In this document: positions 1 to 64,000 of the stretch, piece after piece
How the letters are laid out: each line of letters begins with the position of its first letter
Numbering within the stretch: position 1 is the stretch's first letter
Assembly: GCA_900299195.1 (NCBI GenBank)
Contig: OMIX01000089.1
Span: 2,892 to 66,891 of the forward strand
DNA length: 64,000 nucleotides
Direction of reading: 5' to 3'
Origin: Deltaproteobacteria bacterium
GTDB lineage: Bacteria; Bdellovibrionota; FAC87; UBA2466
Notes under the pieces: generated by a model
What the model saw: the letters and a program-made list of their open reading frames with translations, nothing else
What the model was told of the DNA's origin: nothing
Database searches by the model: none
Made by a program: the position numbers and the translations under genes

Positions 1-309
1 GAAGGACAATATTTCAAAGCTGATCACTTAGGCTATGCCGATGCTAAAAATTTAGACGGAAAATTTTATCCTCACTGCGATAAAATTTTGCTGTACGATC
101 TAAAAGAACCCGCCACAGTCAATTTTTTCAATGAATTCCTAGGAACCCTCGCCGACCCTGAAATTTCTGATCGCGAAGACATTCAAGACGTGAAAGTGCT
201 TGCTCATGTTTACGTTGGAGTTCCCGTATTAGGGGCTGTTAAAGTCGATGTTTCTGGAATTTATCAAGGAATGGCAGTTAAAGCCGGCGGCGATTACATG
301 GCCCGCTGA
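1..309 (+). CDS. C-terminal fragment of a hypothetical protein (5' end outside window)
   Basis: Frame +1 is open from base 1 to TGA at 307-309; the track ORF 88-309 is only the part after an internal Met. Followed by a stem-loop terminator. No recognisable motif. Confidence 0.45.
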   Translation, partial: EGQYFKADHLGYADAKNLDGKFYPHCDKILLYDLKEPATVNFFNEFLGTLADPEISDREDIQDVKVLAHVYVGVPVLGAVKVDVSGIYQGMAVKAGGDYMAR

Positions 310-318
310 TATTTGAGC

Positions 319-357
319 GGTGTTGTTTGAGAACTTCTCAAGCAACACCATTTTTTT
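319..357 (+). terminator. Rho-independent terminator between convergent genes
   Basis: GGTGTTGTTTGAGA / TCTCAAGCAACACC stem (one G-T wobble) with a short loop, followed by a T7 run at 351-357. Sits between the stop at 307-309 and the recQ stop at 356-358. Confidence 0.6.
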
Positions 358-1885
358 ATCCGATAGCTTCTGCTTGAATCCACTGCTTAGAAGCAGGTAA
401 AGGCTCTAAAAACTTGCCTCGACAATTGTCACACTTGCGACAGATTTCCCCATGTTTTTCCCCGAAGTAATCTCTAAAAAAAGTTGCCCGACACTCGGTA
501 GTCTGACCATATTTCATAATCTGTTGAATCCTATCTCTATCCTGACCCAAACGTTCCTCATAATGAGTCAAAAACCGATCCAGATCGTTTCCTTCTAAAA
601 AAATCTTCTTAAGTGAAATTCCCTTTCGGCTTTGAATAATCTTTTCTTTCTCCAAATAAGCTATCAAAACTTGAGCTTTTCTTTTCACAATTCCAGAAAT
701 GGAAACCACTTCTTCCAAAGAAGTTTTTTTAGCACCCACCTCGGTGCATTTAATCAGCGCTGAATAAAGTTGAGAGGCATCAGAACGAGTGGGATATTTT
801 CCACCGAGAAAAAACGAATGAACCCTTTTGTCTTCTAAACGATAAAGCAAAGCGACAATCGCCTTTTTCCCATCGCGACCGGCTCTTCCTGCCTCTTGGT
901 AGTAGCTTTCTACCGAATCTGGAAAAGTATAATGAATCACAAATCTCACATCGGGTTTATCAATGCCCAGTCCAAAAGCCTTAGTCGCTACGATCACTCG
1001 ATATCGGTTAGCCATAAAATCTTCTTGAACAGCATCGCGATCCTTCATTTTCATTTTGCCATGATATTTCCCAGCTATAATTCCTGCTTTAAGAAGTTGA
1101 GCGTGAAGTTCATTGGCTAATCTAACCGTGCTCACATAAACAATTCCAGTTCCTTCAATATCGTGAATTAAAGTAGTCAACCGTTGGAATTTCATTTCTG
1201 CATTCACCGTTCGGTAAACTTCAAAAACTAAATTTTTTCGATCCACTCCCGTATGACAAACTTTTACCTCTTTGAGATTTAATTGTTCTAAAATATCACG
1301 CTCTACTTCCGGAGTAGCCGTTGCAGTCAACGCCAGCACGGGTGGATTACCAAAAGCTTCAATGGCCTTACGAATCGAAAGATAGGCGGGACGAAAATCA
1401 TGTCCCCATTGGGAAACACAATGAGCTTCATCTACCACTAGAAGGGACACTCCGCCCTTTTTAAGAATTTCTAAATACTCTGGGTTCTCTAATCTTTCAG
1501 GAGTGACATAAACAAGCGCATTTTGCCCATTTTTGACATCCCTCACGGCCTGTTTTTCCTCCCGACTTGAAAGAGTGGAATCCAAGTGGGTCGCATCAAC
1601 CCCCACCTCTTCCAACTTGTGGGTTTGGTCATGCATTAATGAAATTAGAGGAGTCACTACAATAGTAGCTTTAGGTAAAAACAGTGCAGGCAATTGATAA
1701 CAAAGGGATTTTCCGGCTCCAGTAGGCATAACACCCAACGCATTTTTCCCGTTCATGACCGCTTCGATCAATTCTTTTTGGCCGGGACGGAGCTCTTCAA
1801 TACCAAAATACTCAAAAGCCTTTTGCCGTAATTTGGCCCAGTTCCACTTAGAAGACACACTTCGATGTTTCTGCCCACGCACCAC
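356..1885 (-). CDS. recQ: ATP-dependent DNA helicase, RecQ family (short form, no HRDC region evident)
   Basis: Motif I GVMPTGAGKSLCYQLPA, DEAH box VVDEAHCVSQWGHDFRPAY, helicase C-domain motifs (ATKAFGLGIDKPDVRFVIHY, QEAGRAGRDG), RecQ Zn-binding cluster CRATFF..CRKCDNC. Confidence 0.9.
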   Translation of the reverse strand: MVRGQKHRSVSSKWNWAKLRQKAFEYFGIEELRPGQKELIEAVMNGKNALGVMPTGAGKSLCYQLPALFLPKATIVVTPLISLMHDQTHKLEEVGVDATHLDSTLSSREEKQAVRDVKNGQNALVYVTPERLENPEYLEILKKGGVSLLVVDEAHCVSQWGHDFRPAYLSIRKAIEAFGNPPVLALTATATPEVERDILEQLNLKEVKVCHTGVDRKNLVFEVYRTVNAEMKFQRLTTLIHDIEGTGIVYVSTVRLANELHAQLLKAGIIAGKYHGKMKMKDRDAVQEDFMANRYRVIVATKAFGLGIDKPDVRFVIHYTFPDSVESYYQEAGRAGRDGKKAIVALLYRLEDKRVHSFFLGGKYPTRSDASQLYSALIKCTEVGAKKTSLEEVVSISGIVKRKAQVLIAYLEKEKIIQSRKGISLKKIFLEGNDLDRFLTHYEERLGQDRDRIQQIMKYGQTTECRATFFRDYFGEKHGEICRKCDNCRGKFLEPLPASKQWIQAEAIG

Positions 1886-1919
1886 GGCCGGGGAGTGTGC
1901 AACTCATGTGCCCGACAAT

Positions 1920-2384
1920 CTAGCGAGAGTGGAGAGGGACTGTTAAGTTTGAACGGGCTACAAAAATTTGTTCCATTCGATCAAGGTCGGCCTCAAGATG
2001 GTCGGCCAAATGTTCCCAATCAGAATCGCCTGCTAATCTCAAATCCCTTAACTCTTTCCGCACCAATTGATGATCAGCTCTAAGCTCCCGAAAAACTTTT
2101 CTTAAATAACTTCTCCGCGTGGATAATAATCGAGAAGCATGGATCTCCGCTTTCAACACCTCAAACTTGGTTCTCCAACTTTCAATCTCCTCCGCCAGTT
2201 TTTTTTCCCGCTCTATCCGAGTTGAGTCAATGGGAGTTTCCTGTACCGGCTCATCCACTGATCGTTCACTCTCAAGATGAGAAACTTTACCCGTCACTAC
2301 GGCTAAACTAAGCAAAAATAGCCCCCCCATCACAAAAAACCACTTTACCCTTTTACGGAGTTCCGGCTTAAGCTCCATGGGCAC
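1920..2384 (-). CDS. Membrane-anchored coiled-coil protein, unknown function
   Basis: One N-terminal TM (WFFVMGGLFLLSLAVV) then charged heptad-like sequence. Overlaps the upstream gene by 17 nt, 34 nt from the recQ start. Confidence 0.5.
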   Translation of the reverse strand: MPMELKPELRKRVKWFFVMGGLFLLSLAVVTGKVSHLESERSVDEPVQETPIDSTRIEREKKLAEEIESWRTKFEVLKAEIHASRLLSTRRSYLRKVFRELRADHQLVRKELRDLRLAGDSDWEHLADHLEADLDRMEQIFVARSNLTVPLHSR

Positions 2385-3003
2385 TCTCAGAAGGTGTTAT
2401 GTAACCAAATGCTCCAATTTTTGGGGGCATCATTCTGAGTTTGAATTTACTTCGACCACTTAACCACTGAATGAGTCTCTCTTTCACTTGAATTTCAGAA
2501 AGCCAATGAAAATCTTTTTCCCATCTCTTGACTATTTTTTCTTGTGACTTTTTGCTGAACTGATTCTTAAGAGTCCCCATCAATTTAGGTTCAGCCACAA
2601 AAACTAAATCAAGATTACCTTCTCTCTTTCTCCCTTTTTCCACCCAATCCACAACTTTCTTGCAGGAAACAACAGCTAAATGCCTCTGCGGTTTTTCTTT
2701 ATTGCTATAACTGTGTCGAGGCGTTGCAGTTTGATGTCCCCCTCGGGCAAATGTTTTTGAATCAAACACTCTACCGGGCCGATCCGAAATTAGATCAGAC
2801 CCTTTCGCCTTACCCATGGGAAATTTCCAAGTTTTAATCGAGTTGAGTGTTTGCCCTTGGGCACTCCACTCGTAAACTTTCCCTTGAGTTCTATCCATAA
2901 TGACCACCCAAGTTTTGTTCTCTTGTTTTCTATTCATTCCAAAAGTGCTGCGCAATTCAACGCCCTGATGAGTTTTCTTCCTCGACATATTCACCTCGCT
3001 CAA
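2368..3003 (-). CDS. Host_attach family protein (eRF1-like fold, 'protein required for attachment to host cells' family)
   Basis: Blocks matching my recollection of the family: TWVVIMDRTQGKVYE, SDRPGRVFDS, LDLVFVAEPKLMGTLK, KDFHWLSEIQVKERL. Confidence 0.6.
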   Translation of the reverse strand: MSEVNMSRKKTHQGVELRSTFGMNRKQENKTWVVIMDRTQGKVYEWSAQGQTLNSIKTWKFPMGKAKGSDLISDRPGRVFDSKTFARGGHQTATPRHSYSNKEKPQRHLAVVSCKKVVDWVEKGRKREGNLDLVFVAEPKLMGTLKNQFSKKSQEKIVKRWEKDFHWLSEIQVKERLIQWLSGRSKFKLRMMPPKIGAFGYITPSESAHGA

Positions 3004-3094
3004 TAGCTTATCCTTCTTTAAGGAATTGACTGCACTTCTGATGCCGACGTTGGCACCACCTATGCACTACTTAGGATCAAACTGGGAGGAGTCC

Positions 3095-3307
3095 ATGAAA
3101 ATGAAAACAAGTTATTTTTTAAAAATGACCTCGATGATTTTGGGACTAGGTCTGATGTTTTGGGGTATTTACGGCAAAGTCTGGTGGGGAGCCCTGGGAG
3201 TGCCTTTGTTTATTTATGGTATTTCACCCAGAAGATCGGAAGACGAATACACCGTGACTCTACGAGAAGAGGAATCCCGAGAGAAATCTCCCAAAAAAGT
3301 GGCTTAA
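3095..3307 (+). CDS. Small two-TM membrane protein, unknown function
   Basis: ATG at 3095 is preceded by GGGAGGAG 5 nt upstream; the track start at 3026 lacks an RBS. Two hydrophobic helices, charged tail. Confidence 0.45.
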   Translation: MKMKTSYFLKMTSMILGLGLMFWGIYGKVWWGALGVPLFIYGISPRRSEDEYTVTLREEESREKSPKKVA

Positions 3308-5256
3308 TTGCCCAGTAGCTTATTTTTAGCTACTTCAAGCTCGCTAGATAGACGTTCCCATTCCACCATAGCTTGATGAAGTTTGCTCTCAAGTTGCGAA
3401 ATTTGCGACATTAAGGCTTGTTGTTCCTGTGCGGGCCGGCTGGTGAAGCTGCTGTTGGAGGCTATCGCTTGAAGCTCAGATTTTTGAGTTCCTAGTTTCT
3501 CCATTTCAGATTCAAGGGTGCTAACTTTTTTATCCAGCGAATTCACCTGGTTTTTAAGTTTTTTTCGCTCTTCGAAAGAAAGCTTGGGATTAACTGAAGG
3601 GCTCGCTTTGGGAGCTTCCATCACAGGAGCCTGGGAGGGTTTAGCTTTGCCCTCAAAGTGACGAACCAATTCAGGATATTTTTCAAAGAAGGAATTAAGG
3701 TCTCCAATATGATCGGTTAGCACATGATTGCTCGAAAGATAGAGAATTCTCTCGGCAACATCAGACAAAAAGTCTCTGTCATGGGACACAATTAACGTGG
3801 TTCCCTCAAAATCTTTGATCGCCTGTTTGAGCAGCGCTTTGGTTTCAATATCCAAATGGTTAGTGGGCTCATCGAGAAGAATCAAGTTCACCCGAGTGAC
3901 CAAAATCCTAAGCAGAGCTAACCTTGCTTTTTCACCTCCGCTCAATACTTTGGCTTTTTTCTCAATTTCATCATTGCCACTAAACCCAAAGGCTCCCAGC
4001 CATCCGCGAAGCTCCTCTAAGCTCACTCCATGGGCTTTAGCCCTTAAATTGTCCACGACAGTTTGGTCTAAGCTCAATTCAGCGAGCTGATGTTGACCGA
4101 AGTAACCGGTCTCTACCGCATGACCTTTTAAAAGATCCCCTTCTGTCAGTTTTAATCTCTCCCCTAAAACATTCAGCAACGTGGTCTTACCTGCTCCGTT
4201 ATCGCCGATAATAGCCACTCTTTGACCTCGTTTGATGTCTAAAGAAATATTTTTTAGTATCCAGGGTTGTTCTTCTTTGTATTTGAATGACGTATTTTTT
4301 AAGGATAAGGGAAATTTGGCTCCCGTTCCGGAAAGTCGAAATTTAAAATTCAAATTGTAGTTAAAGCCTTCAATACGCTGCAGCCGATCTTTAAGTTCCT
4401 TCTTTTCTACCTCGAGTGTCTCCGCCATTTTCAGTCGATGCTGCGCGCGAGCTGCTGTTTGAGCTTTAGCACGAAACTTGTAAACAAATTCCATGCACTC
4501 ATCGATTTTTTTCTGAATGCCTTCAATGTTTTTTTCTAAGTGACGTTTTTCATCTCCGAGAGAATCTCGAAAAGTTAAATAATCTCGCTGATGGGTTCTA
4601 AAATAGAATTTTCCACCGTGTAGTATGGCCAAAGAATCGGTTACTCTTTTTTGTAAAGCAACGTCGTGAGTGACTAAAATTAAACTGCCTTCGTACTCTT
4701 TTTCTAAAAACTCCTCAAGCCATTGAATCGAAGAAATGTCTAAATGGTTGGTGGGTTCGTCCAACAGCAATACTTCGGGTTTGTCTAACAAAGCCTTGGC
4801 AATAAAAATTCGTAAGAGCCAGCCCCCACTCAACTGACTCATGGGACCTTCCATCCATTCCTTGCTGAACCCTAAACCACTTAAAATTTTTCTAATCTCC
4901 CACTCTTGTTCGGCGGGATCGACAAATTCATCCTCATCCACTGTCATGTGACTCTGGATATATTTTAAAGGAGATTGGCTTTTCTCTTTGTGATGCTGAA
5001 TTTCGGTTACGGCATTCTCTAAGAGAGTTTGATCTAAAAAGCCTATACGTAGTTTCTTTCCGCCCACTACATTTCTTTTGCCTTCAGTGGACTCCGCTTT
5101 ACCTGCTAAGATTCTTAATAGGGTGGATTTACCCGAGCCATTTCTTCCGGCTAAAGCGACTCGCATTCCCTCATAAAGCGTCCAATTCACATCTTGAAAA
5201 AGTAATCGATTGGGTAATCGTACTCCGACATTTTCTAAAACTAGCTGAGCATTCAT
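3304..5256 (-). CDS. ABC-F family ATPase (Uup/YheS-like, no TM domain)
   Basis: Two ABC cassettes: GRNGSGKST .. LSGGW .. LLLDEPTNHLD and GDNGAGKTT .. LSGGEKARL .. ILLDEPTNHLD. Inter-domain linker and C-terminal coiled coil. Confidence 0.9.
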   Translation of the reverse strand: MNAQLVLENVGVRLPNRLLFQDVNWTLYEGMRVALAGRNGSGKSTLLRILAGKAESTEGKRNVVGGKKLRIGFLDQTLLENAVTEIQHHKEKSQSPLKYIQSHMTVDEDEFVDPAEQEWEIRKILSGLGFSKEWMEGPMSQLSGGWLLRIFIAKALLDKPEVLLLDEPTNHLDISSIQWLEEFLEKEYEGSLILVTHDVALQKRVTDSLAILHGGKFYFRTHQRDYLTFRDSLGDEKRHLEKNIEGIQKKIDECMEFVYKFRAKAQTAARAQHRLKMAETLEVEKKELKDRLQRIEGFNYNLNFKFRLSGTGAKFPLSLKNTSFKYKEEQPWILKNISLDIKRGQRVAIIGDNGAGKTTLLNVLGERLKLTEGDLLKGHAVETGYFGQHQLAELSLDQTVVDNLRAKAHGVSLEELRGWLGAFGFSGNDEIEKKAKVLSGGEKARLALLRILVTRVNLILLDEPTNHLDIETKALLKQAIKDFEGTTLIVSHDRDFLSDVAERILYLSSNHVLTDHIGDLNSFFEKYPELVRHFEGKAKPSQAPVMEAPKASPSVNPKLSFEERKKLKNQVNSLDKKVSTLESEMEKLGTQKSELQAIASNSSFTSRPAQEQQALMSQISQLESKLHQAMVEWERLSSELEVAKNKLLGN

Positions 5257-5258
5257 GG

Positions 5259-5744
5259 TTAAATCAGATTCTTGGTTTTTAGTTCTTCTAAAGCCTTAAA
5301 AATATCTTCAGAAGTTCTACGAGTGATAGCCAGAGGCTCCACATAACGATAAAGTAACTTTTGATCTCTTCCTACGATACAAATGGCTCGGCTCGCTTTT
5401 CCCAACAAAAATGCTGAAGTGCAACGGTAGGCCTTAGCTACTTCATTTTTTACATCTGTGACTAGAGGAAAAGAAAAACCAAATTTCTGAGAAAACTTTT
5501 GATGCTTTTCAGAGCTATCTTTGCTGAGTCCCAGAAGTTGAACATCCCATTTTTCAAAACCACTAAAATTATCCTGATAATCACACAGTTGTTGGGTGCA
5601 AACCGGAGTAAAATCGCCTGGATAAAATATCAAAACGACCGGTCGCTGTTTGCAGGCCTCGGCCAAGTGAAATTGCGTTCCATCGGCTTTCACCAGTTTA
5701 AAATCAGGGGCCATGCTTCCAATGACGGGTTGAGTCTCTTTCAT
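5259..5744 (-). CDS. bcp: Peroxiredoxin, Bcp-type (AhpC/TSA family)
   Basis: FYPGDFTPVCTQQL peroxidatic-Cys motif; size 161 aa; 2 nt from the ABC-F start. Confidence 0.85.
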   Translation of the reverse strand: MKETQPVIGSMAPDFKLVKADGTQFHLAEACKQRPVVLIFYPGDFTPVCTQQLCDYQDNFSGFEKWDVQLLGLSKDSSEKHQKFSQKFGFSFPLVTDVKNEVAKAYRCTSAFLLGKASRAICIVGRDQKLLYRYVEPLAITRRTSEDIFKALEELKTKNLI

Positions 5745-5875
5745 AAGGTTTGAGAATAAATCAAAAATTACTCCTAAAGGAAAGGGCTAAATTGTGATCT
5801 AAACCGATAAAATCATTTGGGGAATCGCAACGTGCAACCTATCGTAATCTGTGAGAAACTAAGGTTATCGTCATC

Positions 5876-6811
5876 ATGAACCCTTTCTCCTACAGTCACC
5901 GGCTAAAACTGGGGTTGTCCCTGCTACTACTGATTTTATGGCCTCTCTCCGCTCTGGCTGAGCCTTACGAGCCCCCAGAAGATCGAGAACTTGAACTTAG
6001 ACCTTATTTCGAACCCCCCAATAAAGACCTCACCCCTAGAAACTTTCTTTTGCCCCCTCTCATGTCTTTTCTTATTCCCGGATCTGACCAGTGGGTAGAA
6101 GGTCAAATGAAGCCAGCCGCACTTTATACTGGCGGTGGGGCTTTAGGAGCTTTACTTCTCACACAGGCAAAGAAAACAACTCTGGATAATCGTTATAGAG
6201 ACTTTGCTTGGAGTATCTATTTTACCGCTGGAGGGTTAAGTCTTTATCACAGCTTCCACACGGCTTTAACGACGAGAATGCCAGGGGGCGAGTTTACTTT
6301 TATGGGCTCGGTCCCAGAAAAACCGACTGAGCTATTAGAAGCTCCTATTAACTTTAGCTACTTGGGCCGTTGGACCACGTTACTCCCTCTCAGTCTAGCA
6401 GCTGGCGTCTTTTTTTTCGTAACTCCTAATACCACTGCTGAAAGCACCCCAGCTAATCTCGACGATGCCTTTTATGCAGGCTCGGTAGGTTACATGACCG
6501 GGATAGGCGAAGAGGCTGTTTTTCGAGGTTTTGTCCTTCCAGTGCTTTATCACTACACTTCGGATCAACGGCTTACCCTAGGTCTTTCCAGCATTCTTTT
6601 TGCTTTGGGCCATGGATTGAAAGTGAGCCACTTTGTGACCGCTTTTTTCTTTGGGTTGTACTCGGGCTGGTTAACTCAGGAAAACAACTGGTCCATCGGT
6701 GAGGTCACCTTCATCCACACTTGGTGGGATATCATGGCATTTATGGCCGATTACACTAACCACCGCAAACACGCCTTTTTGAAGTTACCTACCATAGCAA
6801 TCAGCTTCTAA
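5876..6811 (+). CDS. CPBP family intramembrane glutamic endopeptidase (CAAX-protease-like)
   Basis: GEEAVFRGF and FALGHG motifs in a polytopic membrane protein with an N-terminal signal/TM. Confidence 0.7.
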   Translation: MNPFSYSHRLKLGLSLLLLILWPLSALAEPYEPPEDRELELRPYFEPPNKDLTPRNFLLPPLMSFLIPGSDQWVEGQMKPAALYTGGGALGALLLTQAKKTTLDNRYRDFAWSIYFTAGGLSLYHSFHTALTTRMPGGEFTFMGSVPEKPTELLEAPINFSYLGRWTTLLPLSLAAGVFFFVTPNTTAESTPANLDDAFYAGSVGYMTGIGEEAVFRGFVLPVLYHYTSDQRLTLGLSSILFALGHGLKVSHFVTAFFFGLYSGWLTQENNWSIGEVTFIHTWWDIMAFMADYTNHRKHAFLKLPTIAISF

Positions 6812-6922
6812 AACGCTATGCGTTACCCCGAAGATTCCCATCCATTCAACCGATTCCATCTTTCCAAGCTGAGAAAACCTCAGTAGAGTGCGCTCAAACC
6901 TTAACTTTTCGGAGGGCAACCC

Positions 6923-7648
6923 ATGTCAGCCAAAACCCCTTATTCGGGACGAATAAAAATTTTCTCTGATGGTGCAGATAAACAAGCCATGTTGGAAATG
7001 AATCAAAACCCTTTGGTTCAAGGGCTTACCACTAATCCAACTCTGATGAAAAAATCTGGCGTGACCGATTATGTTCGCTTTTGCAAAGAGATTTTGAATG
7101 AAATCAAAGTAAAGCCCATCTCTTTTGAAGTGTTTGCAGATGACTTTAAAGAAATGAAAAGACAGGCACTCGAAATCGCAAGTTGGGGTGAAAATGTTTA
7201 TGTCAAAATTCCTATCACCAATTCTGAAGGAGAATCTTCTTTAGGTCTTATCAATGATTTGAGCCAGTCGGGAGTTAAACTTAACGTGACGGCCGTTTTA
7301 ACTTTGGAGCAGTCTTGGGGAGCTTGCCAAGCCCTTAAGGGTGGCGCCCCTTCCATTCTATCTGTGTTTGCAGGTCGAATCGCAGATACTGGCCGTGATC
7401 CTCTCCCTCTCATGCAAGCTTCTTTAGAAATGTGTTTATCGACCGATAAAAACATCGAGCTTTTGTGGGCTAGCTCACGAGAAGTCTTAAATATTGTTCA
7501 AGCCGATCAGATGGGTTGCCACATTATAACCGCCACTAATGATCTGATTAAAAAAATGGCCCAGTTTAACAAGGATCTTTCTCAGCTCAGTTTAGAAACA
7601 GTTCGAATGTTTAAATCAGATGCAGAAAGTGCAGGATTTTCTCTATGA
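6923..7648 (+). CDS. Transaldolase / fructose-6-phosphate aldolase family (short TalC/FSA-type)
   Basis: GLTTNPTLM, active-site Lys context VYVKIPIT, NVTAVLT, SVFAGRIADTG; GGAGGG RBS upstream. Confidence 0.8.
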   Translation: MSAKTPYSGRIKIFSDGADKQAMLEMNQNPLVQGLTTNPTLMKKSGVTDYVRFCKEILNEIKVKPISFEVFADDFKEMKRQALEIASWGENVYVKIPITNSEGESSLGLINDLSQSGVKLNVTAVLTLEQSWGACQALKGGAPSILSVFAGRIADTGRDPLPLMQASLEMCLSTDKNIELLWASSREVLNIVQADQMGCHIITATNDLIKKMAQFNKDLSQLSLETVRMFKSDAESAGFSL

Positions 7649-8244
7649 CCTCATTTTCTGAAAGTTACATTCAAGAAAGTATTTCTATTTTAAAAGATCT
7701 TAACTCGCGTGAGATCGAAAATATGGCCCAGGGTTTAGGAAGAGTGAGAGATCAAGGTGGACGTCTTTTTATTCTTGGAGTCGGCGGTTCTGCCGGTCAC
7801 GCAAGTCATGCAGTCAACGACTTTAGGAAAATATGCGGTTTTGAATCCTATTCCCCTACCGACAATGTTTCAGAACTCACAGCAAGAGTGAATGACGAAG
7901 GTTGGGACACCTCGTTTTCGGAGTGGCTTAAGGTATCAAGACTCTCTTCTAAAGATGCTGTGTTGGTTTTTTCAGTTGGCGGTGGAAACCGAGAAAAAAA
8001 TGTATCTGTCAACTTAGTGAAGGCTCTAGAGCTTTCTCAACAAGTAGGTGCTAGTATTTTTGGGATTGTAGGAAAGGATGGCGGATTTACTAAAACCGTA
8101 TCTGAAAGTTGTGTCATTATTCCCTCTGTTTCCTCAGAAAGAATCACGCCTCACACAGAAGGATTTTGCGCTTTAGTATGGCACCTCTTAGTAAGCCATC
8201 CCGCACTGAAGAAGACGGCAACCAAATGGGAATCGGTCAAGTAG
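7645..8244 (+). CDS. SIS-domain sugar-phosphate isomerase, GmhA-like (sedoheptulose-7-P isomerase candidate)
   Basis: LFILGVGGSAGHASHAVNDF SIS nucleotide/sugar-P loop, ~200 aa, ATGA start/stop overlap with the transaldolase gene. Confidence 0.65.
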   Translation: MTSFSESYIQESISILKDLNSREIENMAQGLGRVRDQGGRLFILGVGGSAGHASHAVNDFRKICGFESYSPTDNVSELTARVNDEGWDTSFSEWLKVSRLSSKDAVLVFSVGGGNREKNVSVNLVKALELSQQVGASIFGIVGKDGGFTKTVSESCVIIPSVSSERITPHTEGFCALVWHLLVSHPALKKTATKWESVK

Positions 8245-8251
8245 TCGTTCC

Positions 8252-9241
8252 ATGGGGTATCGAGTAGGCATTATCGGAGCTGGCCTTATCGGAAACAAAA
8301 GGGCTAAAGCTCTTCGTTCTGAAGATAGGTTAGTAGCTGTTGCGGATCTCTCTCTTGAAAGAGCCCAATCCCTAGCTGAAACCCACCAAGCCCAGGTGGA
8401 ATCCTCATGGGAAAATCTCATTGAAAGAGCTGACATTGATGTTGTCATCGTGGCCACCTCAAATAATGCTATCCCCCTTTGTGCCGCCAGGGCTCTAAAA
8501 AACAAAAAAGCTATTTTGATTGAAAAACCCGGGGGAAGAAATCCTCAGGAGTTAAAAGGACTACTTGAGCTAGAAAAAGAAACTCAACAAGTGGCTAGAG
8601 TAGGCTTCAATCATCGGTTTCACCCGGCCCTACTCAAAGCCAAAAACATGATCGAAGAAGGTGCCATCGGAGAGATCATGTACTTAAGAGCTCGTTACGG
8701 ACATGGAGGGAGAATCGGCTACGACCAGGAATGGCGAGCTAATCCAGAAATCTCAGGTGGGGGAGAACTTTTAGATCAAGGGGTTCACTTGATCGATCTT
8801 TGTCGATGGCTGGGGGGTGAATTTCATTTGGAGTACGGTCGAGTTCACACTTTTTTTTGGAACATGCCCGTTGAAGACAATGGATTTCTTCTTTTAAAAT
8901 CTCCAGATCAAAAAAGGTTTGCGCATCTTCATGCAAGCTGTACCGAATGGAAAAACATTTTCGATTTTGAGGTTTTTGGTAAGAAAGGGAAACTCCAAGT
9001 GTGGGGGTTAGGTCGAAGTTATGGAACTGAGGAACTTCGTTTTTACAAAGTAAAACCTGAAATGGGAGTTCCTGACTTCTTCGTAGACTCGTTTCCTGAA
9101 GAAGATCATTCTTGGGAACTAGAATGGAAAGCTTTTATTGATTCTCTAGAAGGGAAACCCTCTTCAATCAGCACCCTTCAAGATGCTTATCAAGCCTTAG
9201 ACATCGTCTATAAAGCCTATCAACAATCAGGGAATCGCTAG
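8252..9241 (+). CDS. Gfo/Idh/MocA family NAD(P)-dependent oxidoreductase
   Basis: N-terminal Rossmann VGIIGAGLIGNKRA, LIEKPG motif, C-terminal alpha/beta domain. Confidence 0.8.
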   Translation: MGYRVGIIGAGLIGNKRAKALRSEDRLVAVADLSLERAQSLAETHQAQVESSWENLIERADIDVVIVATSNNAIPLCAARALKNKKAILIEKPGGRNPQELKGLLELEKETQQVARVGFNHRFHPALLKAKNMIEEGAIGEIMYLRARYGHGGRIGYDQEWRANPEISGGGELLDQGVHLIDLCRWLGGEFHLEYGRVHTFFWNMPVEDNGFLLLKSPDQKRFAHLHASCTEWKNIFDFEVFGKKGKLQVWGLGRSYGTEELRFYKVKPEMGVPDFFVDSFPEEDHSWELEWKAFIDSLEGKPSSISTLQDAYQALDIVYKAYQQSGNR

Positions 9242-17777: not shown

Positions 17778-19562
17778 ATGAACTCAAAAACACCCTTTTT
17801 GGTCTTTTACATGGGATTAATGACTCTGGCCCCGACTGGAACTTTGATTGCAGACCGCAGCTCTTCTCGCTGGGATAGACTAGAAAAGCAACTTAAAGAA
17901 GATTCCCATGACCCTGATTTCCCACAAAGAGTCAAAGAGCTTTCAGACTTTCTTAAGAAAACCCAGCGCCCTTCCTCGAAACAAAAAAACTCAAAAGATG
18001 CCCAAGATTGCGATTGCGAGCCAGAGTCTCTAAAGTCTCCGTTTCACAACCCAAAAACAGCAGATTTGAAACCTCACAACTCTTTAATTACGAATGCCTG
18101 CTTCGATTGTCACTCTTCCCCCAACAGTGGTTTTAAGCTAACTCCATGGATTGATGATAAACAGGAATGGGAGCGAAGACTCAAATCTACGACTGCAGAG
18201 GAAAAACTTGAAGCGGAGAAATTATTAGGTCAGCTTTATCGAACTTTGGTTGATGGAAACAACATGCCTCCTGCTAGCGAATCCACCCTTCGACAACAAT
18301 TTAAAAAACATCCGAACCATGCAACTTTTGTTTCATTTATCAAAGAAAAATTTGAACAACTGCCGCAAAATGCAGTCAATACTCAAACAAGAAAAGCTGC
18401 TTCCAATCGGGTATCAGTCATGGAAGAAAAACTTGAAAACCACTACCGCAGTCTATTACCGAAAGTATCAAGTCAAACGCTGAACAACTTGTTTTCCGAC
18501 CCTAACCTTATTTTTATGGATGAAACTCACTTGGTGGCTGGTTATCAAGATCCAAGCCCCAAGGCAATGGGAGAAAGAACGACAACTTTAGGTTTTAAGG
18601 GTGCGGGTTTTGCCAAAGATGCACCCTATTTGGATAGCAAGGGACATTTAAAATTATGGACGACAGGGTTTGGAGTGGATCAAAGCCCCAACCTTAAACG
18701 GTTCCACTTTTTACAACTTCCCCAAAATGAAATGGGCGAACTTCAAAAGATCAAGGTCTCAAGCCGAAGATCAGCGTCTCCAGATGACGGTATTGTTTAC
18801 GATTGGAAATTTCCCTTGGGAACCGTTTCTGGAGAAGTGATCGCTAGTGTAGACTCTGAAGGCAAAGAGCATGTTCTGGAAGTTAGATTACGAACGAAAG
18901 ATAATTCAGAAGGCCCCTGGGGTGCAGATATTTTCAGACCTTATCCCACCAAAACTATTTTAATGGATGAACTCCTGAAAATCTCTCAAAGCAATAGTCC
19001 GCTTGCATCCGAAGCGGACAGGGTGATGAAAGAGCTTAAACTTCCAGGAAGATTAACGCCACAAAGCTCCGGAATGCACGGCTACCAGAGAGGCGAACTC
19101 AATTCCGATGGTGGCACAGAAGTCTTGCCTGAAATGTCTGAAGCCTTAACAAAAAGATTACTTCAAGTCCCCTTTCAATCCTCACTCGGATCTGAATGGG
19201 ACAGAAATGAAAAAGTTAAAGCCTTTGGGGCAACTTCCGACCAACCTTTTAGTATCGTGCCTCAAAATAACACTGAGGGAAGTGTGCAAGTGGGGCGTGA
19301 AAGTTGCGGACGCTGTCATAAAAACAGTAACACACCCATCAGAGATTTTTTCAATCCCAACCACCCCAAATATTACTCTTCAATTGTGGCTTATGGAAAT
19401 ACCCCAGGCAGCGATCAGCAATTACGTTTCCACCCGTTTGACCAGGAATTGTTTAAATGGTTTGGAAATGACACCTACGAAAAAAAAATCGGAAAAGCGG
19501 ATAACCGAGAGTTTAATCCAGCACTCAAACCTATTTTGGAAATACTTCCGTCCAAAAAATAG
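17778..19562 (+). CDS. Exported protein with two CxxCH haem-c motifs (putative c-type cytochrome domain protein)
   Basis: Signal peptide. CFDCH at 18099-18113 is followed ~60 aa later by NMPP, a possible Met ligand as in class I cytochrome c. CGRCH at 19305-19319. The ~400 aa between them has no recognisable fold. Confidence 0.55.
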   Translation: MNSKTPFLVFYMGLMTLAPTGTLIADRSSSRWDRLEKQLKEDSHDPDFPQRVKELSDFLKKTQRPSSKQKNSKDAQDCDCEPESLKSPFHNPKTADLKPHNSLITNACFDCHSSPNSGFKLTPWIDDKQEWERRLKSTTAEEKLEAEKLLGQLYRTLVDGNNMPPASESTLRQQFKKHPNHATFVSFIKEKFEQLPQNAVNTQTRKAASNRVSVMEEKLENHYRSLLPKVSSQTLNNLFSDPNLIFMDETHLVAGYQDPSPKAMGERTTTLGFKGAGFAKDAPYLDSKGHLKLWTTGFGVDQSPNLKRFHFLQLPQNEMGELQKIKVSSRRSASPDDGIVYDWKFPLGTVSGEVIASVDSEGKEHVLEVRLRTKDNSEGPWGADIFRPYPTKTILMDELLKISQSNSPLASEADRVMKELKLPGRLTPQSSGMHGYQRGELNSDGGTEVLPEMSEALTKRLLQVPFQSSLGSEWDRNEKVKAFGATSDQPFSIVPQNNTEGSVQVGRESCGRCHKNSNTPIRDFFNPNHPKYYSSIVAYGNTPGSDQQLRFHPFDQELFKWFGNDTYEKKIGKADNREFNPALKPILEILPSKK

Positions 19563-19600
19563 CTCAGTGTTTTTTGAGTTCTTTTTTTTAACTCAGGCTT

Positions 19601-20941
19601 TTAAAGTTCTGTAGCTTTTTCAAGCCGTTGAATCCGTTTCAAGAATGCCCCAGCTTGAAAGCGTAGCTTAGGAATCCAATAATAGGGTTTAAATTCTAAA
19701 AATCGTCTCTGATAGATCGATAGATATCTTTGTACTTGTTCTTGCGAATAAGCCAGTCCATTATCGGCATATTTACCCACATAAATCGAAAAGTCAGAAT
19801 TGAGATCTTGAGTCGTCCACTTCCCATTCAGAGTAACTTTCATAAAATTGCCAATTAATAAATCCTCAAAAATTCCAAGCTGAATCGAAAGCATGAGCGA
19901 ATTTCTTGGAACTTCAAAAGTGATTCCTCTTTGAAATTGTCTAGTTTTCCAAGTCACACGATTATCTACACCGCCAACCCGCACATTGATAAAATCTAAA
20001 TAGTTTCCAAGATGTTCAATCCGCTTAAAATACTTTTCGATCTGTTCAAAATCACCCTTGTGAAGGGGCTCATCCCAATCATCCCCAAATTCTTTACAAT
20101 TTCTAATTTTTATCGGCATAGATTCGGGACGAATTTCAATCCAGCTTTCACTATTAAAATCATACCGAATAAACGCCGGTAAAATCTGACTTATTTCTGA
20201 CTGATACCCTTCGTATAGGTCCTGCATCCTCCTGGAGTAATCATTGGCCCAAGCACTATCATTTCTTTGGAACGCATGGAAGGAACTACTAGGAACAAAA
20301 TACCGGGCTCCAAATCGCTCTGCCTTTTTTGCATTTTCGATACCCGCGGGCGGCCGATTCAAATACTCCTTTGGGACAATGAATTGTCCGTTCTCATCAT
20401 AGTAATTAAGCATATCGGCGATACCTAGCGATGAGATCGAGAAAAGAAATGAATTTTGATATTTTTTGCCTAAATTTTTGATGTAATGGTTTCTGCCAAA
20501 ATCAACAGCATCATTGCAGTTAATTAACAAATTATTTTTTACTTCAATAAGTAAAATCGAGTCCTGATACTGGTCTGACCAACATAAAACTCTGACATTC
20601 TCCGAAAGGGAATACCACTTTCTATCTTTGAGAACTGTAACATCATATCCTTCTGCTCTTAGACCAGAAGCAATGCGCCCTCCCACATGGTCTGCTAACA
20701 ATATCTTTCTGTCCTTGAATTTAGGAAGTGAGTCTGGGTTTAAGTGGTCTGGATGCCCATGCGAAAACCAAACATATTTTGCATTTAGGATCGATTCCAT
20801 CTGAACTTGGGGAATTTGGTAGTTACAAATCCAGCTACCAAAATAAGCGTCTGGAGTGATCCAAGGATCGGTCACTAAGATCGGGGCTTCATCGTGAACA
20901 ATGATGGTTGCATTACCAATCGTTTCAAATCCCAGCTTCAT
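19601..20941 (-). CDS. MBL-fold metallo-hydrolase with a long uncharacterised C-terminal region
   Basis: N-terminal beta-lactamase-fold motif YVWFSHGHPDH (HxHxDH). Confidence 0.65.
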   Translation of the reverse strand: MKLGFETIGNATIIVHDEAPILVTDPWITPDAYFGSWICNYQIPQVQMESILNAKYVWFSHGHPDHLNPDSLPKFKDRKILLADHVGGRIASGLRAEGYDVTVLKDRKWYSLSENVRVLCWSDQYQDSILLIEVKNNLLINCNDAVDFGRNHYIKNLGKKYQNSFLFSISSLGIADMLNYYDENGQFIVPKEYLNRPPAGIENAKKAERFGARYFVPSSSFHAFQRNDSAWANDYSRRMQDLYEGYQSEISQILPAFIRYDFNSESWIEIRPESMPIKIRNCKEFGDDWDEPLHKGDFEQIEKYFKRIEHLGNYLDFINVRVGGVDNRVTWKTRQFQRGITFEVPRNSLMLSIQLGIFEDLLIGNFMKVTLNGKWTTQDLNSDFSIYVGKYADNGLAYSQEQVQRYLSIYQRRFLEFKPYYWIPKLRFQAGAFLKRIQRLEKATEL

Positions 20942-21013
20942 GAAGCCCCCTCAGAAAGTGAACATGAAACTCTATTATATTAGCTACGTTAGGGGCTCTC
21001 AAGTAGCCATTTC

Positions 21014-22471
21014 TTAAAGGTTCAAATCCTCAACGCGGGACGAGAGACTGCGAAGAAAATCTTCTAACGCAGCTATTTCATGTTCACTCAAATTCAATGG
21101 CTTTAGCGTTTCCTCTCTAAAACCTACTCCAGAATGAGTCTCCATTTTGTTGTAGTGCTCCAGGACTTCCCTTAAAGTCTTCAATCTACCATCTCTCATG
21201 TATGGAGCAGTCTCTGCTACATTTCTTAGAGTCGGGGTTTTGAACGAACCAATCGCCTCTGGAGTTTCACTGTCCAAGAAATTGAGATCCCGACAGCTTT
21301 CGCTTTTTTGTCTTGAAGAATCTTTCAAAAATATTCCTTGGCAATTAAATCGGTCTTTTTTGACGGTCAACACACCTAAACTTCTCCCTAAATCAAACGG
21401 AGCCTGGCTTTGCGGAAGTCCAATATTGTGAAATTGATTGTCTTTAAAGTAGGGACCACTGTGACAAACATGGCAGGCCCCTTTTCCTAAAAAGATTTGA
21501 AACCCTAGAAACTCAGAGAAATTGAATTTCTCACTAAAATGAACTCTGGGGTCCGGATTTGAACTCTGCATCCACCTGCGGATAAATTGATCGAAAGCAG
21601 AATCTCTGGCAACAATGCCCTTTTCAAAGGCTTCAAAAGCCAGTCCAACGTTTGAGAAAACCCTATCTAACTCAAATCTTTGTTCACGATTCATTCTCCA
21701 GTAGTTAACTGATAATACATCTCCTTTTTGTGGAGATTGATTTCTTAATTTCTGGCGGAACTGTCGGATTTGCTGGGGTGAAAGTGTCAATTCATTCGAG
21801 CCGATTTCAGAGAGCAACTTTGGATTATCTGCTGAAACCATCGTATTTCTCACTACCCCATCAGAAAATTGAGGGCGTTCCCGCAAGGGACGCGCTTTAA
21901 AAGGGAGTGCCTTTTCCAATATTTTTGGAAAGGGGCCAAAAAGATTTTCGTAATCACTACGGGAGTTGTTTAAAATCCAGAAAGCTAATTCGGAACGAGT
22001 CAACCCCTGTTCACCCTCATCCTCAATGGGATTCAACGATTGTGCCGCCAACGAATCGGTGCGACCATCCCAGTAAAACCAAAAACTTGAAAAACTATTG
22101 ATGATAGTTGGGGTATTACGATCTCGTTGAGTTAAACCCTGTGCAGTAGTTTTACCATCCGTAAAGGATAGTTCTGGTTTATGACATGTCGCGCACGAAA
22201 TTTTCCCATTCTTGGATAAGCCAGTCTCGAAAAATAATTTTCTACCCCAATGAGCTAGTTCCCGATCTCTAGGGGTCAACTCGGGATCTTGGAAAACAAA
22301 AAACTGAGCCAACTTCCTAAGTTCGTTATCTGCCAATGGCTTGTTACCCATGGCGTCCCTTAACAATCTAGCCTGCTCTTTGGGAATCATGATGTACCGC
22401 CTGATGCCCACCATCCCAAGGACAATCAAAATCCATAAAAATAAAGTCAGCGAAAGTTTTTTAGAAATCAT
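21014..22471 (-). CDS. Di-haem cytochrome c peroxidase (CCP/MauG family) with N-terminal membrane anchor
   Basis: CATCHKPELSFTDG, RNTPTIIN, WDGR, second haem CHVCHSGPYFKDNQFHNIG, FKTPTLRNVAETAPYMRDG. Confidence 0.85.
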   Translation of the reverse strand: MISKKLSLTLFLWILIVLGMVGIRRYIMIPKEQARLLRDAMGNKPLADNELRKLAQFFVFQDPELTPRDRELAHWGRKLFFETGLSKNGKISCATCHKPELSFTDGKTTAQGLTQRDRNTPTIINSFSSFWFYWDGRTDSLAAQSLNPIEDEGEQGLTRSELAFWILNNSRSDYENLFGPFPKILEKALPFKARPLRERPQFSDGVVRNTMVSADNPKLLSEIGSNELTLSPQQIRQFRQKLRNQSPQKGDVLSVNYWRMNREQRFELDRVFSNVGLAFEAFEKGIVARDSAFDQFIRRWMQSSNPDPRVHFSEKFNFSEFLGFQIFLGKGACHVCHSGPYFKDNQFHNIGLPQSQAPFDLGRSLGVLTVKKDRFNCQGIFLKDSSRQKSESCRDLNFLDSETPEAIGSFKTPTLRNVAETAPYMRDGRLKTLREVLEHYNKMETHSGVGFREETLKPLNLSEHEIAALEDFLRSLSSRVEDLNL

Positions 22472-22887
22472 TTGTTATCAATGTTTAAAGGAGTTTCAAT
22501 TCGAGTGGTCCCTGTTTTATCCTTAATCAAAAACTGCAGTAACCAATTTCCCGGCATGTGAAACCTGACACCCTCCACCCGATACTCCAGCCTCGAAATT
22601 TTAATCACTTTGGCCTTAGTTACCATTCCATGGTTATGCTGGGGCATTCTGGCATCAAAGGTAAAATCGAGCACCTCCCCCGCCTGTTTCTCAATAGGAA
22701 GCAATGAAACTATCCATGTCGTATGCCGATTTAATTGAAATAGTTCAGCACCTTTTTCAGCTGCCTTGATAGATATTTGAAAGTTGGGAGTCCTCCATTC
22801 ATAAGCCAACCCCAGAGACGAAAAAAAACCAAAACTCATTATCCAAAGGCAACTGTAGCGGAAACAATTCAAAGATTTTTTCATCAT
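22468..22887 (-). CDS. Small periplasmic YtkA/FixH-like protein (putative metal-binding beta-sandwich)
   Basis: Signal peptide. MPQHNHGM and FHMPGNWLLQF blocks resemble the YtkA-like domain. ATGA overlap with the peroxidase gene. Confidence 0.45.
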   Translation of the reverse strand: MMKKSLNCFRYSCLWIMSFGFFSSLGLAYEWRTPNFQISIKAAEKGAELFQLNRHTTWIVSLLPIEKQAGEVLDFTFDARMPQHNHGMVTKAKVIKISRLEYRVEGVRFHMPGNWLLQFLIKDKTGTTRIETPLNIDNK

Positions 22888-22919
22888 AGTAATGATAATA
22901 TATCAGTCAGGATCTTAAG

Positions 22920-23978
22920 ATGACAATTCTACAAAAGAACAATTACCTGATTCGGTTTATTTGTTTTATATTCACATCGCTCTTTGCCTCATCAGCCCTT
23001 TCCAGTGATGGGCCTCAAAATAGTGGCCGTCTTCAATTGAAGGCCTCTCAGAACCACCAAGTCGAAGCTATCCTCCAAGTAGATCGGAAAGCGCTTCAAG
23101 AACTTTTTTCAACAGCTAATACAGAAAAAGCGGCTGAGTTTCTGAATTTCTTTTGGGTCAGTTCGCAAGAAGCTATCTGTCCAATGGCCTCCCCGTCTTC
23201 GTTGGCTAATGAAAATACTATCTCAACTACATTTATTCTGAATTGTCCTAAAGCTCCAGAACAACTTAAAATTCAACTCACCCAACTTGAATCACTGCCT
23301 AAGGGGTTCTCCCTAGGAGTAAGAACAAACTTTGAGCATTTTGTTTTGGATATTGATAATACCCAAAAAGAAACTTTTTTAAGTCCTTTTCAAATATTTT
23401 TTCGATCAGGTCTTTCGATATTTAGCTTTTTGGGAGCCCATTCCCAAGGATCACCGTTGGCTCTCTCACAACTTGGACGCCCGTTTCCGCTCTATTTTGG
23501 TGGGCTCAGTATTTTACCAGTGGGAATTTGGTGGCTTTTATTAGTGGCCGCGATTGGTGTATCAAATTTGAAATTTAAGCAAAAAGTATTAGCGGTAGGA
23601 ATGGCTATTTTTTTCTCGGGTTGGGTAGCTTACTTCATTTTGTTTTCTCAAATGTCACTCAGACTTCTTTCTGTTAACCAAATTAGTTTTAGTTACTTGG
23701 CCTGCATTTCCTATCTCACCTTTTTGAGTTTTCGAACCCCAACTGAGCAACAAAAGAAGGGGTGCCTGTTTTTGTTGATCGTACTTTCAATTTTTAGTGG
23801 ATTTGAATTTAGCCTGATGTTGAGATGGCTTGAAGGAAACCGGACAGTTCCTCTGGGAATTTGCATCTCGAGTTTTTTTGCTGGGCTCACACTCAACACC
23901 GCTATTCTCATGACTGCTTTTCTTATTTTAGGGTTTAGTCTTTATTCAGCGATAGCCTTGGCTTTTAAACTCATGTGA
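22920..23978 (+). CDS. Polytopic membrane protein with N-terminal periplasmic domain, unknown function
   Basis: Signal peptide, ~170 aa soluble region, then ~6 hydrophobic helices. Divergent from the YtkA-like/peroxidase pair. Confidence 0.5.
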   Translation: MTILQKNNYLIRFICFIFTSLFASSALSSDGPQNSGRLQLKASQNHQVEAILQVDRKALQELFSTANTEKAAEFLNFFWVSSQEAICPMASPSSLANENTISTTFILNCPKAPEQLKIQLTQLESLPKGFSLGVRTNFEHFVLDIDNTQKETFLSPFQIFFRSGLSIFSFLGAHSQGSPLALSQLGRPFPLYFGGLSILPVGIWWLLLVAAIGVSNLKFKQKVLAVGMAIFFSGWVAYFILFSQMSLRLLSVNQISFSYLACISYLTFLSFRTPTEQQKKGCLFLLIVLSIFSGFEFSLMLRWLEGNRTVPLGICISSFFAGLTLNTAILMTAFLILGFSLYSAIALAFKLM

Positions 23979-24057
23979 GCTCAGCCACTGTTTCTTTCTT
24001 TCGACCAGTAATAGGGATTAATACTTGGTTACTTTTGGTTTCAAAATAAAGAAAGTA

Positions 24058-25665
24058 TCAGGGGGTAGTGCTGCTCTTCTTAAAAATTAAGGAACGACTG
24101 CTGTTGTTTTTTATAAAATGATTCCCCTCAAAAGGTAATAAAGGTGATAATAAATTGAACGGACTAAGTCTTAACTCAATGGAATTGGCGGTCTCTCTGT
24201 TGCCAACGAGATAACGGTCTTTTTGATCTAAAAATAGAGCAATTCTTCCCGTATAAAAATCATAACTACCGCCTCGAAAGTCTTTGGCTGGCCAAAAGGA
24301 TTCGGTATGAATCATTCGTCCCACAAAATTCAATGGAGAAAATGGATTTTCCAAGTTGGAAGGTATTTTCTCAGCTGCGACTCCCACGTTAATTAACAAA
24401 TTATCAAAAGTATATGTACCGGAGAGAGACCCCACTGTAATTTTGTCGGTTGGAAGTTGAGGAAGTTTTGATTTCTGAAAGTAAAAAGTTCCCACCCTCC
24501 CAAAAAGTAGTGAATACCAAACCCCCTCGATAAAATCCTCATTAGCATTCGTAATTTCTAAGACCGCATCCATCTCGTTCACTTCAGTTAATGTGGGTTT
24601 GGCTAAGACAAAATGATTTGAATCTTCGGATAAAAAAACGGGGTCGTAGCGGTAAGTGAGAGCTTCTTGAGATTTAAAATCTCCAAAATAAAGTCTAAAC
24701 AAAGTTGAAAGCCCTATGGGTCCACCTTCGGTTTTTGGAGGCACTATAAAAAAATCTAAGTCAGCTGCTTGATACTCATTAAGCAACTCGTGATGAACAT
24801 ACCCTATGTAAGCGCCCTCCAACTTTCGAGGCTCGATAGTTCTTCTTTGGGAATGCTGGGGAAATTCAGAAGCGGTTGCGAAAAGTTGGGTATGAACCGA
24901 TGCATCCTCACTGGAAGTTTTTTTGTACTGACACGAACCACAGGTCATCCCAGATTCATTAATCAGACAATGCTGATTTTCATACCTACCAAAGAGATCT
25001 AGATTTTGGGTGTAGAAATTATAGGCTCCTGAGAAAAACAAGTTACGAACACAGTAATTGGTTTCCGTACATTGATTTGGGTTTTCAACTCCTATCTCGC
25101 CCACAATTTCATAGTCTGAAAAGGGATGGCCCGTTTTAGTCGTTTCTTGAATACTTCGATAAGTATAGAGCTGAAGCTTTTCTTTTTTGCCTGAGCAAAC
25201 TCCTTCATATTCTCCCCAAAGGGCATCTATCAGGGGATATTTCAGAGCCACTTTTCCATCTTTTCTTAAAATAAGTTCAGGGTGATCCGTAGTGAAGCTC
25301 GTTCGCAAAGTTCCTTTGAGCTCTTCTTCAGAAAACTTAGGAAAGGAAACACTAACCTCTTGATTGATTTGGTCAAAGACTAGCCAATCTCCATGAAGAT
25401 GAGCTGTATCAAAGTGAAAAGAAACATACTCCCGGCTTTTTAAATCACCAAAATAGAACTTGAGAAGCCCTAACCAACTGGAAGGCACTTCAGATTGCGG
25501 ATTAGCTACCAAATCCAAAGTGACATATTGGTCCCTCTGAATCGAATGATGACGAAGGACTCCAGTATATCGAAGTGAAGGAAGAGACGCTCCGGGAGAG
25601 GCAATAGTGAGCAACAATCCTAAAATAAATGATAGTTTGAATTGTTTTTGGAACGTCATTCTCAA
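24058..25665 (-). CDS. Exported protein of unknown function with an internal two-fold duplication
   Basis: Signal peptide. Blocks LLKFYFGDLKSREYVSFHFD and LFRLYFGDFKSQEALTYRYD lie ~250 aa apart within alignable modules. Confidence 0.55.
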   Translation of the reverse strand: MRMTFQKQFKLSFILGLLLTIASPGASLPSLRYTGVLRHHSIQRDQYVTLDLVANPQSEVPSSWLGLLKFYFGDLKSREYVSFHFDTAHLHGDWLVFDQINQEVSVSFPKFSEEELKGTLRTSFTTDHPELILRKDGKVALKYPLIDALWGEYEGVCSGKKEKLQLYTYRSIQETTKTGHPFSDYEIVGEIGVENPNQCTETNYCVRNLFFSGAYNFYTQNLDLFGRYENQHCLINESGMTCGSCQYKKTSSEDASVHTQLFATASEFPQHSQRRTIEPRKLEGAYIGYVHHELLNEYQAADLDFFIVPPKTEGGPIGLSTLFRLYFGDFKSQEALTYRYDPVFLSEDSNHFVLAKPTLTEVNEMDAVLEITNANEDFIEGVWYSLLFGRVGTFYFQKSKLPQLPTDKITVGSLSGTYTFDNLLINVGVAAEKIPSNLENPFSPLNFVGRMIHTESFWPAKDFRGGSYDFYTGRIALFLDQKDRYLVGNRETANSIELRLSPFNLLSPLLPFEGNHFIKNNSSRSLIFKKSSTTP

Positions 25666-25748
25666 GCTCCCAAAGGTCTCGGACAGAGTTCTAAAACATT
25701 TTGGGATTTAGATTCAACTTTAAAAAACTGAATAACAAGTTCTTAAAG

Positions 25749-26123
25749 CTAATGTGAGTTAGCTGCGCCTACACACTTGAGATCGGCTAATTCTCTAGGT
25801 CCTGCAAAAGTGGTTTCAGATAATTTTCCGTTCATATCCACTCCTGGAAGCTCCAGCTTAATCGTTGCAAAAAATCCTGCATCAGCCACACGTTGAGCTG
25901 TTCGACAATTTAAGAAGGCTTTTAACGTGTGGTCGGAGGGTTTGGGATATACAACGTTACATTTCATGTTTCCAAACTCGATATCCTCACCATTCACAGT
26001 AAGTTTAGCAGTTTGATGATTAGAGCTAACCTTGAGGTTCCATTTTCCACCACTGCAAAAAATAGGGGCTCCGAAAGAAAATTGAGATACGACCATGAAT
26101 CCCATTAACAAGTAAGTTTTCAT
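25749..26123 (-). CDS. Small exported protein, 4 Cys in the mature part, unknown function
   Basis: Signal peptide MKTYLLMGFMVVSQFSFGAP; no motif recognised. Confidence 0.45.
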   Translation of the reverse strand: MKTYLLMGFMVVSQFSFGAPIFCSGGKWNLKVSSNHQTAKLTVNGEDIEFGNMKCNVVYPKPSDHTLKAFLNCRTAQRVADAGFFATIKLELPGVDMNGKLSETTFAGPRELADLKCVGAANSH

Positions 26124-26400
26124 AAGTACTCCTTAAAAAAGTTACCCCTTTCTAACAGAAAATAACACATTGCGCAACCTGCGCTTTAAGGAATGCTGAC
26201 CTTCCCCCTTAATTAGTGTCAGTTTATGGCTTTAATTACAGCTTACAAGAGCACCACGGCTACTCTTCAACCTTGGTACTGTGAAGGAAATTTTTTGAGA
26301 GCCTCAGCGTAGGCAGGAGTAAGTCGTAAAAAATAATGTCCATTAATATTTTGCACTTCGCCCTACTCCAATGCTCAACATGACAAATTGTTTTTTGTAA

Positions 26401-27645
26401 TCAGTGCTGCGCTGAATGTTCTGTAGCGAGTCTAGCAAAAGATTTCAAACAACGTCGGCTGCCCAAATTAAAGACAAGACTTTCATCCCGAGTTGGCTCC
26501 CCACTGACAAATTCATTAAGATTCTCTTTGTCGAGTAAGCCGGTATTTTGATAAGCCTTGCCGAAGGTCTCGGGAAATGCTTTAGCCACGGCATGAACTC
26601 GTTTGACGGGATCTACTTTAAAAGCACTTTCTAAAAACCGTTCCTTTTCCTTATCCAACTCCGTAGTTGGCGGAAGGAGCTCCCTGAGTTTGGAATTGAC
26701 GAAAGATTCGAAGTCGGTTGCTGCCCGCTTGTTCGAAAGTAATAGCCGAGTGCCCCTTGAGAATAAATCATTAGAATCGACTGAAGAGTTTTTAAATTGA
26801 ATCTGGAAATACATTAACAATAGCGGTTTTCTAAAAAGTTCATGACTGATGGATTGCGCCTGTGAAAACAAATCCTCTGAAGGAACATTTGAGAGCCTTT
26901 GTTGGTAATGTAAACGCTCCGGTGCTGCATAGGACGGAGTAAACATGATGACCTTGGATGTTCCAGTCTCAGAGACACTATCAAGATCCCCAAGCCTTGC
27001 TTGGGCACCCATTATGTTATTACTTTTTAAAAGAAAGTAATTGGAAGGCTTAATGTCTCCATGAACAAGATTATTTGAGTGAAGCGCAAGAAGAGCCCCT
27101 TGACCAGCAAGAAATAAAAGATCAGAACGAATAATTCTTTGGTCTTCAGATAGCCTTTCTGGTTTTTTTGTCTCAAAGGTTCCTTTGGCAAGTGTGGAAC
27201 GGACGACGAATTCAGAACCTTCATATGCGTGCTGCTTCAACCACACTTCTTGAGTGGGTTCATAATTCAGAAAGAAACTCGGATTTGAATCCATTAACTT
27301 GCGATGTTGCGGGCTTCCGTAAAACTGTAAGCTATCTTTACCAGACAGTATTAAGTTGTTCTTTTGATCGCGTATCGGCCTGGCGAATTTCATCGCTTGG
27401 ATCTGTTTGGATCGAGCGCATCCCGAAAGGCACTCCACCTGGTAAACCTCGCCGGAACTACCCTTTCCTAGTATCTTAATAATTTTATACTCGCGATTAT
27501 CTTTATCCACCCAAACTTCCCCGGGTTGGACGGCGTGAATAGTTTTGTAGCACCCAACGAGAAAAAAGAATGTTAAAATAATCCCGAAGCCGAACTCTCG
27601 ACCTTTTTCTAGCGACCGTGCAGTCTTGTGGAGCTCAGGGCGCAT
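26401..27645 (-). CDS. Hanks-type Ser/Thr protein kinase with N-terminal lipoprotein-like signal/anchor
   Basis: G-loop GKGSSGEV, Lys in AMKF, catalytic loop HGDIKPSN, GDLD in place of DFG, YAAPE. N-terminal hydrophobic segment ends in the lipobox-like LVGC. Confidence 0.75.
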   Translation of the reverse strand: MRPELHKTARSLEKGREFGFGIILTFFFLVGCYKTIHAVQPGEVWVDKDNREYKIIKILGKGSSGEVYQVECLSGCARSKQIQAMKFARPIRDQKNNLILSGKDSLQFYGSPQHRKLMDSNPSFFLNYEPTQEVWLKQHAYEGSEFVVRSTLAKGTFETKKPERLSEDQRIIRSDLLFLAGQGALLALHSNNLVHGDIKPSNYFLLKSNNIMGAQARLGDLDSVSETGTSKVIMFTPSYAAPERLHYQQRLSNVPSEDLFSQAQSISHELFRKPLLLMYFQIQFKNSSVDSNDLFSRGTRLLLSNKRAATDFESFVNSKLRELLPPTTELDKEKERFLESAFKVDPVKRVHAVAKAFPETFGKAYQNTGLLDKENLNEFVSGEPTRDESLVFNLGSRRCLKSFARLATEHSAQH

Positions 27646-28411
27646 AATATCCCAGTACGGCTCTTGTCATATCAAAGTCACGTTCATTTTCGATAAATAA
27701 TATTTTGCGATATTCCGTAGCATCCTCAATCATATTATTCATGGGATCTGCGATAAGATTGCTTTTTGGAAGATAAACAAAGACATGGGAAAATGTTGGT
27801 TCGTTTTTTTCTTCTCGAGCATCTGCAACTCTTAGCTCTGCTTCGATCCCAAGTTGTTTAAGAATTTTATATAAAATGGTGGCCTTGTGGCGGCAAACTC
27901 CTCTATCTTTGACACGGGAATCAAGAAAACTCGAGGCAAAACGAACTGTGTTGGGATGGAGAACCAAAGTAGACCACACGATTTGACCACCTTTTCCATC
28001 ATCACTGGGATCTCCTCCGTAGAGTTTGCTAATAAACATCTTCAATATTTGTTTTAGGTTTTGACCTGAATACTTCAGTAACTCTCTTTCTTCCGCTGTT
28101 AAGTGAGAAACAATATTGTCCCAATCAAAGTAAATACCAAACCCGATGTGAGGTGCCTGACGAGTAAACGACTGGATTTGGTGTATCAAAATGGGAATAG
28201 CTCCAACAGCGGTTAAAGTACCGCCTAATCCGACAATTCTTGTTAAAGTTTGCCGACAGGAGTAGCGAGTAGCAGTTGACTGGATCGAATCCGAAAGGAA
28301 TACAGTTCTCTCGCCTTTTATTTTTTCGATATCTGAAATTTCCAAGCCTAGGGCGCCGATATTTGTTAGACAGATACAAATAAATACGATACTTCCACGG
28401 TATCTCAGCAT
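27635..28411 (-). CDS. Exported/membrane transglutaminase-like (Cys-His-Asp) protein
   Basis: GVCRHKATILYKILKQLGIEAELRV .. FSHVFVYLP .. IADP fits the transglutaminase-like core pattern. N-terminal signal plus one internal hydrophobic helix. 11-nt overlap with the kinase gene. Confidence 0.45.
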   Translation of the reverse strand: MLRYRGSIVFICICLTNIGALGLEISDIEKIKGERTVFLSDSIQSTATRYSCRQTLTRIVGLGGTLTAVGAIPILIHQIQSFTRQAPHIGFGIYFDWDNIVSHLTAEERELLKYSGQNLKQILKMFISKLYGGDPSDDGKGGQIVWSTLVLHPNTVRFASSFLDSRVKDRGVCRHKATILYKILKQLGIEAELRVADAREEKNEPTFSHVFVYLPKSNLIADPMNNMIEDATEYRKILFIENERDFDMTRAVLGYYAP

Positions 28412-28556
28412 ACCAAAGCCTTTCTTTGCCCCATTTCTTCTTGGTTAATGCAAATGGGATTCCATGAAAGAGAGATTAAAAAAGCTTTTTTTTCATAGTT
28501 TGAGTTGATCGGGGATAAGACAGAGATTTTTACCAAAGCATTAAAATCGAAAGAGT

Positions 28557-29270
28557 TTACTTTGATGGGACAGATCCGCTTTGTTGGATTGGAATAAGAT
28601 AGACATGGGTATAACCTAGTTCTTGAAGTTGCTTTTTAAACGAGCGGGAAGTTTCTGAGTCGCGAATAAGAATAATTTTATCCCGGTGGGTAATCATTCC
28701 ATGGGTAGCAGTACTGATAGCTTTTTTTAATTGGGTTCGACTCCAATTTTCACTCTTTGCCTTTTCTATCATTTCGCTATGGATCGATTGGGCTCGTTTA
28801 AAATCGGGAGGATTTGATACTTCAATTTCGATCGATTCTTTTAGGGTGATTAAGCTTGGAATTTCTTGGGAAATAGGAAATCCGCTCGCCTTCGAAATAG
28901 GGATGAGATGATTGTTGAGTACGTCCGAACGATCCAGAAGAACTAAGGGGCTAGGGGGGTTCTTAAAAAAGAACATGACATCTAAATCGCTTTTTTGTTC
29001 GGGAGAGTATCCGTAACTGAAATGGGTTCTGCTTCCAAAAAGCACCATCGCCTCAACATCACTAAAGTCTGGGTTGTTTTTGAAGATATCTATGAGCTCA
29101 TTGAGTTGGTTTTGGCTCATACCCATCGGGGTGGGAATGCCCTGATATCGCTTGGCTTCGAAGTTAAGAAGCTCACGGCAGTTAGTTTTGGGAATGGCAA
29201 GAGAGTAATGGCACACAAGCCCAAATGTCATAATAATAGACAGAGCTATATGTTTTTTTACAGTATTCAT
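28557..29270 (-). CDS. Secreted nucleotidyltransferase-fold (Pol-beta superfamily) protein
   Basis: LFGSRTHFSYGYSPEQKSDLDVMF = hG[GS]-x(n)-DhD motif. The start at 29270 gives signal peptide MNTVKKHIALSIIMTFGLVCHYSLA; the track start 29303 is an alternative. Confidence 0.45.
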   Translation of the reverse strand: MNTVKKHIALSIIMTFGLVCHYSLAIPKTNCRELLNFEAKRYQGIPTPMGMSQNQLNELIDIFKNNPDFSDVEAMVLFGSRTHFSYGYSPEQKSDLDVMFFFKNPPSPLVLLDRSDVLNNHLIPISKASGFPISQEIPSLITLKESIEIEVSNPPDFKRAQSIHSEMIEKAKSENWSRTQLKKAISTATHGMITHRDKIILIRDSETSRSFKKQLQELGYTHVYLIPIQQSGSVPSK

Positions 29271-29362
29271 CGTTTTCTGACTCAATTCCAAATGCCAAAA
29301 CATTTAGGCTGCAATAGAAAGGCCGATTTTTGAGGAAAGGATGTCTCCGGAATGTACCCGGA

Positions 29363-29439
29363 TGGTGGGCGCCACAGGACTCGAACCTGTGACCTCTGCC
29401 GTGTGAAGGCAGCGCTCTAACCAGCTGAGCTAGGCGCCC
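29363..29439 (-). tRNA. tRNA-Val (anticodon CAC), CCA encoded
   Basis: Hand-folded cloverleaf: acceptor GGGCGCC/GGCGCCC, D stem GCTC/GAGC, anticodon stem CTGCC/GGCAG with loop TTCACAC, T arm ACAGG-TTCGAGT-CCTGT. Confidence 0.9.
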
Positions 29440-29471
29440 TCGATAAGTTCCATATTAGAAATTTTAATTTT

Positions 29472-29555
29472 TGGTGCGACGGGGGGGACTTGAACCCCCA
29501 CGCCTTTCAGCACATGCACCTCAAACATGCGTGTCTGCCATTCCACCACCGTCGC
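29472..29555 (-). tRNA. tRNA-Leu (anticodon GAG), class II with long variable arm, CCA encoded
   Basis: Acceptor GCGACGG/CCGTCGC, anticodon stem CATGT/GCATG with loop TTGAGGT, 13-nt variable arm, T arm GGGGG-TTCAAGT-CCCCC. Confidence 0.9.
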
Positions 29556-29575
29556 ACAGAAAATTTTCAAAGAAA

Positions 29576-29935
29576 CTACTTCTTAGCTGGCTCCGCAGGA
29601 GTTGTAGGCTGAGCCGCTTTATTTGCGGGAGCCCCCTCTTTTGCACCTTCAGTCTTTGGAGTCTGAGGAGCTTCGGAAACCGGTTCTTTTCCTATCACAC
29701 TCTTTGTGACATTCAAGCTTCTAGAGCGTGTCAGAAAGAAACTCGTCACTAAAAATAAAACAGCACAAACCGAAGTAGTTTTAGTTAAAAAGTTGCCCGC
29801 TCCTTTGCTACCAAAGATGCTTTGGCTCGAACTTCCACCAAAGGCTACTCCACCATCTGCCTTTCCAGGCTGAAGTAGAATCACAAAAACCAAAAAGGCA
29901 CAAATCGCAATGTGCAAAATAACTAATAGTGTCAC
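29576..29935 (-). CDS. secG: Preprotein translocase subunit SecG (with A/P/K-rich C-terminal extension)
   Basis: FLVFVILLQPGKADGG..FGGSSSQSIFGSKGAGNFLTKTT is the SecG signature; two TMs; tRNA-Leu lies directly downstream. Confidence 0.85.
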   Translation of the reverse strand: MTLLVILHIAICAFLVFVILLQPGKADGGVAFGGSSSQSIFGSKGAGNFLTKTTSVCAVLFLVTSFFLTRSRSLNVTKSVIGKEPVSEAPQTPKTEGAKEGAPANKAAQPTTPAEPAKK

Positions 29936-29944
29936 GTTTTCTCC

Positions 29945-30715
29945 TTAACTTTTCAAACCTCTATTAACAATTTCACCAAAAGAAAGCGGATCCAAACTCG
30001 CTCCCCCAACCAACAAACCATCAACATCTTCCATGCTCATCAGTTGAGCAGAGTTCTCAGCTTTTACACTCCCACCATACAGAATTCTAGTTCGGTTCGC
30101 AAAGGTTGATGAAATATTCTTAGAAAGCCACTGCCGAATAAATGCATGAACCTCTTGGGCTTGGTCCGGTGTTGCATTTTCTCCAGTTCCAATAGCCCAA
30201 ACTGGCTCATAAGCAATCACTAAAGGTTTTAGGATAGCTTCGCCTAAATCTTTTAACCCTGCTAACTGACCCTCAATGACCGAAAAAGTACGGTTAGCCT
30301 TGCGCTCTTCGAGCTTTTCCCCCACACAAAAAACTGGTGTCAGTCCCTCTTCTAGAGCCGCTTTAAGCCTCGCATTCACTAAAGCATTATCTTCTTTAAA
30401 CACATGGCGTCTCTCAGAGTGGCCCAAAATCACCCAACGAACCCCAAGATCCTTCAACATCACTGGAGAAATTTCTCCGGTAAAAGCGCCCGACTTCGCA
30501 GCTCCACAGTTTTGAGCCGCAACTTGAACGTGAGTGCCTTGAGTCATCTTCGTTAAATCCGATAAGTAAACTGCCACTGGAGCCAGCACCATTTCACCAC
30601 GAGAACTTTGTCTTTGAGTCGCTTCACAAAAAGGCCCTACAAAAGCCTGAACCTCACGGCCCACCTTGTTCATTTTCCAATTTGCTATAAAAAGCGGAGT
30701 TCTTAAGTCCACCAT
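29945..30715 (-). CDS. tpiA: Triosephosphate isomerase
   Basis: ANWKMN, ILGHSERR, AYEPVWAIGTG. The ATG at 30715 (MVDLRTPLFIANWKMN) is preferred over the track start 30739, which overlaps pgk. Confidence 0.9.
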   Translation of the reverse strand: MVDLRTPLFIANWKMNKVGREVQAFVGPFCEATQRQSSRGEMVLAPVAVYLSDLTKMTQGTHVQVAAQNCGAAKSGAFTGEISPVMLKDLGVRWVILGHSERRHVFKEDNALVNARLKAALEEGLTPVFCVGEKLEERKANRTFSVIEGQLAGLKDLGEAILKPLVIAYEPVWAIGTGENATPDQAQEVHAFIRQWLSKNISSTFANRTRILYGGSVKAENSAQLMSMEDVDGLLVGGASLDPLSFGEIVNRGLKS

Positions 30716-30719
30716 GGAT

Positions 30720-31937
30720 TTATCCCTGCTCTCTTTCAATCCGCTCCAAAACCTTTAGGCCTGGAAGGGTCTTACCCTCTAAATATTCCAGGGTAGCTCC
30801 TCCCCCCGTGCTGATAAAATCAAACGAAGCTTCAAGTCCTGCTTTCATGATCGCAGCTGCAGAATCTCCACCCCCTACCAGTTTGACAGCTTTGGTTTGA
30901 GCCAGAAGTTTGGCCACTTCGAAAGTTCCCTTTGCAAAGGCCGGCTCTTCAAAAACACCCATCGGACCATTCCAAAAAATGGTCTCAGCCGTCTCAAGGG
31001 CAGTAGCAATCTTAGCCACAGTTTTGGGTCCTATATCTAAACCCAATTTATCGTCGGGAATATCAATTCCACTGGTAATTGAAACATTCTGAGTATCACC
31101 AAAAGCTAAGCTGACTACATGATCCTCAGGAAGTATCAATCTAACAGTTCGAGCATCTGCTCCCCGAATAATTTTCTTGGCTAACTGAACCTGTTTCTCT
31201 TCACACAAGCTCTTACCAACTTGAAAACCTTTGGCAGCCAGAAAAGAATAAGCCATGGCACCACCAATGACCACCGTATCAACTTTAGGAAGAAAATATT
31301 CGAGGACCCCAATTTTATCCGAAACTTTGGATCCTCCCATCAGCAGCAGAAAAGGCCGCTTGGGATGATCTTTCAACGGAGCTAAGAATTTCAGTTCTTT
31401 CTCAACCAAAAAACCGATCGCTCGGTTTTTAATGATCTTAGGAAGACCTTCAGTTGAAGCATGGGCTCGATGTAAAGTTCCAAACGCATCACTAATATAA
31501 ACATCACAAAGTTCAGCTAATCGATTGACGAATTCCGGTGAGTTTTCTTCTTCGCCAGGATGGAACCTTAGGTTTTCCAAAAGCATCACATCGCCAGCTC
31601 GCATTTGATGAGAAAGCCCTCGCGGAGCATCTCCTACGCAATCTTCAGTCAATAAAACGTCTTTCCCCAAAACCCGACTTAAATAACTTCCCACAGGCTC
31701 GAGACTGTATTTGGGATTAGGCTGCCCTTTGGGTCGCCCCAAATGAGATCCTAAAATAACCTTTCCCCCTTGTTCCATCACAAAACGAATCGTGGGAAGA
31801 GCTTCCTCAATTCGTCTAGGATCGGCAACTTCGTAAGAATCGCCCGCCTGTTTCAAGGGAACATTAAAATCCACTCGAATAAAAACTCTTTTGTTTTTTA
31901 ATTCAAGTTCAGTGAGTTTCGGATAAGAAATCTTCAT
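30720..31937 (-). CDS. pgk: Phosphoglycerate kinase
   Basis: RVDFNVP, GSHLGRPKG, MGGSKVSDKI, WNGPMGVFE, STGGGA. Confidence 0.95.
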   Translation of the reverse strand: MKISYPKLTELELKNKRVFIRVDFNVPLKQAGDSYEVADPRRIEEALPTIRFVMEQGGKVILGSHLGRPKGQPNPKYSLEPVGSYLSRVLGKDVLLTEDCVGDAPRGLSHQMRAGDVMLLENLRFHPGEEENSPEFVNRLAELCDVYISDAFGTLHRAHASTEGLPKIIKNRAIGFLVEKELKFLAPLKDHPKRPFLLLMGGSKVSDKIGVLEYFLPKVDTVVIGGAMAYSFLAAKGFQVGKSLCEEKQVQLAKKIIRGADARTVRLILPEDHVVSLAFGDTQNVSITSGIDIPDDKLGLDIGPKTVAKIATALETAETIFWNGPMGVFEEPAFAKGTFEVAKLLAQTKAVKLVGGGDSAAAIMKAGLEASFDFISTGGGATLEYLEGKTLPGLKVLERIEREQG

Positions 31938-31949
31938 TAAAAAAACCGA

Positions 31950-32972
31950 TTAAAAATTGGATTTTTGCGAGATGAAACTTGCAAGATCCAACATGCGGGT
32001 TGAGAAACCCGTTTCGTTGTCATACCAGGACAATACTTTCACCATCGTTCCATCAACGACCATGGTAGATTCCATATCCACTGAAGAAGACCAAGAAGTC
32101 CCGTTAAAATCTGACGAAACTAAAGGTGCTTTCACAGCTTGTAAAACTCCCTTGAGAGGTCCTGATTTCGCAGCAGCTTCGAAAGCCGCATTCACTTGTT
32201 CCGCAGTGGTTGGCTTTTTCACGTCAGCCACAAAATCGACTAATGAAACATTAGGGGTTGGAACTCGAACCGCAAGTCCAGTTAACTTTCCTTTGAGCTC
32301 GGGCATAACCAATCCAACTGCTTTAGCAGCCCCCGTCGTAGTAGGAATCATATTCAAAGCGCCAGCTCTCATTCTTCTGTAATCGGAATGCCCAAGATCA
32401 AGAATTCGTTGATCATTGGTGTACGAATGGACCGTCGTCATCAATCCGCGCTCAATACCAAAATTCTCGTGAAGAACCTTAACTACCGGAGCTAAGCAAT
32501 TGGTCGTGCAAGAGGCGTTAGAAACAATGTGATCGACCGCGGGATTAAAGGTTTCATGGTTAATTCCGTAAACTAAAGTTTTAATCTTTTGCTCGTCTTT
32601 GCAAGGAGCTGAAATGATCACTTTTTTTGCTCCAGCATTCAAATGTTTGGAAGCTCCGTCAAACCCAGTGAAAATTCCTGTCGACTCAATCACAATATCT
32701 ACATTCAATTCTTTCCAAGGAATTTCACCAGGATCTTTTCTAGTGAAAACTCTAACCTCTTTTCCATCGATCGACAGAGTATCTTTGGTGGACGACACCG
32801 TGTGGTTCCAGACTCCATGCACCGAATCGTATTTCAACAGATGAGCGTTTTGTTCTGTGGGGGTTAAGTCGTTAATGGCCACCACCTCAAACTCAGGTCG
32901 GTCAGCCAAAAGTCGCATAGTCACTCGGCCAATACGGCCAAATCCGTTGATCCCGATTCGTGTTTTTTTCAT
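31950..32972 (-). CDS. gap: Glyceraldehyde-3-phosphate dehydrogenase (type I)
   Basis: INGFGRIGR, SNASCTTNCLAP active site, WYDNE. The ATG at 32972 is preferred over the 6-codon upstream extension. Confidence 0.95.
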   Translation of the reverse strand: MKKTRIGINGFGRIGRVTMRLLADRPEFEVVAINDLTPTEQNAHLLKYDSVHGVWNHTVSSTKDTLSIDGKEVRVFTRKDPGEIPWKELNVDIVIESTGIFTGFDGASKHLNAGAKKVIISAPCKDEQKIKTLVYGINHETFNPAVDHIVSNASCTTNCLAPVVKVLHENFGIERGLMTTVHSYTNDQRILDLGHSDYRRMRAGALNMIPTTTGAAKAVGLVMPELKGKLTGLAVRVPTPNVSLVDFVADVKKPTTAEQVNAAFEAAAKSGPLKGVLQAVKAPLVSSDFNGTSWSSSVDMESTMVVDGTMVKVLSWYDNETGFSTRMLDLASFISQKSNF

Positions 32973-33133
32973 AGAACCCTTTCTTCTCAAAAAGAAAAAA
33001 TTTGTTAGCTAGATGTATAGCGAAAAGGTACAGACTTCAACTATTTAGTAAGGATTGACATAATGCAATAAACCAAGTTAAGAGTTGCGCTGAGGAGACA
33101 AGTGGCTCTTAAAGTAGAAGCGATCATTGCCGA

Positions 33134-34117
33134 ATGGATTTTGAAATCTTAAAAGTAGAAAAGTCTTTATTTATCAAAGACTTAAAACCAAAAGAAACGG
33201 TAAGAACCTCGTTCTTGGTTAAATCTAAGGAAGTCTCTTATTCTAAAAACGGGAAACCTTACCTCTCACTTTTACTCAGTGACTCAACCGGGGACCTGGA
33301 GGGTCGTGTTTGGGACAATGCTGAAGATCTGAGTGCTACTTTTTCCGAAGGAAGTATCGTTGCTGTCGGAGGAAAATTAAATGTGTTTCAAAACCGTCAC
33401 CAATTGGTGATTGATCATTTAATTCCCCTGCCATCTGACAAAGCTAAAGTGGAAGATTACTTACCTCAAGGCCTAGAGGATACCGAGGCTCTTTTCGCAA
33501 AACTGATCCACTACTTTGAATCTCTAACTAACCCATGGGTGAAAGAACTAGGTCTTAAACTTCTTAACGATCCTGAAATAGCTCCACGGTATAAAGTTTG
33601 TCCAGCCGCAAAAACCATTCACCACGCTTTTATCGGGGGGCTCCTAACTCACTCGGTTCAACTCTGTGATTTGATCGAAGCTGTTCTTCCGCTTTATCGA
33701 GGGATTGACAGAAACCTCATGTTATTTGGAGCGGCATTTCACGATTTTGGAAAAATTTTCGAACTCAATTACCAAGGAAAATTGGGTTACACCGATGAAG
33801 GAAGACTGGTCGGCCACATCGCCATCGGTGTTGTACTCGTCGATAGAAAAATTCGAGAGATCGCTGATTTTCCTAAAGAACTTGAGTACCACTTAAAACA
33901 TCTTATCCTATCGCATCACGGAAAACTGGAACACGGCTCTCCAAAACGACCTCATACATTAGAATCAGAACTGTTGCACCAGTTGGATCATTTAGATTCC
34001 AGAATTAACAGTATTCAAACCTTCATGAACTCGGAAAAAAACAACTCACGTTGGTCGGGCTACCACAAAACCTTCGACCAATATTATTTCAAGCCCATTC
34101 AAATGCTGTTAGAATAA
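33134..34117 (+). CDS. OB-fold + HD-domain 3'-5' exoribonuclease, YhaM-like
   Basis: N-terminal OB fold (GDLEGRVWDN), HD domain HHAFIGGLLTHS .. FHDFGK .. LILSHHG. Confidence 0.65.
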   Translation: MDFEILKVEKSLFIKDLKPKETVRTSFLVKSKEVSYSKNGKPYLSLLLSDSTGDLEGRVWDNAEDLSATFSEGSIVAVGGKLNVFQNRHQLVIDHLIPLPSDKAKVEDYLPQGLEDTEALFAKLIHYFESLTNPWVKELGLKLLNDPEIAPRYKVCPAAKTIHHAFIGGLLTHSVQLCDLIEAVLPLYRGIDRNLMLFGAAFHDFGKIFELNYQGKLGYTDEGRLVGHIAIGVVLVDRKIREIADFPKELEYHLKHLILSHHGKLEHGSPKRPHTLESELLHQLDHLDSRINSIQTFMNSEKNNSRWSGYHKTFDQYYFKPIQMLLE

Positions 34118-34122
34118 ACGGC

Positions 34123-34887
34123 ATGAATGAACTTGAATCTATTTTAAATACCGCTACTCAAATTGCAGAACAGGCCGCTGAAATTGCACAATCCTATTTC
34201 AGACAAGCGATTCTTATCGAGATGAAAGAAAACATGACACCGGTCACAGTCGCTGACAAGAAGACCGAAGAATTCATTCGAAAAGAGTTAGCCTCTGCAT
34301 TTCCCGGATTTGGTATTTGCGGAGAAGAATTTGGAGAAGAAGGAAAAGAGCAGGAATTGGTTTGGACCGTCGATCCTATCGATGGAACCAAAAGTTTTAT
34401 CAAAGGAATACCCTTATTCGGGACTCTCTTGGGCCTTTTGCAGCACGGGGAACCCATCATGGGTGTCATGGTGCTTCCGGCCTTAAAAGAAACCTACACC
34501 GCCGCTAAAGACCTTGGAACTTATTGCAACGGACATCAATTACACGTCTCCCAAAAAACCAGCCTGGAATCTTCTTTTGTTTCGATTGGAGACATAGATT
34601 GTTTTGAGGCCTCAAGACAAACTAAGGGATTACATCGATTGCTAGACAAAGCGGAATTTGTTCGAGGTTACACCGATTGTTTTGGGCACTCTTGTGTGAT
34701 GCGCGGAGGTATCGATGCCATGATCGATCCCGTAGTGTCCTTGTGGGACATTGCTCCCCTAGCCTGCTTAATTAAAGAAGCGGGTGGAGAGTATTTCAGC
34801 CTTGGTGGAAGTGAAACTATTCACGAAACGAGTTTCATCACCTGTGGCCCAGGGCTCAAAAAAGAAATACTTTCTATTCTCGGTTAA
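34123..34887 (+). CDS. Inositol monophosphatase family protein (IMPase/HisN-like)
   Basis: ICGEEFG and WTVDPIDGT metal-binding motifs, GYTDC. The ATG at 34123 avoids a 67-nt overlap with the upstream gene. Confidence 0.8.
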   Translation: MNELESILNTATQIAEQAAEIAQSYFRQAILIEMKENMTPVTVADKKTEEFIRKELASAFPGFGICGEEFGEEGKEQELVWTVDPIDGTKSFIKGIPLFGTLLGLLQHGEPIMGVMVLPALKETYTAAKDLGTYCNGHQLHVSQKTSLESSFVSIGDIDCFEASRQTKGLHRLLDKAEFVRGYTDCFGHSCVMRGGIDAMIDPVVSLWDIAPLACLIKEAGGEYFSLGGSETIHETSFITCGPGLKKEILSILG

Positions 34888-36308
34888 TTCACCAACTCAT
34901 CGGGAGTATAAACTTTAGAAATCGTTAATCGTTTTTCTTGTGGAATATCTTTTTGAAACTCTTCCAAATCCTTTGCAACCACATCTTTATCCGCCACCAA
35001 AGCGATCAACCAACTTTGAGTATTATGTTTTTCTTTTAACACTGATTTTAACTTCTTATTATTGATTCCACCGATTGTCTCAGAAAACTCCTCAGGACTT
35101 AAAATGGGAATGTTGTAGAGATAGCTCGTCAGTTTTTGAGAAACTCTTTTCTCTGCAGTTTCAAATTCAAAGGGATAGGAGTTAATCAAGCTATCTTTAG
35201 CCAAATCCAACTCATCTCCAGAAAGACCACTCTCTAAGTAGGACTTCCACATCTCTAGTGTTTTAAAAATAGTTTTAGATGTGTACTCAACACTAGGAGT
35301 TGAGGAAATACTAAACAGCCCTTGCTGATTCGATACCCCGCCCAACGATGCATAGGAACTGCCAATGGCATAGGTCCATCCCAATTCGCCTCGAATCGTT
35401 TTAAACAAACGAGAAACTAAAGGCTCACCCCCAAAGGAAAAATTTCCAGTTTTTAAGGTGTATCGATCGGGATCTTGAGCGGTAATTCCACCTTGTGCAA
35501 AAAAGAGAGAGCCCGTAGAGGTTTTTGGCTTGTGGATTACTATCAAAGTGGGCTTTTCAGGAATCTGTAACTTAACTGCCCGCTTAGGCGGCTTGGCCCC
35601 ATCGGGAAACTGTCGCCAAATCCGAGCAAAATCGGAAATCATTTCAGATTCAGGAAAAGGTGAAGCTGCTGCAAAAATAATTTTGGGTCGATCAAAATAA
35701 TCATTATATTTTCTTAGAACATCAGAAAGGGAAATTTTCTCAATAGTAGACTGACTTCCTATGACTGGACGCTCTAGAGGAGTGCCTTTAAAAATTTCTC
35801 TCCTCGCCGCGAGTCCGCCCAGTCGATTATTTGAATTTTTCACATGAAGAATGTCATTCAGGATTTCCCTTTTCAACTCTTGGAAATCTTTTTCAGTGAA
35901 AGCGGGATGAAGCAATGCCTCCTCCAAAAGAGCGATAAATTTTTGAGTATTTTCTTTAATCACTCCACCAGAAAATTGAATGGTATCTTGGGTAACGACC
36001 GCCGATAAAGCCCCACCCATTCTTTCCAATTCACTCTGAAACTTTTGTCGACTTCTTTTTTTAGTTCCACGAAGAACCATTTCGGCAACGATATTACTCA
36101 AACCACTTTTTTCTACCGGATCATCTACGCTTCCCGTCATGACGATCACACTCAAAGTGGTGGTCAGCGCTGAGGGATTTTTCTCGTAAAAAACTTTAGG
36201 TGATACAGGAACCCCATTTTCGGTTGCCGGTTCAGCCCGAAATGAGGTTTTGGTTTTTGAAAAAACTGACGATGCAATCAATAAAAAACAAAAGATGATG
36301 CGTAACAT
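34884..36308 (-). CDS. M16 (pitrilysin) family peptidase homolog lacking the HxxEH motif (probable non-catalytic partner)
   Basis: Signal peptide and M16 two-domain layout. GLSNIVAEMVLRGT occupies the HxxEH position. Confidence 0.7.
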   Translation of the reverse strand: MLRIIFCFLLIASSVFSKTKTSFRAEPATENGVPVSPKVFYEKNPSALTTTLSVIVMTGSVDDPVEKSGLSNIVAEMVLRGTKKRSRQKFQSELERMGGALSAVVTQDTIQFSGGVIKENTQKFIALLEEALLHPAFTEKDFQELKREILNDILHVKNSNNRLGGLAARREIFKGTPLERPVIGSQSTIEKISLSDVLRKYNDYFDRPKIIFAAASPFPESEMISDFARIWRQFPDGAKPPKRAVKLQIPEKPTLIVIHKPKTSTGSLFFAQGGITAQDPDRYTLKTGNFSFGGEPLVSRLFKTIRGELGWTYAIGSSYASLGGVSNQQGLFSISSTPSVEYTSKTIFKTLEMWKSYLESGLSGDELDLAKDSLINSYPFEFETAEKRVSQKLTSYLYNIPILSPEEFSETIGGINNKKLKSVLKEKHNTQSWLIALVADKDVVAKDLEEFQKDIPQEKRLTISKVYTPDELVN

Positions 36309-36313
36309 GGATG

Positions 36314-37687
36314 TTACCCTTTCGATGAAGTTTTAGATTGGGGTCGAACAATAACAACAGAACGAGATTCTTTTTTCAAAAAGTTTTTGGCAGCCTCTTT
36401 TAAATCCTGAGGTTTAAGTTTTTTAAACTCCTCAATAATTTCAAATCCCCTCAGGTAATTGCCACTCACCATTAAATAATCTCCCAACATATTTGCCATC
36501 GAAGAGTTGTCTTCAATCATACCGTAGAGAGACAAAAGTTCTTGGTTTAAAGCTCTTTCAAATTCTTCCTTTTTAATAGTTTGGCTTTTTAACAGGCTGA
36601 CTTCTCGATCAATGATCTCAATCGCCTCTTCTGCTCGATGTTTTTCCGCCAACGAAACAGAAAACTCGAGATAGTCCGGAACATTGCTCACCCCACAACT
36701 TGCTGAAACTGCAATTCCGGTATCTACCAATGTCTTTCTTAATCTTGACTCCATTCCTGTCGAAAGATGCGTACTTAGAAGCGATAATGGAACAATCGAA
36801 GGTGAGTTTACAGGTGGAATTCGATATCCTACCAAAAGAATGTCAGAAGTCGCTTGAGGGTGTTTTTTCTCAACTCGCCTTTCTTTCTTTTGGGAAGGTT
36901 CTTCCGGCATTTGATATCTCGGTATTTCCTGAGATTTCATATCGCCATAATACTTAACGATGAGAGGTAGTAATTCACTCTCCTCAGTATCGCCTACAAC
37001 AATAACGGTTGCATTATTGGGAGAGTAGAACGTTTTATAAAAATATTGGGCTTCTTCCAAAGTAAATCCTTTGATTTCTTCTTCAGTTCCTAAAACCGTG
37101 TACCTAAATGGAGCGACTTCAAAGACGGTGCGATTCAATTCATCCCAGGCTAATCGCCCCGGATTGTCCAAAGCCCGCCTCAACTCTCCAACGACTGCCC
37201 CCTTTTCTTTATCTAAAAGGGCGGCATCTAATTTAAGATTAGCCATTCGATCGGACTCAAGTTCGATTAATTTTTTTAATTGGTTTGAGGGAATACTCTC
37301 ATAGTAGTTGGTTCGGTAAAAATAGGTGGTTGCATTCTGTTTATCGCTTCCAATTCTGGAAGTGATTTCATCAAATTTACCGTCGGGATATTTGTCGGTT
37401 CCTCTAAACATCATATGTTCGAAAAGATGAGCCAATCCTGTCTTTTTAAGTTTTTGATCCATTTTTTCATCAAGAGATCCGATATCAAACCAAGTTTGGA
37501 AGGTCAGGACTTTAGCTTCATGCCTGGGGATCAATAAAACTTTCAACCCATTTGGAAGTTTGTACTCAGAAAGGGTCTCTCCATTGAAAAGTTTTTTATC
37601 GGACACTTTCTCAAAATCAGCTCCGAATACGCCTGAGAAAGTTAGAGCGGTTGCCAGAGTTAAAATATGCCACGATTTTTTATTCAT
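36314..37687 (-). CDS. M16 family zinc peptidase (catalytic subunit)
   Basis: Signal peptide; inverted zinc motif GLAHLFEHMMFRGT (HxxEH). Confidence 0.85.
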   Translation of the reverse strand: MNKKSWHILTLATALTFSGVFGADFEKVSDKKLFNGETLSEYKLPNGLKVLLIPRHEAKVLTFQTWFDIGSLDEKMDQKLKKTGLAHLFEHMMFRGTDKYPDGKFDEITSRIGSDKQNATTYFYRTNYYESIPSNQLKKLIELESDRMANLKLDAALLDKEKGAVVGELRRALDNPGRLAWDELNRTVFEVAPFRYTVLGTEEEIKGFTLEEAQYFYKTFYSPNNATVIVVGDTEESELLPLIVKYYGDMKSQEIPRYQMPEEPSQKKERRVEKKHPQATSDILLVGYRIPPVNSPSIVPLSLLSTHLSTGMESRLRKTLVDTGIAVSASCGVSNVPDYLEFSVSLAEKHRAEEAIEIIDREVSLLKSQTIKKEEFERALNQELLSLYGMIEDNSSMANMLGDYLMVSGNYLRGFEIIEEFKKLKPQDLKEAAKNFLKKESRSVVIVRPQSKTSSKG

Positions 37688-37701
37688 AAGATGTCAGATC
37701 C

Positions 37702-39144
37702 TTACTGTTTTGGAGTTTCAAGTTGATATAAAGACTCATCTTCAGAAAACGCAGGAGCCTTAGGCTCAGAGGCTCCTCCCTCTTTTGAAGAAGGCTCAGT
37801 AGAATTCATTTGATTGCTGTCGGATTCAGGCAATTGTTTTTTAACAGGTTCAGATATTTCAGATTCTTTTGGAATCTCAGTATGGGGATCTGATGGAGTT
37901 AATTCTAAAGAAGAATCAATTTTGGGATCGATAGGCGCCTTGGGCACCAATTTAATCTCAACCTCAGGGCTTCCCCCTTCAATCTTTTTCCCTTTGATTT
38001 TAGATTTGAAAGAGCCATTAGGAGCTCCTAACCCCAGAGCCAAAGTTAAAGCATATCTTCGACTGGGTAAACGACCCGGCCCACTTGACAACTCTTCTTG
38101 ATAAGTCGCGAAATCTAATTTGGCATAGGTCAGGTTAACACCTAATCCCACTGAAACATAACCTTGATGAATACCCGTTCTTACAGTCAACGCTCCTACG
38201 GGAACCTCAATCCCAAGATTTAGATGCTTTAAAATTTTTCCAGACCGAGCCCCCAAATGTGGATCGCTCTCTCCACCTAATTGAAACTCGGCAAGATCAG
38301 CCATCACATGATAGTGATCTACTAAATCACCTCCAGAGAAAACAGAATGCCAACCAATTGAAAAAGTACGGGTAAGACCAGGAGGTTGACCGGTGCTTTT
38401 GCTTCCCATAGAAAATGAGCTTGCAAGCAAATTACTCACTACAAATGAAATTCGATTAGCTTGTCCAAAGTCTAAATAGGGAATGTCGTACATGACTCCT
38501 AAATCAAAATCGATCCCAAATCCAGTTCCGCCAAGATCTTTGGGATTCAAATTCACTTTGTCGCCTTGAACCAAATCAGCCAAAGTTAAATTGACTCTGC
38601 CTCCGCTGCGAAGAATCCCTTTTGCCGTTAATCCGATGTGGGTATATTCATTACCCACGGTTCTTCCATAGCTAACCAGCAGTCCGGAATCGATAATTCC
38701 AGTGAAATCGACACTCGAATCGAGTTCTTTCCCAGAGAGCAAATAATCGGCTTTAACATCTCCTAGCAAAACTCCCACAGCTAAATGCTTCATTAAGAAA
38801 TAAGGTAGAACAGAGCCCCCTAAGTAAAGAGGATCTCCTTGATATTGAGCTAAAGCATCAATCGAATCGGCTAAGGATTTTGAAGACAGAGTCTTTTTAG
38901 TTTCAAAGGCAGCAAAAGTACGATTACCGACTTGACTACCGAAATTCACCATCGATTGTGTTTTACCTTGATAAAGGCTAACGCCGGCGGGATTGTAGAA
39001 CAGTGCGTACTCATCATCCGACCGCCCGTAGAACGCCCCCCCCATTCCCAAGGCGCGAATGCTTCGACTGATACCGTAGAACTCTCTCATCGCGAATGTT
39101 GGGACTACAAAAGATAGACATATGAGAAGGGTCAGTCTTTTCAT
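37702..39144 (-). CDS. Outer-membrane beta-barrel protein (paralog of 13651-14973) with a long disordered C-terminal tail
   Basis: Signal peptide. RSIRALGMGGAFYGRSDDEYALFYNPAGVS signature. TAATG 1-nt overlap with the upstream lipoprotein gene. Confidence 0.65.
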   Translation of the reverse strand: MKRLTLLICLSFVVPTFAMREFYGISRSIRALGMGGAFYGRSDDEYALFYNPAGVSLYQGKTQSMVNFGSQVGNRTFAAFETKKTLSSKSLADSIDALAQYQGDPLYLGGSVLPYFLMKHLAVGVLLGDVKADYLLSGKELDSSVDFTGIIDSGLLVSYGRTVGNEYTHIGLTAKGILRSGGRVNLTLADLVQGDKVNLNPKDLGGTGFGIDFDLGVMYDIPYLDFGQANRISFVVSNLLASSFSMGSKSTGQPPGLTRTFSIGWHSVFSGGDLVDHYHVMADLAEFQLGGESDPHLGARSGKILKHLNLGIEVPVGALTVRTGIHQGYVSVGLGVNLTYAKLDFATYQEELSSGPGRLPSRRYALTLALGLGAPNGSFKSKIKGKKIEGGSPEVEIKLVPKAPIDPKIDSSLELTPSDPHTEIPKESEISEPVKKQLPESDSNQMNSTEPSSKEGGASEPKAPAFSEDESLYQLETPKQ

Positions 39145-39905
39145 TAGTTGAATGTTTCCTTAAGCGCCCGTCTCACCGTATTCGTATTAGAATCGGTGAT
39201 TCCTGGGATGGATAATAATTTACTTAAGGCCCCTGCCAACTCGGTAAAACCAGCTGCGTTAAGGTCAGCGCTGGAGATCGCTTGGATGTCGGATGCACAA
39301 GCATCAACATCGGGTTTACACATTCCTGGACTTCCCGAAACCAATTCTCCATTGGAATCGCCTCCAATATCTACTGCACTCAAAACTCGATTGGCTTGAG
39401 CGTTAGGTGTTGTACAGTCATTGATATCTACATGAGTCGCTTGAAACATATCAGTCCTAGCCATTCGAATCGCACAATGGGAGAACAGAGCGATCGTTTT
39501 TAAAAGAACTGCCTCTTCTTTGTTACTTAAACTATTAAAATTCACACAATGGGTTTTTGCTAAATCTAAATCGGCCGACTTTCTCGAAGTCCACGGAACA
39601 AATTTTTGGGCGTAATTGGGTAACATTTTACTAGAGTTTTGATTCAAGCTATTAACTAAAACCGTTAAGGTGACTCCCCCTCGACTCAAATAGGTCTGAC
39701 AGAGTTTTTGTTGTTTGAGTGTGTTATCTTCCAATTTTTCATACTGCTCCAGGGCACAATCATAATTGGAATCCGATAAGCATTTTTGCGCCTCTTCAAG
39801 TTTATCCAGATCCGAACCGGTGGTATTAAAGGGCGTGTAAAGGTTGCAAGAAATAAGAGAGAGAATGATTAGCAATAAAATAAAGAAATGTAGGAATGGC
39901 TTCAT
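39144..39905 (-). CDS. Cys-rich lipoprotein, unknown function
   Basis: Lipobox LISC after a hydrophobic signal; about 10 Cys in the mature part. Confidence 0.55.
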   Translation of the reverse strand: MKPFLHFFILLLIILSLISCNLYTPFNTTGSDLDKLEEAQKCLSDSNYDCALEQYEKLEDNTLKQQKLCQTYLSRGGVTLTVLVNSLNQNSSKMLPNYAQKFVPWTSRKSADLDLAKTHCVNFNSLSNKEEAVLLKTIALFSHCAIRMARTDMFQATHVDINDCTTPNAQANRVLSAVDIGGDSNGELVSGSPGMCKPDVDACASDIQAISSADLNAAGFTELAGALSKLLSIPGITDSNTNTVRRALKETFN

Positions 39906-40004
39906 AGCTTTTGTGCGGTATAAGAAAATTTACCACAAAAGCTTATCGAAAAGTATTCAAAGACTTAGAGTTTTATGATGTGGCGAGTTACTAAACGAGT
40001 TTTG

Positions 40005-40580
40005 TCAACAACCCAATCCAAACTGCACAGCCCCCGTACAAAAAGCCGGCCGAACCGGTTGGAGTGAGGGTTGTGTCAAAACATCTCTCTGAACTAATTG
40101 CCAACCCGCTTGTTGAAGTTTTTGAGCACGATCTGAGGTAATTTCAAATCCTCTCGCAACTAAATTAGAGCCGACTCGACTCACAATTCCGCCTAACTGT
40201 GAAATAAACCAAGGTCGGGTTTCAGGATAATTAGCATACTGACCATTCGACATAGTCGAATACATCATAATGAAATTAATTAAATTGTCAGAACACTGCC
40301 CTCCCAAAGAAGGGATTACGGGAAGTCCTCCCCCCATTCCAGCTTGAGGGTTGCTCATCATCATCATGACTGGAGCTAAGCTATTAGCGCCCGATTTTCC
40401 GCATTCTTCTTTTGTTTGTTGGGCTAAAGTAAACATAGTTTGAAGTTGGGCCTGATCGGTAGGGTTATTCAATTTAAGCCCAGGCGGCTGCGGTGGTGGA
40501 GCCGAACTGTCTCCGCATCCAATCATGAAAAGCAGTAAACTTTGAGAAAAGAGAATCAAAATGTGTTTCATAACTAACAC
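40005..40580 (-). CDS. Lipoprotein, unknown function
   Basis: Lipobox MIGC; Met/Gly/Gln-rich mature sequence. Confidence 0.5.
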   Translation of the reverse strand: MLVMKHILILFSQSLLLFMIGCGDSSAPPPQPPGLKLNNPTDQAQLQTMFTLAQQTKEECGKSGANSLAPVMMMMSNPQAGMGGGLPVIPSLGGQCSDNLINFIMMYSTMSNGQYANYPETRPWFISQLGGIVSRVGSNLVARGFEITSDRAQKLQQAGWQLVQRDVLTQPSLQPVRPAFCTGAVQFGLGC

Positions 40581-40820
40581 TCCAAGCTAAACGGCTAATG
40601 GGACTCTTAATAAGTAAGGCTGCAACCCTGAGGCCACAAATAGACTACGAATAAACAGCTTACAAAGCTCTGAAGTCATTCACTTTTGTTAAGTTTTTAT
40701 GAGGCTGACTAGAACCTAGACAAAGAATATTTAATCGACAACGGCCCTAGAACTTAAAAAAAACATTGTTAAATCAGTATTTTAGGGTGGCTAGCTTTTT
40801 AGCAACCCAAACGACTAGCT

Positions 40821-41765
40821 TCAGTTCGCTTTAAGCTCTCTAGATAATCTTTCTCGAGTATATTCGACAAAGGACTTAATCCCCTCTTGGATAGAAATTC
40901 TAGGCTCCCAGCCAACTCTTTGCGTTTCTGAGATATCGGCCAAAGTTCTAAAAGCCTCTCCCGGCAACTCCGGCTTAAAAATTGGTTCAAGACCCGATTG
41001 GATTTCATTCTCAATCATTTGGAAAATTTCAAGAATGGAATAGTCTTTACCCGATCCCAAATTATAAATTCCCCCTTGAATGTTTTTCTCTCGTACAAGT
41101 TGGAGATGAAATCGATTGATATCATCGACATGAATAAAATCTCTTCTCTTTTCACCCGTTCCGTAAATGAAAGGTCTTTGTCCTTGTAAAAGCTTGATCG
41201 TAAAAGCACTCATGACCGGAGGAATCACTCTCCGCCAATCTTGGGCTGGACCATAAACATTAAAATAACGAACCGTAGAGATATTTAATCCGTAATAGTT
41301 TTTAAAGCCCTCTGCAATTAAAGCCCCGCTTCTTTTACTGCAAGCATAGATCGACATAGGCTTAACCCGATCAGTTTTAGAGGGAAAAGAGTCAATGCCT
41401 TCGTATTCAGCTGAAGTGTCCGAGTAGATCACATGAGGCACTCGATATTCGACACAAGCCTGCAAAACATTCGCTGTTCCCATCACGTTAATTCGAGCGG
41501 TGTCGACTGGATTTTTAGCACAGTCATCCAAACAATTTCTGGCAGCTAAATGAAAAACGGCCGAAGCCCCCTCTACATACCGGCCAAAATCGGAATCGCA
41601 AACGTCGATTTTCTTAAAATCGACTCCCTCTGGTAAATTTTCTAATGTTCCCGCCAAAAGATTATCGATAGCCACTACGAAATAACCTTCCTGCAATAAC
41701 ATCTTACAAAGATTACTTCCGATAAACCCGGCAGCCCCGGTCACGACTATTTTTTCACGCACCAT
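40821..41765 (-). CDS. NAD-dependent nucleotide-sugar epimerase/dehydratase (extended SDR)
   Basis: VTGAAGFIGSNL Rossmann motif, catalytic YACSK (YxxxK). Confidence 0.85.
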   Translation of the reverse strand: MVREKIVVTGAAGFIGSNLCKMLLQEGYFVVAIDNLLAGTLENLPEGVDFKKIDVCDSDFGRYVEGASAVFHLAARNCLDDCAKNPVDTARINVMGTANVLQACVEYRVPHVIYSDTSAEYEGIDSFPSKTDRVKPMSIYACSKRSGALIAEGFKNYYGLNISTVRYFNVYGPAQDWRRVIPPVMSAFTIKLLQGQRPFIYGTGEKRRDFIHVDDINRFHLQLVREKNIQGGIYNLGSGKDYSILEIFQMIENEIQSGLEPIFKPELPGEAFRTLADISETQRVGWEPRISIQEGIKSFVEYTRERLSRELKAN

Positions 41766-42483
41766 CGACGAAACTCCTCATTCGGATCAAACTGAGCTCT
41801 CTAAAGTTTTTTAAGGTTCCCCAGATGGGATGGTACCGAGTATCGCTGTCATTAGACCATTCCACAGGGAATTCAGCATGTTTCAGTTTCAGCTTTTTGG
41901 CGACAAGAAGGGCCTCAATATCAAACATGAAACCATCCGTTTTAACCCGTTCAAAAATCGATAGAGCCGCTTTTTTAGAATAAATTTTAAATCCACACTG
42001 AGTATCAGAGACCTGAACCCCCATAAACCCTTTCACAACCCACCAAAAAACTTTAGAACCCACTTTACGGTAAGTGGGTTGCTCCCGCTTGATTTTTGTG
42101 TCTTTTAATCGACGTGAAGCCAACGCAAAATCGGCCCCACCCTCGATTTGCTCAATCCCTTTGATCAAATAAGAAAAAGGAACACAAAGCCCGCTGTCAG
42201 CAAAAGCTATTAAATCCCCTTGAGCGTTCTTGACCCCATAGCGAATTGCATACCCCTTGCCTCGATTACCCCCATAACTCAAAACACGAAATTGCACTTG
42301 GGGCGTAGAAAACTTTTTACTGAGTTCTTCGGCCACTTTTTGGGTTTCATCTTGGCTCCCATCATTAATTATCAAAACCTCAGATGAAAAAGGCTGGGAC
42401 TCCAAAAAAAGACTCGCCGCATTAAAATCAGCATGGATTTTTTTGGCTTCGTTATAAGCAGGAATAATGAGACTTAATTTCAT
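41755..42483 (-). CDS. Family 2 glycosyltransferase (polyprenol-phosphate glycosyltransferase-like)
   Basis: LSLIIPAYNE, INDGSQDET, FADSG (DxD-type) motif; 11-nt overlap with the epimerase gene. Confidence 0.85.
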   Translation of the reverse strand: MKLSLIIPAYNEAKKIHADFNAASLFLESQPFSSEVLIINDGSQDETQKVAEELSKKFSTPQVQFRVLSYGGNRGKGYAIRYGVKNAQGDLIAFADSGLCVPFSYLIKGIEQIEGGADFALASRRLKDTKIKREQPTYRKVGSKVFWWVVKGFMGVQVSDTQCGFKIYSKKAALSIFERVKTDGFMFDIEALLVAKKLKLKHAEFPVEWSNDSDTRYHPIWGTLKNFRELSLIRMRSFVDGA

Positions 42484-42586
42484 AAGGTTTTGATAACCAA
42501 ATATCCTTGAAAGGGCAACCCTAAGCTAAGTTTCCGGCCTTTTACCTTTGACACCCTAATCCCCCTCTATCTATAGTGCAAAGCTT

Positions 42587-43660
42587 ATGATTATCACTCG
42601 AACGCCTTTTAGATTTACCTTGGGTGGTGGAGGTACAGACCTACCTTCTTATTATAGTAAATACGGGGGTTTAGTGTTCAGTGCTGCGATTGATAAATAC
42701 ATGTTCATTTCAGTGAATCGCCCTATTGTAGATGATTTGGTAAGAGTCAAATACTCCAAATCGGAGTGTGTGGCTTCAGTGAAAGAACTCCAACATGAAT
42801 TAGCTAAAGCGGCTCTTGAATTCACTGGAATCGAAAACGCTATCGAAATCTTGTCGATGGCCGATATTCCCGCTGGGACTGGACTGGGCTCTTCGAGCTG
42901 TTATGTCGTAGGCCTATTGAATGCTCTTCAATGTTTAAAAAGAGATATTCCTACCCAACCCCAACTCGCTGAGACAGCCTGTTACCTAGAAATGGATGTT
43001 CTCAAAAAACCGGTAGGAAAACAGGATCAATATGTAGCAGCCGTAGGCGGGCTTCCCATTCTAGAAATTGAGAAATCCGGAAAAGTGAATGTTCGCCAAG
43101 CTCACGTCTCCTATGAAGTCATGGACGAATTAAACCGAAACACTCTCATCTTTTACACGGGGATGACTCGATCGGCAGACGATATTTTAAAGCACCAAAA
43201 TTCTTCCGTAAAAAAAGATGATAAAGCAGTTACCGAAAGTTTGCACAGGATTAAGGAAATTGGTTATGAAATTATCGAAGCTATCGAATCGGGGAATTTG
43301 GATAGGTTCGGGCTTTTGATGGATGAACATTGGGAAAATAAGAAACGCTTATCCTCAAAAATTGCAGATTCTAGACTTGATAAAATTTATGCTACCGCCA
43401 AAGCCAACGGAGCACTGGGTGGAAAAGTCACCGGAGCTGGTGGAGGTGGTTTTTTTGTTTTTTATACCAGCCATCGGCACCAGCAACTTCGACGAGCTAT
43501 GCAACGAGAGGGGTTAAGAGAACTTCGTTATCGATTTGATACCGAGGGAAGTAAAGTACTGGTCAATTTATCAGATAGTCGAGGTCGTTATGACAACACT
43601 ACCCCGCAATGGAACGCAGTTCCCCATTACACTGATATCGGGATATCGGGGACTTGCTGA
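42587..43660 (+). CDS. GHMP sugar kinase, HddA-like (D-glycero-D-manno-heptose 7-phosphate kinase candidate)
   Basis: N-terminus IITRTPFRFTLGGGGTD, GHMP motif PAGTGLGSSS, C-terminal GAGGGGFF. Confidence 0.7.
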   Translation: MIITRTPFRFTLGGGGTDLPSYYSKYGGLVFSAAIDKYMFISVNRPIVDDLVRVKYSKSECVASVKELQHELAKAALEFTGIENAIEILSMADIPAGTGLGSSSCYVVGLLNALQCLKRDIPTQPQLAETACYLEMDVLKKPVGKQDQYVAAVGGLPILEIEKSGKVNVRQAHVSYEVMDELNRNTLIFYTGMTRSADDILKHQNSSVKKDDKAVTESLHRIKEIGYEIIEAIESGNLDRFGLLMDEHWENKKRLSSKIADSRLDKIYATAKANGALGGKVTGAGGGGFFVFYTSHRHQQLRRAMQREGLRELRYRFDTEGSKVLVNLSDSRGRYDNTTPQWNAVPHYTDIGISGTC

Positions 43661-44450
43661 AACAATCCTAGAACAAGCCACTCAAGAAGGCCATCAATTG
43701 TCCGTCTTGGTTAGAAATCAAGGGGCTTTGTCTGAACTTAAAGTAAAATTTCCTGAAGCTTTTTTTTGCATCGGGGATATCAAAAACAAAGTCGACTGTG
43801 AGCGGTGGGTGAACGAGACTCTCAAACGATGGAATCGAATTGATAATCTCATTAACAACGCGGCAATGACTGGCCCCACCGGGAAATTGGAGGAGTTGAA
43901 CTTTTCAGATTTTGAAGAAACCCTTCAAGTTAATTTTTTGGCTCCTATTTTTTTAACTCAATTGGTTCTTCCTTGCTTTCAATTACAAAAAAAAGGCACT
44001 GTCATTAACTTGTCCGGCGGAGGAGCCACGGCTCCGCGACCTTTCTTTGGACCTTACGGGGCAAGTAAATGTGCCCTAGTCAGATTTACTGAATCTTTGG
44101 CTTTGGAGTATCCCGAATTTAATTTTTACTCGATAGCTCCAGGAGCACTGAAGACCCCTATGATGGAGGGCATTTCAAAAACTTCTGCCGATAAAATTGG
44201 GAAAGAACAAGACGAAGCCATTCACCGTATGAAATACGGAGGAGATGATCCTAAGAAGGCTGCACAGCTCATCTTATGGCTATGCCAAAACCAACCTCGA
44301 ATCCTCAGTGGAAAATTAATCAGCGCGAAATGGGATAACTACCTTGAGTACTCATTGAATAACCCTAACATTCCTTATTGGACTTTAAGAAGGGTAGATG
44401 AAGCTTTGATTAAAACTTTGTCAAAAACTGATGGACCCCACTCATGTTAG
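43590..44450 (+). CDS. Short-chain dehydrogenase/reductase (classical SDR)
   Basis: TLISGYRGLAE cofactor loop, NNAA, catalytic YGASK. The only start upstream of the Rossmann loop is the ATG at 43590, giving a 71-nt overlap with the kinase gene. Confidence 0.7.
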   Translation: MTTLPRNGTQFPITLISGYRGLAETILEQATQEGHQLSVLVRNQGALSELKVKFPEAFFCIGDIKNKVDCERWVNETLKRWNRIDNLINNAAMTGPTGKLEELNFSDFEETLQVNFLAPIFLTQLVLPCFQLQKKGTVINLSGGGATAPRPFFGPYGASKCALVRFTESLALEYPEFNFYSIAPGALKTPMMEGISKTSADKIGKEQDEAIHRMKYGGDDPKKAAQLILWLCQNQPRILSGKLISAKWDNYLEYSLNNPNIPYWTLRRVDEALIKTLSKTDGPHSC

Positions 44451-44974
44451 GGAAAGCTCTATTTTTAGATCGAGACGGTATTTTTAATGAATTGGTCTTG
44501 AGAGATGGGACCTACCATTCACCAAGAAACTGGAATGAAGTAACCCATTACAACCTTGAGGGATTAGGACACTTTAAATCTTTAGGTTTTCAGTTGATCA
44601 TGGTCACCAATCAACCCGATATCGAAAGAAAAATCATAGATTCTACTTTTATCGACGAATTGCACCGTTATTACCAAGAACGCTACAGTTTAGATAAAAT
44701 CTATGTCTGCCCCTTTTCTTCAAATGACCACCCTTTAAAAAAACCCAATCCAGGAATGTTTTTCTTAGCTCAAAAAGAATTCCAGTTAGATCTATCTCAC
44801 TGTTTTATTTTGGGAGACACCGAAAAGGATACGTTAGCAGCCCGTCGATGTGGCATGAAAAGTATTTTATGGAACCGAAATTACAATCAAGGTGTTAAGG
44901 CTGACTTTACCGTGGATTCAATCAGTTCTTTACAACAGCTTTTTTGCCGTCTCATCGACCCCGCTTCCATTTAA
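44444..44974 (+). CDS. HAD-IIIA phosphatase, GmhB-like but lacking the Zn-binding Cys cluster
   Basis: LFLDRDG (DxD nucleophile), VTNQPDI, KKPNPGMF, GDTEKD; 7-nt overlap with the SDR gene. Confidence 0.65.
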   Translation: MLGKALFLDRDGIFNELVLRDGTYHSPRNWNEVTHYNLEGLGHFKSLGFQLIMVTNQPDIERKIIDSTFIDELHRYYQERYSLDKIYVCPFSSNDHPLKKPNPGMFFLAQKEFQLDLSHCFILGDTEKDTLAARRCGMKSILWNRNYNQGVKADFTVDSISSLQQLFCRLIDPASI

Positions 44975-45731
44975 ACGAGTCGCCTTTAAGCAGAATTTTA
45001 AAAGTTCCAGGTTCTAAACTGAGATTGTGTTCAGGATTCAAACATCCTACCCAATCCAGATAGGGTTCTTGGGTTTGGGGCTGGGTGTAATCGACTAAGA
45101 CTTCGGTCTTAAGTTGGCTACAGCCAAGCGACCTTATCCCTCCCCCTATCGCTGAGGAGTCTCCAAGACCCGCCGCTAGACTATTTTTGCCGTGAATGAG
45201 TCTTAAAATTAAAGAATCTTTGGCTAGAGCCATGACCTTAAGTTGGGTTTGGGATTGAGAAAAAAGAAAACTTTCTAAGCTCAGACTTTGAAGTGAAATC
45301 CCTCTCTTTAAAAAGATTTCCTTAATGGCTAACCAATCAGCGGTTTCGAGAGAAAGTGGATTTGTTTTGACCTCTTTAATTCTTATTCCGCTGGCCAACA
45401 TATCTTTTAACGCTGAAATCGAATCCGGCCCAAAAGAACTTAATATTAATTGGTCTATATCTTTGATTTTCTGTTTTTTTAGATAAAGCAAAAGACTCCC
45501 GGCTGCCTTTCCTGCATTAATTAAAAAAACCTGTCCGTCTGGCATTTTGACCAATTGAGCCTGAGCGGCATGTGTTTGGGAGTCGGATTTGATTAAGGTC
45601 CATTCAACAAAAGGTCTTTTATCGATCAAGAAGGTAAAGGCTAACAGGTATAAAACAATCCATCCCAAAGCGATGGAGCCCCATTTCAAAAAAAATCTGG
45701 CCCTCTTTTGTTCAGAATGAATTTCTGACAC
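44952..45731 (-). CDS. Membrane-anchored protein, possibly a degenerate ComEC-type MBL domain
   Basis: N-terminal TM. VFLINAGKAAG..IDQLILSSFGPDS resembles an MBL domain but the HxHxDH metal motif is absent. Confidence 0.35.
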   Translation of the reverse strand: MSEIHSEQKRARFFLKWGSIALGWIVLYLLAFTFLIDKRPFVEWTLIKSDSQTHAAQAQLVKMPDGQVFLINAGKAAGSLLLYLKKQKIKDIDQLILSSFGPDSISALKDMLASGIRIKEVKTNPLSLETADWLAIKEIFLKRGISLQSLSLESFLFSQSQTQLKVMALAKDSLILRLIHGKNSLAAGLGDSSAIGGGIRSLGCSQLKTEVLVDYTQPQTQEPYLDWVGCLNPEHNLSLEPGTFKILLKGDSFKWKRGR

Positions 45732-45822
45732 TAACTTACCTCCAGCGTCATTTGATATCTGTGGTACACTAAAAACGTCCCAATCGTAAGTGAAATAAAA
45801 CTTTAAAAATAACCATTCGAAT

Positions 45823-46818
45823 ATGAATCTTAAAGACAGGATTTACATCGCTGGTCATCAAGGCTTGGTAGGATCCGCTATCGTAAGGAACTTAAAAGCT
45901 AAGGGTTTTAAAAACATCATCACAGCCGAACGATCGCAACTCAATTTACTCGATCAAACTGACGTACAAGAGTTTTTCAAAGAAAATAACTTTGACTATG
46001 TCCTTGTAGCGGCTGCTAAAGTAGGAGGAATTCTCGCCAATAGCTCCTACCCCGCAGATTTTATTTACGAAAATTTAACGATAGCGACTCATGTCATTCA
46101 TTCCGCTTACCAAAGCAAAGTAAAGAAGCTTTTATACTTAGGAAGTAGCTGTATTTATCCTAAAGATTGTCCTCAACCCATGAAAGAGGAACATCTGCTC
46201 ACAGGACCTTTGGAGCCGACTAACGAAGCCTATGCGATTGCAAAAATTGCGGGGCTAAAACTGTGTGAATTTTATCGTTCTCAATACGGACAAAATTTTA
46301 TAGCCGCCATGCCCACTAATCTGTATGGCCCTTTCGATAATTTTCATCCTCAAAACAGCCACGTTTTACCCGCTCTTATCAGAAGGTTTCATGAAGCTAA
46401 GGAAACAGGGGCTAAACAGGTTACCGTTTGGGGAAGCGGAAGACCCATTCGGGAACTGCTCTTCGTTGATGATTTAGCAGAAGCCCTTGTTCTTCTCATG
46501 GAGAAATATGAATCCGGGGAGGTCATCAACGTAGGAACCGGACAAGGGTACACTATTGCGGAAATTGCTAATCAAGTGCGAGAGGTTGTGGGTTTTGAAG
46601 GTGCGATTGTGTTTGATAAGACAAAACCCGACGGCACACCTAAAAAAGTTCTCAACATAGAAAAAATCTCAAGTCTGGGGTGGAAACCCTCAACGCCTCT
46701 CAAAGAGGGTATTTTGACCACTTATCAATGGGCACTAAAAAATGGAGTCTTCAACCTACCCTCCTCAAAACAAGCACTTCCCACTAACTCAAAGCCTATC
46801 ACAGTAGGGCGCTGCTAA
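45823..46818 (+). CDS. fcl: GDP-L-fucose synthase (GDP-4-keto-6-deoxymannose 3,5-epimerase/4-reductase)
   Basis: IYIAGHQGLVGSAI, SSCIYP, YAIAK, PTNLYGPFDNF. Confidence 0.9.
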   Translation: MNLKDRIYIAGHQGLVGSAIVRNLKAKGFKNIITAERSQLNLLDQTDVQEFFKENNFDYVLVAAAKVGGILANSSYPADFIYENLTIATHVIHSAYQSKVKKLLYLGSSCIYPKDCPQPMKEEHLLTGPLEPTNEAYAIAKIAGLKLCEFYRSQYGQNFIAAMPTNLYGPFDNFHPQNSHVLPALIRRFHEAKETGAKQVTVWGSGRPIRELLFVDDLAEALVLLMEKYESGEVINVGTGQGYTIAEIANQVREVVGFEGAIVFDKTKPDGTPKKVLNIEKISSLGWKPSTPLKEGILTTYQWALKNGVFNLPSSKQALPTNSKPITVGRC

Positions 46819-46876
46819 TCACATTCCCAAAAAACCTTTGTTGTCAGTATTTCAAAAATAGGCGATAAAACCTGAT

Positions 46877-48751
46877 ATGTGTGGAATCATCGGTTATATA
46901 GGTTTTCAAGATCCTAAAGGGATTCTTTTGGATGGACTTAAACGGTTGGAATACCGAGGATACGATTCTGCCGGAATTGCTATTCTTGAGGGAAATAAAA
47001 CTCTCTTATTCCGTTCTGAAGGTAGAATACAAAAATTGGAAAGTAAGCTGACTCAAGAGCACTTTCAAGGGCATTTGGGAATAGGGCATACTCGTTGGGC
47101 TACTCATGGAGCCCCTACTGAAAACAATGCTCACCCCCATCAAGCTGGCCCCATCACTTTAGTCCACAATGGAATATTGGAAAACTACTTAGACCACAAA
47201 CTTAATCTACAAAAAAACAAAGTTTCTTTCTCGAGTGATACCGACACTGAAGTGATTGCCCACCTCTTTCACCAAGAAATTCAATCGGGAATATCTCTCA
47301 AAGATGCGACCTTCAAAATTTTGCCTACCCTGAAGGGATCTTATGCTTTTGTTGTTATTCATGAAAATGAGCCTGATGTAGTAATAGGCACTGCTCAAGG
47401 AGCTCCGCTAATTATTGGACTAGGAGAGAAAGAGACTTTTCTAGCTTCTGACGTGCAAGCTATTTTGCATCGAACCAATAAAGTCATTTATCTCGAAGAG
47501 GGTCAAGTCGCCGTTTGCAAAAATAATCAAGTCGAGCTTTTTTCTCGAGAGGGTAAAAAACTCGTCCCTCAAATAAAAACTCTACAATGGTCAGCGGAAC
47601 AAATGGAAAAAGCTGGCTATCGACACTACATGCTCAAGGAAATCCACGAGCAATCCCAGGCCATTGCCAACACCATCTCGGGCCACATGGAATCCGTAAG
47701 TGGCACTATTCAAATTCCTGAGATCCTGAAAATCAAAGACAAGCTTAAGACCCTTAACAGAATCTCTATTGTTGCCTGTGGAACTGCAAGACATGCAGGA
47801 CTTGTAGGAAAATATTATTTTGAAAAACTTTCAAGAATCTCAACCGACGTCGATTTTGGATCCGAGTTTAGATATCGACAACCCATCTTAGATAAAAACT
47901 CGTTAACTATTTTAATTTCTCAATCAGGCGAAACAGCAGACACTTTGGCTGGACTTAGAGAGTCAAAATCTCAAGGAGTAGCCACCTTATCCATCTGTAA
48001 TGTGAGAGAAAGTTCTCTGGCTCGAGAATCGGATTTGGTTCTTTACACCAATGCAGGCCCCGAAATTGGAGTAGCTTCCACGAAAGCCTTCACCACGCAA
48101 TTAACCATGCTTTACATGTTGGCGGTTCAGCTAGGAGAAATTCGAGGCACCATTACCAAGGAATATGCCAAAGAATTAGCAACCGATTTGATGCATCTCC
48201 CCCACCTGGTAGACCAAACTTTAAGGCTCGAAAATAAAGTTGAAGAGATTGCACAAAGTTTTCAAGACCATCCGTTTTTCTTCTACATGGGGAGAGATTG
48301 CTTGTACCCCATTGCTCTAGAAGGAGCGCTAAAACTTAAAGAGATCAGTTACGCACATGCAGAGGGGTATCCAGCTGGCGAATTAAAACATGGACCTATT
48401 GCTTTGATTGATCGGCAAGCTGCTGTGATTGTTCTTGCGCCTCGAAATAAAGCGCCGGAAACCCAAACGGATCTGAATGATTTTGATCACAATATTCTGT
48501 TTGATAAAATTTTAAGTAATCTTCAACAAGTAAAAGCTCGAGGGGGACAAATTTTGACAGTGGGAAGTGAAGAAGACTCTCTTTTTCCGAAAGAATCTAA
48601 ATATTTTATAGGTCTACCGAAATGTTCTTGGGCACTTAATCCTATTTTGACCACCCTGCCACTTCAGTTGTTGGCTTATCACATTGCCTCTCTAAGAGGA
48701 ACTGACGTCGATAAACCCAGAAACCTAGCCAAAAGTGTTACGGTAGAATAA
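46877..48751 (+). CDS. glmS: Glutamine--fructose-6-phosphate aminotransferase
   Basis: MCGIIGY N-terminal nucleophile, two SIS domains (SQSGETADT), C-terminus NLAKSVTVE. Confidence 0.95.
   Translation: MCGIIGYIGFQDPKGILLDGLKRLEYRGYDSAGIAILEGNKTLLFRSEGRIQKLESKLTQEHFQGHLGIGHTRWATHGAPTENNAHPHQAGPITLVHNGILENYLDHKLNLQKNKVSFSSDTDTEVIAHLFHQEIQSGISLKDATFKILPTLKGSYAFVVIHENEPDVVIGTAQGAPLIIGLGEKETFLASDVQAILHRTNKVIYLEEGQVAVCKNNQVELFSREGKKLVPQIKTLQWSAEQMEKAGYRHYMLKEIHEQSQAIANTISGHMESVSGTIQIPEILKIKDKLKTLNRISIVACGTARHAGLVGKYYFEKLSRISTDVDFGSEFRYRQPILDKNSLTILISQSGETADTLAGLRESKSQGVATLSICNVRESSLARESDLVLYTNAGPEIGVASTKAFTTQLTMLYMLAVQLGEIRGTITKEYAKELATDLMHLPHLVDQTLRLENKVEEIAQSFQDHPFFFYMGRDCLYPIALEGALKLKEISYAHAEGYPAGELKHGPIALIDRQAAVIVLAPRNKAPETQTDLNDFDHNILFDKILSNLQQVKARGGQILTVGSEEDSLFPKESKYFIGLPKCSWALNPILTTLPLQLLAYHIASLRGTDVDKPRNLAKSVTVE
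48717..48751 (+). repeat. Direct repeat copy 1 (last 11 codons plus stop of glmS)
   Basis: CCAGAAACCTAGCCAAAAGTGTTACGGTAGAATAA; 34/35 identical to 49966-50000. Confidence 0.95.
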
Positions 48752-48800
48752 GAGGCTTTGCTTTTATTTAGCGTTCAGCTTTTCCTGAATATACTAAAAG

Positions 48801-49922
48801 TTACTCATAACCCAGACTTTTTAGTTTTAAAGTAACCCTCTGGATAAACCAGTTTCCCAACTTAATCCCTGGTTCTTCAATTAAAACATGGATGAAACTT
48901 GCCACACTGAAAGACACTGCTACCAACAAAATAAAATGAACCAAACTTCCAAAGTTAGACCCAGTTAAGTACTGGGTAAGACCTATTTTTTGAAACAAAT
49001 AGATAATGGCAAAATGAAATAAATATATTCCATAGCTCTGCCTGCCTAGTTTCACAGTTACAAAATTTACGAAAATAACGACTTGATGTAGGGACAGGAA
49101 CATTACGAATATTGAGATAGCTATAGCATCAACAACCCATTGAGGCATAAACAATGGTGATCCAAAGGGTAAGTAAGACCGGAAAACAGTGATTATAAAG
49201 ATGAATCCACCAATCCAGTAAAATCTAACCTTTCTGATCCCGTTTTTTAAAAAACAAAAAGTGATAATTCCGATTAGAAATACCGGAAACTGCGCCAGGA
49301 AATTTAAATAACAAAAATCTCTAACCAGATATTGCTGATTAACAGGATAATTAAATAAACCCATGATGAAAGGCTCACTCATCTTAAGTATCCATAGACT
49401 TGAGAAGAACATTAAAATTGCAAACACGGGAGACCTAACTTCTGATAACAAAAAGGGCACAAGCAAATAGAAAAAAGCTTCATTTGCTATCGACCATCCT
49501 CCAGGTACCAACGAGTTTATTGTTAAAGGATTAAATCCGTGCAAAAATGTTGCGGTAAGAAAAATGTCCCATCTATTTACTCCCATAGGAGCTGAATATC
49601 TAGGTTTCAATCCATTCAAAATAAGAAAAATCACTATCGCTAGATAAAACAGCGGGGCAATCCTAAAAACCCTTTTTAGATAAAAGTTTAATTTGGGGAA
49701 TCTTTCACTAGCCATTTTTGAATACCAGGACATGCAAATAGCAATAGCAGATACAATGAAAAACAATTGGACTCCTAGCATTCCTTTTTTCATTATTCGA
49801 TTTAATAATTCATTTGTGGGAACAGCATATTGACTAGAATGGACAAGAACGACAGCCAAAATGGCTAATCCCTTAAGAGCATCAAGATAGGGATACTTTT
49901 TTATATCCATTGAATAACCCAT
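48801..49922 (-). CDS. Acyltransferase family 3 integral membrane O-acyltransferase
   Basis: N-terminal LDALKGLAILAVVLVHS motif, ~10 TM helices. Visibly more AT-rich than the flanking genes. Confidence 0.8.
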   Translation of the reverse strand: MGYSMDIKKYPYLDALKGLAILAVVLVHSSQYAVPTNELLNRIMKKGMLGVQLFFIVSAIAICMSWYSKMASERFPKLNFYLKRVFRIAPLFYLAIVIFLILNGLKPRYSAPMGVNRWDIFLTATFLHGFNPLTINSLVPGGWSIANEAFFYLLVPFLLSEVRSPVFAILMFFSSLWILKMSEPFIMGLFNYPVNQQYLVRDFCYLNFLAQFPVFLIGIITFCFLKNGIRKVRFYWIGGFIFIITVFRSYLPFGSPLFMPQWVVDAIAISIFVMFLSLHQVVIFVNFVTVKLGRQSYGIYLFHFAIIYLFQKIGLTQYLTGSNFGSLVHFILLVAVSFSVASFIHVLIEEPGIKLGNWFIQRVTLKLKSLGYE

Positions 49923-49965
49923 TCTTACTTAGAGTTGCTGTAGCTAAAGTAGATAGGAAGTAGCG

Positions 49966-50000
49966 CCAGAAACCTAGCCAAAAGTGTTACGGTGGAATAA
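49966..50000 (+). repeat. Direct repeat copy 2 (orphan copy of the glmS 3' end)
   Basis: CCAGAAACCTAGCCAAAAGTGTTACGGTGGAATAA. The single difference (GTA to GTG) is synonymous in the glmS frame. Ends 2 nt from the wzt-like stop codon. Confidence 0.95.
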
Positions 50001-50002
50001 CT

Positions 50003-50800
50003 TTAAGCGACTTGAGGGAGGTCTTTTTCCTTGCTGTAAAGATCTAACATCTCACTTGCAGATCCCAAGGCAATTACTTTGCCTTGCTTCATGTAAACTC
50101 CTCGATTACAAAGCTTGTTAACGGCTTTTTCATCGTGACTCACAAACAAAATGGTACGACCGCTATTAGCTACAGAACGCATTTTATTTATGCATTTGTT
50201 TTGAAAGGCTGTATCTCCAACTGCTAACACTTCATCTACAAACAAAATAGGTTGATCCAAATGAGCTGCGACAGAAAACGCCAATCGAACGTACATCCCT
50301 GAGGAGTAATGCTTAATTGGAGTATCGATAAATTTTTCGACTTCAGAAAAATCTACAATGGCATCAAACTTAGCTTGAATTTCTCTTCTTCTCATTCCTA
50401 AGATCGCACCATTGAGAAAAATATTTTCTCTTCCTGAAAGCTCAGCATGAAATCCGGTTCCCACTTCCAACAAAGCCGAAGATTTTCCCCTGATGACAGC
50501 TCTACCCTCAGTAGGAAAAGTGATTCGAGAGAGAATTTTTAAAAGGGTCGATTTGCCACATCCGTTGCGACCAATCAATCCTACAATCTCACCCGGCTGC
50601 ACAGAGAAAGAGACATCTTTTAACGCCCAAATATAATCGTTGGAATTTTCGTTTTGCTTATTCCCTTTTAACATTCCTATCGGTCCATTCTCTCTAAGAT
50701 TTTTAGAAAACCTATTAAGAACTTCTCTGATTGAAGTCGTACCGATGACACCCAGGCGATACTGTTTGGAAATATTTTGAACTTCAATTATTGGCTTCAT
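50003..50800 (-). CDS. Polysaccharide/O-antigen export ABC transporter ATP-binding protein (Wzt/TagH-like)
   Basis: Walker A GRNGCGKST, signature YSSGMYVRL, Walker B ILFVDEVLAVGD. Confidence 0.85.
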   Translation of the reverse strand: MKPIIEVQNISKQYRLGVIGTTSIREVLNRFSKNLRENGPIGMLKGNKQNENSNDYIWALKDVSFSVQPGEIVGLIGRNGCGKSTLLKILSRITFPTEGRAVIRGKSSALLEVGTGFHAELSGRENIFLNGAILGMRRREIQAKFDAIVDFSEVEKFIDTPIKHYSSGMYVRLAFSVAAHLDQPILFVDEVLAVGDTAFQNKCINKMRSVANSGRTILFVSHDEKAVNKLCNRGVYMKQGKVIALGSASEMLDLYSKEKDLPQVA

Positions 50801-50803
50801 AAA

Positions 50804-51691
50804 TTAAATAATATCAACAAAGTCTCTTTCTACTCGGTTAAACATCATCAACCCCAACACCACAGAAACCATAGAAACGATTAAGGATACGAATAAATAT
50901 GACACTTCCAAGGCAGAGGTCCCTAAAAAAACATGACGAAACGTATCTACCACTGCAATGAGGGGGTTAAAAACCGTTAAATAATAGAAACGTTCTGGAA
51001 TTTTACTTACAGGATAAACCACTGGGGTCGCATAAAACCATAACTGAATAAAAAACCCTAAGACATGAGTTAGGTCTTTATATTTCACCGTAATAGCTGC
51101 AAACATCAGCCCTAAACCTAAACACATCGCAGAAGTAATGAGGAGAAGCAAGGGAGTCAAAGCCACGATCTTAATGAGATCGGGATGAATGATATTTCCT
51201 GCCGCAGTAAATAATTTATAAAAAATAAGCAACCCCATAAAAACTAGGAGTTGAGTAAAAAAAATCAATGATTTTGAAATCACCACAGAAAGAGGCATTA
51301 CAAGTCTAGGAAAGTAAACCTTTTGAAAAATATAAGCATTGGCAATTAACACATCCGCAGTTTGTTGAAAGGCAACTGAGAAATAGCCCCAAATGACTAA
51401 CCCGCTAAAATAAAAAAGAAGGTGAGGAATTTCATCCGTTGACATCCCTCCTAGTTTTCCAAAAACGGCAGTTAAAACTCCTGACATCATAATAGGTTGT
51501 ACGATGTACCAAATGGGTCCAAGAATGGTTTGGCGATAACGAGCTATAAACTCTTTTTGTACAAAGAGAGTAATCAAATCTCTAAATTGCCACAACTCTA
51601 CCCAATCGATTCTGAACCACTGATAATTGGCGTCAATTACCGTAGTTGAATTGAGACGGTCCGAGTAGACCTTTTTCAAATATGCGCGCAT
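50804..51691 (-). CDS. ABC-2 type polysaccharide export permease (Wzm/TagG-like)
   Basis: Six TM helices, ABC-2 layout, 3 nt upstream of the ATPase gene. Confidence 0.8.
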   Translation of the reverse strand: MRAYLKKVYSDRLNSTTVIDANYQWFRIDWVELWQFRDLITLFVQKEFIARYRQTILGPIWYIVQPIMMSGVLTAVFGKLGGMSTDEIPHLLFYFSGLVIWGYFSVAFQQTADVLIANAYIFQKVYFPRLVMPLSVVISKSLIFFTQLLVFMGLLIFYKLFTAAGNIIHPDLIKIVALTPLLLLITSAMCLGLGLMFAAITVKYKDLTHVLGFFIQLWFYATPVVYPVSKIPERFYYLTVFNPLIAVVDTFRHVFLGTSALEVSYLFVSLIVSMVSVVLGLMMFNRVERDFVDII

Positions 51692-51802
51692 GAGCCAAGT
51701 TTGTTGTTATTAGGAAATTAAGAAGATTCATTTATTATCCTACATTTAGCGAGATTGTATAAGCTAAAATTTGATTTGCAGCGAGGCAACGTGCCTAACA
51801 CA

Positions 51803-54034
51803 CTAAGGCCACAAACGCGCCATGGCCTGAGAAGCCCCAGCTATTCCGCTGAGAACAAGTTGGATGCCATCTAAAATAATGCGGTTGGCCGCAGAGTTCC
51901 CTTGAGTAAAACTGACTGTTTTTAGATGGTTTCCATCATTAATAAAATTACCATTAGATTGATACCTTTTGATCAACATTTGATTGGATGCAGTTCCAAC
52001 TATCAAAATCTGACCAGCTGAATCAACTTCAATATCTTTGGCTTCTGTACTTATAGTATCGGTGATGAGACCTGAGCTTCCAAACGTAGTGTCCAAACCC
52101 AGGTTGGTATTCAGCCTGATCACCGCTAGTTGGGAACCGTTAGTTCCAGCGAGTAAAATTTTTCCAGAAGCATTAAAGGCGATTGGATTGACTGTACCTT
52201 GACCAAATTGAGACAGAGTCAAAGTAGGTGGCAAATTAGCCGGATCAAATCGGGTCACTGACATTTTTGAATCAGAAGAAGTGCCCCCTATCACAATATT
52301 TCCAGAGCCGTCCTTCTTAATGCGGGTGGCCAAAGCAGAAAAGGTAGGGTTCACCAGGTTATTAGGATCCATGGCCCCGGTGACTTTCGGCACAAAGATA
52401 AAATTAAATTTGTTCCCTACCAGAACCAAGTTTCCAACATTAGTAGTTTCAATTCCAATGAGCTCGTCATCTAATGCCATCAGATCTCGGGTTTGTACTG
52501 GAAAATCAGAATTGAGTACCAGATCATTACCCATCAAATTAAGTTTTCCATATAACCAATCCTTCCCCGAACTTCCTCCAAAATCGGCCCAGCCAGCAAA
52601 ATAAACATCGGACCCCTCAATCACCATGGAGTTAATACGCGAGGAGTTACCTATGGTATCACTCACATTGAACTCAGACTTAACGGCACCCGTATCTCTG
52701 TCTACCAAAGCTAAATAGCCCCTCTCAACTGAAGAAACGATTTTGTATCCAGCAATCAAATAGCCCTCAGAAATTTTAATGATCGACAAGATTTCTCCAG
52801 GTGAAAGAGCCAACTTGCCATCACTACTAAAAGCAGTGTCCAACACTAAGTGAGTGACGTTAAGGGTAGCCGTAGCGTTAGTTAATCCAGTCGAGCTTCC
52901 AGTGAGAGTCACGCTAGTTACTGCGATAGAGGTGACTTTAAAGAACAGTGCCGCTGAAGGCGACGCACTGCTGATCCCCACCGAAGTTCTAATGTTACTT
53001 CCACTTTGACAATCACTTAAGCTTGTAAAAAACTGACCGTTCCCGCCTGAAGATAAGCTCACGGTCTTATTGTTCTCACTAAACGCATTCCCCAACCCAT
53101 CTCTCGATGTGATAGTGAACGAGCCACTACACACACCGACGTTTAAGGTGGCGGGTGCGGAATCAAAAGTTAACGCGGTAGCCGTTCGGGTCACAGCGAT
53201 AGTGGCTGTTCCATTTGAAACTATCGGATCACTTACTGCCAAAGAAGAAGTGATGACTCTCGAATTGGTATTTATGCTTGTGACTTTAAAAGAAAGATTA
53301 CCCGTTGTGGTATTATTCTCAGGAATGCTGACTGAGGTCGTTTCATTAACACAATCATTCCCAGTATAAAATTTGGCTTCGAAATTAACTCCTAAGCTAA
53401 TCTGGGTTTCAGTTCCTCGGGTAAATGGGTTACCCAGTCCATCGATACTTGTCACCGTAAGTCCACTCGCACAAACACCAACATTAGCCGAATTGGGATT
53501 CCCATTAAACCTAAGGGCCGTAACTACCCTCTTAACCTCCGAGCGGCCTATCTCGCTCGAAAATCCACGACTGCTAGCAGAAAAAGCGACAGGATTGCTG
53601 GTAGCTTGATTGTAATCGTAATTAGTTGGCTTATAGTAAATCAGTTTTCGACTTTCCCCAGCGTTCATGGGAATTGAAGTCATACTCGCGCCAGAACAAT
53701 TGGAAGTAGTATAAAAATTCCCCCCTTGCCCCGTGGCTTCGAGATTCACAACTATAGAACTTTTAAGTCGAACTTCAATAGAGCTTCCTCGATTCACTGC
53801 AGTTGCCACGCTCACATCCACGGGCTCACAGAGGGTCAGTCCGAGTTCCGCTTTTCTTGATTTGATAAGAATACGACTGGGTAACAATGCCGGATCCTCT
53901 GAAAAATTGAGTGCCTGCTTTTGGGGAGCTTTTTCCTCATCAAAAGACATGAAACCAAACTGACAAGAGGTTAAGACAAAGGTAAGAAGAAGAGCTAAAA
54001 GACGATTTAGGAATGTTAAAAACGTGCTTTTCAT
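51803..54034 (-). CDS. Large surface lipoprotein: tandem Ig-like repeats plus delta-60-repeat beta-propeller region
   Basis: Lipobox LTSC. Two ~100-aa repeats share NVGVC..(L/F)T(V/I)TS(I/R)DGLGN(P/A)F..FKVTSI. C-terminal LDT(A/T)F(S/G)S(D/S)G-type repeats. Confidence 0.6.
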   Translation of the reverse strand: MKSTFLTFLNRLLALLLTFVLTSCQFGFMSFDEEKAPQKQALNFSEDPALLPSRILIKSRKAELGLTLCEPVDVSVATAVNRGSSIEVRLKSSIVVNLEATGQGGNFYTTSNCSGASMTSIPMNAGESRKLIYYKPTNYDYNQATSNPVAFSASSRGFSSEIGRSEVKRVVTALRFNGNPNSANVGVCASGLTVTSIDGLGNPFTRGTETQISLGVNFEAKFYTGNDCVNETTSVSIPENNTTTGNLSFKVTSINTNSRVITSSLAVSDPIVSNGTATIAVTRTATALTFDSAPATLNVGVCSGSFTITSRDGLGNAFSENNKTVSLSSGGNGQFFTSLSDCQSGSNIRTSVGISSASPSAALFFKVTSIAVTSVTLTGSSTGLTNATATLNVTHLVLDTAFSSDGKLALSPGEILSIIKISEGYLIAGYKIVSSVERGYLALVDRDTGAVKSEFNVSDTIGNSSRINSMVIEGSDVYFAGWADFGGSSGKDWLYGKLNLMGNDLVLNSDFPVQTRDLMALDDELIGIETTNVGNLVLVGNKFNFIFVPKVTGAMDPNNLVNPTFSALATRIKKDGSGNIVIGGTSSDSKMSVTRFDPANLPPTLTLSQFGQGTVNPIAFNASGKILLAGTNGSQLAVIRLNTNLGLDTTFGSSGLITDTISTEAKDIEVDSAGQILIVGTASNQMLIKRYQSNGNFINDGNHLKTVSFTQGNSAANRIILDGIQLVLSGIAGASQAMARLWP

Positions 54035-54405
54035 CGACCGACTACGCCCCTCAATACACTATGATTCACGATTGAGAGGTCCAATTAACATGCCAACAAA
54101 ACTGACAACTGTCTCATCCTTAGTCAGCCAAGCAACTCTGAGTGATTTTGAAGTTCGGAAATTAAGCAACTAATTCAACAACTAAGAAATCACTAAAAAC
54201 AACTCGCAATTATGTCGAACAAATCACATTTATGACTTTTTGAAAATCGTCGAAGAACTATACATTCGGGTTTCGGAAAATGCTAAAACCCTGAAATGAC
54301 TTCACTTTAAACATCTACCCTTTAGACACTCTTATAAAAATAAACTCTACTCACAAAATGAGAATGAATTTCTGATACTTAACTAAAATCATCGAAGAAA
54401 GTGTC

Positions 54406-55182
54406 CTAAAAATTGACACCAAAATCGACAAGAACTAAAGGTTTAAAACCGGTTCCTTTCAAATTCAAACTAGAAAATTCTGGATCACCTAGATACTGAA
54501 ATCCAGCCGCCAACCCCACAACCACTCCAATGTCCAATTTGAATCGGTAGCCCCCGGTCAATAATACCTGTAACTCGGTGGACTGTTGCTCGATACTCCC
54601 AGTCGAACTTGACATAAAAGCAAGTCCACCTGCGACCATAATCCAAAGTTCTTTAAAAAATCCTTTGGGATAGAAATTGCCCGTAAGAAGAATAGAGATC
54701 GAATTCAAAGATTTGGTTGAAGAATTAATATTCAAATAACTTGGCATCACACCCAGAGCAAATTCAGGCTCAACAATTCTTTGAAAGTGCAGGGAAGGAT
54801 ACAAAAATGATAAGCCAACAGTACCACTCAAAGTCAAAAGATGGAAAGGCTCTTTGGTAATCGGTAAACTACTAGTGACGATTTCGGGTTCCACCAATAT
54901 CGCAGGTTTTTTAATAGGCGTGCTGGCGATGACTTTATCTCCACGAGCAATTGATTCACTGCCCTCTTTAAGTCTTAAAATGCAAAAATTCTCTTTGACT
55001 CGAATGACATTTCCACAAGCAAACTCTTTTCCATCTTTAACAACACACAACTTGTCATTAAGTTGCCATCTTCGGGTCACATCGTGAGAAACAGCGACCA
55101 TTCGACTATCACTGCCCACTTTGATAACTTCAGCCCCCCACACAACTCCAGAGACTAATGAAATAAGAAAAATGAGTTTCAT
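54406..55182 (-). CDS. Outer-membrane protein (N-terminal soluble domain plus small beta-barrel)
   Basis: Signal peptide, alternating hydrophobic C-terminal half ending in the terminal Phe (FGVNF) typical of OMPs. Confidence 0.5.
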   Translation of the reverse strand: MKLIFLISLVSGVVWGAEVIKVGSDSRMVAVSHDVTRRWQLNDKLCVVKDGKEFACGNVIRVKENFCILRLKEGSESIARGDKVIASTPIKKPAILVEPEIVTSSLPITKEPFHLLTLSGTVGLSFLYPSLHFQRIVEPEFALGVMPSYLNINSSTKSLNSISILLTGNFYPKGFFKELWIMVAGGLAFMSSSTGSIEQQSTELQVLLTGGYRFKLDIGVVVGLAAGFQYLGDPEFSSLNLKGTGFKPLVLVDFGVNF

Positions 55183-55742
55183 GAGACTTTTATTTTTCTA
55201 TCAGGTACCGTTTGGGCCATCGCTAGCAAATCCGAAAAAATCTGATACTTATTATAACCCATTTTGCGTTGGAGTTCAGATAAGGTTTCACTCCCCTTTC
55301 CCGTCAGGACTAAACAACCCTTGCCCCCTAAATTATCAGCCAATTCCAAATCACACATTTTATCCCCTACAGTAAAACTGTCCTCCCAAGAAATCGAATG
55401 TTCACCAAACGTTTTAGGAATGAGCTCAATTCCTGGTTTGCGACAAAAACACTTATCTTCAGGAGTGTGAAAGCAATAAGCAAAGCCATCTACTCGGCAT
55501 TGAAAATCGGAAAGATGAGCACAGAACTTCTCATGAACTTTTTTAAATTCGAGGTCCGAGATCAAACCTCGCCCAACCCCCGATTGATTACTCACCACAA
55601 AAAGTAGATACCCTTTTTCTCTTAAGAGCCTCAACCCTTCGACGGCATTGGGAAGTAATTTTACCTTGTCCGGATCTTTCGGATAGTGTTGGTCCTCAAT
55701 CAGAGTCCCGTCTCGATCCAGAAAAATAGCTGCTAACTTCAA
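55179..55742 (-). CDS. gmhB: D,D-heptose 1,7-bisphosphate phosphatase
   Basis: FLDRDGTLIED, VVSNQSGVGRG, Zn-loop CFH..CFCRKPG, GDKMCD; 4-nt overlap with the downstream OMP gene. Confidence 0.8.
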   Translation of the reverse strand: MKLAAIFLDRDGTLIEDQHYPKDPDKVKLLPNAVEGLRLLREKGYLLFVVSNQSGVGRGLISDLEFKKVHEKFCAHLSDFQCRVDGFAYCFHTPEDKCFCRKPGIELIPKTFGEHSISWEDSFTVGDKMCDLELADNLGGKGCLVLTGKGSETLSELQRKMGYNKYQIFSDLLAMAQTVPDRKIKVS

Positions 55743-55766
55743 AAGACTTACCCCTTACCGGTACGC

Positions 55767-56609
55767 TTAATTGAGACTTTCTGAGAACTGTTCCACTTTT
55801 TGAGAAACTTCTGCGATTCGCTGACACCCTACCATTAAGTTTTCCAAATGCTTAAGCGGCCAGGCATTAGTAGCATCTGATAAAGCTTGAGAAGGATTGG
55901 GATGAGTTTCAGCAAAAAAACCGGTGACACCCACCGCGGCCCCGGCTCTCGCCAAATGGGGAATAGCCTCTCGTAGCCCAGCCGTAGATTCTCCAAGTCC
56001 CCCAGGAAGTTGAACCGAGTGAGTAATATCAAGTATCAGTTCCGCACCCAATTTTTCCATCTCAGAAAAGCCTGAGAAATCTACTACCAATCGTTGGTAA
56101 CCAAAAGAAACGCCTCGCTCGGTTATCCAAAACCCCTGGGCTTTAAATTCCTCTAATTTATTTAAAATTTGTTTAACGTTGGCAGGACTTAAAAACTGCC
56201 CTTTCTTTACATTGACACATTTGCCAGTCTTGCTGGCAGCCTCTAGGAGGTCGGTTTGTCGACATAGAAAAGCTGGGATCTGCAAAACGTCCGCTACTTC
56301 CGCTACTGGTTTGGCCTGATGGGTCTCATGAATATCGGTAACAATGGGAAGTCCAAATTCTTTTTTTACCCAAGATAATTCTTTAAGCCCCTCTTCAATC
56401 CCCAAACCTCGATAGCTTTTGTGAGAGGTTCGGTTGGCTTTATCAAAAGACGCTTTAAAAACTACCGGAATTTTATGTTTTTCAGAGATTGTCTTCACGC
56501 TCTCAGCAATGGTCCTTAAAACTTCTCGACTCTCGATAACGCAAGGTCCAACGAACCAGAAGGGATTCCTTTGACCTCCCTCTTGTAGCTTATTTTTGAA
56601 GTCAAACAT
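55767..56609 (-). CDS. kdsA: 3-deoxy-8-phosphooctulonate (KDO-8-P) synthase
   Basis: GPCVIES, FKASFDKANRTSHKSYRG, VTDIHE. The ATG at 56609 is preferred to the 16-codon extension. Confidence 0.9.
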   Translation of the reverse strand: MFDFKNKLQEGGQRNPFWFVGPCVIESREVLRTIAESVKTISEKHKIPVVFKASFDKANRTSHKSYRGLGIEEGLKELSWVKKEFGLPIVTDIHETHQAKPVAEVADVLQIPAFLCRQTDLLEAASKTGKCVNVKKGQFLSPANVKQILNKLEEFKAQGFWITERGVSFGYQRLVVDFSGFSEMEKLGAELILDITHSVQLPGGLGESTAGLREAIPHLARAGAAVGVTGFFAETHPNPSQALSDATNAWPLKHLENLMVGCQRIAEVSQKVEQFSESLN

Positions 56610-56715
56610 GAAGGTTAACCTACCTTGCCATTCCCGTTCTATCAAGCCTCTAAGCAATCACAGATAAATTAGCTCGTTTTTGCAGTTTTTTTAACTTTAG
56701 GAAGAGCCATTTTTA

Positions 56716-57642
56716 ATGGTAAAACTACGGGGTTTTCGTATGGCACATTCTGAAAAATTTGAATTCAAAAAGCTCACTCCAAGAGCCCGCCCTGTTCTAA
56801 AATGGGCGGGTGGGAAGTCGCAACTACTCCCCCAACTTATTCCCTTTTTCCCTACCCAATTTAATCGTTATATTGAGCCTTTTCTGGGGGCTGGTTCCGT
56901 CTACTTTTCTTTAGATCCCAAATGCCCCGCCTTAATTAATGATGCCAATCCCGAACTTTATGAACTTTACCTTGTTTTGAGAGATCATCCGGCAGCTCTC
57001 TGCCGATTATTAGATAAATACTCAAGGAAATACTCAGAACAATTTTATTATGACCTTAGAGCTTCTCAACCCAGAAACCCCATCTCAAAAGCAGCACGTT
57101 TTATTTTTCTCAACAAGACAGGTTTTAATGGACTCTATCGCTTAAATTCAAAAGGCCACTTTAATGTTCCTTTTGGAAAGAGGGAAAAATGTCCCTTACT
57201 TTACGATGAGGAAAATATTAAACGAGTGTCGGAGCGTTTAAAAAAAAGTCAGATCAAAAATATGGATTTTGAAAAAGTCATTCGCTTAGCCAAAAAGGGA
57301 GATTTTGTTTATTGCGATCCCCCCTATTCCCCACTATCGAGAACTTCATCTTTCAACAGCTACACAGCAGGTGGTTTTTCTGACCAAGAGCAAAATCGCC
57401 TAAAAGAGGCCTGCGCAGAAGCAGCTCACCGAGGAGCTTTTGTGGCTGTTTCCAACTCTTCGGCCCCAATTATTTTAGAACTTTTTAAAGATTGGAAGAT
57501 ACACCTGATTAAAGCTCGACGAAGCATTAACTCTAAGAGCCATTTGCGCGGACCCATTCATGAGGTTTTGACGACCTCCTGGGACTTTAAAAAAAATCAC
57601 TTTAATTCAAATCATCCGGGCCGACCACTTTTCCATCTGTGA
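56716..57642 (+). CDS. dam: Dam-type N6-adenine DNA methyltransferase (D12 class), no adjacent restriction gene
   Basis: LKWAGGKSQLLPQL, EPFLGAGSVYF (SAM loop), YCDPPYSPLS (DPPY). Alternative start at 56740. Confidence 0.85.
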   Translation: MVKLRGFRMAHSEKFEFKKLTPRARPVLKWAGGKSQLLPQLIPFFPTQFNRYIEPFLGAGSVYFSLDPKCPALINDANPELYELYLVLRDHPAALCRLLDKYSRKYSEQFYYDLRASQPRNPISKAARFIFLNKTGFNGLYRLNSKGHFNVPFGKREKCPLLYDEENIKRVSERLKKSQIKNMDFEKVIRLAKKGDFVYCDPPYSPLSRTSSFNSYTAGGFSDQEQNRLKEACAEAAHRGAFVAVSNSSAPIILELFKDWKIHLIKARRSINSKSHLRGPIHEVLTTSWDFKKNHFNSNHPGRPLFHL

Positions 57643-58279
57643 GAGTAATCACTCTGTCAGCAAACTTAATCACCCTGGGATCGTGGGATGAAAAAATAAA
57701 AGTAGTCCCATTAATTTCGTTAAGCCTTTGAAAAAGCTGTAAAAGCATTTCTGCAGTGGCAGCATCTAGATTAGCGGTAGGTTCATCAGCAAAGACGATT
57801 TTAGGTTCAGTCACCATGGCACGAGCCACTGCGACCCTTTGTTGTTGGCCTCCAGAAAGCTCCGCAGGCTTTCTATGTTCTAGACCTTGCAACCCAACCT
57901 CCTTGATCCACTCTTTGGCTTTTTGGAGTCGTTCATTACGTTTCATTCCCTTTAAGGCCAAAGGATATTCCACATTTTCTAAAACTGTCAGCACGGGAAA
58001 TAAATTATAGGATTGAAAAATAAAACCGACTTGTCCGCGTCTTAACTCCAGAACTTCATCCGAATTCAAATACTTCAGGGATTGCTCTAATAACTTCACC
58101 TCTCCAAGACTAAAGTCATCGAGCCCAGCCGCAATATTTAATGCTGTAGTTTTTCCCGAGCCTGAGGGACCCGCTAAAGCGATCAACTCCCCTTTTTGTA
58201 TCGAAAAACTCACATTGTGGATTCCAGCTTTATCCTGACCATAAACTTTACTCACTTCATTAAACTCAAGAATATTCAT
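57602..58279 (-). CDS. ABC transporter ATP-binding protein (LolD/MacB-type)
   Basis: GPSGSGKTT, LSGGQQQRVAVARA, IVFADEPTANLD. The ATG at 58279 forms a TAATG overlap with the permease stop, so the track N-terminal extension is rejected. Confidence 0.85.
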   Translation of the reverse strand: MNILEFNEVSKVYGQDKAGIHNVSFSIQKGELIALAGPSGSGKTTALNIAAGLDDFSLGEVKLLEQSLKYLNSDEVLELRRGQVGFIFQSYNLFPVLTVLENVEYPLALKGMKRNERLQKAKEWIKEVGLQGLEHRKPAELSGGQQQRVAVARAMVTEPKIVFADEPTANLDAATAEMLLQLFQRLNEINGTTFIFSSHDPRVIKFADRVITLTDGKVVGPDDLN

Positions 58280-59523
58280 TAATGACTCCTTAGCGCTTTC
58301 ATGGGCGTTAAATTTCCTGCGTGTTTGGCTGGAAAATACGAAACTAAAAGAGCTAAACACAGGATGACACTGGTCACTACCCAACTGTTGTATAACCTCA
58401 CGGTGGGGTAACTGATCGTTTGAACTACGGCCCCTTGAATCACAAAGTCTTTAGAAGTGAGCCATCTCAAATCAAAGCCAATCTGGTTAAAAAAGCCCGT
58501 CACAAACCACCCAAATACATTTCCCACTAGCACACCCACTAAGGTGAGTAACATCGTCTCAACAACTACCATTTTAATGACCTCGTCCCTAGCGGTTCCT
58601 ATCGCCAACATCACACCAAATTCCCGAGTTCTTTCCATAATGCTCATGAGAATAGAGTTAGCAATTCCAAGAGCCGCCACACAGAGAATCAAAATCATCA
58701 GAAGTCGATTCACTGCCCTATCCAGTTCGATCATGGCTACCACTGGCCGTTGTAGTTCCTTCCATGAAAAAATTTCTATTTGCGAACCCACAGAGAACCC
58801 CTTTTCAAACAACTCTTTAAACCCTGCGGTTTTTTCTTCTTGTTTCAGAATAACCGCAATCTGATGAAAACTTTGTTCTCCCAAACTGAGAATAGATCGT
58901 GCGTCCTCTAAAGAAATAAACCCCACCGATTTGTCAGCATCAGATTCGGTCTCAAAAATTCCGCTCACAAAAAACAGCTCATTTCCTACGGAGCCATCTA
59001 CACCTTGGGTGAGCACTACAAGTTTTGAACCGATATCGGCCGATAAAGTTTCGGCTGTTTTACTCCCAATCACAATGGAATGACTTTTAGGCGCTATCAA
59101 AAATTCACCCTTAATCATTTTTTGGGAAAAAGCGGTGACTCTGGCTTCGTTTTTTGAATTAACCCCCATCACCCATAAATTGCTTGAGCCACGAGCTGAA
59201 GATAACATCGCAGAAAGAACAACCCGCTCGCTATGAGCTTCCACATCTGAACGCGATTGAATCCACTGGTTCACTGCCGAGCCATCTTTAATGAAAATTT
59301 GGGTTGAGTTGTTCTTTTCAAATCCTTGAGCTGAAATAGCCAAGTGGCCACTGTGATATCGGATCACGTTATGTATGACCTGCTCATGAAAGGTATCATA
59401 ATAATTACGGAGAAAAACAAGAGCCATGACCCCAAGTCCGATAGCATTGATCGTAATAAACGTTCTTCGTTTATTTCTCCAAATGTTCTTCCAGCATAAC
59501 TTTAAGAAATAAGTATTCATCAT
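58279..59523 (-). CDS. FtsX-like ABC transporter permease (LolC/E / MacB family)
   Basis: N-terminal TM, large periplasmic domain, three C-terminal TMs of the FtsX-type domain. Confidence 0.8.
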   Translation of the reverse strand: MMNTYFLKLCWKNIWRNKRRTFITINAIGLGVMALVFLRNYYDTFHEQVIHNVIRYHSGHLAISAQGFEKNNSTQIFIKDGSAVNQWIQSRSDVEAHSERVVLSAMLSSARGSSNLWVMGVNSKNEARVTAFSQKMIKGEFLIAPKSHSIVIGSKTAETLSADIGSKLVVLTQGVDGSVGNELFFVSGIFETESDADKSVGFISLEDARSILSLGEQSFHQIAVILKQEEKTAGFKELFEKGFSVGSQIEIFSWKELQRPVVAMIELDRAVNRLLMILILCVAALGIANSILMSIMERTREFGVMLAIGTARDEVIKMVVVETMLLTLVGVLVGNVFGWFVTGFFNQIGFDLRWLTSKDFVIQGAVVQTISYPTVRLYNSWVVTSVILCLALLVSYFPAKHAGNLTPMKALRSH

Positions 59524-59530
59524 GTAACCT

Positions 59531-60334
59531 TTAGAGCTTATCGGAATCCATCGATTCTTTTGACCATCCCGAATCTAAATTGAGAGCGTTGTGAGCTGAT
59601 TCTCTGAGCTTTTCCCGCTCAAACCATTGAGGATGGACTTTCTTATCAAAAATCATCTTTTCGTAGGTCACAATCGTTTGATCCTTAGGAGAACTCGTAT
59701 TTCGAATTTTCAAAACCGTCGGAACAACTCGATCATCCATTTTTCTAAACGAAGATAAAGTCAACGTTCTCACTAATTGGCCTTTTTCATCGTAATAATC
59801 TTCTTTAACCGGCAAATGGTCACTCACTCTTGCCCAATAATTAATTTTTCCCCAAACAACCGGGGCATTAGTCTTAGGTAAACACTCAATCAAATGAACT
59901 TTTTCATTTCCGATTTTTTCGGTTCTGACCCAACGGTGAGTGTAGTCTACCGATAATGAACTCAGTTTCATCAAGTCATCATTGGTGAAATCACTTCCCA
60001 TCCAAGATTGCAGCATGACTGAAGTAGGAATTCGAACCGTTTGATCTGTTTTAGGAAAGAAATTCCACATTTGGTTATCTACTCTCAGAGAGGCAATCCC
60101 TTTCTCTTTGGCAGGAGCAAGAATGGATACCATCGACCGATTTTTTCCTACCGTCCAGGATCTCAGTCTCAACTCTCTTTGATAACTTTCATGTTCAATG
60201 TTCATTTTCATGAGGGTTTGTGTTGAGCGTCCTCTAAGAAGGGATTCCCCTCTTTCTACTATTTCAGTCGGATTGGGTGCCGAAAAAAGCCCCCCACTGA
60301 ATAATACGGTTAATAATAAAACGGTGTTTTTCAT
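59531..60334 (-). CDS. Periplasmic LolA-like 'outer membrane lipoprotein-sorting' protein
   Basis: Signal peptide. The N-terminal pattern (RGRSTQTLMKMNIE..RELRLRSW.., ..MWNFFPK..) resembles LolA-like proteins commonly encoded beside FtsX/ABC pairs. Confidence 0.55.
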   Translation of the reverse strand: MKNTVLLLTVLFSGGLFSAPNPTEIVERGESLLRGRSTQTLMKMNIEHESYQRELRLRSWTVGKNRSMVSILAPAKEKGIASLRVDNQMWNFFPKTDQTVRIPTSVMLQSWMGSDFTNDDLMKLSSLSVDYTHRWVRTEKIGNEKVHLIECLPKTNAPVVWGKINYWARVSDHLPVKEDYYDEKGQLVRTLTLSSFRKMDDRVVPTVLKIRNTSSPKDQTIVTYEKMIFDKKVHPQWFEREKLRESAHNALNLDSGWSKESMDSDKL

Positions 60335-60554
60335 AGAATCCCCCCCTAATACCCCAAATGATTAATCTAAAAGTTTTAGACCGTGATTAGGGGACGGTGT
60401 GCTTTTTGTTAATGTGACAACATTTAATTAAAAACAGCATAACTAATTGAAATAATGAAATAATTTAAACTATCATCCTTATTGAAAAAACCATTATTAT
60501 GCGTTGCATAAATATGTTTATTTTGTTACAACGCGGGGCATTCAGGAGGGGCGA

Positions 60555-62711
60555 ATGGCTTTATTTCGAGCTGCGAAAGTAGGTTTTCTCTTTCTCACTT
60601 GTTTTTCGATAGGGGCCATCGCCAAAGAGACTCTTTACTCCAAACTTCCTATTCCCGCTAATTGCGAATCTGACTATCAAAAAGGAAATGAAAAAATCGC
60701 TCATCTGGTAAGCCAAGGCTTTGACCTAGGCAAAAGAGGCGAAACTATTGCAGAGTTAGACAACGCCCTTGAAACCTATCCCCAAGAAAGTCCCTGTCGT
60801 TTTTATTTCTCTGTGGGAATGTTTGATGCTCAGGCCCTTCTTCAGCAAATGGCTTCGCTTGAGTATTTTCTCGAGTTAGATCAAATCAAAATAAATCAAC
60901 AAACTCACACTTTGATTGGAGTTCAAAGTCTTTATCGAGAACGATTTCAAAAACTAGGACTGGATCCGAAATCCCTTCTTAGCCTCCAAAAAGATGAAAA
61001 ACTTAGGACAGAAGCCGTTCGAAATATTTCTGACAATTTAAACAAACTAGCCGACGAAAAATCAGAAGCTATTTTTTTAGGTCGGTTTGTTTTTGTGGGC
61101 CACTCAATGCCCGTTTTCACCCTTTTTGACTACGATTTCGAACCTTCGGGCAAAATAAAGGTCGGGGATAACCATCAAGAGCTGATTCTAGAAGGTTCCT
61201 ATCCCAGAATTGCAAAAATAAACTTCGAAAAAGCTATTGCAGTAGCTAAAGAATATTTAGAATGGCGACCGAGTTTGTTTTTTGGAGAAGACTCATTCTG
61301 GCGAGGGGCTTGGTGGAGATATTTTGGTTCCCCGTATGAAAAATCATTAAGAGAAGTTAAGCAGGAAGGGTACGATCGACTTTTTTTAAGCCACATTAGC
61401 TTTGCTAGAAAACTTCGTTTGGGCACGGATGAATATTTAAAAATCTACCAGCTCATGCTCAACAAAGAGAAAGCGGTTCTAGCTCGAGAATTAAACACTT
61501 ACGAAAAAATGTACAAATACCGCTGGGCTCCAGTCCTTATCCCTGTAGGTATGTACGTCGGCTCGGCTTTATTGGTTAAAAGCACTTTGTTTGCGGCCTT
61601 ACCTTCGGGAACTACTTCTTTCAGTTTCGTGGGGGGCAGCTTAGGTTTGGCTACTAACGCTTCAGCAGCTGTGAGTCTTCTGACTCTTAGTACTTACTCA
61701 GGCCTGGGGGCGAGAGCCGCCTACATGGATTACCAAACGCGCAAAGCTCAAGGACTTCCTTTTAAGACGTCTGATGTTTTCGACTATGTGGTAGGAGCGA
61801 CTTATCAAGCGTTTCCCTTGGCGGCGATTATGCCAGTCATTGTGGGAGGAGCTGTCTACAGTGCTCATGAAGCTTTTATTGCCGCCAAAAGTTTGTTAAG
61901 TAGCACCATCTCCATGGGGAAATCGATCCAAACCTTAGGTTATCAAGGCTCCCTACAGGCCGCTAAAAGCTATTTAATCCAACTCCCTGGAAAACTGGTA
62001 ACTCTTCCCCAGTTTGTGGCTCAAAAGTGGCTTGAATCCTGGTACAAAAATCCCAAAATACTCCTTAGCAATTATGGAGCTGATATCCTAATGACTCTCA
62101 TCTTTGATTGCGGTTATCGACAAGTGAATTTGGAGGGACAGGATGTTTGTGTTTGGAAAGATGAAAACGGAACCCACGTTAACTCTCAATTTCTCTACTC
62201 TCTCTCCTCTACAGTGATTGTGGGTGGAATTTCCAAGCCCGTTACGCTCATTCCCTCGTTTGGTGCTCGCTGGATGACCTACCGGGGAGTAACTTTGCTC
62301 AGTGGTATTGTCAGTCAGCTCATCGTGAGCGGCCATTTAGATGAAAAAAGATTGCTGTTCGATCAAGTGTACGGTGCTGGTCCTTCAAGCGCTAAAGGCG
62401 AGTTTGAGCGTTACATTAGAATGAGTGACTGGGTTCAAAGTCGTTCTACGGTTGAGCAAACTATTCTGCTCATCGCACTGAGAGCCCTGGTACTCTCGCC
62501 CATTGAATCGCCCATCAAAATTTATTTCTTAGATCGGTTTGTCAAAGGACAACTGAGACCTGTTCAAGAGCTCAAAAACTTAATGAAAGATGTAGTTCAG
62601 ATCAGCATCGATGATCTTGATGATGTCGCTGTGGAGCAAGCTATTGAGGCCCTAAGAAATGAAAAAGAGGTTATTGAAGCAATAACCTCTTCTTACAAAC
62701 CTTCTAACTAA
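60555..62711 (+). CDS. Large exported/membrane protein of unknown function
   Basis: The ATG at 60555 is preceded by AGGAGG, and a TTGCAT-17 nt-TACAAC promoter-like pair lies at 60504-60532. Signal peptide MALFRAAKVGFLFLTCFSIGAIA, central cluster of hydrophobic helices. Confidence 0.55.
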   Translation: MALFRAAKVGFLFLTCFSIGAIAKETLYSKLPIPANCESDYQKGNEKIAHLVSQGFDLGKRGETIAELDNALETYPQESPCRFYFSVGMFDAQALLQQMASLEYFLELDQIKINQQTHTLIGVQSLYRERFQKLGLDPKSLLSLQKDEKLRTEAVRNISDNLNKLADEKSEAIFLGRFVFVGHSMPVFTLFDYDFEPSGKIKVGDNHQELILEGSYPRIAKINFEKAIAVAKEYLEWRPSLFFGEDSFWRGAWWRYFGSPYEKSLREVKQEGYDRLFLSHISFARKLRLGTDEYLKIYQLMLNKEKAVLARELNTYEKMYKYRWAPVLIPVGMYVGSALLVKSTLFAALPSGTTSFSFVGGSLGLATNASAAVSLLTLSTYSGLGARAAYMDYQTRKAQGLPFKTSDVFDYVVGATYQAFPLAAIMPVIVGGAVYSAHEAFIAAKSLLSSTISMGKSIQTLGYQGSLQAAKSYLIQLPGKLVTLPQFVAQKWLESWYKNPKILLSNYGADILMTLIFDCGYRQVNLEGQDVCVWKDENGTHVNSQFLYSLSSTVIVGGISKPVTLIPSFGARWMTYRGVTLLSGIVSQLIVSGHLDEKRLLFDQVYGAGPSSAKGEFERYIRMSDWVQSRSTVEQTILLIALRALVLSPIESPIKIYFLDRFVKGQLRPVQELKNLMKDVVQISIDDLDDVAVEQAIEALRNEKEVIEAITSSYKPSN

Positions 62712-62745
62712 ATAGAGGGGCTGACCCACCGCCTCTCTTTCAGTT

Positions 62746-63198
62746 TTAGTAATCCTCAACTTCAATGAGTTCTTCGTCTTCTCGCAAACGATACACTAAA
62801 GCAGTTTCGATAGTCTTAGGTTTAAACGCTTTCTTGAGTTCGTTGTAAACCAAATCGGGATCAAAATCTTTACAGCTATAACAGTCAAAAGTGAAGAAGG
62901 GCTTAAAAATACGCCGCTGAATTCCCCTGGGTTTCGGCTTACCGTCTTTTTGACCTTTGGGGAAAGTATGAATGCTGATGTGACTGGTAGCGATGATGGC
63001 TGTTCCAGTGATACCAATATCAGGATGATCTTCTGGACGAACCTTGTAAACGATCGGTAAACCCATACGCTGCATTCCAATTTTGTCAGGTAAAGTCTTA
63101 AGAAAAGAATAAACAACATCAAAAGACATCAATGATTTTTTATCACAATCAAACCCGGAACACATTAAGTGGGGCCATCCTCGATAATTTTGGTCCAT
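62746..63198 (-). CDS. S-adenosylmethionine decarboxylase-like pyruvoyl-enzyme family protein
   Basis: GTAIIATSHISIHTFP aligns with the ..ESHI(S/T)IHTWP self-cleavage block of small prokaryotic AdoMetDC; FTFDCYSCK aligns with the conserved D..SCG block. Confidence 0.55.
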   Translation of the reverse strand: MDQNYRGWPHLMCSGFDCDKKSLMSFDVVYSFLKTLPDKIGMQRMGLPIVYKVRPEDHPDIGITGTAIIATSHISIHTFPKGQKDGKPKPRGIQRRIFKPFFTFDCYSCKDFDPDLVYNELKKAFKPKTIETALVYRLREDEELIEVEDY

Positions 63199-63355
63199 CC
63201 ATTCATCTCCTTATAAAGCCAGACAGTGCCTGGATTTTTACGAATCAATGATTTTCTTTTTACTCTCTTATTTTGAATTTGCAATTATCAACTTACAGAA
63301 ATTTGAATTTTTTTTAAATTGTCATTTCAAGGTGGGTTAAGAGATAAATTCCTCT

Positions 63356-64000: not shown

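Follow-up and report, generated by a model that had tools for sequence, protein, structure and literature searches.

Bacterial Hanks-type Ser/Thr kinases usually consist of a cytoplasmic N-terminal kinase domain, a transmembrane (TM) segment and an external sensor, and PASTA or other sensor domains are found in the PknB/Stk1-type receptors. Known effector kinases carry T3SS or T4SS signals and not Sec signals. Among the nucleotidyltransferases (NTases) of the Pol-beta superfamily, neither the minimal MNT-type enzymes, such as the MntA antitoxins (HEPN-MNT type VII toxin-antitoxin systems) and HI0073, nor the two-domain antibiotic NTases ANT(4'), AAD(9) and LinB are known to have a signal peptide. 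TgpA of Pseudomonas aeruginosa (PDB 6g49) is a membrane-associated protein with a periplasmic transglutaminase (TGase) domain. Finally, tRNA-associated islands lie directly 3' of tRNA genes, vary in content between strains, and are marked by an integrase, a deviating GC content and flanking direct repeats derived from the 3' end of the tRNA gene. Here, we compare these systems with a locus in a 64,000-nt stretch of contig OMIX01000089.1 (hereafter, the window), where a kinase, a transglutaminase-like (TG-like) protein and an NTase are encoded beside a tRNA pair (Table 1). The original prediction was that they may form a cassette of effectors delivered to prey or host cells.

Table 1. Features at the tRNA pair (positions in the window)
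Feature	Positions	Strand	Basis and size
Two orphan genes with signal-peptide-like N-termini	24058-26123	minus	ORFs, 124 and 535 aa
Strain-variable 2.3-kb segment containing only the TG-like and kinase genes	26217-28538		blastn and junction sequences
Hanks-type Ser/Thr protein kinase	26401-27645	minus	ORF, 414 aa
TG-like (papain-fold) Cys173-His209-Asp222 protein	27635-28411	minus	ORF, 258 aa
MNT-type (Pol-beta superfamily) NTase, predicted secreted	28557-29303	minus	ORF, 248 aa
tRNA-Val(CAC)	29363-29439	minus	ARAGORN
tRNA-Leu(GAG)	29472-29555	minus	ARAGORN

The predicted combination of signal- or anchor-type N-termini and enzyme folds in three consecutive minus-strand genes was supported by the ORFs, hydropathy and motifs alike. 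The ORF coordinates confirmed an 11-nt overlap between the TG-like stop and the kinase start, and the reported 92-nt gap between tRNA-Val and the NTase gene was also correct when counted from the second ATG (29270); from the first ATG (29303), it is 59 nt. The two orphan genes, which had been assigned to the same block, do have hydrophobic N-termini and are kept in both strain types, including GCA_046089625.1, but they form no demonstrable unit with the three enzymes. They had no match in Pfam, NCBIfam or PADLOC. A promoter and terminator scan yielded nothing above shuffled expectation.

The kinase matched Pfam Pkinase (PF00069) over aa 53-352 with 49.8 bits (cutoff 31.7; E = 4e-13), and its best PDB match was Nek7 (5e-6). 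Its motifs are complete (GKGSSGEV, AMK85, HGD197IKPSN202, GD220LD, APE243 and DPVKR), with a catalytic loop of the non-RD form (HGD), and are conserved in the alignment with its only detected homologue (contig L007, 38% identity), so the predicted Hanks-type fold is well founded. The G-loop, catalytic Lys, HxD...N loop, DxG/DLD, APE and subdomain XI Arg are shared with other bacterial Hanks-type kinases, including the effectors LegK1 and YpkA; the window kinase differs in that a signal, lipobox or anchor sequence precedes the domain and in lacking PASTA or other sensor domains. In NCBIfam, it fell far below the cutoffs for PknB, LegK1 and similar models. The hydrophobic segment is at aa 18-32, N-terminal to the domain, with none after it, and the charge bias read from the sequence at this anchor favours an N-in/C-out orientation. 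A regular expression found a PS00013-type lipobox (IILTFFFLVGC, LVGC, Cys32; Cys at position 15-35 and K/R among the first 7 residues required), a pattern matched by 4 of 56 window ORFs. The "lipobox kinase" of the original prediction therefore has its pattern match, but the single homologue does not match this pattern, and its in-frame N-terminal hydrophobic stretch is of TM length (19 aa). The start must be M1, because no other ATG, GTG or TTG occurs before codon 46 and the upstream GE[VI]W motif is conserved in the homologue; on both grounds, we rejected a cytoplasmic kinase starting at the GTG of codon 46. When metagenomes were scanned with this alignment of the kinase, only high-GC eukaryote-type kinases (28% identity) and no further relatives were retrieved, and we found no described Sec-exported Hanks kinase of Bdellovibrio-like organisms in the literature.

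The TG-like protein contains the motifs GVCRH, SHVFVY and IADP, as had been noted. On its own, it did not reach the cutoff of Pfam Transglut_core (PF01841; 13.1 bits against 23, E = 0.12), but four relatives (P0102, P0064, P0096 and P0097) exceeded it with 25-31 bits, and 39 of 68 aligned family members matched the model at E<0.01. In this alignment, with a mean column identity of 10%, H209 is invariant and the conservation of both C173 and D222 reaches 90% or more, which bears out the transglutaminase-like core. A profile of the 68 members hit TgpA (6g49, E = 0.018) among PDB sequences with the triad aligned, while a profile of the three close homologues retrieved noise only, and the AF2 model (pLDDT 34) was too low in confidence for a fold check. 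The order and spacing of Cys, His and Asp are those of TgpA, and the alignment to 6g49 includes a helix motif (G-x-C-R-H-K-A) and the motif H-x-W/F-V...D-P. Like TgpA, the TG-like protein is predicted to be membrane-associated, but it is much smaller (~250 aa) than TgpA-type proteins and begins with a conserved module of its own (signal peptide, [KR]-C-[KR], hydrophobic helix, P-x-x-YHD and HIGxGIYLD). The three enzyme folds had been described as normally cytoplasmic, which does not apply here: a TGase-like fold does not depend on NTP, and the TGase domain of TgpA is periplasmic, so an exported TG-like protein would not be anomalous. The family, comprising ~87 clusters or representatives with an unusual leader architecture, is delimited here as an unannotated and undescribed group; no description of it in Bdellovibrio-like organisms was found in the literature. 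Its members would act as proteases, deamidases or transamidases. Two of 20 members looked up carried an organism name, and both were Bdellovibrionota MAGs.

The third protein was confirmed as an NTase of the Pol-beta superfamily, MNT type, on several individually weak scores. It remained below the cutoffs of Polbeta (PF18765; 20.5 against 26.9 bits) and MntA_antitoxin (NF047752; 15.5 against 60 bits; 0.012), and its nearest structural relatives are MNT antitoxins. The predicted FGS-x14-DLD motif holds up, with LFGS91-x14-D106LD108VMF (G90-S91...D106-x-D108) invariant in three homologues; Cys42 is also conserved. The 14-residue spacer is one residue above the classical range (hG[GS]-x(9-13)-Dh[DE]h), and, compared with MNT enzymes, the protein has an extra helical/beta C-terminal part of ~120 aa and no HEPN partner. 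Neither in the window nor in a relative (L004) does a HEPN gene adjoin the NTase; in L004, the neighbours are aldo-keto reductase and acetyl-CoA hydrolase genes instead of tRNA-Val and the TG-like gene. In contrast to the described MNT enzymes, the leader is a cleavable-type signal peptide (SLA|IP); all three homologues have an AxA-type site there and lack a second hydrophobic segment.

Related genomes show the three to be accessory genes that change fast and are independent of one another, rather than a co-inherited effector system. In a word-indexed search of 5.8 billion proteins, all three products were near-orphans with 2-3 homologues each. In a ~95%-identical strain (GCA_046089625.1; L008), the NTase gene is directly followed by the 124-aa orphan (ACKOA8_05140 and ACKOA8_05145 are adjacent), and the segment containing the TG-like and kinase genes is replaced by ~29 nt; the pair is therefore a strain-variable indel. 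In L004, which is otherwise syntenic (62-93% amino-acid identity), an NTase homologue (33% identity) is located at another locus, and neither L004 nor L005 has a TG-like or kinase gene with its NTase. Similarly, the kinase homologue in L007 has no TG or NTase neighbour, and TG-family genes stood without a kinase or NTase neighbour in all six contexts (L003, L006, L090, L091, L092 and the P0022 contig). The comparison drew on few, mostly short contigs, and across it the proposed gene neighbourhood was not conserved, with the genes found apart in other genomes; the three-gene cassette of the original prediction is thus not supported. The tight 11-nt coupling suggests that the TG-like protein and the kinase work together, and a looser association of the three genes through a shared regulon or genome-wide co-occurrence may exist.

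The original prediction also regarded the position beside the tRNAs as a site of accessory DNA, and this was correct in that the region is plastic and strain-variable. A conserved gap-pgk-tpiA-secG-tRNA-Leu block ends at the tRNA pair, where synteny breaks; in the nearest GTDB relative (L010), the block is kept only to tRNA-Leu and synteny stops exactly there, and the gene content beside the tRNAs differs between strains. The locus therefore resembles tRNA-associated islands in having its genes directly 3' of the tRNAs, strain-variable content and synteny ending at a tRNA, but it lacks their other hallmarks. No integrase was found among the called window genes, no stretch of more than 10 nt from the tRNA 3' end was repeated elsewhere in the window, and searches for att-like tRNA repeats and repeats flanking the 2.3-kb indel gave only short, chance-level matches. 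The GC content (0.39-0.42) was the same as in the rest of the window.

Signal sequences were called by hydropathy and pattern heuristics. An N-terminal hydrophobic segment was present in all three enzymes and both downstream orphans, and signal-like N-termini extend throughout the gene run 21014-29303. However, 25 of the 57 window ORFs (~44%) have such an N-terminus, so a run of three could arise by chance. By these calls, export of the NTase is well supported, that of the kinase is plausible and that of the TG-like protein is ambiguous. The expected export or anchor signals were thus found on all three, but instead of one hydrophobic segment the TG-like protein has two (a signal-peptide-like H1 at aa ~5-26 and H2 at aa ~59-76), which makes its "exported" label uncertain. 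Its topology cues conflict: two segments imply a cytoplasmic core, and the family-wide enrichment of K/R before rather than after H2 (3.7 vs 1.35, p = 1e-7) implies an external one.

Taken together, the three are probably lineage-restricted accessory genes that evolve separately and encode enzymes targeted to the envelope; they occupy a plastic region after tRNA-Leu/tRNA-Val in an uncultured relative of the Bdellovibrionota and do not form one cassette. From the folds, motifs and signal sequences, we infer export, substrates and a possible role in cell interactions as follows. The NTase would be a Sec-exported, SPase-I-processed, MNT-like minimal enzyme with an extra helical C-terminal part, transferring an NMP to a protein or small-molecule acceptor outside the producer cytoplasm; by analogy with its structural relatives, the MntA antitoxins, this NMP would most likely be AMP. 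The TG-like and kinase genes make up a two-gene operon with coupled translation, which one strain has and a near-identical one lacks. Their TG-like product may be a membrane-associated Cys-His-Asp hydrolase or transamidase resembling TgpA and requiring no NTP, and the kinase, catalytically complete by its motifs, may be held by a lipoprotein signal or signal-anchor in a predicted N-in/C-out orientation. The main result is a cautionary one: a nearby tRNA and signal peptides in common are not enough to define a system. What retains interest is a kinase and an NTase that each bear a Sec signal. If they act outside the cytoplasm, they would be rare bacterial cases of Sec-exported enzymes that modify proteins and depend on NTP, and would hint at how uncultured Bdellovibrio relatives manipulate other cells.

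Joint delivery of all three as Sec-exported effectors (a kinase, a TG-like deamidase or crosslinker and a nucleotidylyltransferase) to prey or host cells, which would supply NTPs, is unlikely. It is consistent with the export-type N-termini of both NTP-dependent enzymes and of the entire surrounding gene run, and with the fast evolution and strain variability of the genes, as is often the case for effectors. The lineage would also fit, as the nearest relatives of TpiA and Pgk belong to MAGs named "Bdellovibrionales bacterium" and "Deltaproteobacteria bacterium", and the Bdellovibrionota include well-known predators that secrete enzymes into prey. Nevertheless, the predatory lifestyle of the source bacterium is only putative, and the neighbourhood contained no secretion-system or effector-marker domains. 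The near-identical strain retains the NTase without the other two genes, NTase and TG-family homologues stand alone elsewhere, signal-like N-termini are common in the window, and the TG-like fold, with TgpA as its closest solved match, is ordinary in the periplasm. Individually, the kinase and the NTase may nevertheless reach prey. A narrower version, in which the kinase and NTase are extracytoplasmic enzymes released into prey, where they phosphorylate or AMPylate prey proteins with prey NTPs, and in which the kinase has a further, membrane-active partner in the TG-like family, is distinctly unlikely. If true, predation between bacteria would involve Sec-dependent delivery of effectors that perform eukaryote-style post-translational modification.

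It is quite improbable that the N-termini are inner-membrane anchors with the catalytic domains in the cytoplasm, which would make the proteins ordinary tethered signalling or modification enzymes, the kinase and the TGase-like protein having cytoplasmic targets. Such an arrangement would give the kinase and NTase access to NTPs, which are cytoplasmic, and it accords with the TM-length stretch lacking a lipobox in the kinase homologue and with the two hydrophobic segments of the TG-like protein, which by counting return its core to the cytoplasm. The charges argue otherwise, since the positive-inside rule places the N-terminus of both kinase homologues inside and the domain outside, and the K/R enrichment in the TG family precedes H2. 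The NTase leader, in turn, is a classical cleavable signal peptide in all three homologues.

The original prediction recognised no described defence system, and PADLOC agreed, with generic kinase similarity only and no match for the TG-like protein or the NTase. In L008, a 69-aa ORF upstream of an HTH gene appeared RelE/HigB-like by eye and was set aside, as it had no Pfam support. A toxin-antitoxin or anti-phage module combining an MNT-like NTase (HEPN-MNT type VII) with a defence-type kinase is very improbable, because the NTase has no HEPN partner, a cytoplasmic antitoxin would not have its conserved signal peptide, the NCBIfam scores are far under the cutoffs and the PADLOC kinase models mad6 and PD-T4-6 match the kinase over the generic catalytic loop only (aa 184-249), despite the structural kinship of the NTase with MNT antitoxins and the toxin-antitoxin-like genes in nearby variable DNA of other genomes (an HTH_3 pair in L008; AbiE/HicAB in L091).

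Three minus-strand ORFs, encoding a Hanks-type kinase, a transglutaminase-like (TG-like) protein, and a nucleotidyltransferase (NTase), lie beside a tRNA pair, upstream of which sit secG, tpiA, pgk, and gap. The gene layout matched the original prediction: the TG-like stop and the kinase start overlap by 11 nt, and the NTase begins 92 nt from tRNA-Val when counted from its second ATG (59 nt from its first ATG). The GC content of the three-gene block (0.39–0.42) equals the window average. The run of signal-bearing genes extends further downstream.

Features of the tRNA-adjacent locus and of the downstream run (window positions)
Feature	Position	Strand	Remarks
Kinase ORF	26401–27645	minus	414 aa
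TG-like ORF	27635–28411	minus	258 aa
NTase ORF	28557–29303	minus	248 aa; second ATG at 29270
tRNA-Val(CAC)	29363–29439
tRNA-Leu(GAG)	29472–29555
124-aa orphan and 535-aa orphan	within 21014–26123		signal-bearing
352-aa multi-TM protein	within 21014–26123	plus
139-aa YtkA-like protein	within 21014–26123		weak match
Di-haem cytochrome c peroxidase	within 21014–26123		CCP_MauG, 3e-34

Judging from genome comparison, the three genes are not a cassette, contrary to what had been proposed; they occur independently in other genomes. A word-indexed search of 5.8 billion proteins retrieved only 2–3 homologues per protein. Contig JBJSYF010000361.1 of MAG GCA_046089625.1 (‘Deltaproteobacteria bacterium’), 94–97% identical to the window at the DNA level, carries the NTase followed after ~140 nt by the 124-aa orphan, and exactly the TG-like and kinase genes (window 28538–26217) are replaced by ~29 nt. 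Other contigs with 99.5% identity have the pair, which is thus a strain-level presence/absence polymorphism; translational coupling and this joint presence or absence make TG-like/kinase the only unit. The NTase homologue (33% identity) of L004, a metagenomic contig syntenic with window 791–13615 (protein identity 62–93%), lies between aldo-keto reductase and acetyl-CoA hydrolase genes, ~16 kb from the window position. TG-family genes were found in six unrelated contexts (L003, L006, L090, L091, L092, and the P0022 contig), none of which included a kinase or NTase neighbour, and the sole kinase homologue, on contig L007, has no TG-like or NTase partner. The nearest GTDB relative (L010, ‘Bdellovibrionales bacterium’; Pgk 88% and TpiA 78% identical) keeps gap-pgk-tpiA-secG-tRNA-Leu and then diverges completely, with none of the window 21014–29303 genes within 9.5 kb and none of the downstream run (21014–26123) after tRNA-Leu. 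No integrase, tRNA-derived repeat, or significant flanking repeat was found around the locus.

Upstream of the NTase, GCA_046089625.1 has no tRNA-Val, nor any tRNA within 2 kb; instead, a small ORF there overlaps an Xre-type HTH gene. This stretch (L008 1026–1851) comprises the HTH_3 gene (104 aa), the overlapping 69-aa ORF, and a 99-aa ORF. The arrangement of the first two resembles a toxin-antitoxin pair; the small ORF beside the HTH_3 gene had no Pfam match.

Though divergent, all three proteins belong to known superfamilies, and the predicted folds were all upheld. The kinase scored 49.8 bits against Pfam Pkinase (cutoff 31.7) and has the full set of Hanks motifs, which is kept in its only homologue; its best PDB sequence matches were ordinary eukaryotic kinases (Nek7, 5e-6). 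The TG-like protein alone reached only E=0.12 against Transglut_core, and its AF2 model, at a pLDDT of 34, was of no use. An exhaustive profile search retrieved 87 representative relatives (65 at E<=1e-10), mostly of 200–270 aa. In an alignment of 68 family proteins with a mean column identity of 10%, H209 was invariant and C173, D222, P223, G171, and K176 were at least 90% conserved; 39 of the 68 matched Transglut_core and 10 matched Transglut_core3, four relatives exceeded the Pfam cutoff, and the triad aligned in the match of the family profile to P. aeruginosa TgpA (6g49). On these grounds, the transglutaminase-like fold is sound by transitive homology. The NTase assignment draws on several weak but independent lines, all of which point to a predicted MNT-type Pol-beta fold: the GS...DxD motif is invariant, there are matches to Pfam Polbeta (5e-4), NCBIfam MntA (0.012), and PDB 2rff (0.15), and the AF2 model is moderate (pLDDT 63.5).

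Export calls for all three proteins were heuristic only, and N-terminal hydrophobic segments occur in 25 of 57 window ORFs, so that chance alone predicts several runs of three per window. The NTase is the best-supported candidate for export, with a classical signal peptide and an SLA|IP-type site; in its two remoter homologues (63 and 33% identity), a signal peptide is likewise present, with a conserved Cys after it. The single hydrophobic stretch of the kinase (aa 18–32) ends in LVGC, which fits a PS00013-type lipobox rule matched by 4 of 56 window ORFs, and the charge distribution favours a predicted N-in/C-out orientation. Its L007 homologue has an in-frame hydrophobic stretch of 19 aa with neither a lipobox nor a canonical start codon, which implies either that translation starts non-canonically or that this Logan contig is misassembled. 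No ATG, GTG, or TTG precedes the glycine-rich loop in L007 415–640, and an ATT (Ile) codon ahead of the stretch would yield MKTLSLWFF... Conservation of the GE[VI]W motif immediately before GTG codon 46 makes a cytoplasmic kinase isoform starting from this codon unlikely.

Two hydrophobic segments occur in the TG-like protein, as in most of its family. The first (H1) is a textbook signal peptide; [KR]-C-[KR] comes next, then the second segment (H2), a hydrophobic helix rich in G/A, and finally P-x-x-YHD. Segment count puts the predicted core in the cytoplasm; the family K/R bias, 3.7 before H2 versus 1.35 after (n=49, p=1e-7), puts it outside, contrary to what cleavage of the signal peptide would imply for the topology. 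An external core would be ordinary, since this fold requires no NTP and the transglutaminase domain of TgpA is periplasmic. The common leader of the aligned proteins (aa 49–96 in the window protein) runs from a Sec-type signal peptide through a variable linker, [KR]-C-[KR], and a G/A-rich helix ending in Pro to YHD and HIGxGIYLD. Members are named ‘hypothetical protein’ with precomputed Pfam domains of ‘-’, and the family with this leader appears to be unannotated.

The most likely reading of these comparisons is that a plastic region starting after the tRNA pair of an uncultured, deep-branching Bdellovibrionota-related bacterium holds accessory genes that encode envelope or secreted enzymes, evolve rapidly, and are independent of one another. 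The NTase would be Sec-secreted and may nucleotidylylate a substrate that is external or foreign; the MntA antitoxins, to which it is structurally closest, AMPylate proteins. The kinase would be lipid- or helix-anchored and outward-facing, requiring an external NTP source, and the TG-like protein may be a Cys hydrolase or transamidase associated with the membrane. What is unusual is that a Hanks kinase and an MNT-like NTase each bear a Sec-type leader, of which no description was found in the literature searched. Delivery of these two NTP-dependent enzymes to prey is an attractive candidate idea; as a ‘system’ the finding does not hold, and taken singly the proteins vary on known kinds. An effector cassette, cytoplasmic anchoring, and a toxin-antitoxin or defence module were weighed as less likely rivals.

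One aligned TG-family member weakly matched PF14381 (EDR1/CTR1/ARMC3 peptidase-like, E=0.005), a domain fused to Raf-like kinases in plants, giving a possible precedent, and a very weak lead, for a transglutaminase-like/kinase association; all long family members examined lacked a kinase fusion. In L091 5443–9777 (GCA_041391385.1, Bdellovibrionota MAG), a TG-family gene ~480 nt downstream of tRNA-Pro precedes AbiEi/AbiEii and HicA/HicB toxin-antitoxin pairs, a second case of this family in tRNA-adjacent accessory DNA. The left part of the window (791–13615) is syntenic with L004 1–13488 (JGI metagenome contig), with amino-acid identities of 88% for RecQ, 93% for ABC-F, 77% for AhpC, ~70% for TAL/SIS/GFO, 62% for aldo-keto reductase, and 75% for acetyl-CoA hydrolase, whose gene is inverted beside the L004 NTase homologue; L004 lacks the 589-aa signal-bearing ORF of the window (9227–10996; weak FemAB_like match). 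Window 34108–40845 (~6.7 kb), for which the otherwise syntenic L010 has ~400 nt and no counterpart, is by this comparison another variable segment. It carries an inositol-phosphatase-like gene alongside genes for two M16-type peptidases and for lipoproteins with clear lipoboxes (39144–39905 and 40005–40580).

Follow-up and report, generated by a model that had tools for sequence, protein, structure and literature searches.

A rare Hanks-type protein kinase with a predicted signal peptide, encoded in a strain-variable two-gene cassette

We studied a protein kinase gene located in a 64,000-nucleotide stretch of contig OMIX01000089.1 (Deltaproteobacteria bacterium, Bdellovibrionota), referred to here as the window. 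The list of open reading frames (ORFs) showed a single minus-strand ORF at the place given in a preliminary description of this DNA, and the identical protein (P0001) was found on 4 public contigs. Upstream of the kinase gene lies a partner gene, whose product starts like a signal peptide and has C173, H209 and D222 as an invariant triad of the transglutaminase/papain-like type. This triad, together with a sub-threshold Pfam match, suggests an exported transglutaminase-like protein; its AF2 model had a pLDDT of 34. Partner and kinase genes form an accessory cassette of 2.3 kb: blastn alignments showed that two strains without it, L089 (GCA_046089625.1) and L093, have about 29-35 bp where the cassette stands, between flanks 94-98.5% identical to those of the window. 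Whether or not a strain had the cassette, it carried the gene of the 248-aa flanking protein. A mobile-element mechanism was considered but found no support, since the cassette showed neither terminal repeats, direct or inverted, nor a deviation in GC. Promoter and terminator scans gave background levels. An island of orphan exported proteins begins just past the tRNA-Val(cac) and tRNA-Leu(gag) genes; in the nearest species representative the island is missing and secG-tRNA-Leu is kept. The 248-, 258-, 124- and 535-aa neighbours each start with a signal-peptide-like segment, and the subset of window ORFs scanned contained no recognisable secretion-system genes.

Table 1 Features of the kinase gene and its surroundings, in window coordinates
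Feature	Position (nt)	Strand	Basis or remark
Kinase gene, 414 aa + stop	26401..27645	minus	Single ORF, ATG start; stop codon 26401-26403
Predicted signal peptide, aa 1-31	27553..27645	minus	Hydropathy, charge counts, PROSITE PS51257
Lipobox LVGC, aa 29-32	27550..27561	minus	PROSITE PS51257; Cys32 = predicted lipidation site
Confidently modelled kinase fold, aa ~40-385	26491-27528	minus	Structure model
Protein kinase domain by Pfam, aa 53-352	26590..27489	minus	PF00069
Glycine-rich loop GKGSSGEV, aa 60-67 (G60, G62)	27445..27468	minus	Alignments; translation
β3 lysine K86 (AMK)	27388..27390	minus	Invariant in both kinase alignments
Catalytic loop HGDIKPSN, aa 195-202, non-RD	27040..27063	minus	Alignments; translation
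DLD replacing DFG (GDLD, aa 219-222)	26980..26988	minus	Alignments; translation
APE motif, aa 241-243 (P242, E243)	26917..26925	minus	Alignments; translation
C-terminal tail, aa 386-414	26404..26490	minus	Low model confidence
Conserved lone Cys C399 in RRCLKSFARL	26449-26451	minus	Clade alignment
Upstream partner gene, 258 aa	27635..28411	minus	Stop overlaps kinase start by 11 nt
Strain-variable cassette (partner + kinase), 2,322 bp	26217..28538		blastn junctions
Flanking exported protein, 248 aa	28557..29303	minus	Weak Polβ-type nucleotidyltransferase signature (GS...DLD)
tRNA-Val(cac) + tRNA-Leu(gag)	29363..29555	minus	End of conserved gap-pgk-tpiA-secG block

The presence or absence of the cassette between near-identical strains would fit a strain-variable island of anti-phage defence, with a kinase of the PD-T4-6, MADS MAD6 or Stk2-like type. 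PADLOC matches to mad6 (E 1e-12) and PD-T4-6 (1e-8) and an NCBIfam match to MAD6 (E 5e-6) would agree with this; however, the matches were confined to the generic catalytic-loop stretch (aa ~184-249), PADLOC operates without curated cut-offs, and the NCBIfam match reached 25 bits against a family cut-off of 460. Partner and neighbours gave no defence-family matches in PADLOC, and a cytoplasmic defence kinase would not be expected to carry a signal peptide (see below). We regard a defence cassette as highly improbable.

A Pfam scan of the 414-aa protein revealed PF00069 (Pkinase) with an E value of 4e-13 and 49.8 bits, relative to a cut-off of 31.7, along profile positions 1-254 of 263, and no second domain. 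With a score far above chance, the protein is assigned by sequence to the Hanks-type, i.e., eukaryotic-like, protein kinases, and its model presented the bilobal kinase fold. This fold was modelled with confidence to aa ~385, leaving a tail of about 27 aa; the earlier view that the ~130-aa C-terminal region lacks a recognisable fold is wrong.

The motifs GKGSSGEV, AMK, KPSN and APE were located where they had first been placed, as checked by translation. The preliminary description had also called the catalytic motifs non-canonical, which holds for the changes of HRD to HGD and of DFG to GDLD but is overstated, because the replacements are confined to the HRD Arg and the DFG Gly; D197, N202, D220, K86, E243, D258 and R349 were invariant in alignments with canonical kinases. 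G60 and G62 were invariant or nearly so in the kinase alignments. In the catalytic loop H195, D197 (the catalytic base) and N202 were invariant and K199 almost so, and D220, the Asp of DFG, was invariant across every kinase aligned. Over 37 kinases G60, G62, K86, D197, N202, D220, E243, D258 and R349 were conserved. Of these, the APE Glu E243, the subdomain IX Asp D258 and the subdomain XI Arg R349 make up the C-lobe network specific to eukaryotic protein kinases. A phmmer alignment placed GDLD opposite DLGLG of Nek7; unlike Nek7 (DLG), the third DFG position is an Asp (D222) that was invariant inside the clade of the window kinase (see below), i.e., in 14 members at only ~20-25% identity. The conservation of catalytic residues at such identities argues for selection on catalysis, and the protein is complete as a eukaryotic-type kinase and probably active, a prediction from the residues retained.

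Activity is not assured, because the DFG Gly is lost and no αC glutamate could be aligned: the canonical Glu column held S111, with Q113 one turn off, and no conserved acidic residue was found at the αC position in the clade alignment. Both features, as well as the low AF2 confidence in the N-lobe around aa 95-110, would suit an exported pseudokinase scaffold that binds a nucleotide or other ligand, or a kinase of an envelope lipid, glycan or small molecule. The combination of HGD...N with D-x-[DE] presumably resembles, by analogy, that of the aminoglycoside/choline/CotS-type small-molecule kinases. We consider a scaffold or non-protein kinase of this sort quite unlikely.

The only hydrophobic segment is N-terminal, as first noted: aa 18-36 alone exceeded a 19-residue Kyte-Doolittle mean of 1.6, and beyond aa 45 no such segment was found, the next-best 19-mer (1.25) being the αE helix of the kinase. 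The predicted signal peptide has an n-region, MRPELHKTARSLEKGRE, of net charge +2, unusually long (17 aa) and mixed in charge, and an h-region, FGFGIILTFFFLVG, of 14 aa; the flank downstream of the hydrophobic segment has a net charge of 0 or -1, depending on the flank start chosen. The lipobox-like ending LVGC fits PROSITE PS51257, a rule that requires [LVI][ASTVI][GAS]C whose Cys lies at position 15-35, a K or R among residues 1-7 and no charge in the h-region; the protein has Cys32, R2 and K7 and the h-region given above. Four of the 58 window ORFs conformed to the rule, the remaining three being obvious lipoproteins. An alternative signal peptidase I site, IHA/VQ (aa 38/39; slashes mark cleavage sites), aligned with VFA/VE of the relative P0098; in the relatives the lipobox is not kept and sites are mostly of the signal peptidase I type.

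The charge distribution predicts an N-in/C-out orientation. The preliminary description had proposed either a lipid-anchored exported kinase or an N-in anchored cytoplasmic one. The second is topologically inconsistent, since, given one N-terminal span, a kinase in the N-in orientation lies outside the cytoplasm; the first is favoured, at the level of prediction, by the lipobox rule, the n- and h-regions, the signal peptides of relatives and the exported neighbours. Export is thus predicted from sequence rules and by-eye reading. Likewise, what had been termed an inverted architecture is better described as a signal peptide plus a stand-alone kinase domain, with neither a transmembrane segment nor a sensor behind it. 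For the kinase to be cytoplasmic, the orientation would have to be N-out/C-in, contrary to what the charge distribution favours, and an uncleaved anchor would hold it as in the J-protein DjlA; we find this unlikely. ATP is found only in the cytoplasm, which speaks for such a kinase, as do the length and mixed charge of the n-region and the uncharged 17-23-residue stretches of some relatives, enough for a membrane span and, in three of them (P0037, P0043 and P0114), followed by positive flanks. A kinome-wide bacterial survey, too, gave a cytoplasmic prediction for each Pkinase domain (PMC11032199). However, the hydrophobic core of the window kinase is only 14-16 residues long and closes with a lipobox that follows the rule; in 11 of 12 clade members the n-region is net-positive, putting positive charge N-terminally; relatives show Pro/Gly breaks and then the small-x-small sites usual where signal peptides are cleaved; and the genes alongside encode exported proteins. 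If cytoplasmic, the protein would merely be a divergent, sensor-less, membrane-tethered kinase.

Relatives of the window kinase were scarce. One close homologue was found among 1.84 billion representatives; at E<1e-10 there were 2 proteins in that set and 2 among 5.8 billion clusters. A GTDB genome scan and JGI metagenome scans with patterns from the closest trio gave no relatives, a JGI scan with the HGD-loop pattern returned generic kinases only (E~1e-7), the alignment of 14 members diverged too much to yield a search pattern, and a word-indexed profile search added P0151 as sole further member. The loose clade comprised ~17 metagenomic singletons that share N-terminal signal peptides, a loop of the non-RD type and an invariant D-[LF]-D; as a group of kinases bearing signal peptides it is very rare and undescribed. 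It would be characterised by (i) an N-terminal signal peptide immediately ahead of the N-lobe, (ii) D-[LF]-D where DFG is expected, (iii) H-[G/A/S/N/T/H]-D in place of HRD, (iv) a helical C-lobe insert and (v) a short C-terminal tail with one conserved Cys. Since the HRD Arg is missing, as in plant and animal non-RD kinases, dependence on an activation-loop phosphate is not expected in the clade, and regulation independent of activation-loop phosphorylation is implied for the window kinase.

The signal peptides of the clade looked classical, with Pro-x(3-5)-small-x-small sites such as VQA/V, AFA/R, SWA/Q, TSA/N and VFA/V. Among the kinase matches surveyed, 19 had DxD vs 111 with DxG; a signal-like N-terminus was seen in 10/19 of the former (11/19 if an upstream extension of P0002 is included) vs 11/111 of the latter (Fisher p = 5e-5), and ~2 of these 11 were convincing. 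One clade member is a fusion of signal peptide, J-domain (HPD) and kinase. A J-domain is expected to need Hsp70, which we recall solely from cytoplasms; the fusion thus fits, as a hint, action in the cytoplasm of another cell. A conserved gene neighbourhood was rejected because P0037 (found after tolA-like and tolB genes), P0151, P0098, P0086 and P0096 each stood in a different context, and so was a conserved pairing of partner and kinase, as two partner homologues were not adjacent to kinases; tblastn detected no partner homologue on the 3.6-kb contig (L003) with the P0002 homologue. Neither a secretion system, among the window ORFs scanned, nor a target came to light, which, like these negative results on neighbours and pairing, counts against the reading given below.

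Our best reading, held with moderate confidence, is that of a stand-alone non-RD Hanks-type Ser/Thr kinase which is Sec-exported, lipid-anchored, accessory and effector-like. It would leave the producer cytoplasm by the Sec pathway and most likely be lipid-anchored at Cys32 by signal peptidase II, or alternatively be released after cleavage at Ala38, so that the kinase domain would act outside that cytoplasm, i.e., in the periplasm, on the cell surface or vesicles, or in another cell. Its gene would be co-transcribed with that of the exported Cys-His-Asp (transglutaminase-like) protein, in a tRNA-proximal island of exported orphans. We infer an accessory, effector-like role, not one in transmembrane signalling, in which envelope or non-self targets might be phosphorylated where ATP is present, such as inside a target cell or in lysate from it. 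An exported kinase requires that its ATP source be explained, because the periplasm of bacteria is considered to contain no ATP.

The accepted picture of bacterial Hanks kinases is of catalytic domains inside the cytoplasm, which are either soluble or connected to sensors outside. Kinases of the PknB type have an N-terminal cytoplasmic kinase with RD and DFG motifs, then a transmembrane segment and an extracellular sensor (PASTA and similar). Compared with PknB/Stk1, the window kinase presents its signal peptide and lipobox first, no later transmembrane segment or sensor, and HGD with DLD; it scored 15.7 bits with NCBIfam PknB_PASTA (cut-off 450), outside the receptor-type layout. To our knowledge, the known extracellular-acting bacterial Hanks kinases are injected by T3SS or T4SS. 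The window kinase resembles YpkA/YopO, LegK1-4/7, CstK, SteC and NleH/OspG in being a stand-alone kinase domain that would act outside the producer cell, and resembles translocated effector kinases, often constitutively active, in being accessory and island-encoded. Those effectors, unlike the window kinase, use T3SS or T4SS signals and not Sec/lipoprotein signal peptides; the NCBIfam LegK1 score of about 15.3 bits (cut-off 550) places it outside that family, and neither signal peptides nor lipoproteins come up in a review of effector kinases (PMC9950578). In having a signal peptide and a kinase domain predicted as extracytoplasmic it resembles Fam20C and VLK/PKDCC, a likeness of architecture and logic only. 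The fold of Fam20 kinases is atypical and divergent, and their ATP is that of the Golgi lumen; we know of no comparable ATP pool in the bacterial periplasm.

Within the limited coverage of the literature searched, we came across no account of bacterial Hanks kinases exported by Sec or as lipoproteins. We tentatively suggest that the window protein is the best-preserved member of an undescribed Sec-exported Hanks-type clade active outside the producer cytoplasm; under that suggestion it could, with similar reserve, be a bacterial counterpart of Fam20C/VLK or an inter-cellular effector kinase delivered by Sec, T2SS or vesicles. If true, this would call into question the idea that, for want of periplasmic ATP, Pkinase domains of bacteria lie in the cytoplasm without exception. 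A clade with a Sec/lipoprotein signal on the kinase itself raises the questions of where its ATP originates, what part is played by the DxD site and by the lone Cys near the C-terminus, and whether extracytoplasmic phosphorylation is an unrecognised tool of inter-bacterial or host interaction. The case lends itself to testing, with a small protein, a confident model and natural strains that either have or lack the cassette.

The conserved Cys near the C-terminus was the sole Cys in 9 of 17 clade members, for which reason a disulfide within the protein was rejected. A CaaX or CTERM-sorting role was rejected as well, as this Cys stands 3 to 33 aa from the C-terminus and the tail is not hydrophobic. 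C399 and the absence of the αC Glu from the alignment had both been overlooked in the preliminary description.

The window kinase, P0001, is encoded by a single ORF of 414 aa with an ATG start codon, and its beginning shares 11 nt with the end of the 258-aa ORF upstream (ATGCGCCCTGA); no alternative ATG, GTG or TTG was found between this start and the hydrophobic N-terminal segment (see below). The Pfam profile PF00069 matched aa 53-352 (profile positions 1-254 of 263), scoring 49.8 bits where 31.7 is the cut-off. All the motifs listed in a preliminary description of the sequence were located where expected: GKGSSGEV (60-67), K86 within AMK, HGDIKPSN (195-202), GDLD (219-222) and APE (241-243). 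That description called the catalytic motifs non-canonical; HGD and GDLD are real departures, but otherwise the catalytic site is largely preserved. When the protein was aligned with canonical kinases, K86, H195, D197, N202, D220, P242, D258 and R349 were invariant, and G60, G62, A84, K199 and E243 nearly so. The Arg-less HGD is therefore a catalytic loop in non-RD form, and GDLD is a DFG variant combining Phe→Leu (as in DLG of Nek7) with Gly→Asp. A probably more serious deviation, overlooked in the earlier description, concerns the αC-Glu column, which contains no acidic residue, the window kinase having S111 and Q113 there (MAFFT alignment; profile alignment to S6K1). Besides this column and the DFG motif, in which Asp is kept and Gly replaced, the Hanks/ePK defining features tested were all present, and the protein belongs to that superfamily.

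The AlphaFold2 model, built from an input alignment of 37 sequences, had a mean pLDDT of 83 and a pTM of 0.82; its confidence was high between about aa 40 and aa 385 and poor only at aa 1-34 and 388-414. Since Foldseek matched it to protein kinases only, the extra helices (about 275-345) seem to behave as a C-lobe insert inside the kinase fold, contrary to the earlier view that the C-terminal region had no recognisable fold. A PknB-type receptor kinase was rejected, as neither a transmembrane segment nor a sensor follows the kinase domain.

Hydrophobicity profiles (Kyte-Doolittle, 19-residue windows) showed one strongly hydrophobic segment, aa 18-36 (1.79), the next best (1.25) being the αE helix of the kinase core; the only hydrophobic segment is thus N-terminal, as previously noted. 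The sequence MRPELHKTARSLEKGRE-FGFGIILTFFFLVG-C32 conforms to the PROSITE PS51257 lipoprotein rule, as do three other ORFs of the 58 in the window, all textbook lipoproteins (LISC, MIGC, LTSC). The n-region has a net charge of +2 and the h-region is 14 residues long; the 15 residues after the h-region have a net charge of 0 or -1, according to the point chosen as the start of the flank. From this an N-in/C-out topology is predicted, with the kinase outside the cytoplasm. The option of an N-in anchored cytoplasmic kinase, offered before, contradicts itself, because with a single span N-in places the kinase outside. An alternative signal peptidase I site, IHA/VQPGEVW (slash at the cleavage point), aligns with VFA/VEVGEVY of the relative P0098, so these sequence rules predict export with either site. 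What speaks most against an exported kinase is biochemistry: ATP is considered absent from the periplasm, and in a kinome survey every Pkinase domain was predicted to lie in the cytoplasm (PMC11032199). A kinase tethered N-out/C-in, with its domain in the cytoplasm, runs against the charge distribution, and we consider it unlikely.

A word-indexed search of 5.8 billion clusters returned only P0001 itself and P0002 (39% identity), and phmmer, run exhaustively against 1.84 billion representatives (E<1e-10), gave the same two; the window kinase is nearly an orphan. The gene call of P0002 (L003 430-1638) begins at the Met of AMK, but the true ORF runs further upstream, where it encodes a G-loop, the motif VGEIW and an N-terminus that is hydrophobic. 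No standard start (ATG/GTG/TTG) for this extension was found on contig L003; the start codon may be a rare one, the gene truncated or the assembly faulty. Among weak matches a loose clade of about 17 members was recognised, all metagenomic singletons: P0018, P0025, P0037, P0043, P0065, P0085, P0086, P0088, P0096, P0098, P0107, P0114, P0147 and P0151, the fragment P0008, and P0001 and P0002. In a 14-member alignment (A4) with pairwise identities of only ~20-25%, G62, K86, H195, D197, N202, D220, D222, P242, E243, D258 and R349 were invariant, so that Gly→Asp in DFG is a fixed character of the clade, and the conservation argues for selection on its catalytic residues. That the exported protein is a pseudokinase, or phosphorylates something other than protein, seems somewhat less probable still than the cytoplasmic tether.

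Most members start with classical signal peptides (...VPWVQA/VE, ...PLSAFA/RD, ...SQASWA/QY, ...SPVTSA/NS, ...TVFA/VE), and the n-region was net positive in 11 of 12. Scored by a crude rule, signal-like N-termini occurred in 10 of 19 kinases with Asp as third DFG residue (DxD; 11 with the P0002 extension) against 11 of 111 with Gly (DxG) in the same match list (Fisher p = 5e-5). Among Hanks kinases, the window protein falls by sequence in a rare clade marked by signal peptides. Only about two of the 11 DxG cases were convincing, P0072 and P0143, canonical HRD/DFG kinases in which a domain of ~150 aa comes after the signal peptide; Pkinase proteins with signal peptides may therefore also exist outside the DxD clade.

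A Cys lies 3-33 residues before the C-terminus in every one of the 17 members, and behind it comes a short amphipathic tail of the form C-x3-Φ-x2-Φ; among the other kinases the count is 59 of 197 (p = 6e-9). In nine members it is the sole Cys of the protein. Sorting signals of the CaaX and CTERM types were rejected, and so was a disulfide within the molecule. The Cys may pair between molecules in an oxidising compartment, or may be a site of lipidation or of adduct formation.

In P0018 a signal peptide and a J-domain (HPD) are fused to a DLD kinase, and a separate 447-aa protein with signal peptide and J-domain (L084 1916-3259) is encoded at a distance of 4.7 kb from P0098, another kinase of the clade. 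J-domains are expected to need Hsp70, and we know of no Hsp70 outside a cytoplasm. If J-domains are exported, their place of action would have to contain Hsp70; because its J-domain presumably needs a cytoplasmic one, the P0018 fusion is a hint that some kinases of the clade, at least, work within a different cell.

Positions of the kinase, its neighbours and other features (window coordinates unless a contig is named)
Feature	Position	Strand	Remarks
Kinase	26401-27645	minus	P0001
C-terminal tail with C399	26404-26490; C399 at 26449-26451		window kinase
Partner, 258 aa	27635-28411	minus	signal-peptide-like N-terminus; second hydrophobic stretch at aa ~60-80
248-aa flanking protein	28557-29303	minus	signal peptide, probable start Met12
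tRNA-Val(cac) and tRNA-Leu(gag)	29363-29555	minus	after secG
Cassette-less junction	L089 2884-2912; L093 304-338		replaces window 26217-28538 (2,322 bp)
535-aa exported orphan	24058-25665	minus	internal duplication
Exported paralogues	13651-14988; 37702-39144	minus; minus	39% identity, E 4e-110

The kinase gene belongs to a co-directional run of ORFs for orphan proteins (248, 258, [kinase], 124 and 535 aa) whose N-termini resemble signal peptides. The run begins directly beyond gap-pgk-tpiA-secG-tRNA-Leu(gag)-tRNA-Val(cac), a block that is conserved. The nearest species representative, with a PGK 63% identical, keeps secG-tRNA-Leu(gag) (L004 12474-12557), but everything beyond differs and no island genes were found, which marks a tRNA-proximal variable region. 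The source is an uncultured bacterium; its PGK shares ~50% identity with the PGKs of MAGs assigned to many phyla, several of them labelled Bdellovibrionales/Pseudobdellovibrionaceae and Myxococcota. MAG GCA_046089625.1 (NCBI 'Deltaproteobacteria bacterium') encodes close relatives of several window proteins. In its contig L089 (JBJSYF010000361.1) and in L093 (SRR9924802), independent assemblies of near-identical strains with flanks 94-98.5% identical to the window, the 248-aa gene is joined directly to the 124-aa gene, about 29-35 bp replacing partner and kinase. These two genes therefore form an accessory cassette, present at 99.9% identity in two other samples, with neither flanking or terminal repeats at the junctions nor a GC anomaly. 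Upstream of the 248-aa gene, L089 has two genes that are absent from the entire window, one HTH_3 and one encoding 99 aa.

The partner had only two homologues in the 5.8 billion clusters, both with its C173/H209/D222 triad and neither linked to a kinase gene; a sub-threshold Transglut_core match covers the Cys region, and the AF2 model had a pLDDT of 34. In the 248-aa protein a weak signature of Polβ-type nucleotidyltransferases, GS...SDLDV, was seen (sub-threshold in Pfam, E 5e-4); should it be real, a second enzyme that uses NTP and bears a signal peptide would adjoin the cassette.

The reading we favour, to which we give an even chance, is that the kinase leaves the cytoplasm by Sec, is probably lipid-anchored, would as a non-RD kinase be constitutively competent for Ser/Thr phosphorylation, and plays an accessory, effector-like role, co-expressed with an exported Cys-His-Asp enzyme. 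The analysis shows the kinase fold, the catalytic residues, the signal features, the characters and rarity of the clade, and the polymorphism of the cassette; whatever goes beyond fold and motif conservation here is prediction, and we infer export, lipidation, activity, ATP source and target. The topology would be surprising if true and is easily testable. The preliminary description of an inverted kinase singled out a real feature and was largely correct as observation, its interpretation being half right. A defence kinase, suggested by matches to PD-T4-6 and MAD6, is very improbable: the matches are local, within the catalytic loop only, the NCBIfam MAD6 match is far below cut-off, and PADLOC has no curated cut-offs. 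No recognisable membership in T3SS/T4SS effector-kinase or defence-kinase families was found. Injected effector kinases (reviewed in PMC9950578) and eukaryotic secretory-pathway kinases such as Fam20C and VLK resemble the window kinase in logic, apparently without a specific relationship to it. Our literature search found no account of Sec- or lipoprotein-exported bacterial Hanks kinases, the DxD variant or the Cys tail.

Most other window ORFs scanned had no Pfam match, consistent with a deep uncultured lineage. The two exported paralogues share an N-terminal (K/R)EFYxxSRSxRxxGMGGAFYG, one with a weak DUF5723 match. The duplicated segments of the 535-aa orphan are LGLLKFYFGDLKSREYVSFHFD and LSTLFRLYFGDFKSQEALTYRYD; its L089 counterpart is split into two ORFs (130 and 416 aa). 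At 21014-23978 two genes overlap by 4 nt (22468-22471), one like di-haem cytochrome c peroxidase/MauG and the other YtkA-like (139 aa), both facing a divergently transcribed gene for a multi-pass membrane protein. Between the 535-aa and 352-aa genes the intergenic region shows a small (~44-bp) indel or rearrangement (window 23918-23930 against L001 13729-13772) when compared with assemblies otherwise 99.9% identical.

Follow-up and report, generated by a model that had tools for sequence, protein, structure and literature searches.

At the locus described here, which belongs to a 64 kb stretch of DNA (the window) from an uncultured freshwater bacterial species, glmS is separated from two convergent export genes by a single interposed gene. 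glmS itself (46877–48751, plus strand), encoding glutamine-fructose-6-phosphate aminotransferase, is intact; its 624-residue product carries the Pfam domains GATase_6/7 and two SIS domains, is 76–83% identical to the GlmS proteins of syntenic relatives and ends in the C-terminus usual for the family (...PRNLAKSVTVE*). The minus strand holds, at 50003–50800, a wzt-like ABC transporter ATPase gene (265 aa; PF00005, ABC_tran) and, at 50804–51691, a wzm-like ABC-2 permease gene (295 aa; PF01061, ABC2_membrane). The best NCBIfam matches of the former are teichoic-acid and galactan export ATPases, all under the equivalog cut-offs, and those of the latter are galactan Wzm and KpsM, also below cut-off. 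With a permease gene adjoining an ATPase gene and best matches among polysaccharide exporters (galactan, teichoic-acid, capsule), the pair is assignable by sequence to the Wzm/Wzt-type family of glycan ABC exporters, an assignment that fixes the family and not the exact substrate. A promoter-like site upstream of wzm (51734–51761, minus strand) is a candidate promoter for wzm, wzt and the interposed gene; it was recognized by consensus match only (9/12), and such sites are no more numerous than in shuffled sequence.

The interposed gene (48801–49922, minus strand) is intact, encodes an AT3-only membrane acyltransferase of 373 residues (PF01757) and is the only ORF between the two copies of a 35-bp direct repeat. 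To its left lie 49 non-coding nucleotides (48752–48800), reaching from the glmS stop to its own stop, and to its right another 43 upstream of its start (49923–49965). The left flank has no significant secondary structure, and no inverted repeat longer than 6 nt links it to the right flank.

Copy 1 of the repeat (48717–48751, plus strand; CCAGAAACCTAGCCAAAAGTGTTACGGTAGAATAA) supplies glmS with its functional 3' end and stop codon, and copy 2 (49966–50000, plus strand; ...GGTGGAATAA) is non-coding and ends 2 nt from the wzt stop codon (50003–50005). The copies are spaced by 1249 nt and identical at 34/35 positions; they consist of 2 nt of a Pro codon, 10 codons and TAA. Their single difference, GTA in copy 1 versus GTG in copy 2 (Val), is synonymous in the glmS frame, and the exact, mismatch-free stretch of the repeat measures 28 nt. 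These features agree throughout with a preliminary description of the window, which had reported the two positions, the 34/35 identity, the synonymous change and the proximity to the wzt stop, and whose wording for the repeat, the last 11 codons plus stop of glmS, was correct to within one base; so was its statement that only an acyltransferase-3 gene lies between the copies. When up to 3 mismatches are allowed, the 35-mer matches the window at these two places alone and has no match in 100 dinucleotide shuffles, and the pair is the sole sizeable near-exact direct repeat of the 64 kb. The match between the copies stops precisely where the glmS stop codon does, and the sequences that follow them differ (GAGG versus CTTT), as expected if the homology is limited to glmS coding sequence.

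The acyltransferase scores 94 bits with PF01757 (Acyl_transf_3), for which the cutoff is 31, and its residues 11–344 align to positions 2–324 of the 326-position model; a crude hydropathy scan gives six peaks at a strict threshold, and 54% of the residues are hydrophobic. Motifs defined for the AT3 family, namely R/K-X10-H in the first transmembrane helix, FFXISG and RXXR (PMC7448272), are recognizable as K17-X10-H28, F53-F54-I-V-S58-A59 (FFXISG-like, with A in place of G) and R84-V-F-R87. Among 21 homologues H28, F54, S58, R84 and R87 are invariant and the K17 position, occupied by R in most, is nearly so. An AT3-only enzyme would be expected to carry acyl groups over the inner membrane, most likely acetyl donated by acetyl-CoA; the acceptor would be the glycan exported by Wzm/Wzt, a predicted substrate whose acylation could alter a cell-surface epitope. 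Systems for comparison are the AT3-only O-acetyltransferases Oac of Shigella phage Sf6, WbaK of Salmonella group E1 and Lag-1 of Legionella (reviewed in PMC9558356), which are likewise single-domain PF01757 proteins of about 330–380 aa with K/R-X10-H, FFXISG-like and RXXR motifs, of accessory distribution and encoded beside surface-polysaccharide genes. Unlike them, the present protein, which has low sequence identity to all three, is linked to an ABC-transporter (Wzm/Wzt) pathway, has a putative substrate and acyl group, and belongs to an uncultured lineage that carries the NCBI label Deltaproteobacteria.

As had been proposed, the gene is oriented to be read through from wzm-wzt: it lies on the same strand, 80 nt downstream of wzt, and the 80-nt gap contains no promoter-like or terminator-like site, so that it is probably co-transcribed with the two export genes. 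Shine-Dalgarno strength is uninformative as a sign of expression, for the acyltransferase gene has no clear motif and neither do most of its neighbours, such motifs being weak across the genome.

The organization of the locus in relatives reveals the history of this arrangement. Five related lineages (L003/L008, L016, L017-19, L020-21 and L022) share its synteny without exception, epimerase and glmS genes lying on one strand and wzt, wzm and a DUF5122 gene on the other, and in all five glmS abuts the convergent wzt, without an acyltransferase gene, across a spacer of 1–6 nt (T, A, A, AA or CTTATT). The preliminary description had suggested looking for empty sites of exactly this kind. Every one of these loci contains one glmS end, two being present only in the window's species, and the final 35 nt of the relatives' glmS, such as bases 5008–5042 of L003, align to both window copies; the 48752–48800 flank is missing from each of them. 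The empty sites bear out the proposal that about 1.25 kb was inserted into the very end of glmS with regeneration of the gene end: the insertion is real, derived and specific to this species. On the same comparison it is also recent, because the non-coding copy 2 is still identical to the working end at 34/35 positions while the corresponding stretches of different lineages show up to 6 differences over these 35 nt. At the equivalent of position 48745 the nearest relative (L003/L008) and copy 2 have G and copy 1 has A, which would make copy 2 a relic, the original glmS end kept at its ancestral place beside wzt, and copy 1 the end that probably came with the insert; this polarity is suggestive only, as the GTA/GTG base varies among the relatives. 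A mosaic test for a donor-derived stretch of 3' glmS, based on sliding-window nucleotide and third-position identity to the five relatives, proved uninformative because these are too distant, with third positions saturated at ~0.45 identity and the conserved C-terminus elevated in every comparison.

Assemblies of the same species all have the filled allele as the major one. Both repeat copies, with the same single difference, are present in a 56 kb MEGAHIT contig separated from the window by 33 SNPs (L001/L013/L023) and in a 1331-nt SPAdes contig that spans 48690–50020 (L002), and a Logan contig (L010) spans copy 2; these assemblies may share raw reads and thus possibly represent non-independent samples. 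The concern, raised in the preliminary description, that the repeat might be an assembly artefact is answered by these contigs. A mis-joined second copy or a misplaced cassette has a negligible probability even though short-read metagenome assemblies do break at the repeat, since the junctions are crossed in contigs from three assemblers (L001 k119 MEGAHIT, L002 SPAdes and L010 Logan) and the 28-nt exact repeat is shorter than the k used.

The breaks themselves are informative about a second allele. One contig (L014) stops at 48744 and two others (L011 and L012) begin at 49966, and tandem repeats of the DUF5122 gene, considered as a cause of assembly breaks there, were not found. In a de Bruijn simulation a mixture of filled and empty alleles at K=55 yields exactly the observed nodes, the filled allele alone yields no branch at any k >= 29, and a circle junction predicts nodes other than those observed. 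A minor empty allele thus appears to co-exist with the filled one, as judged from contig ends and simulation, being itself seen in no contig; since coverage is similar for L002 (16.6) and L011 (15.7), such an allele would be rare. Its predicted 82-nt junction joins 48690–48716 to 49966–50020, so that glmS would run through ...GTCGATAAAC into CCAGAAACC...GGTGGAATAACTTTAAGCG. In exact protein look-ups with Wzt, the epimerase and P0121, a survey that left out the P0244 MAG contig (MFM8313354.1, 4457 nt), the assembled contigs of this species were all filled or ended at the repeat, with no empty site among them. The empty allele would either be the ancestral one, persisting in the population, or have arisen by deletion from one repeat copy to the other. 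A precedent for the latter is the microcin H47 island of E. coli, which is excised by host RecA-independent recombination between repeats (PMC3191183, PMC5426353); unlike the insert in the window, that island is much larger, comprises many genes and has repeats that do not duplicate the end of a gene, and its excision has been demonstrated by experiment whereas the present case is known from sequence.

Deletion between repeats is also central to the reverse scenario, in which glmS-acyltransferase-wzt is the ancestral order and the relatives lost the gene. Recombination from repeat to repeat would give exactly the empty site, and the six lineages may have branched in an order that suits it; we nevertheless find this scenario hardly credible, because glmS is close to saturated at third codon positions in comparisons between the lineages and a non-coding relic still identical at 34/35 positions cannot match the age of such synonymously saturated lineages unless gene conversion keeps renewing it. 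The five empty sites, moreover, have different spacers, as long-standing empty junctions would.

Searches for the hallmarks of a mobile element characterize the insert further. As the preliminary description had stated, no recombinase or transposase is present, here among the called genes over about 10 kb on the glmS side and ~3.3 kb on the wzm side, which are sugar-metabolism and export genes. Outside this species no acyltransferase exceeding 53% identity was found among 5.8 billion proteins, 53% being the value for the closest non-identical homologue, and the best phage match reaches 32%. The suggested search for the 35-mer elsewhere gave no occurrence in viral contigs and a single one in JGI metagenomes, in the empty-site relative L008; neither the cassette nor the 35-mer has a relevant match in phages or plasmids, and the sole plasmid-collection match, from a Listeria chromosome record, covers 49 nt of the conserved glmS end. 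Terminal inverted repeats are missing from the insert, neither its junctions nor a hypothetical circle junction show structure beyond shuffled controls, and the assembly graph contains no circle-junction branch. An integron gene cassette was rejected, as attC motifs (RYYYAAC ... GTTRRRY) occur only inside the coding region, with none at the cassette border, and folding of the joined non-coding ends is not stronger than that of shuffled controls (z = 0.1 and 1.4).

The glmS end is a classical insertion hotspot for Tn7, a transposon that encodes tnsABCD and whose structured ends bear TnsB sites; its insertions lie about 25 nt beyond the glmS stop and create a 5-nt duplication. The present insertion shares the neighbourhood of the target gene with Tn7 and Tn7-like elements at attTn7 and departs from them in position (inside the coding end, 35 nt before the stop) and in duplication size (35 nt); neither Tn7 ends (at up to 3 mismatches) nor TnsB sites (at up to 6) are matched, the called genes on either side include no transposase, and this clade has no intergenic room downstream of glmS. 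The analogy to attTn7 that had been drawn consequently fails in every testable feature.

Another candidate is site-specific integration, in which a 1.25-kb circle with a 35-nt att core mimicking the glmS 3' end would have been inserted by a tyrosine or serine recombinase, supplied by a helper element or by another part of the genome and equally able to excise the insert. Direct repeats flank one cargo gene and regenerate the 3' end of the target, a 35-nt repeat that rebuilds a gene end looks like an att core, the insert is compact, relatives have empty sites, and the apparent minor empty allele is compatible with excision. Att cores that rebuild the end of the target gene are familiar from integrase-borne islands and prophages in tRNA and tmRNA genes and from a dusA-specific integrase family (PMC4482086), and the resemblance extends to a short flanking direct repeat of which one copy completes the gene while the other, being incomplete, has no function, and to empty sites in relatives. 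Unlike such islands, the insert has no integrase nearby, no arm-type or inverted sites, only a single cargo gene within its 1.25 kb and no further copy in the collections searched; of the features of an integrase element, border direct repeats and a single-copy empty site are thus present, and an adjacent recombinase and recurrence or a circle are not. Together with the called neighbours devoid of a recombinase, the 127 non-coding nucleotides of the putative circle, which show neither structure beyond shuffled sequence nor an inverted binding-site pattern, the absence of another copy from viral contigs, phages, plasmids and metagenomes, the nearest protein at 53% identity and an assembly graph free of a circle-junction branch make this mode of integration unlikely. 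Target-site duplication, whereby 1214 nt of foreign DNA (48752–49965) would have entered a break with 35-nt staggered ends that were then filled in, by a transposase-like or repair process, fits the direct duplication that borders the insert, and an edge at the stop codon is not improbable for it, given that selection would let through just those events with a right edge at one of the 3 positions that spare both glmS and wzt. It is, even so, quite improbable for an insert without terminal inverted repeats, and an extra mutation is needed for the A/G difference between the copies, which would have arisen later; bacterial transposases, moreover, are not known to generate duplications of 35 nt. 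A further and very doubtful reading is a recombinase-less single-gene mobile unit that would enter and leave the glmS 3' end via its 35-nt copy by means of a host or helper enzyme or of short-homology recombination; if true, it would serve a natural population as an on/off switch for surface-glycan acylation and represent an unrecognised class of 'gene-end cassettes', with the conserved glmS terminus targeted by a non-Tn7 route. Nothing found here marks the cassette as the mobile or integrative element that the preliminary description envisaged, there being no copy or near relative elsewhere and no structured att or attC site.

The origin that we consider probable is a one-off, homology-guided capture of DNA in which a glmS 3' end lay beside an acyltransferase gene, that is, a recent, species-specific gain of one accessory gene; the donor arrangement and the recombination route are inferred. 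From an ancestral state in which glmS and wzt were convergent with stops 1–6 nt apart, donor DNA in which a glmS 3' end was followed immediately by an AT3 acyltransferase gene would have recombined with the resident glmS via short conserved homology (28–35 nt), and the other end, 43 nt upstream of the acyltransferase start, would have been joined non-homologously to resident sequence 35 nt before the glmS stop, at the 49965/49966 edge of the right flank. This could have happened by a single Campbell-type crossover of a circularised fragment, or by repair of a break at the glmS end that copied a foreign glmS, continued into the donor's downstream gene and was completed by end joining. The product of either route would be the left-hand sequence, the incoming glmS end (copy 1), 49 nt, the acyltransferase gene, 43 nt, the relic (copy 2) and wzt. 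An intact glmS and wzt is the only outcome that selection would tolerate at so tight a junction. No donor with glmS followed by a convergent acyltransferase gene was found, the three closest readable homologues (L005–L007, 49–53% identical) not lying beside glmS or wzt. Homology-facilitated illegitimate recombination, or one-ended homologous repair with end joining, has been described in naturally transformable bacteria such as Acinetobacter. The proposed capture resembles it in having one homologous junction (the glmS end) and one non-homologous junction, no element machinery and a one-off character; unlike it, the event left a 35-nt duplicate, whereas classical homology-facilitated events usually delete recipient DNA.

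Seen in this light, the gain of a single membrane acyltransferase gene is a tidy but ordinary one, which reveals no new mechanism or gene family and is of value as a well-documented case. It is clean and datable: a surface-modifying gene joins a polysaccharide export operon, two tightly packed flanking genes, of which glmS is essential, remain unharmed, and a scar records the event, with the incoming gene end in place and the original one kept as a relic. Should the inferred empty allele prove real, cells of this population would differ in a probable glycan O-acylation, and such variation is usually linked to pressure from phages or predators.

Base composition, which had been put forward as a sign of a foreign insert, contributes little to this picture. 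The acyltransferase gene has the low GC content that had been claimed for it (34.7%), and glmS, at 41.5% and not 45–50%, is close to the window mean of 41.7%. The deficit lies mainly at codon positions 1 and 2, wzm behaves similarly, and the low value is mostly explained by the amino-acid composition of a membrane protein; GC3 (z = -1.6) and synonymous codon usage distance (z = +0.4) are both ordinary and hence weak evidence of foreign origin. A low GC content in a gene for a membrane protein is, as a general caution, a poor indicator of such an origin. In the three homologues that were checked against their surroundings, the gene is only 2 points lower in GC in two and about 10 points lower in the third.

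The 3′ end of glmS occurs twice in the window, once as the working end of the gene (48717-48751; copy 1) and again beside wzt (49966-50000; copy 2), with 34 of 35 bases identical and a start-to-start spacing of 1249 nt. A search tolerating up to three mismatches returns just this pair from the 64-kb window and nothing from 100 dinucleotide-preserving shuffles; the pair is also the sole sizeable near-exact direct repeat of the whole window. In the glmS frame, the 35 nt comprise two bases of a Pro codon, R-N-L-A-K-S-V-T-V-E and the TAA stop; the single mismatch (GTA vs GTG) encodes valine either way. GlmS (46877-48751, + strand; GATase and two SIS domains) is followed by an insert of one gene and 49 nt plus 43 nt of non-coding DNA, the gene encoding an acyltransferase-3 (AT3) protein (48801-49922, − strand; PF01757, 94 bits, cutoff 31). 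Copy 2 ends 2 nt from the stop codon (50003-50005) of the ABC ATPase gene wzt (50003-50800, − strand), next to which lies the ABC-2 permease gene wzm (50804-51691, − strand). The top NCBIfam matches of these two proteins are galactan, teichoic-acid and capsule exporters, with scores under the equivalog cut-offs. The repeat, its synonymous change and its distance from wzt, all reported in a preliminary description of this DNA, are thus confirmed, and the gene identities proposed there are upheld by domain matches.

This filled arrangement (glmS, cassette, wzt) is real. A 56-kb MEGAHIT contig from a separate ENA assembly (L001/L013/L023), 33 SNPs from the window over 14.4 kb, is also filled and carries both copies with the same A/G difference; a 1331-nt SPAdes contig (L002), identical to window 48690-50020, spans both copies; and a Logan contig (L010) runs from the acyltransferase interior through copy 2 into wzt and wzm. 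These assemblies may have raw reads in common and are not counted as independent samples, but the contigs cross the junctions, and the assembly artefact considered in the preliminary description is not upheld. Among same-species sequences, the 4.1 kb of 48071-52185 (glmS 3′ part, cassette, wzt and wzm) has no SNPs relative to L001, and the 7.5 kb to its left has 16, representing ~10 separate events; a haplotype around the cassette may have been shared or swept recently, though clumping of the SNPs makes the significance uncertain. Five SNPs in 26 nt (40553-40578) also separate the window from L001 and are missing from another contig (L014) that shares ten other L001 variants, a pattern suggestive of recombination in short tracts and of a population with three or more haplotypes. 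A further strain of the species is represented by a 4457-nt contig of an NCBI MAG labelled Deltaproteobacteria bacterium (P0244, MFM8313354.1; epimerase 99.1% identical).

Searches with GlmS revealed a gap from ~100% down to 83% identity, and then a tier of relatives at 76-83%, from which five lineages were compared: L003/L008 (a MAG labelled Deltaproteobacteria by NCBI, isolate K_Offshore_120m_m2_196, and a JGI contig), L016, L017-L019, L020-L021 and L022 (GCA_002359565.1). All five share with the window the order 3-beta-HSD-type epimerase, GT2, GHMP kinase, SDR, HAD hydrolase, 259-aa ORF, epimerase, glmS (in L017-L019 the epimerase gene was not called, the order being otherwise that of the window) and, past glmS, a convergent wzt, wzm and a large DUF5122 protein gene. 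In every lineage, however, the acyltransferase gene is absent and the glmS and wzt stop codons lie 1-6 nt apart; each relative has a single glmS end, and only the species of the window has two. The alignment to relatives proposed in the preliminary description therefore yields empty sites throughout. The inference made there, that DNA was inserted at the end of glmS and restored it, is correct. Bases 5008-5042 of L003 align to both copies, which defines the duplicated target precisely. The same convergent stops (L003, L008, L016-L022; window 50001-50002) leave no room for terminators, so that the glmS and wzt transcripts probably overlap.

Across lineages the homologous 35 nt differ at up to six positions and glmS third positions are near saturation, whereas the non-coding copy 2 departs from copy 1 at just one base in 35; the duplication is thus young. 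An ancestral filled state, followed by repeated precise loss in the relatives, would also leave empty sites there, but near-identical repeat copies in the face of such saturated divergence make it very unlikely. Copy 2 occupies the position of the lone glmS end of all relatives, 2 nt from wzt, and carries G at the variant base, like the nearest relative, where copy 1 has A; since this base varies among more distant relatives, it is only suggestive that copy 2 is the original end. The repeat stops at the final base of the stop codon, beyond which the contexts diverge (GAGG vs CTTT). This would fit incoming DNA whose homology was confined to glmS coding sequence, but is not decisive because selection limits any viable event here to a 3-nt window.

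The layout (L, glmS end, 49 nt, acyltransferase, 43 nt, glmS end, wzt), in which one junction appears to fall within shared homology and the other to be non-homologous, would be explained if the incoming DNA already bore a glmS 3′ end beside the acyltransferase gene, and capture of such DNA is the most likely origin of the insertion. A circularised fragment could have entered by a single crossover through the 28-35 nt of homology; alternatively, after a break in the resident glmS end, the left end could have copied from a foreign glmS and on into the donor's downstream gene, before end-joining to the untouched right end. By either route the original 35 nt would persist and neither glmS nor wzt would be damaged. 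The same layout would be expected had a site-specific recombinase, supplied in trans, used a 35-nt att core, an explanation made less likely by the lack of a second occurrence and of any site structure; duplication by a 35-nt staggered cut is least likely, and a recombinase-less cassette cycling in and out of the glmS end is improbable.

No inverted repeat longer than 6 nt is common to both insert ends, Tn7 termini and TnsB sites are lacking, and all attC core motifs lie within the coding region. In folding, the junctions do not surpass shuffled sequence, and neither do the 127 non-coding nt that a circle formed by excision would contain. As described before, called genes over ~10 kb on the glmS side and ~3.3 kb on the wzm side include no recombinase or transposase. 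Among 5.8 billion proteins, the nearest acyltransferases are an identical one from the same species and then one 53% identical; the three closest homologues with readable context do not have glmS or wzt alongside. The suggested search for mobile copies gave no sign of one: no viral contig contains the 35-mer (R at two positions), whose one occurrence in JGI metagenomes is at the empty site of L008; the closest phage acyltransferase has 32% identity, and a plasmid search gave no match. Of the integrative-element reading, insertion and regenerated end stand, but no feature supports mobility, and the mobile-element status of the cassette is unproven. The attTn7 link drawn earlier is not supported, an attTn7-type insertion failing on position, duplication length and end structure.

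Contig ends suggest that an empty allele coexists with the filled one. In two other assemblies, a 51.8-kb contig (L014) stops at 48744, one base before the A/G difference, and two contigs (L011 and L012) start exactly where copy 2 does, at 49966; L002 (48690-50020) overlaps L011 by 55 nt. In de Bruijn simulations the filled allele alone gives no branch at any k ≥ 29, the exact repeat being just 28 nt long, whereas filled plus hypothetical empty alleles (glmS running straight into copy 2 and wzt) at K=55 give branch nodes at 48690-48744 (out) and 49966-50020 (in), coinciding exactly with the observed ends. A simulated circle junction produces other nodes (48717-48771 and 49939-49993), where L002 is unbroken. 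At least one sample thus very probably holds reads of an empty allele, which must be rare, given how little coverage differs between L002 (16.6) and L011 (15.7). Such an allele could be the ancestral form that continues to segregate, or a deletion between the two repeats, for which the integrase-less H47 island of E. coli, with its host-mediated, RecA-independent deletion between short direct repeats (PMC5426353), is a precedent. Presence/absence polymorphism of the cassette is probable. AT3 accessory genes and insertions flanked by a gene-end direct repeat are both already known; the anatomy of this one is unusually clean.

Base composition says little about the origin of the acyltransferase gene. 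Its GC content (34.7%) is within the 30-35% estimated previously and the lowest of 52 ORFs (z = −3.6), but glmS, put at 45-50%, has 41.5%, near the window mean of 41.7%. The deficit sits in codon positions 1 and 2, as fits a hydrophobic protein (54% hydrophobic residues; the equally hydrophobic wzm has 37.4% GC). Neither GC3 (0.334, mean 0.378; z = −1.6) nor synonymous codon usage (z = +0.4) is remarkable, and the compositional contrast drawn earlier is not supported; on the contigs of three homologues, the gene is likewise lower in GC than the adjoining DNA, by 2 points on two contigs and by ~10 on the third.

The enzyme looks intact. It has K17-X10-H28, F53-F54-I-V-S-A and R84-x-x-R87, the counterparts of the R/K-X10-H, FFXISG and RXXR motifs, and OafA and Oac cannot do without the His and Arg of these motifs (PMC7448272); among 21 homologues, H28, F54, R84 and R87 are invariant and the K17 position nearly so (R in most). 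AT3-only proteins are thought to perform both transmembrane acyl transfer and transfer onto sugar (PMC9558356), and O-acylation of the Wzm/Wzt-exported glycan is the likely role predicted here. Between wzt and the acyltransferase gene, which follows it downstream on the same strand, are 80 nt that contain no promoter-like or terminator-like match; read-through from wzm-wzt, for which the orientation of the acyltransferase gene had been noted, would be the simplest way of expressing this gene. Its ribosome-binding region is weak, as are those of its neighbours; Shine-Dalgarno complementarity is weak window-wide (median duplex energy −2.4 kcal/mol, 37 genes), and some start codons may be mis-assigned.

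Two ORFs of ~258-260 aa (44952-45731 and 54406-55182, both − strand), without Pfam or NCBIfam match and kept in position in all related loci, are uncharacterised members of the polysaccharide/LPS gene neighbourhood, which also includes a KdsA-like gene (55767-56657). Adjoining wzm downstream, the DUF5122/delta-60-repeat protein gene (51803-54034, − strand) encodes 743 aa, compared to 985-1088 aa in relatives with a complete gene, and contains no DNA tandem repeat. The interval 52920-53209 is where several assemblies break or diverge, and 53039-53204 holds a cluster of 16 of the 33 strain SNPs. It looks like a gene for a hypervariable surface protein.
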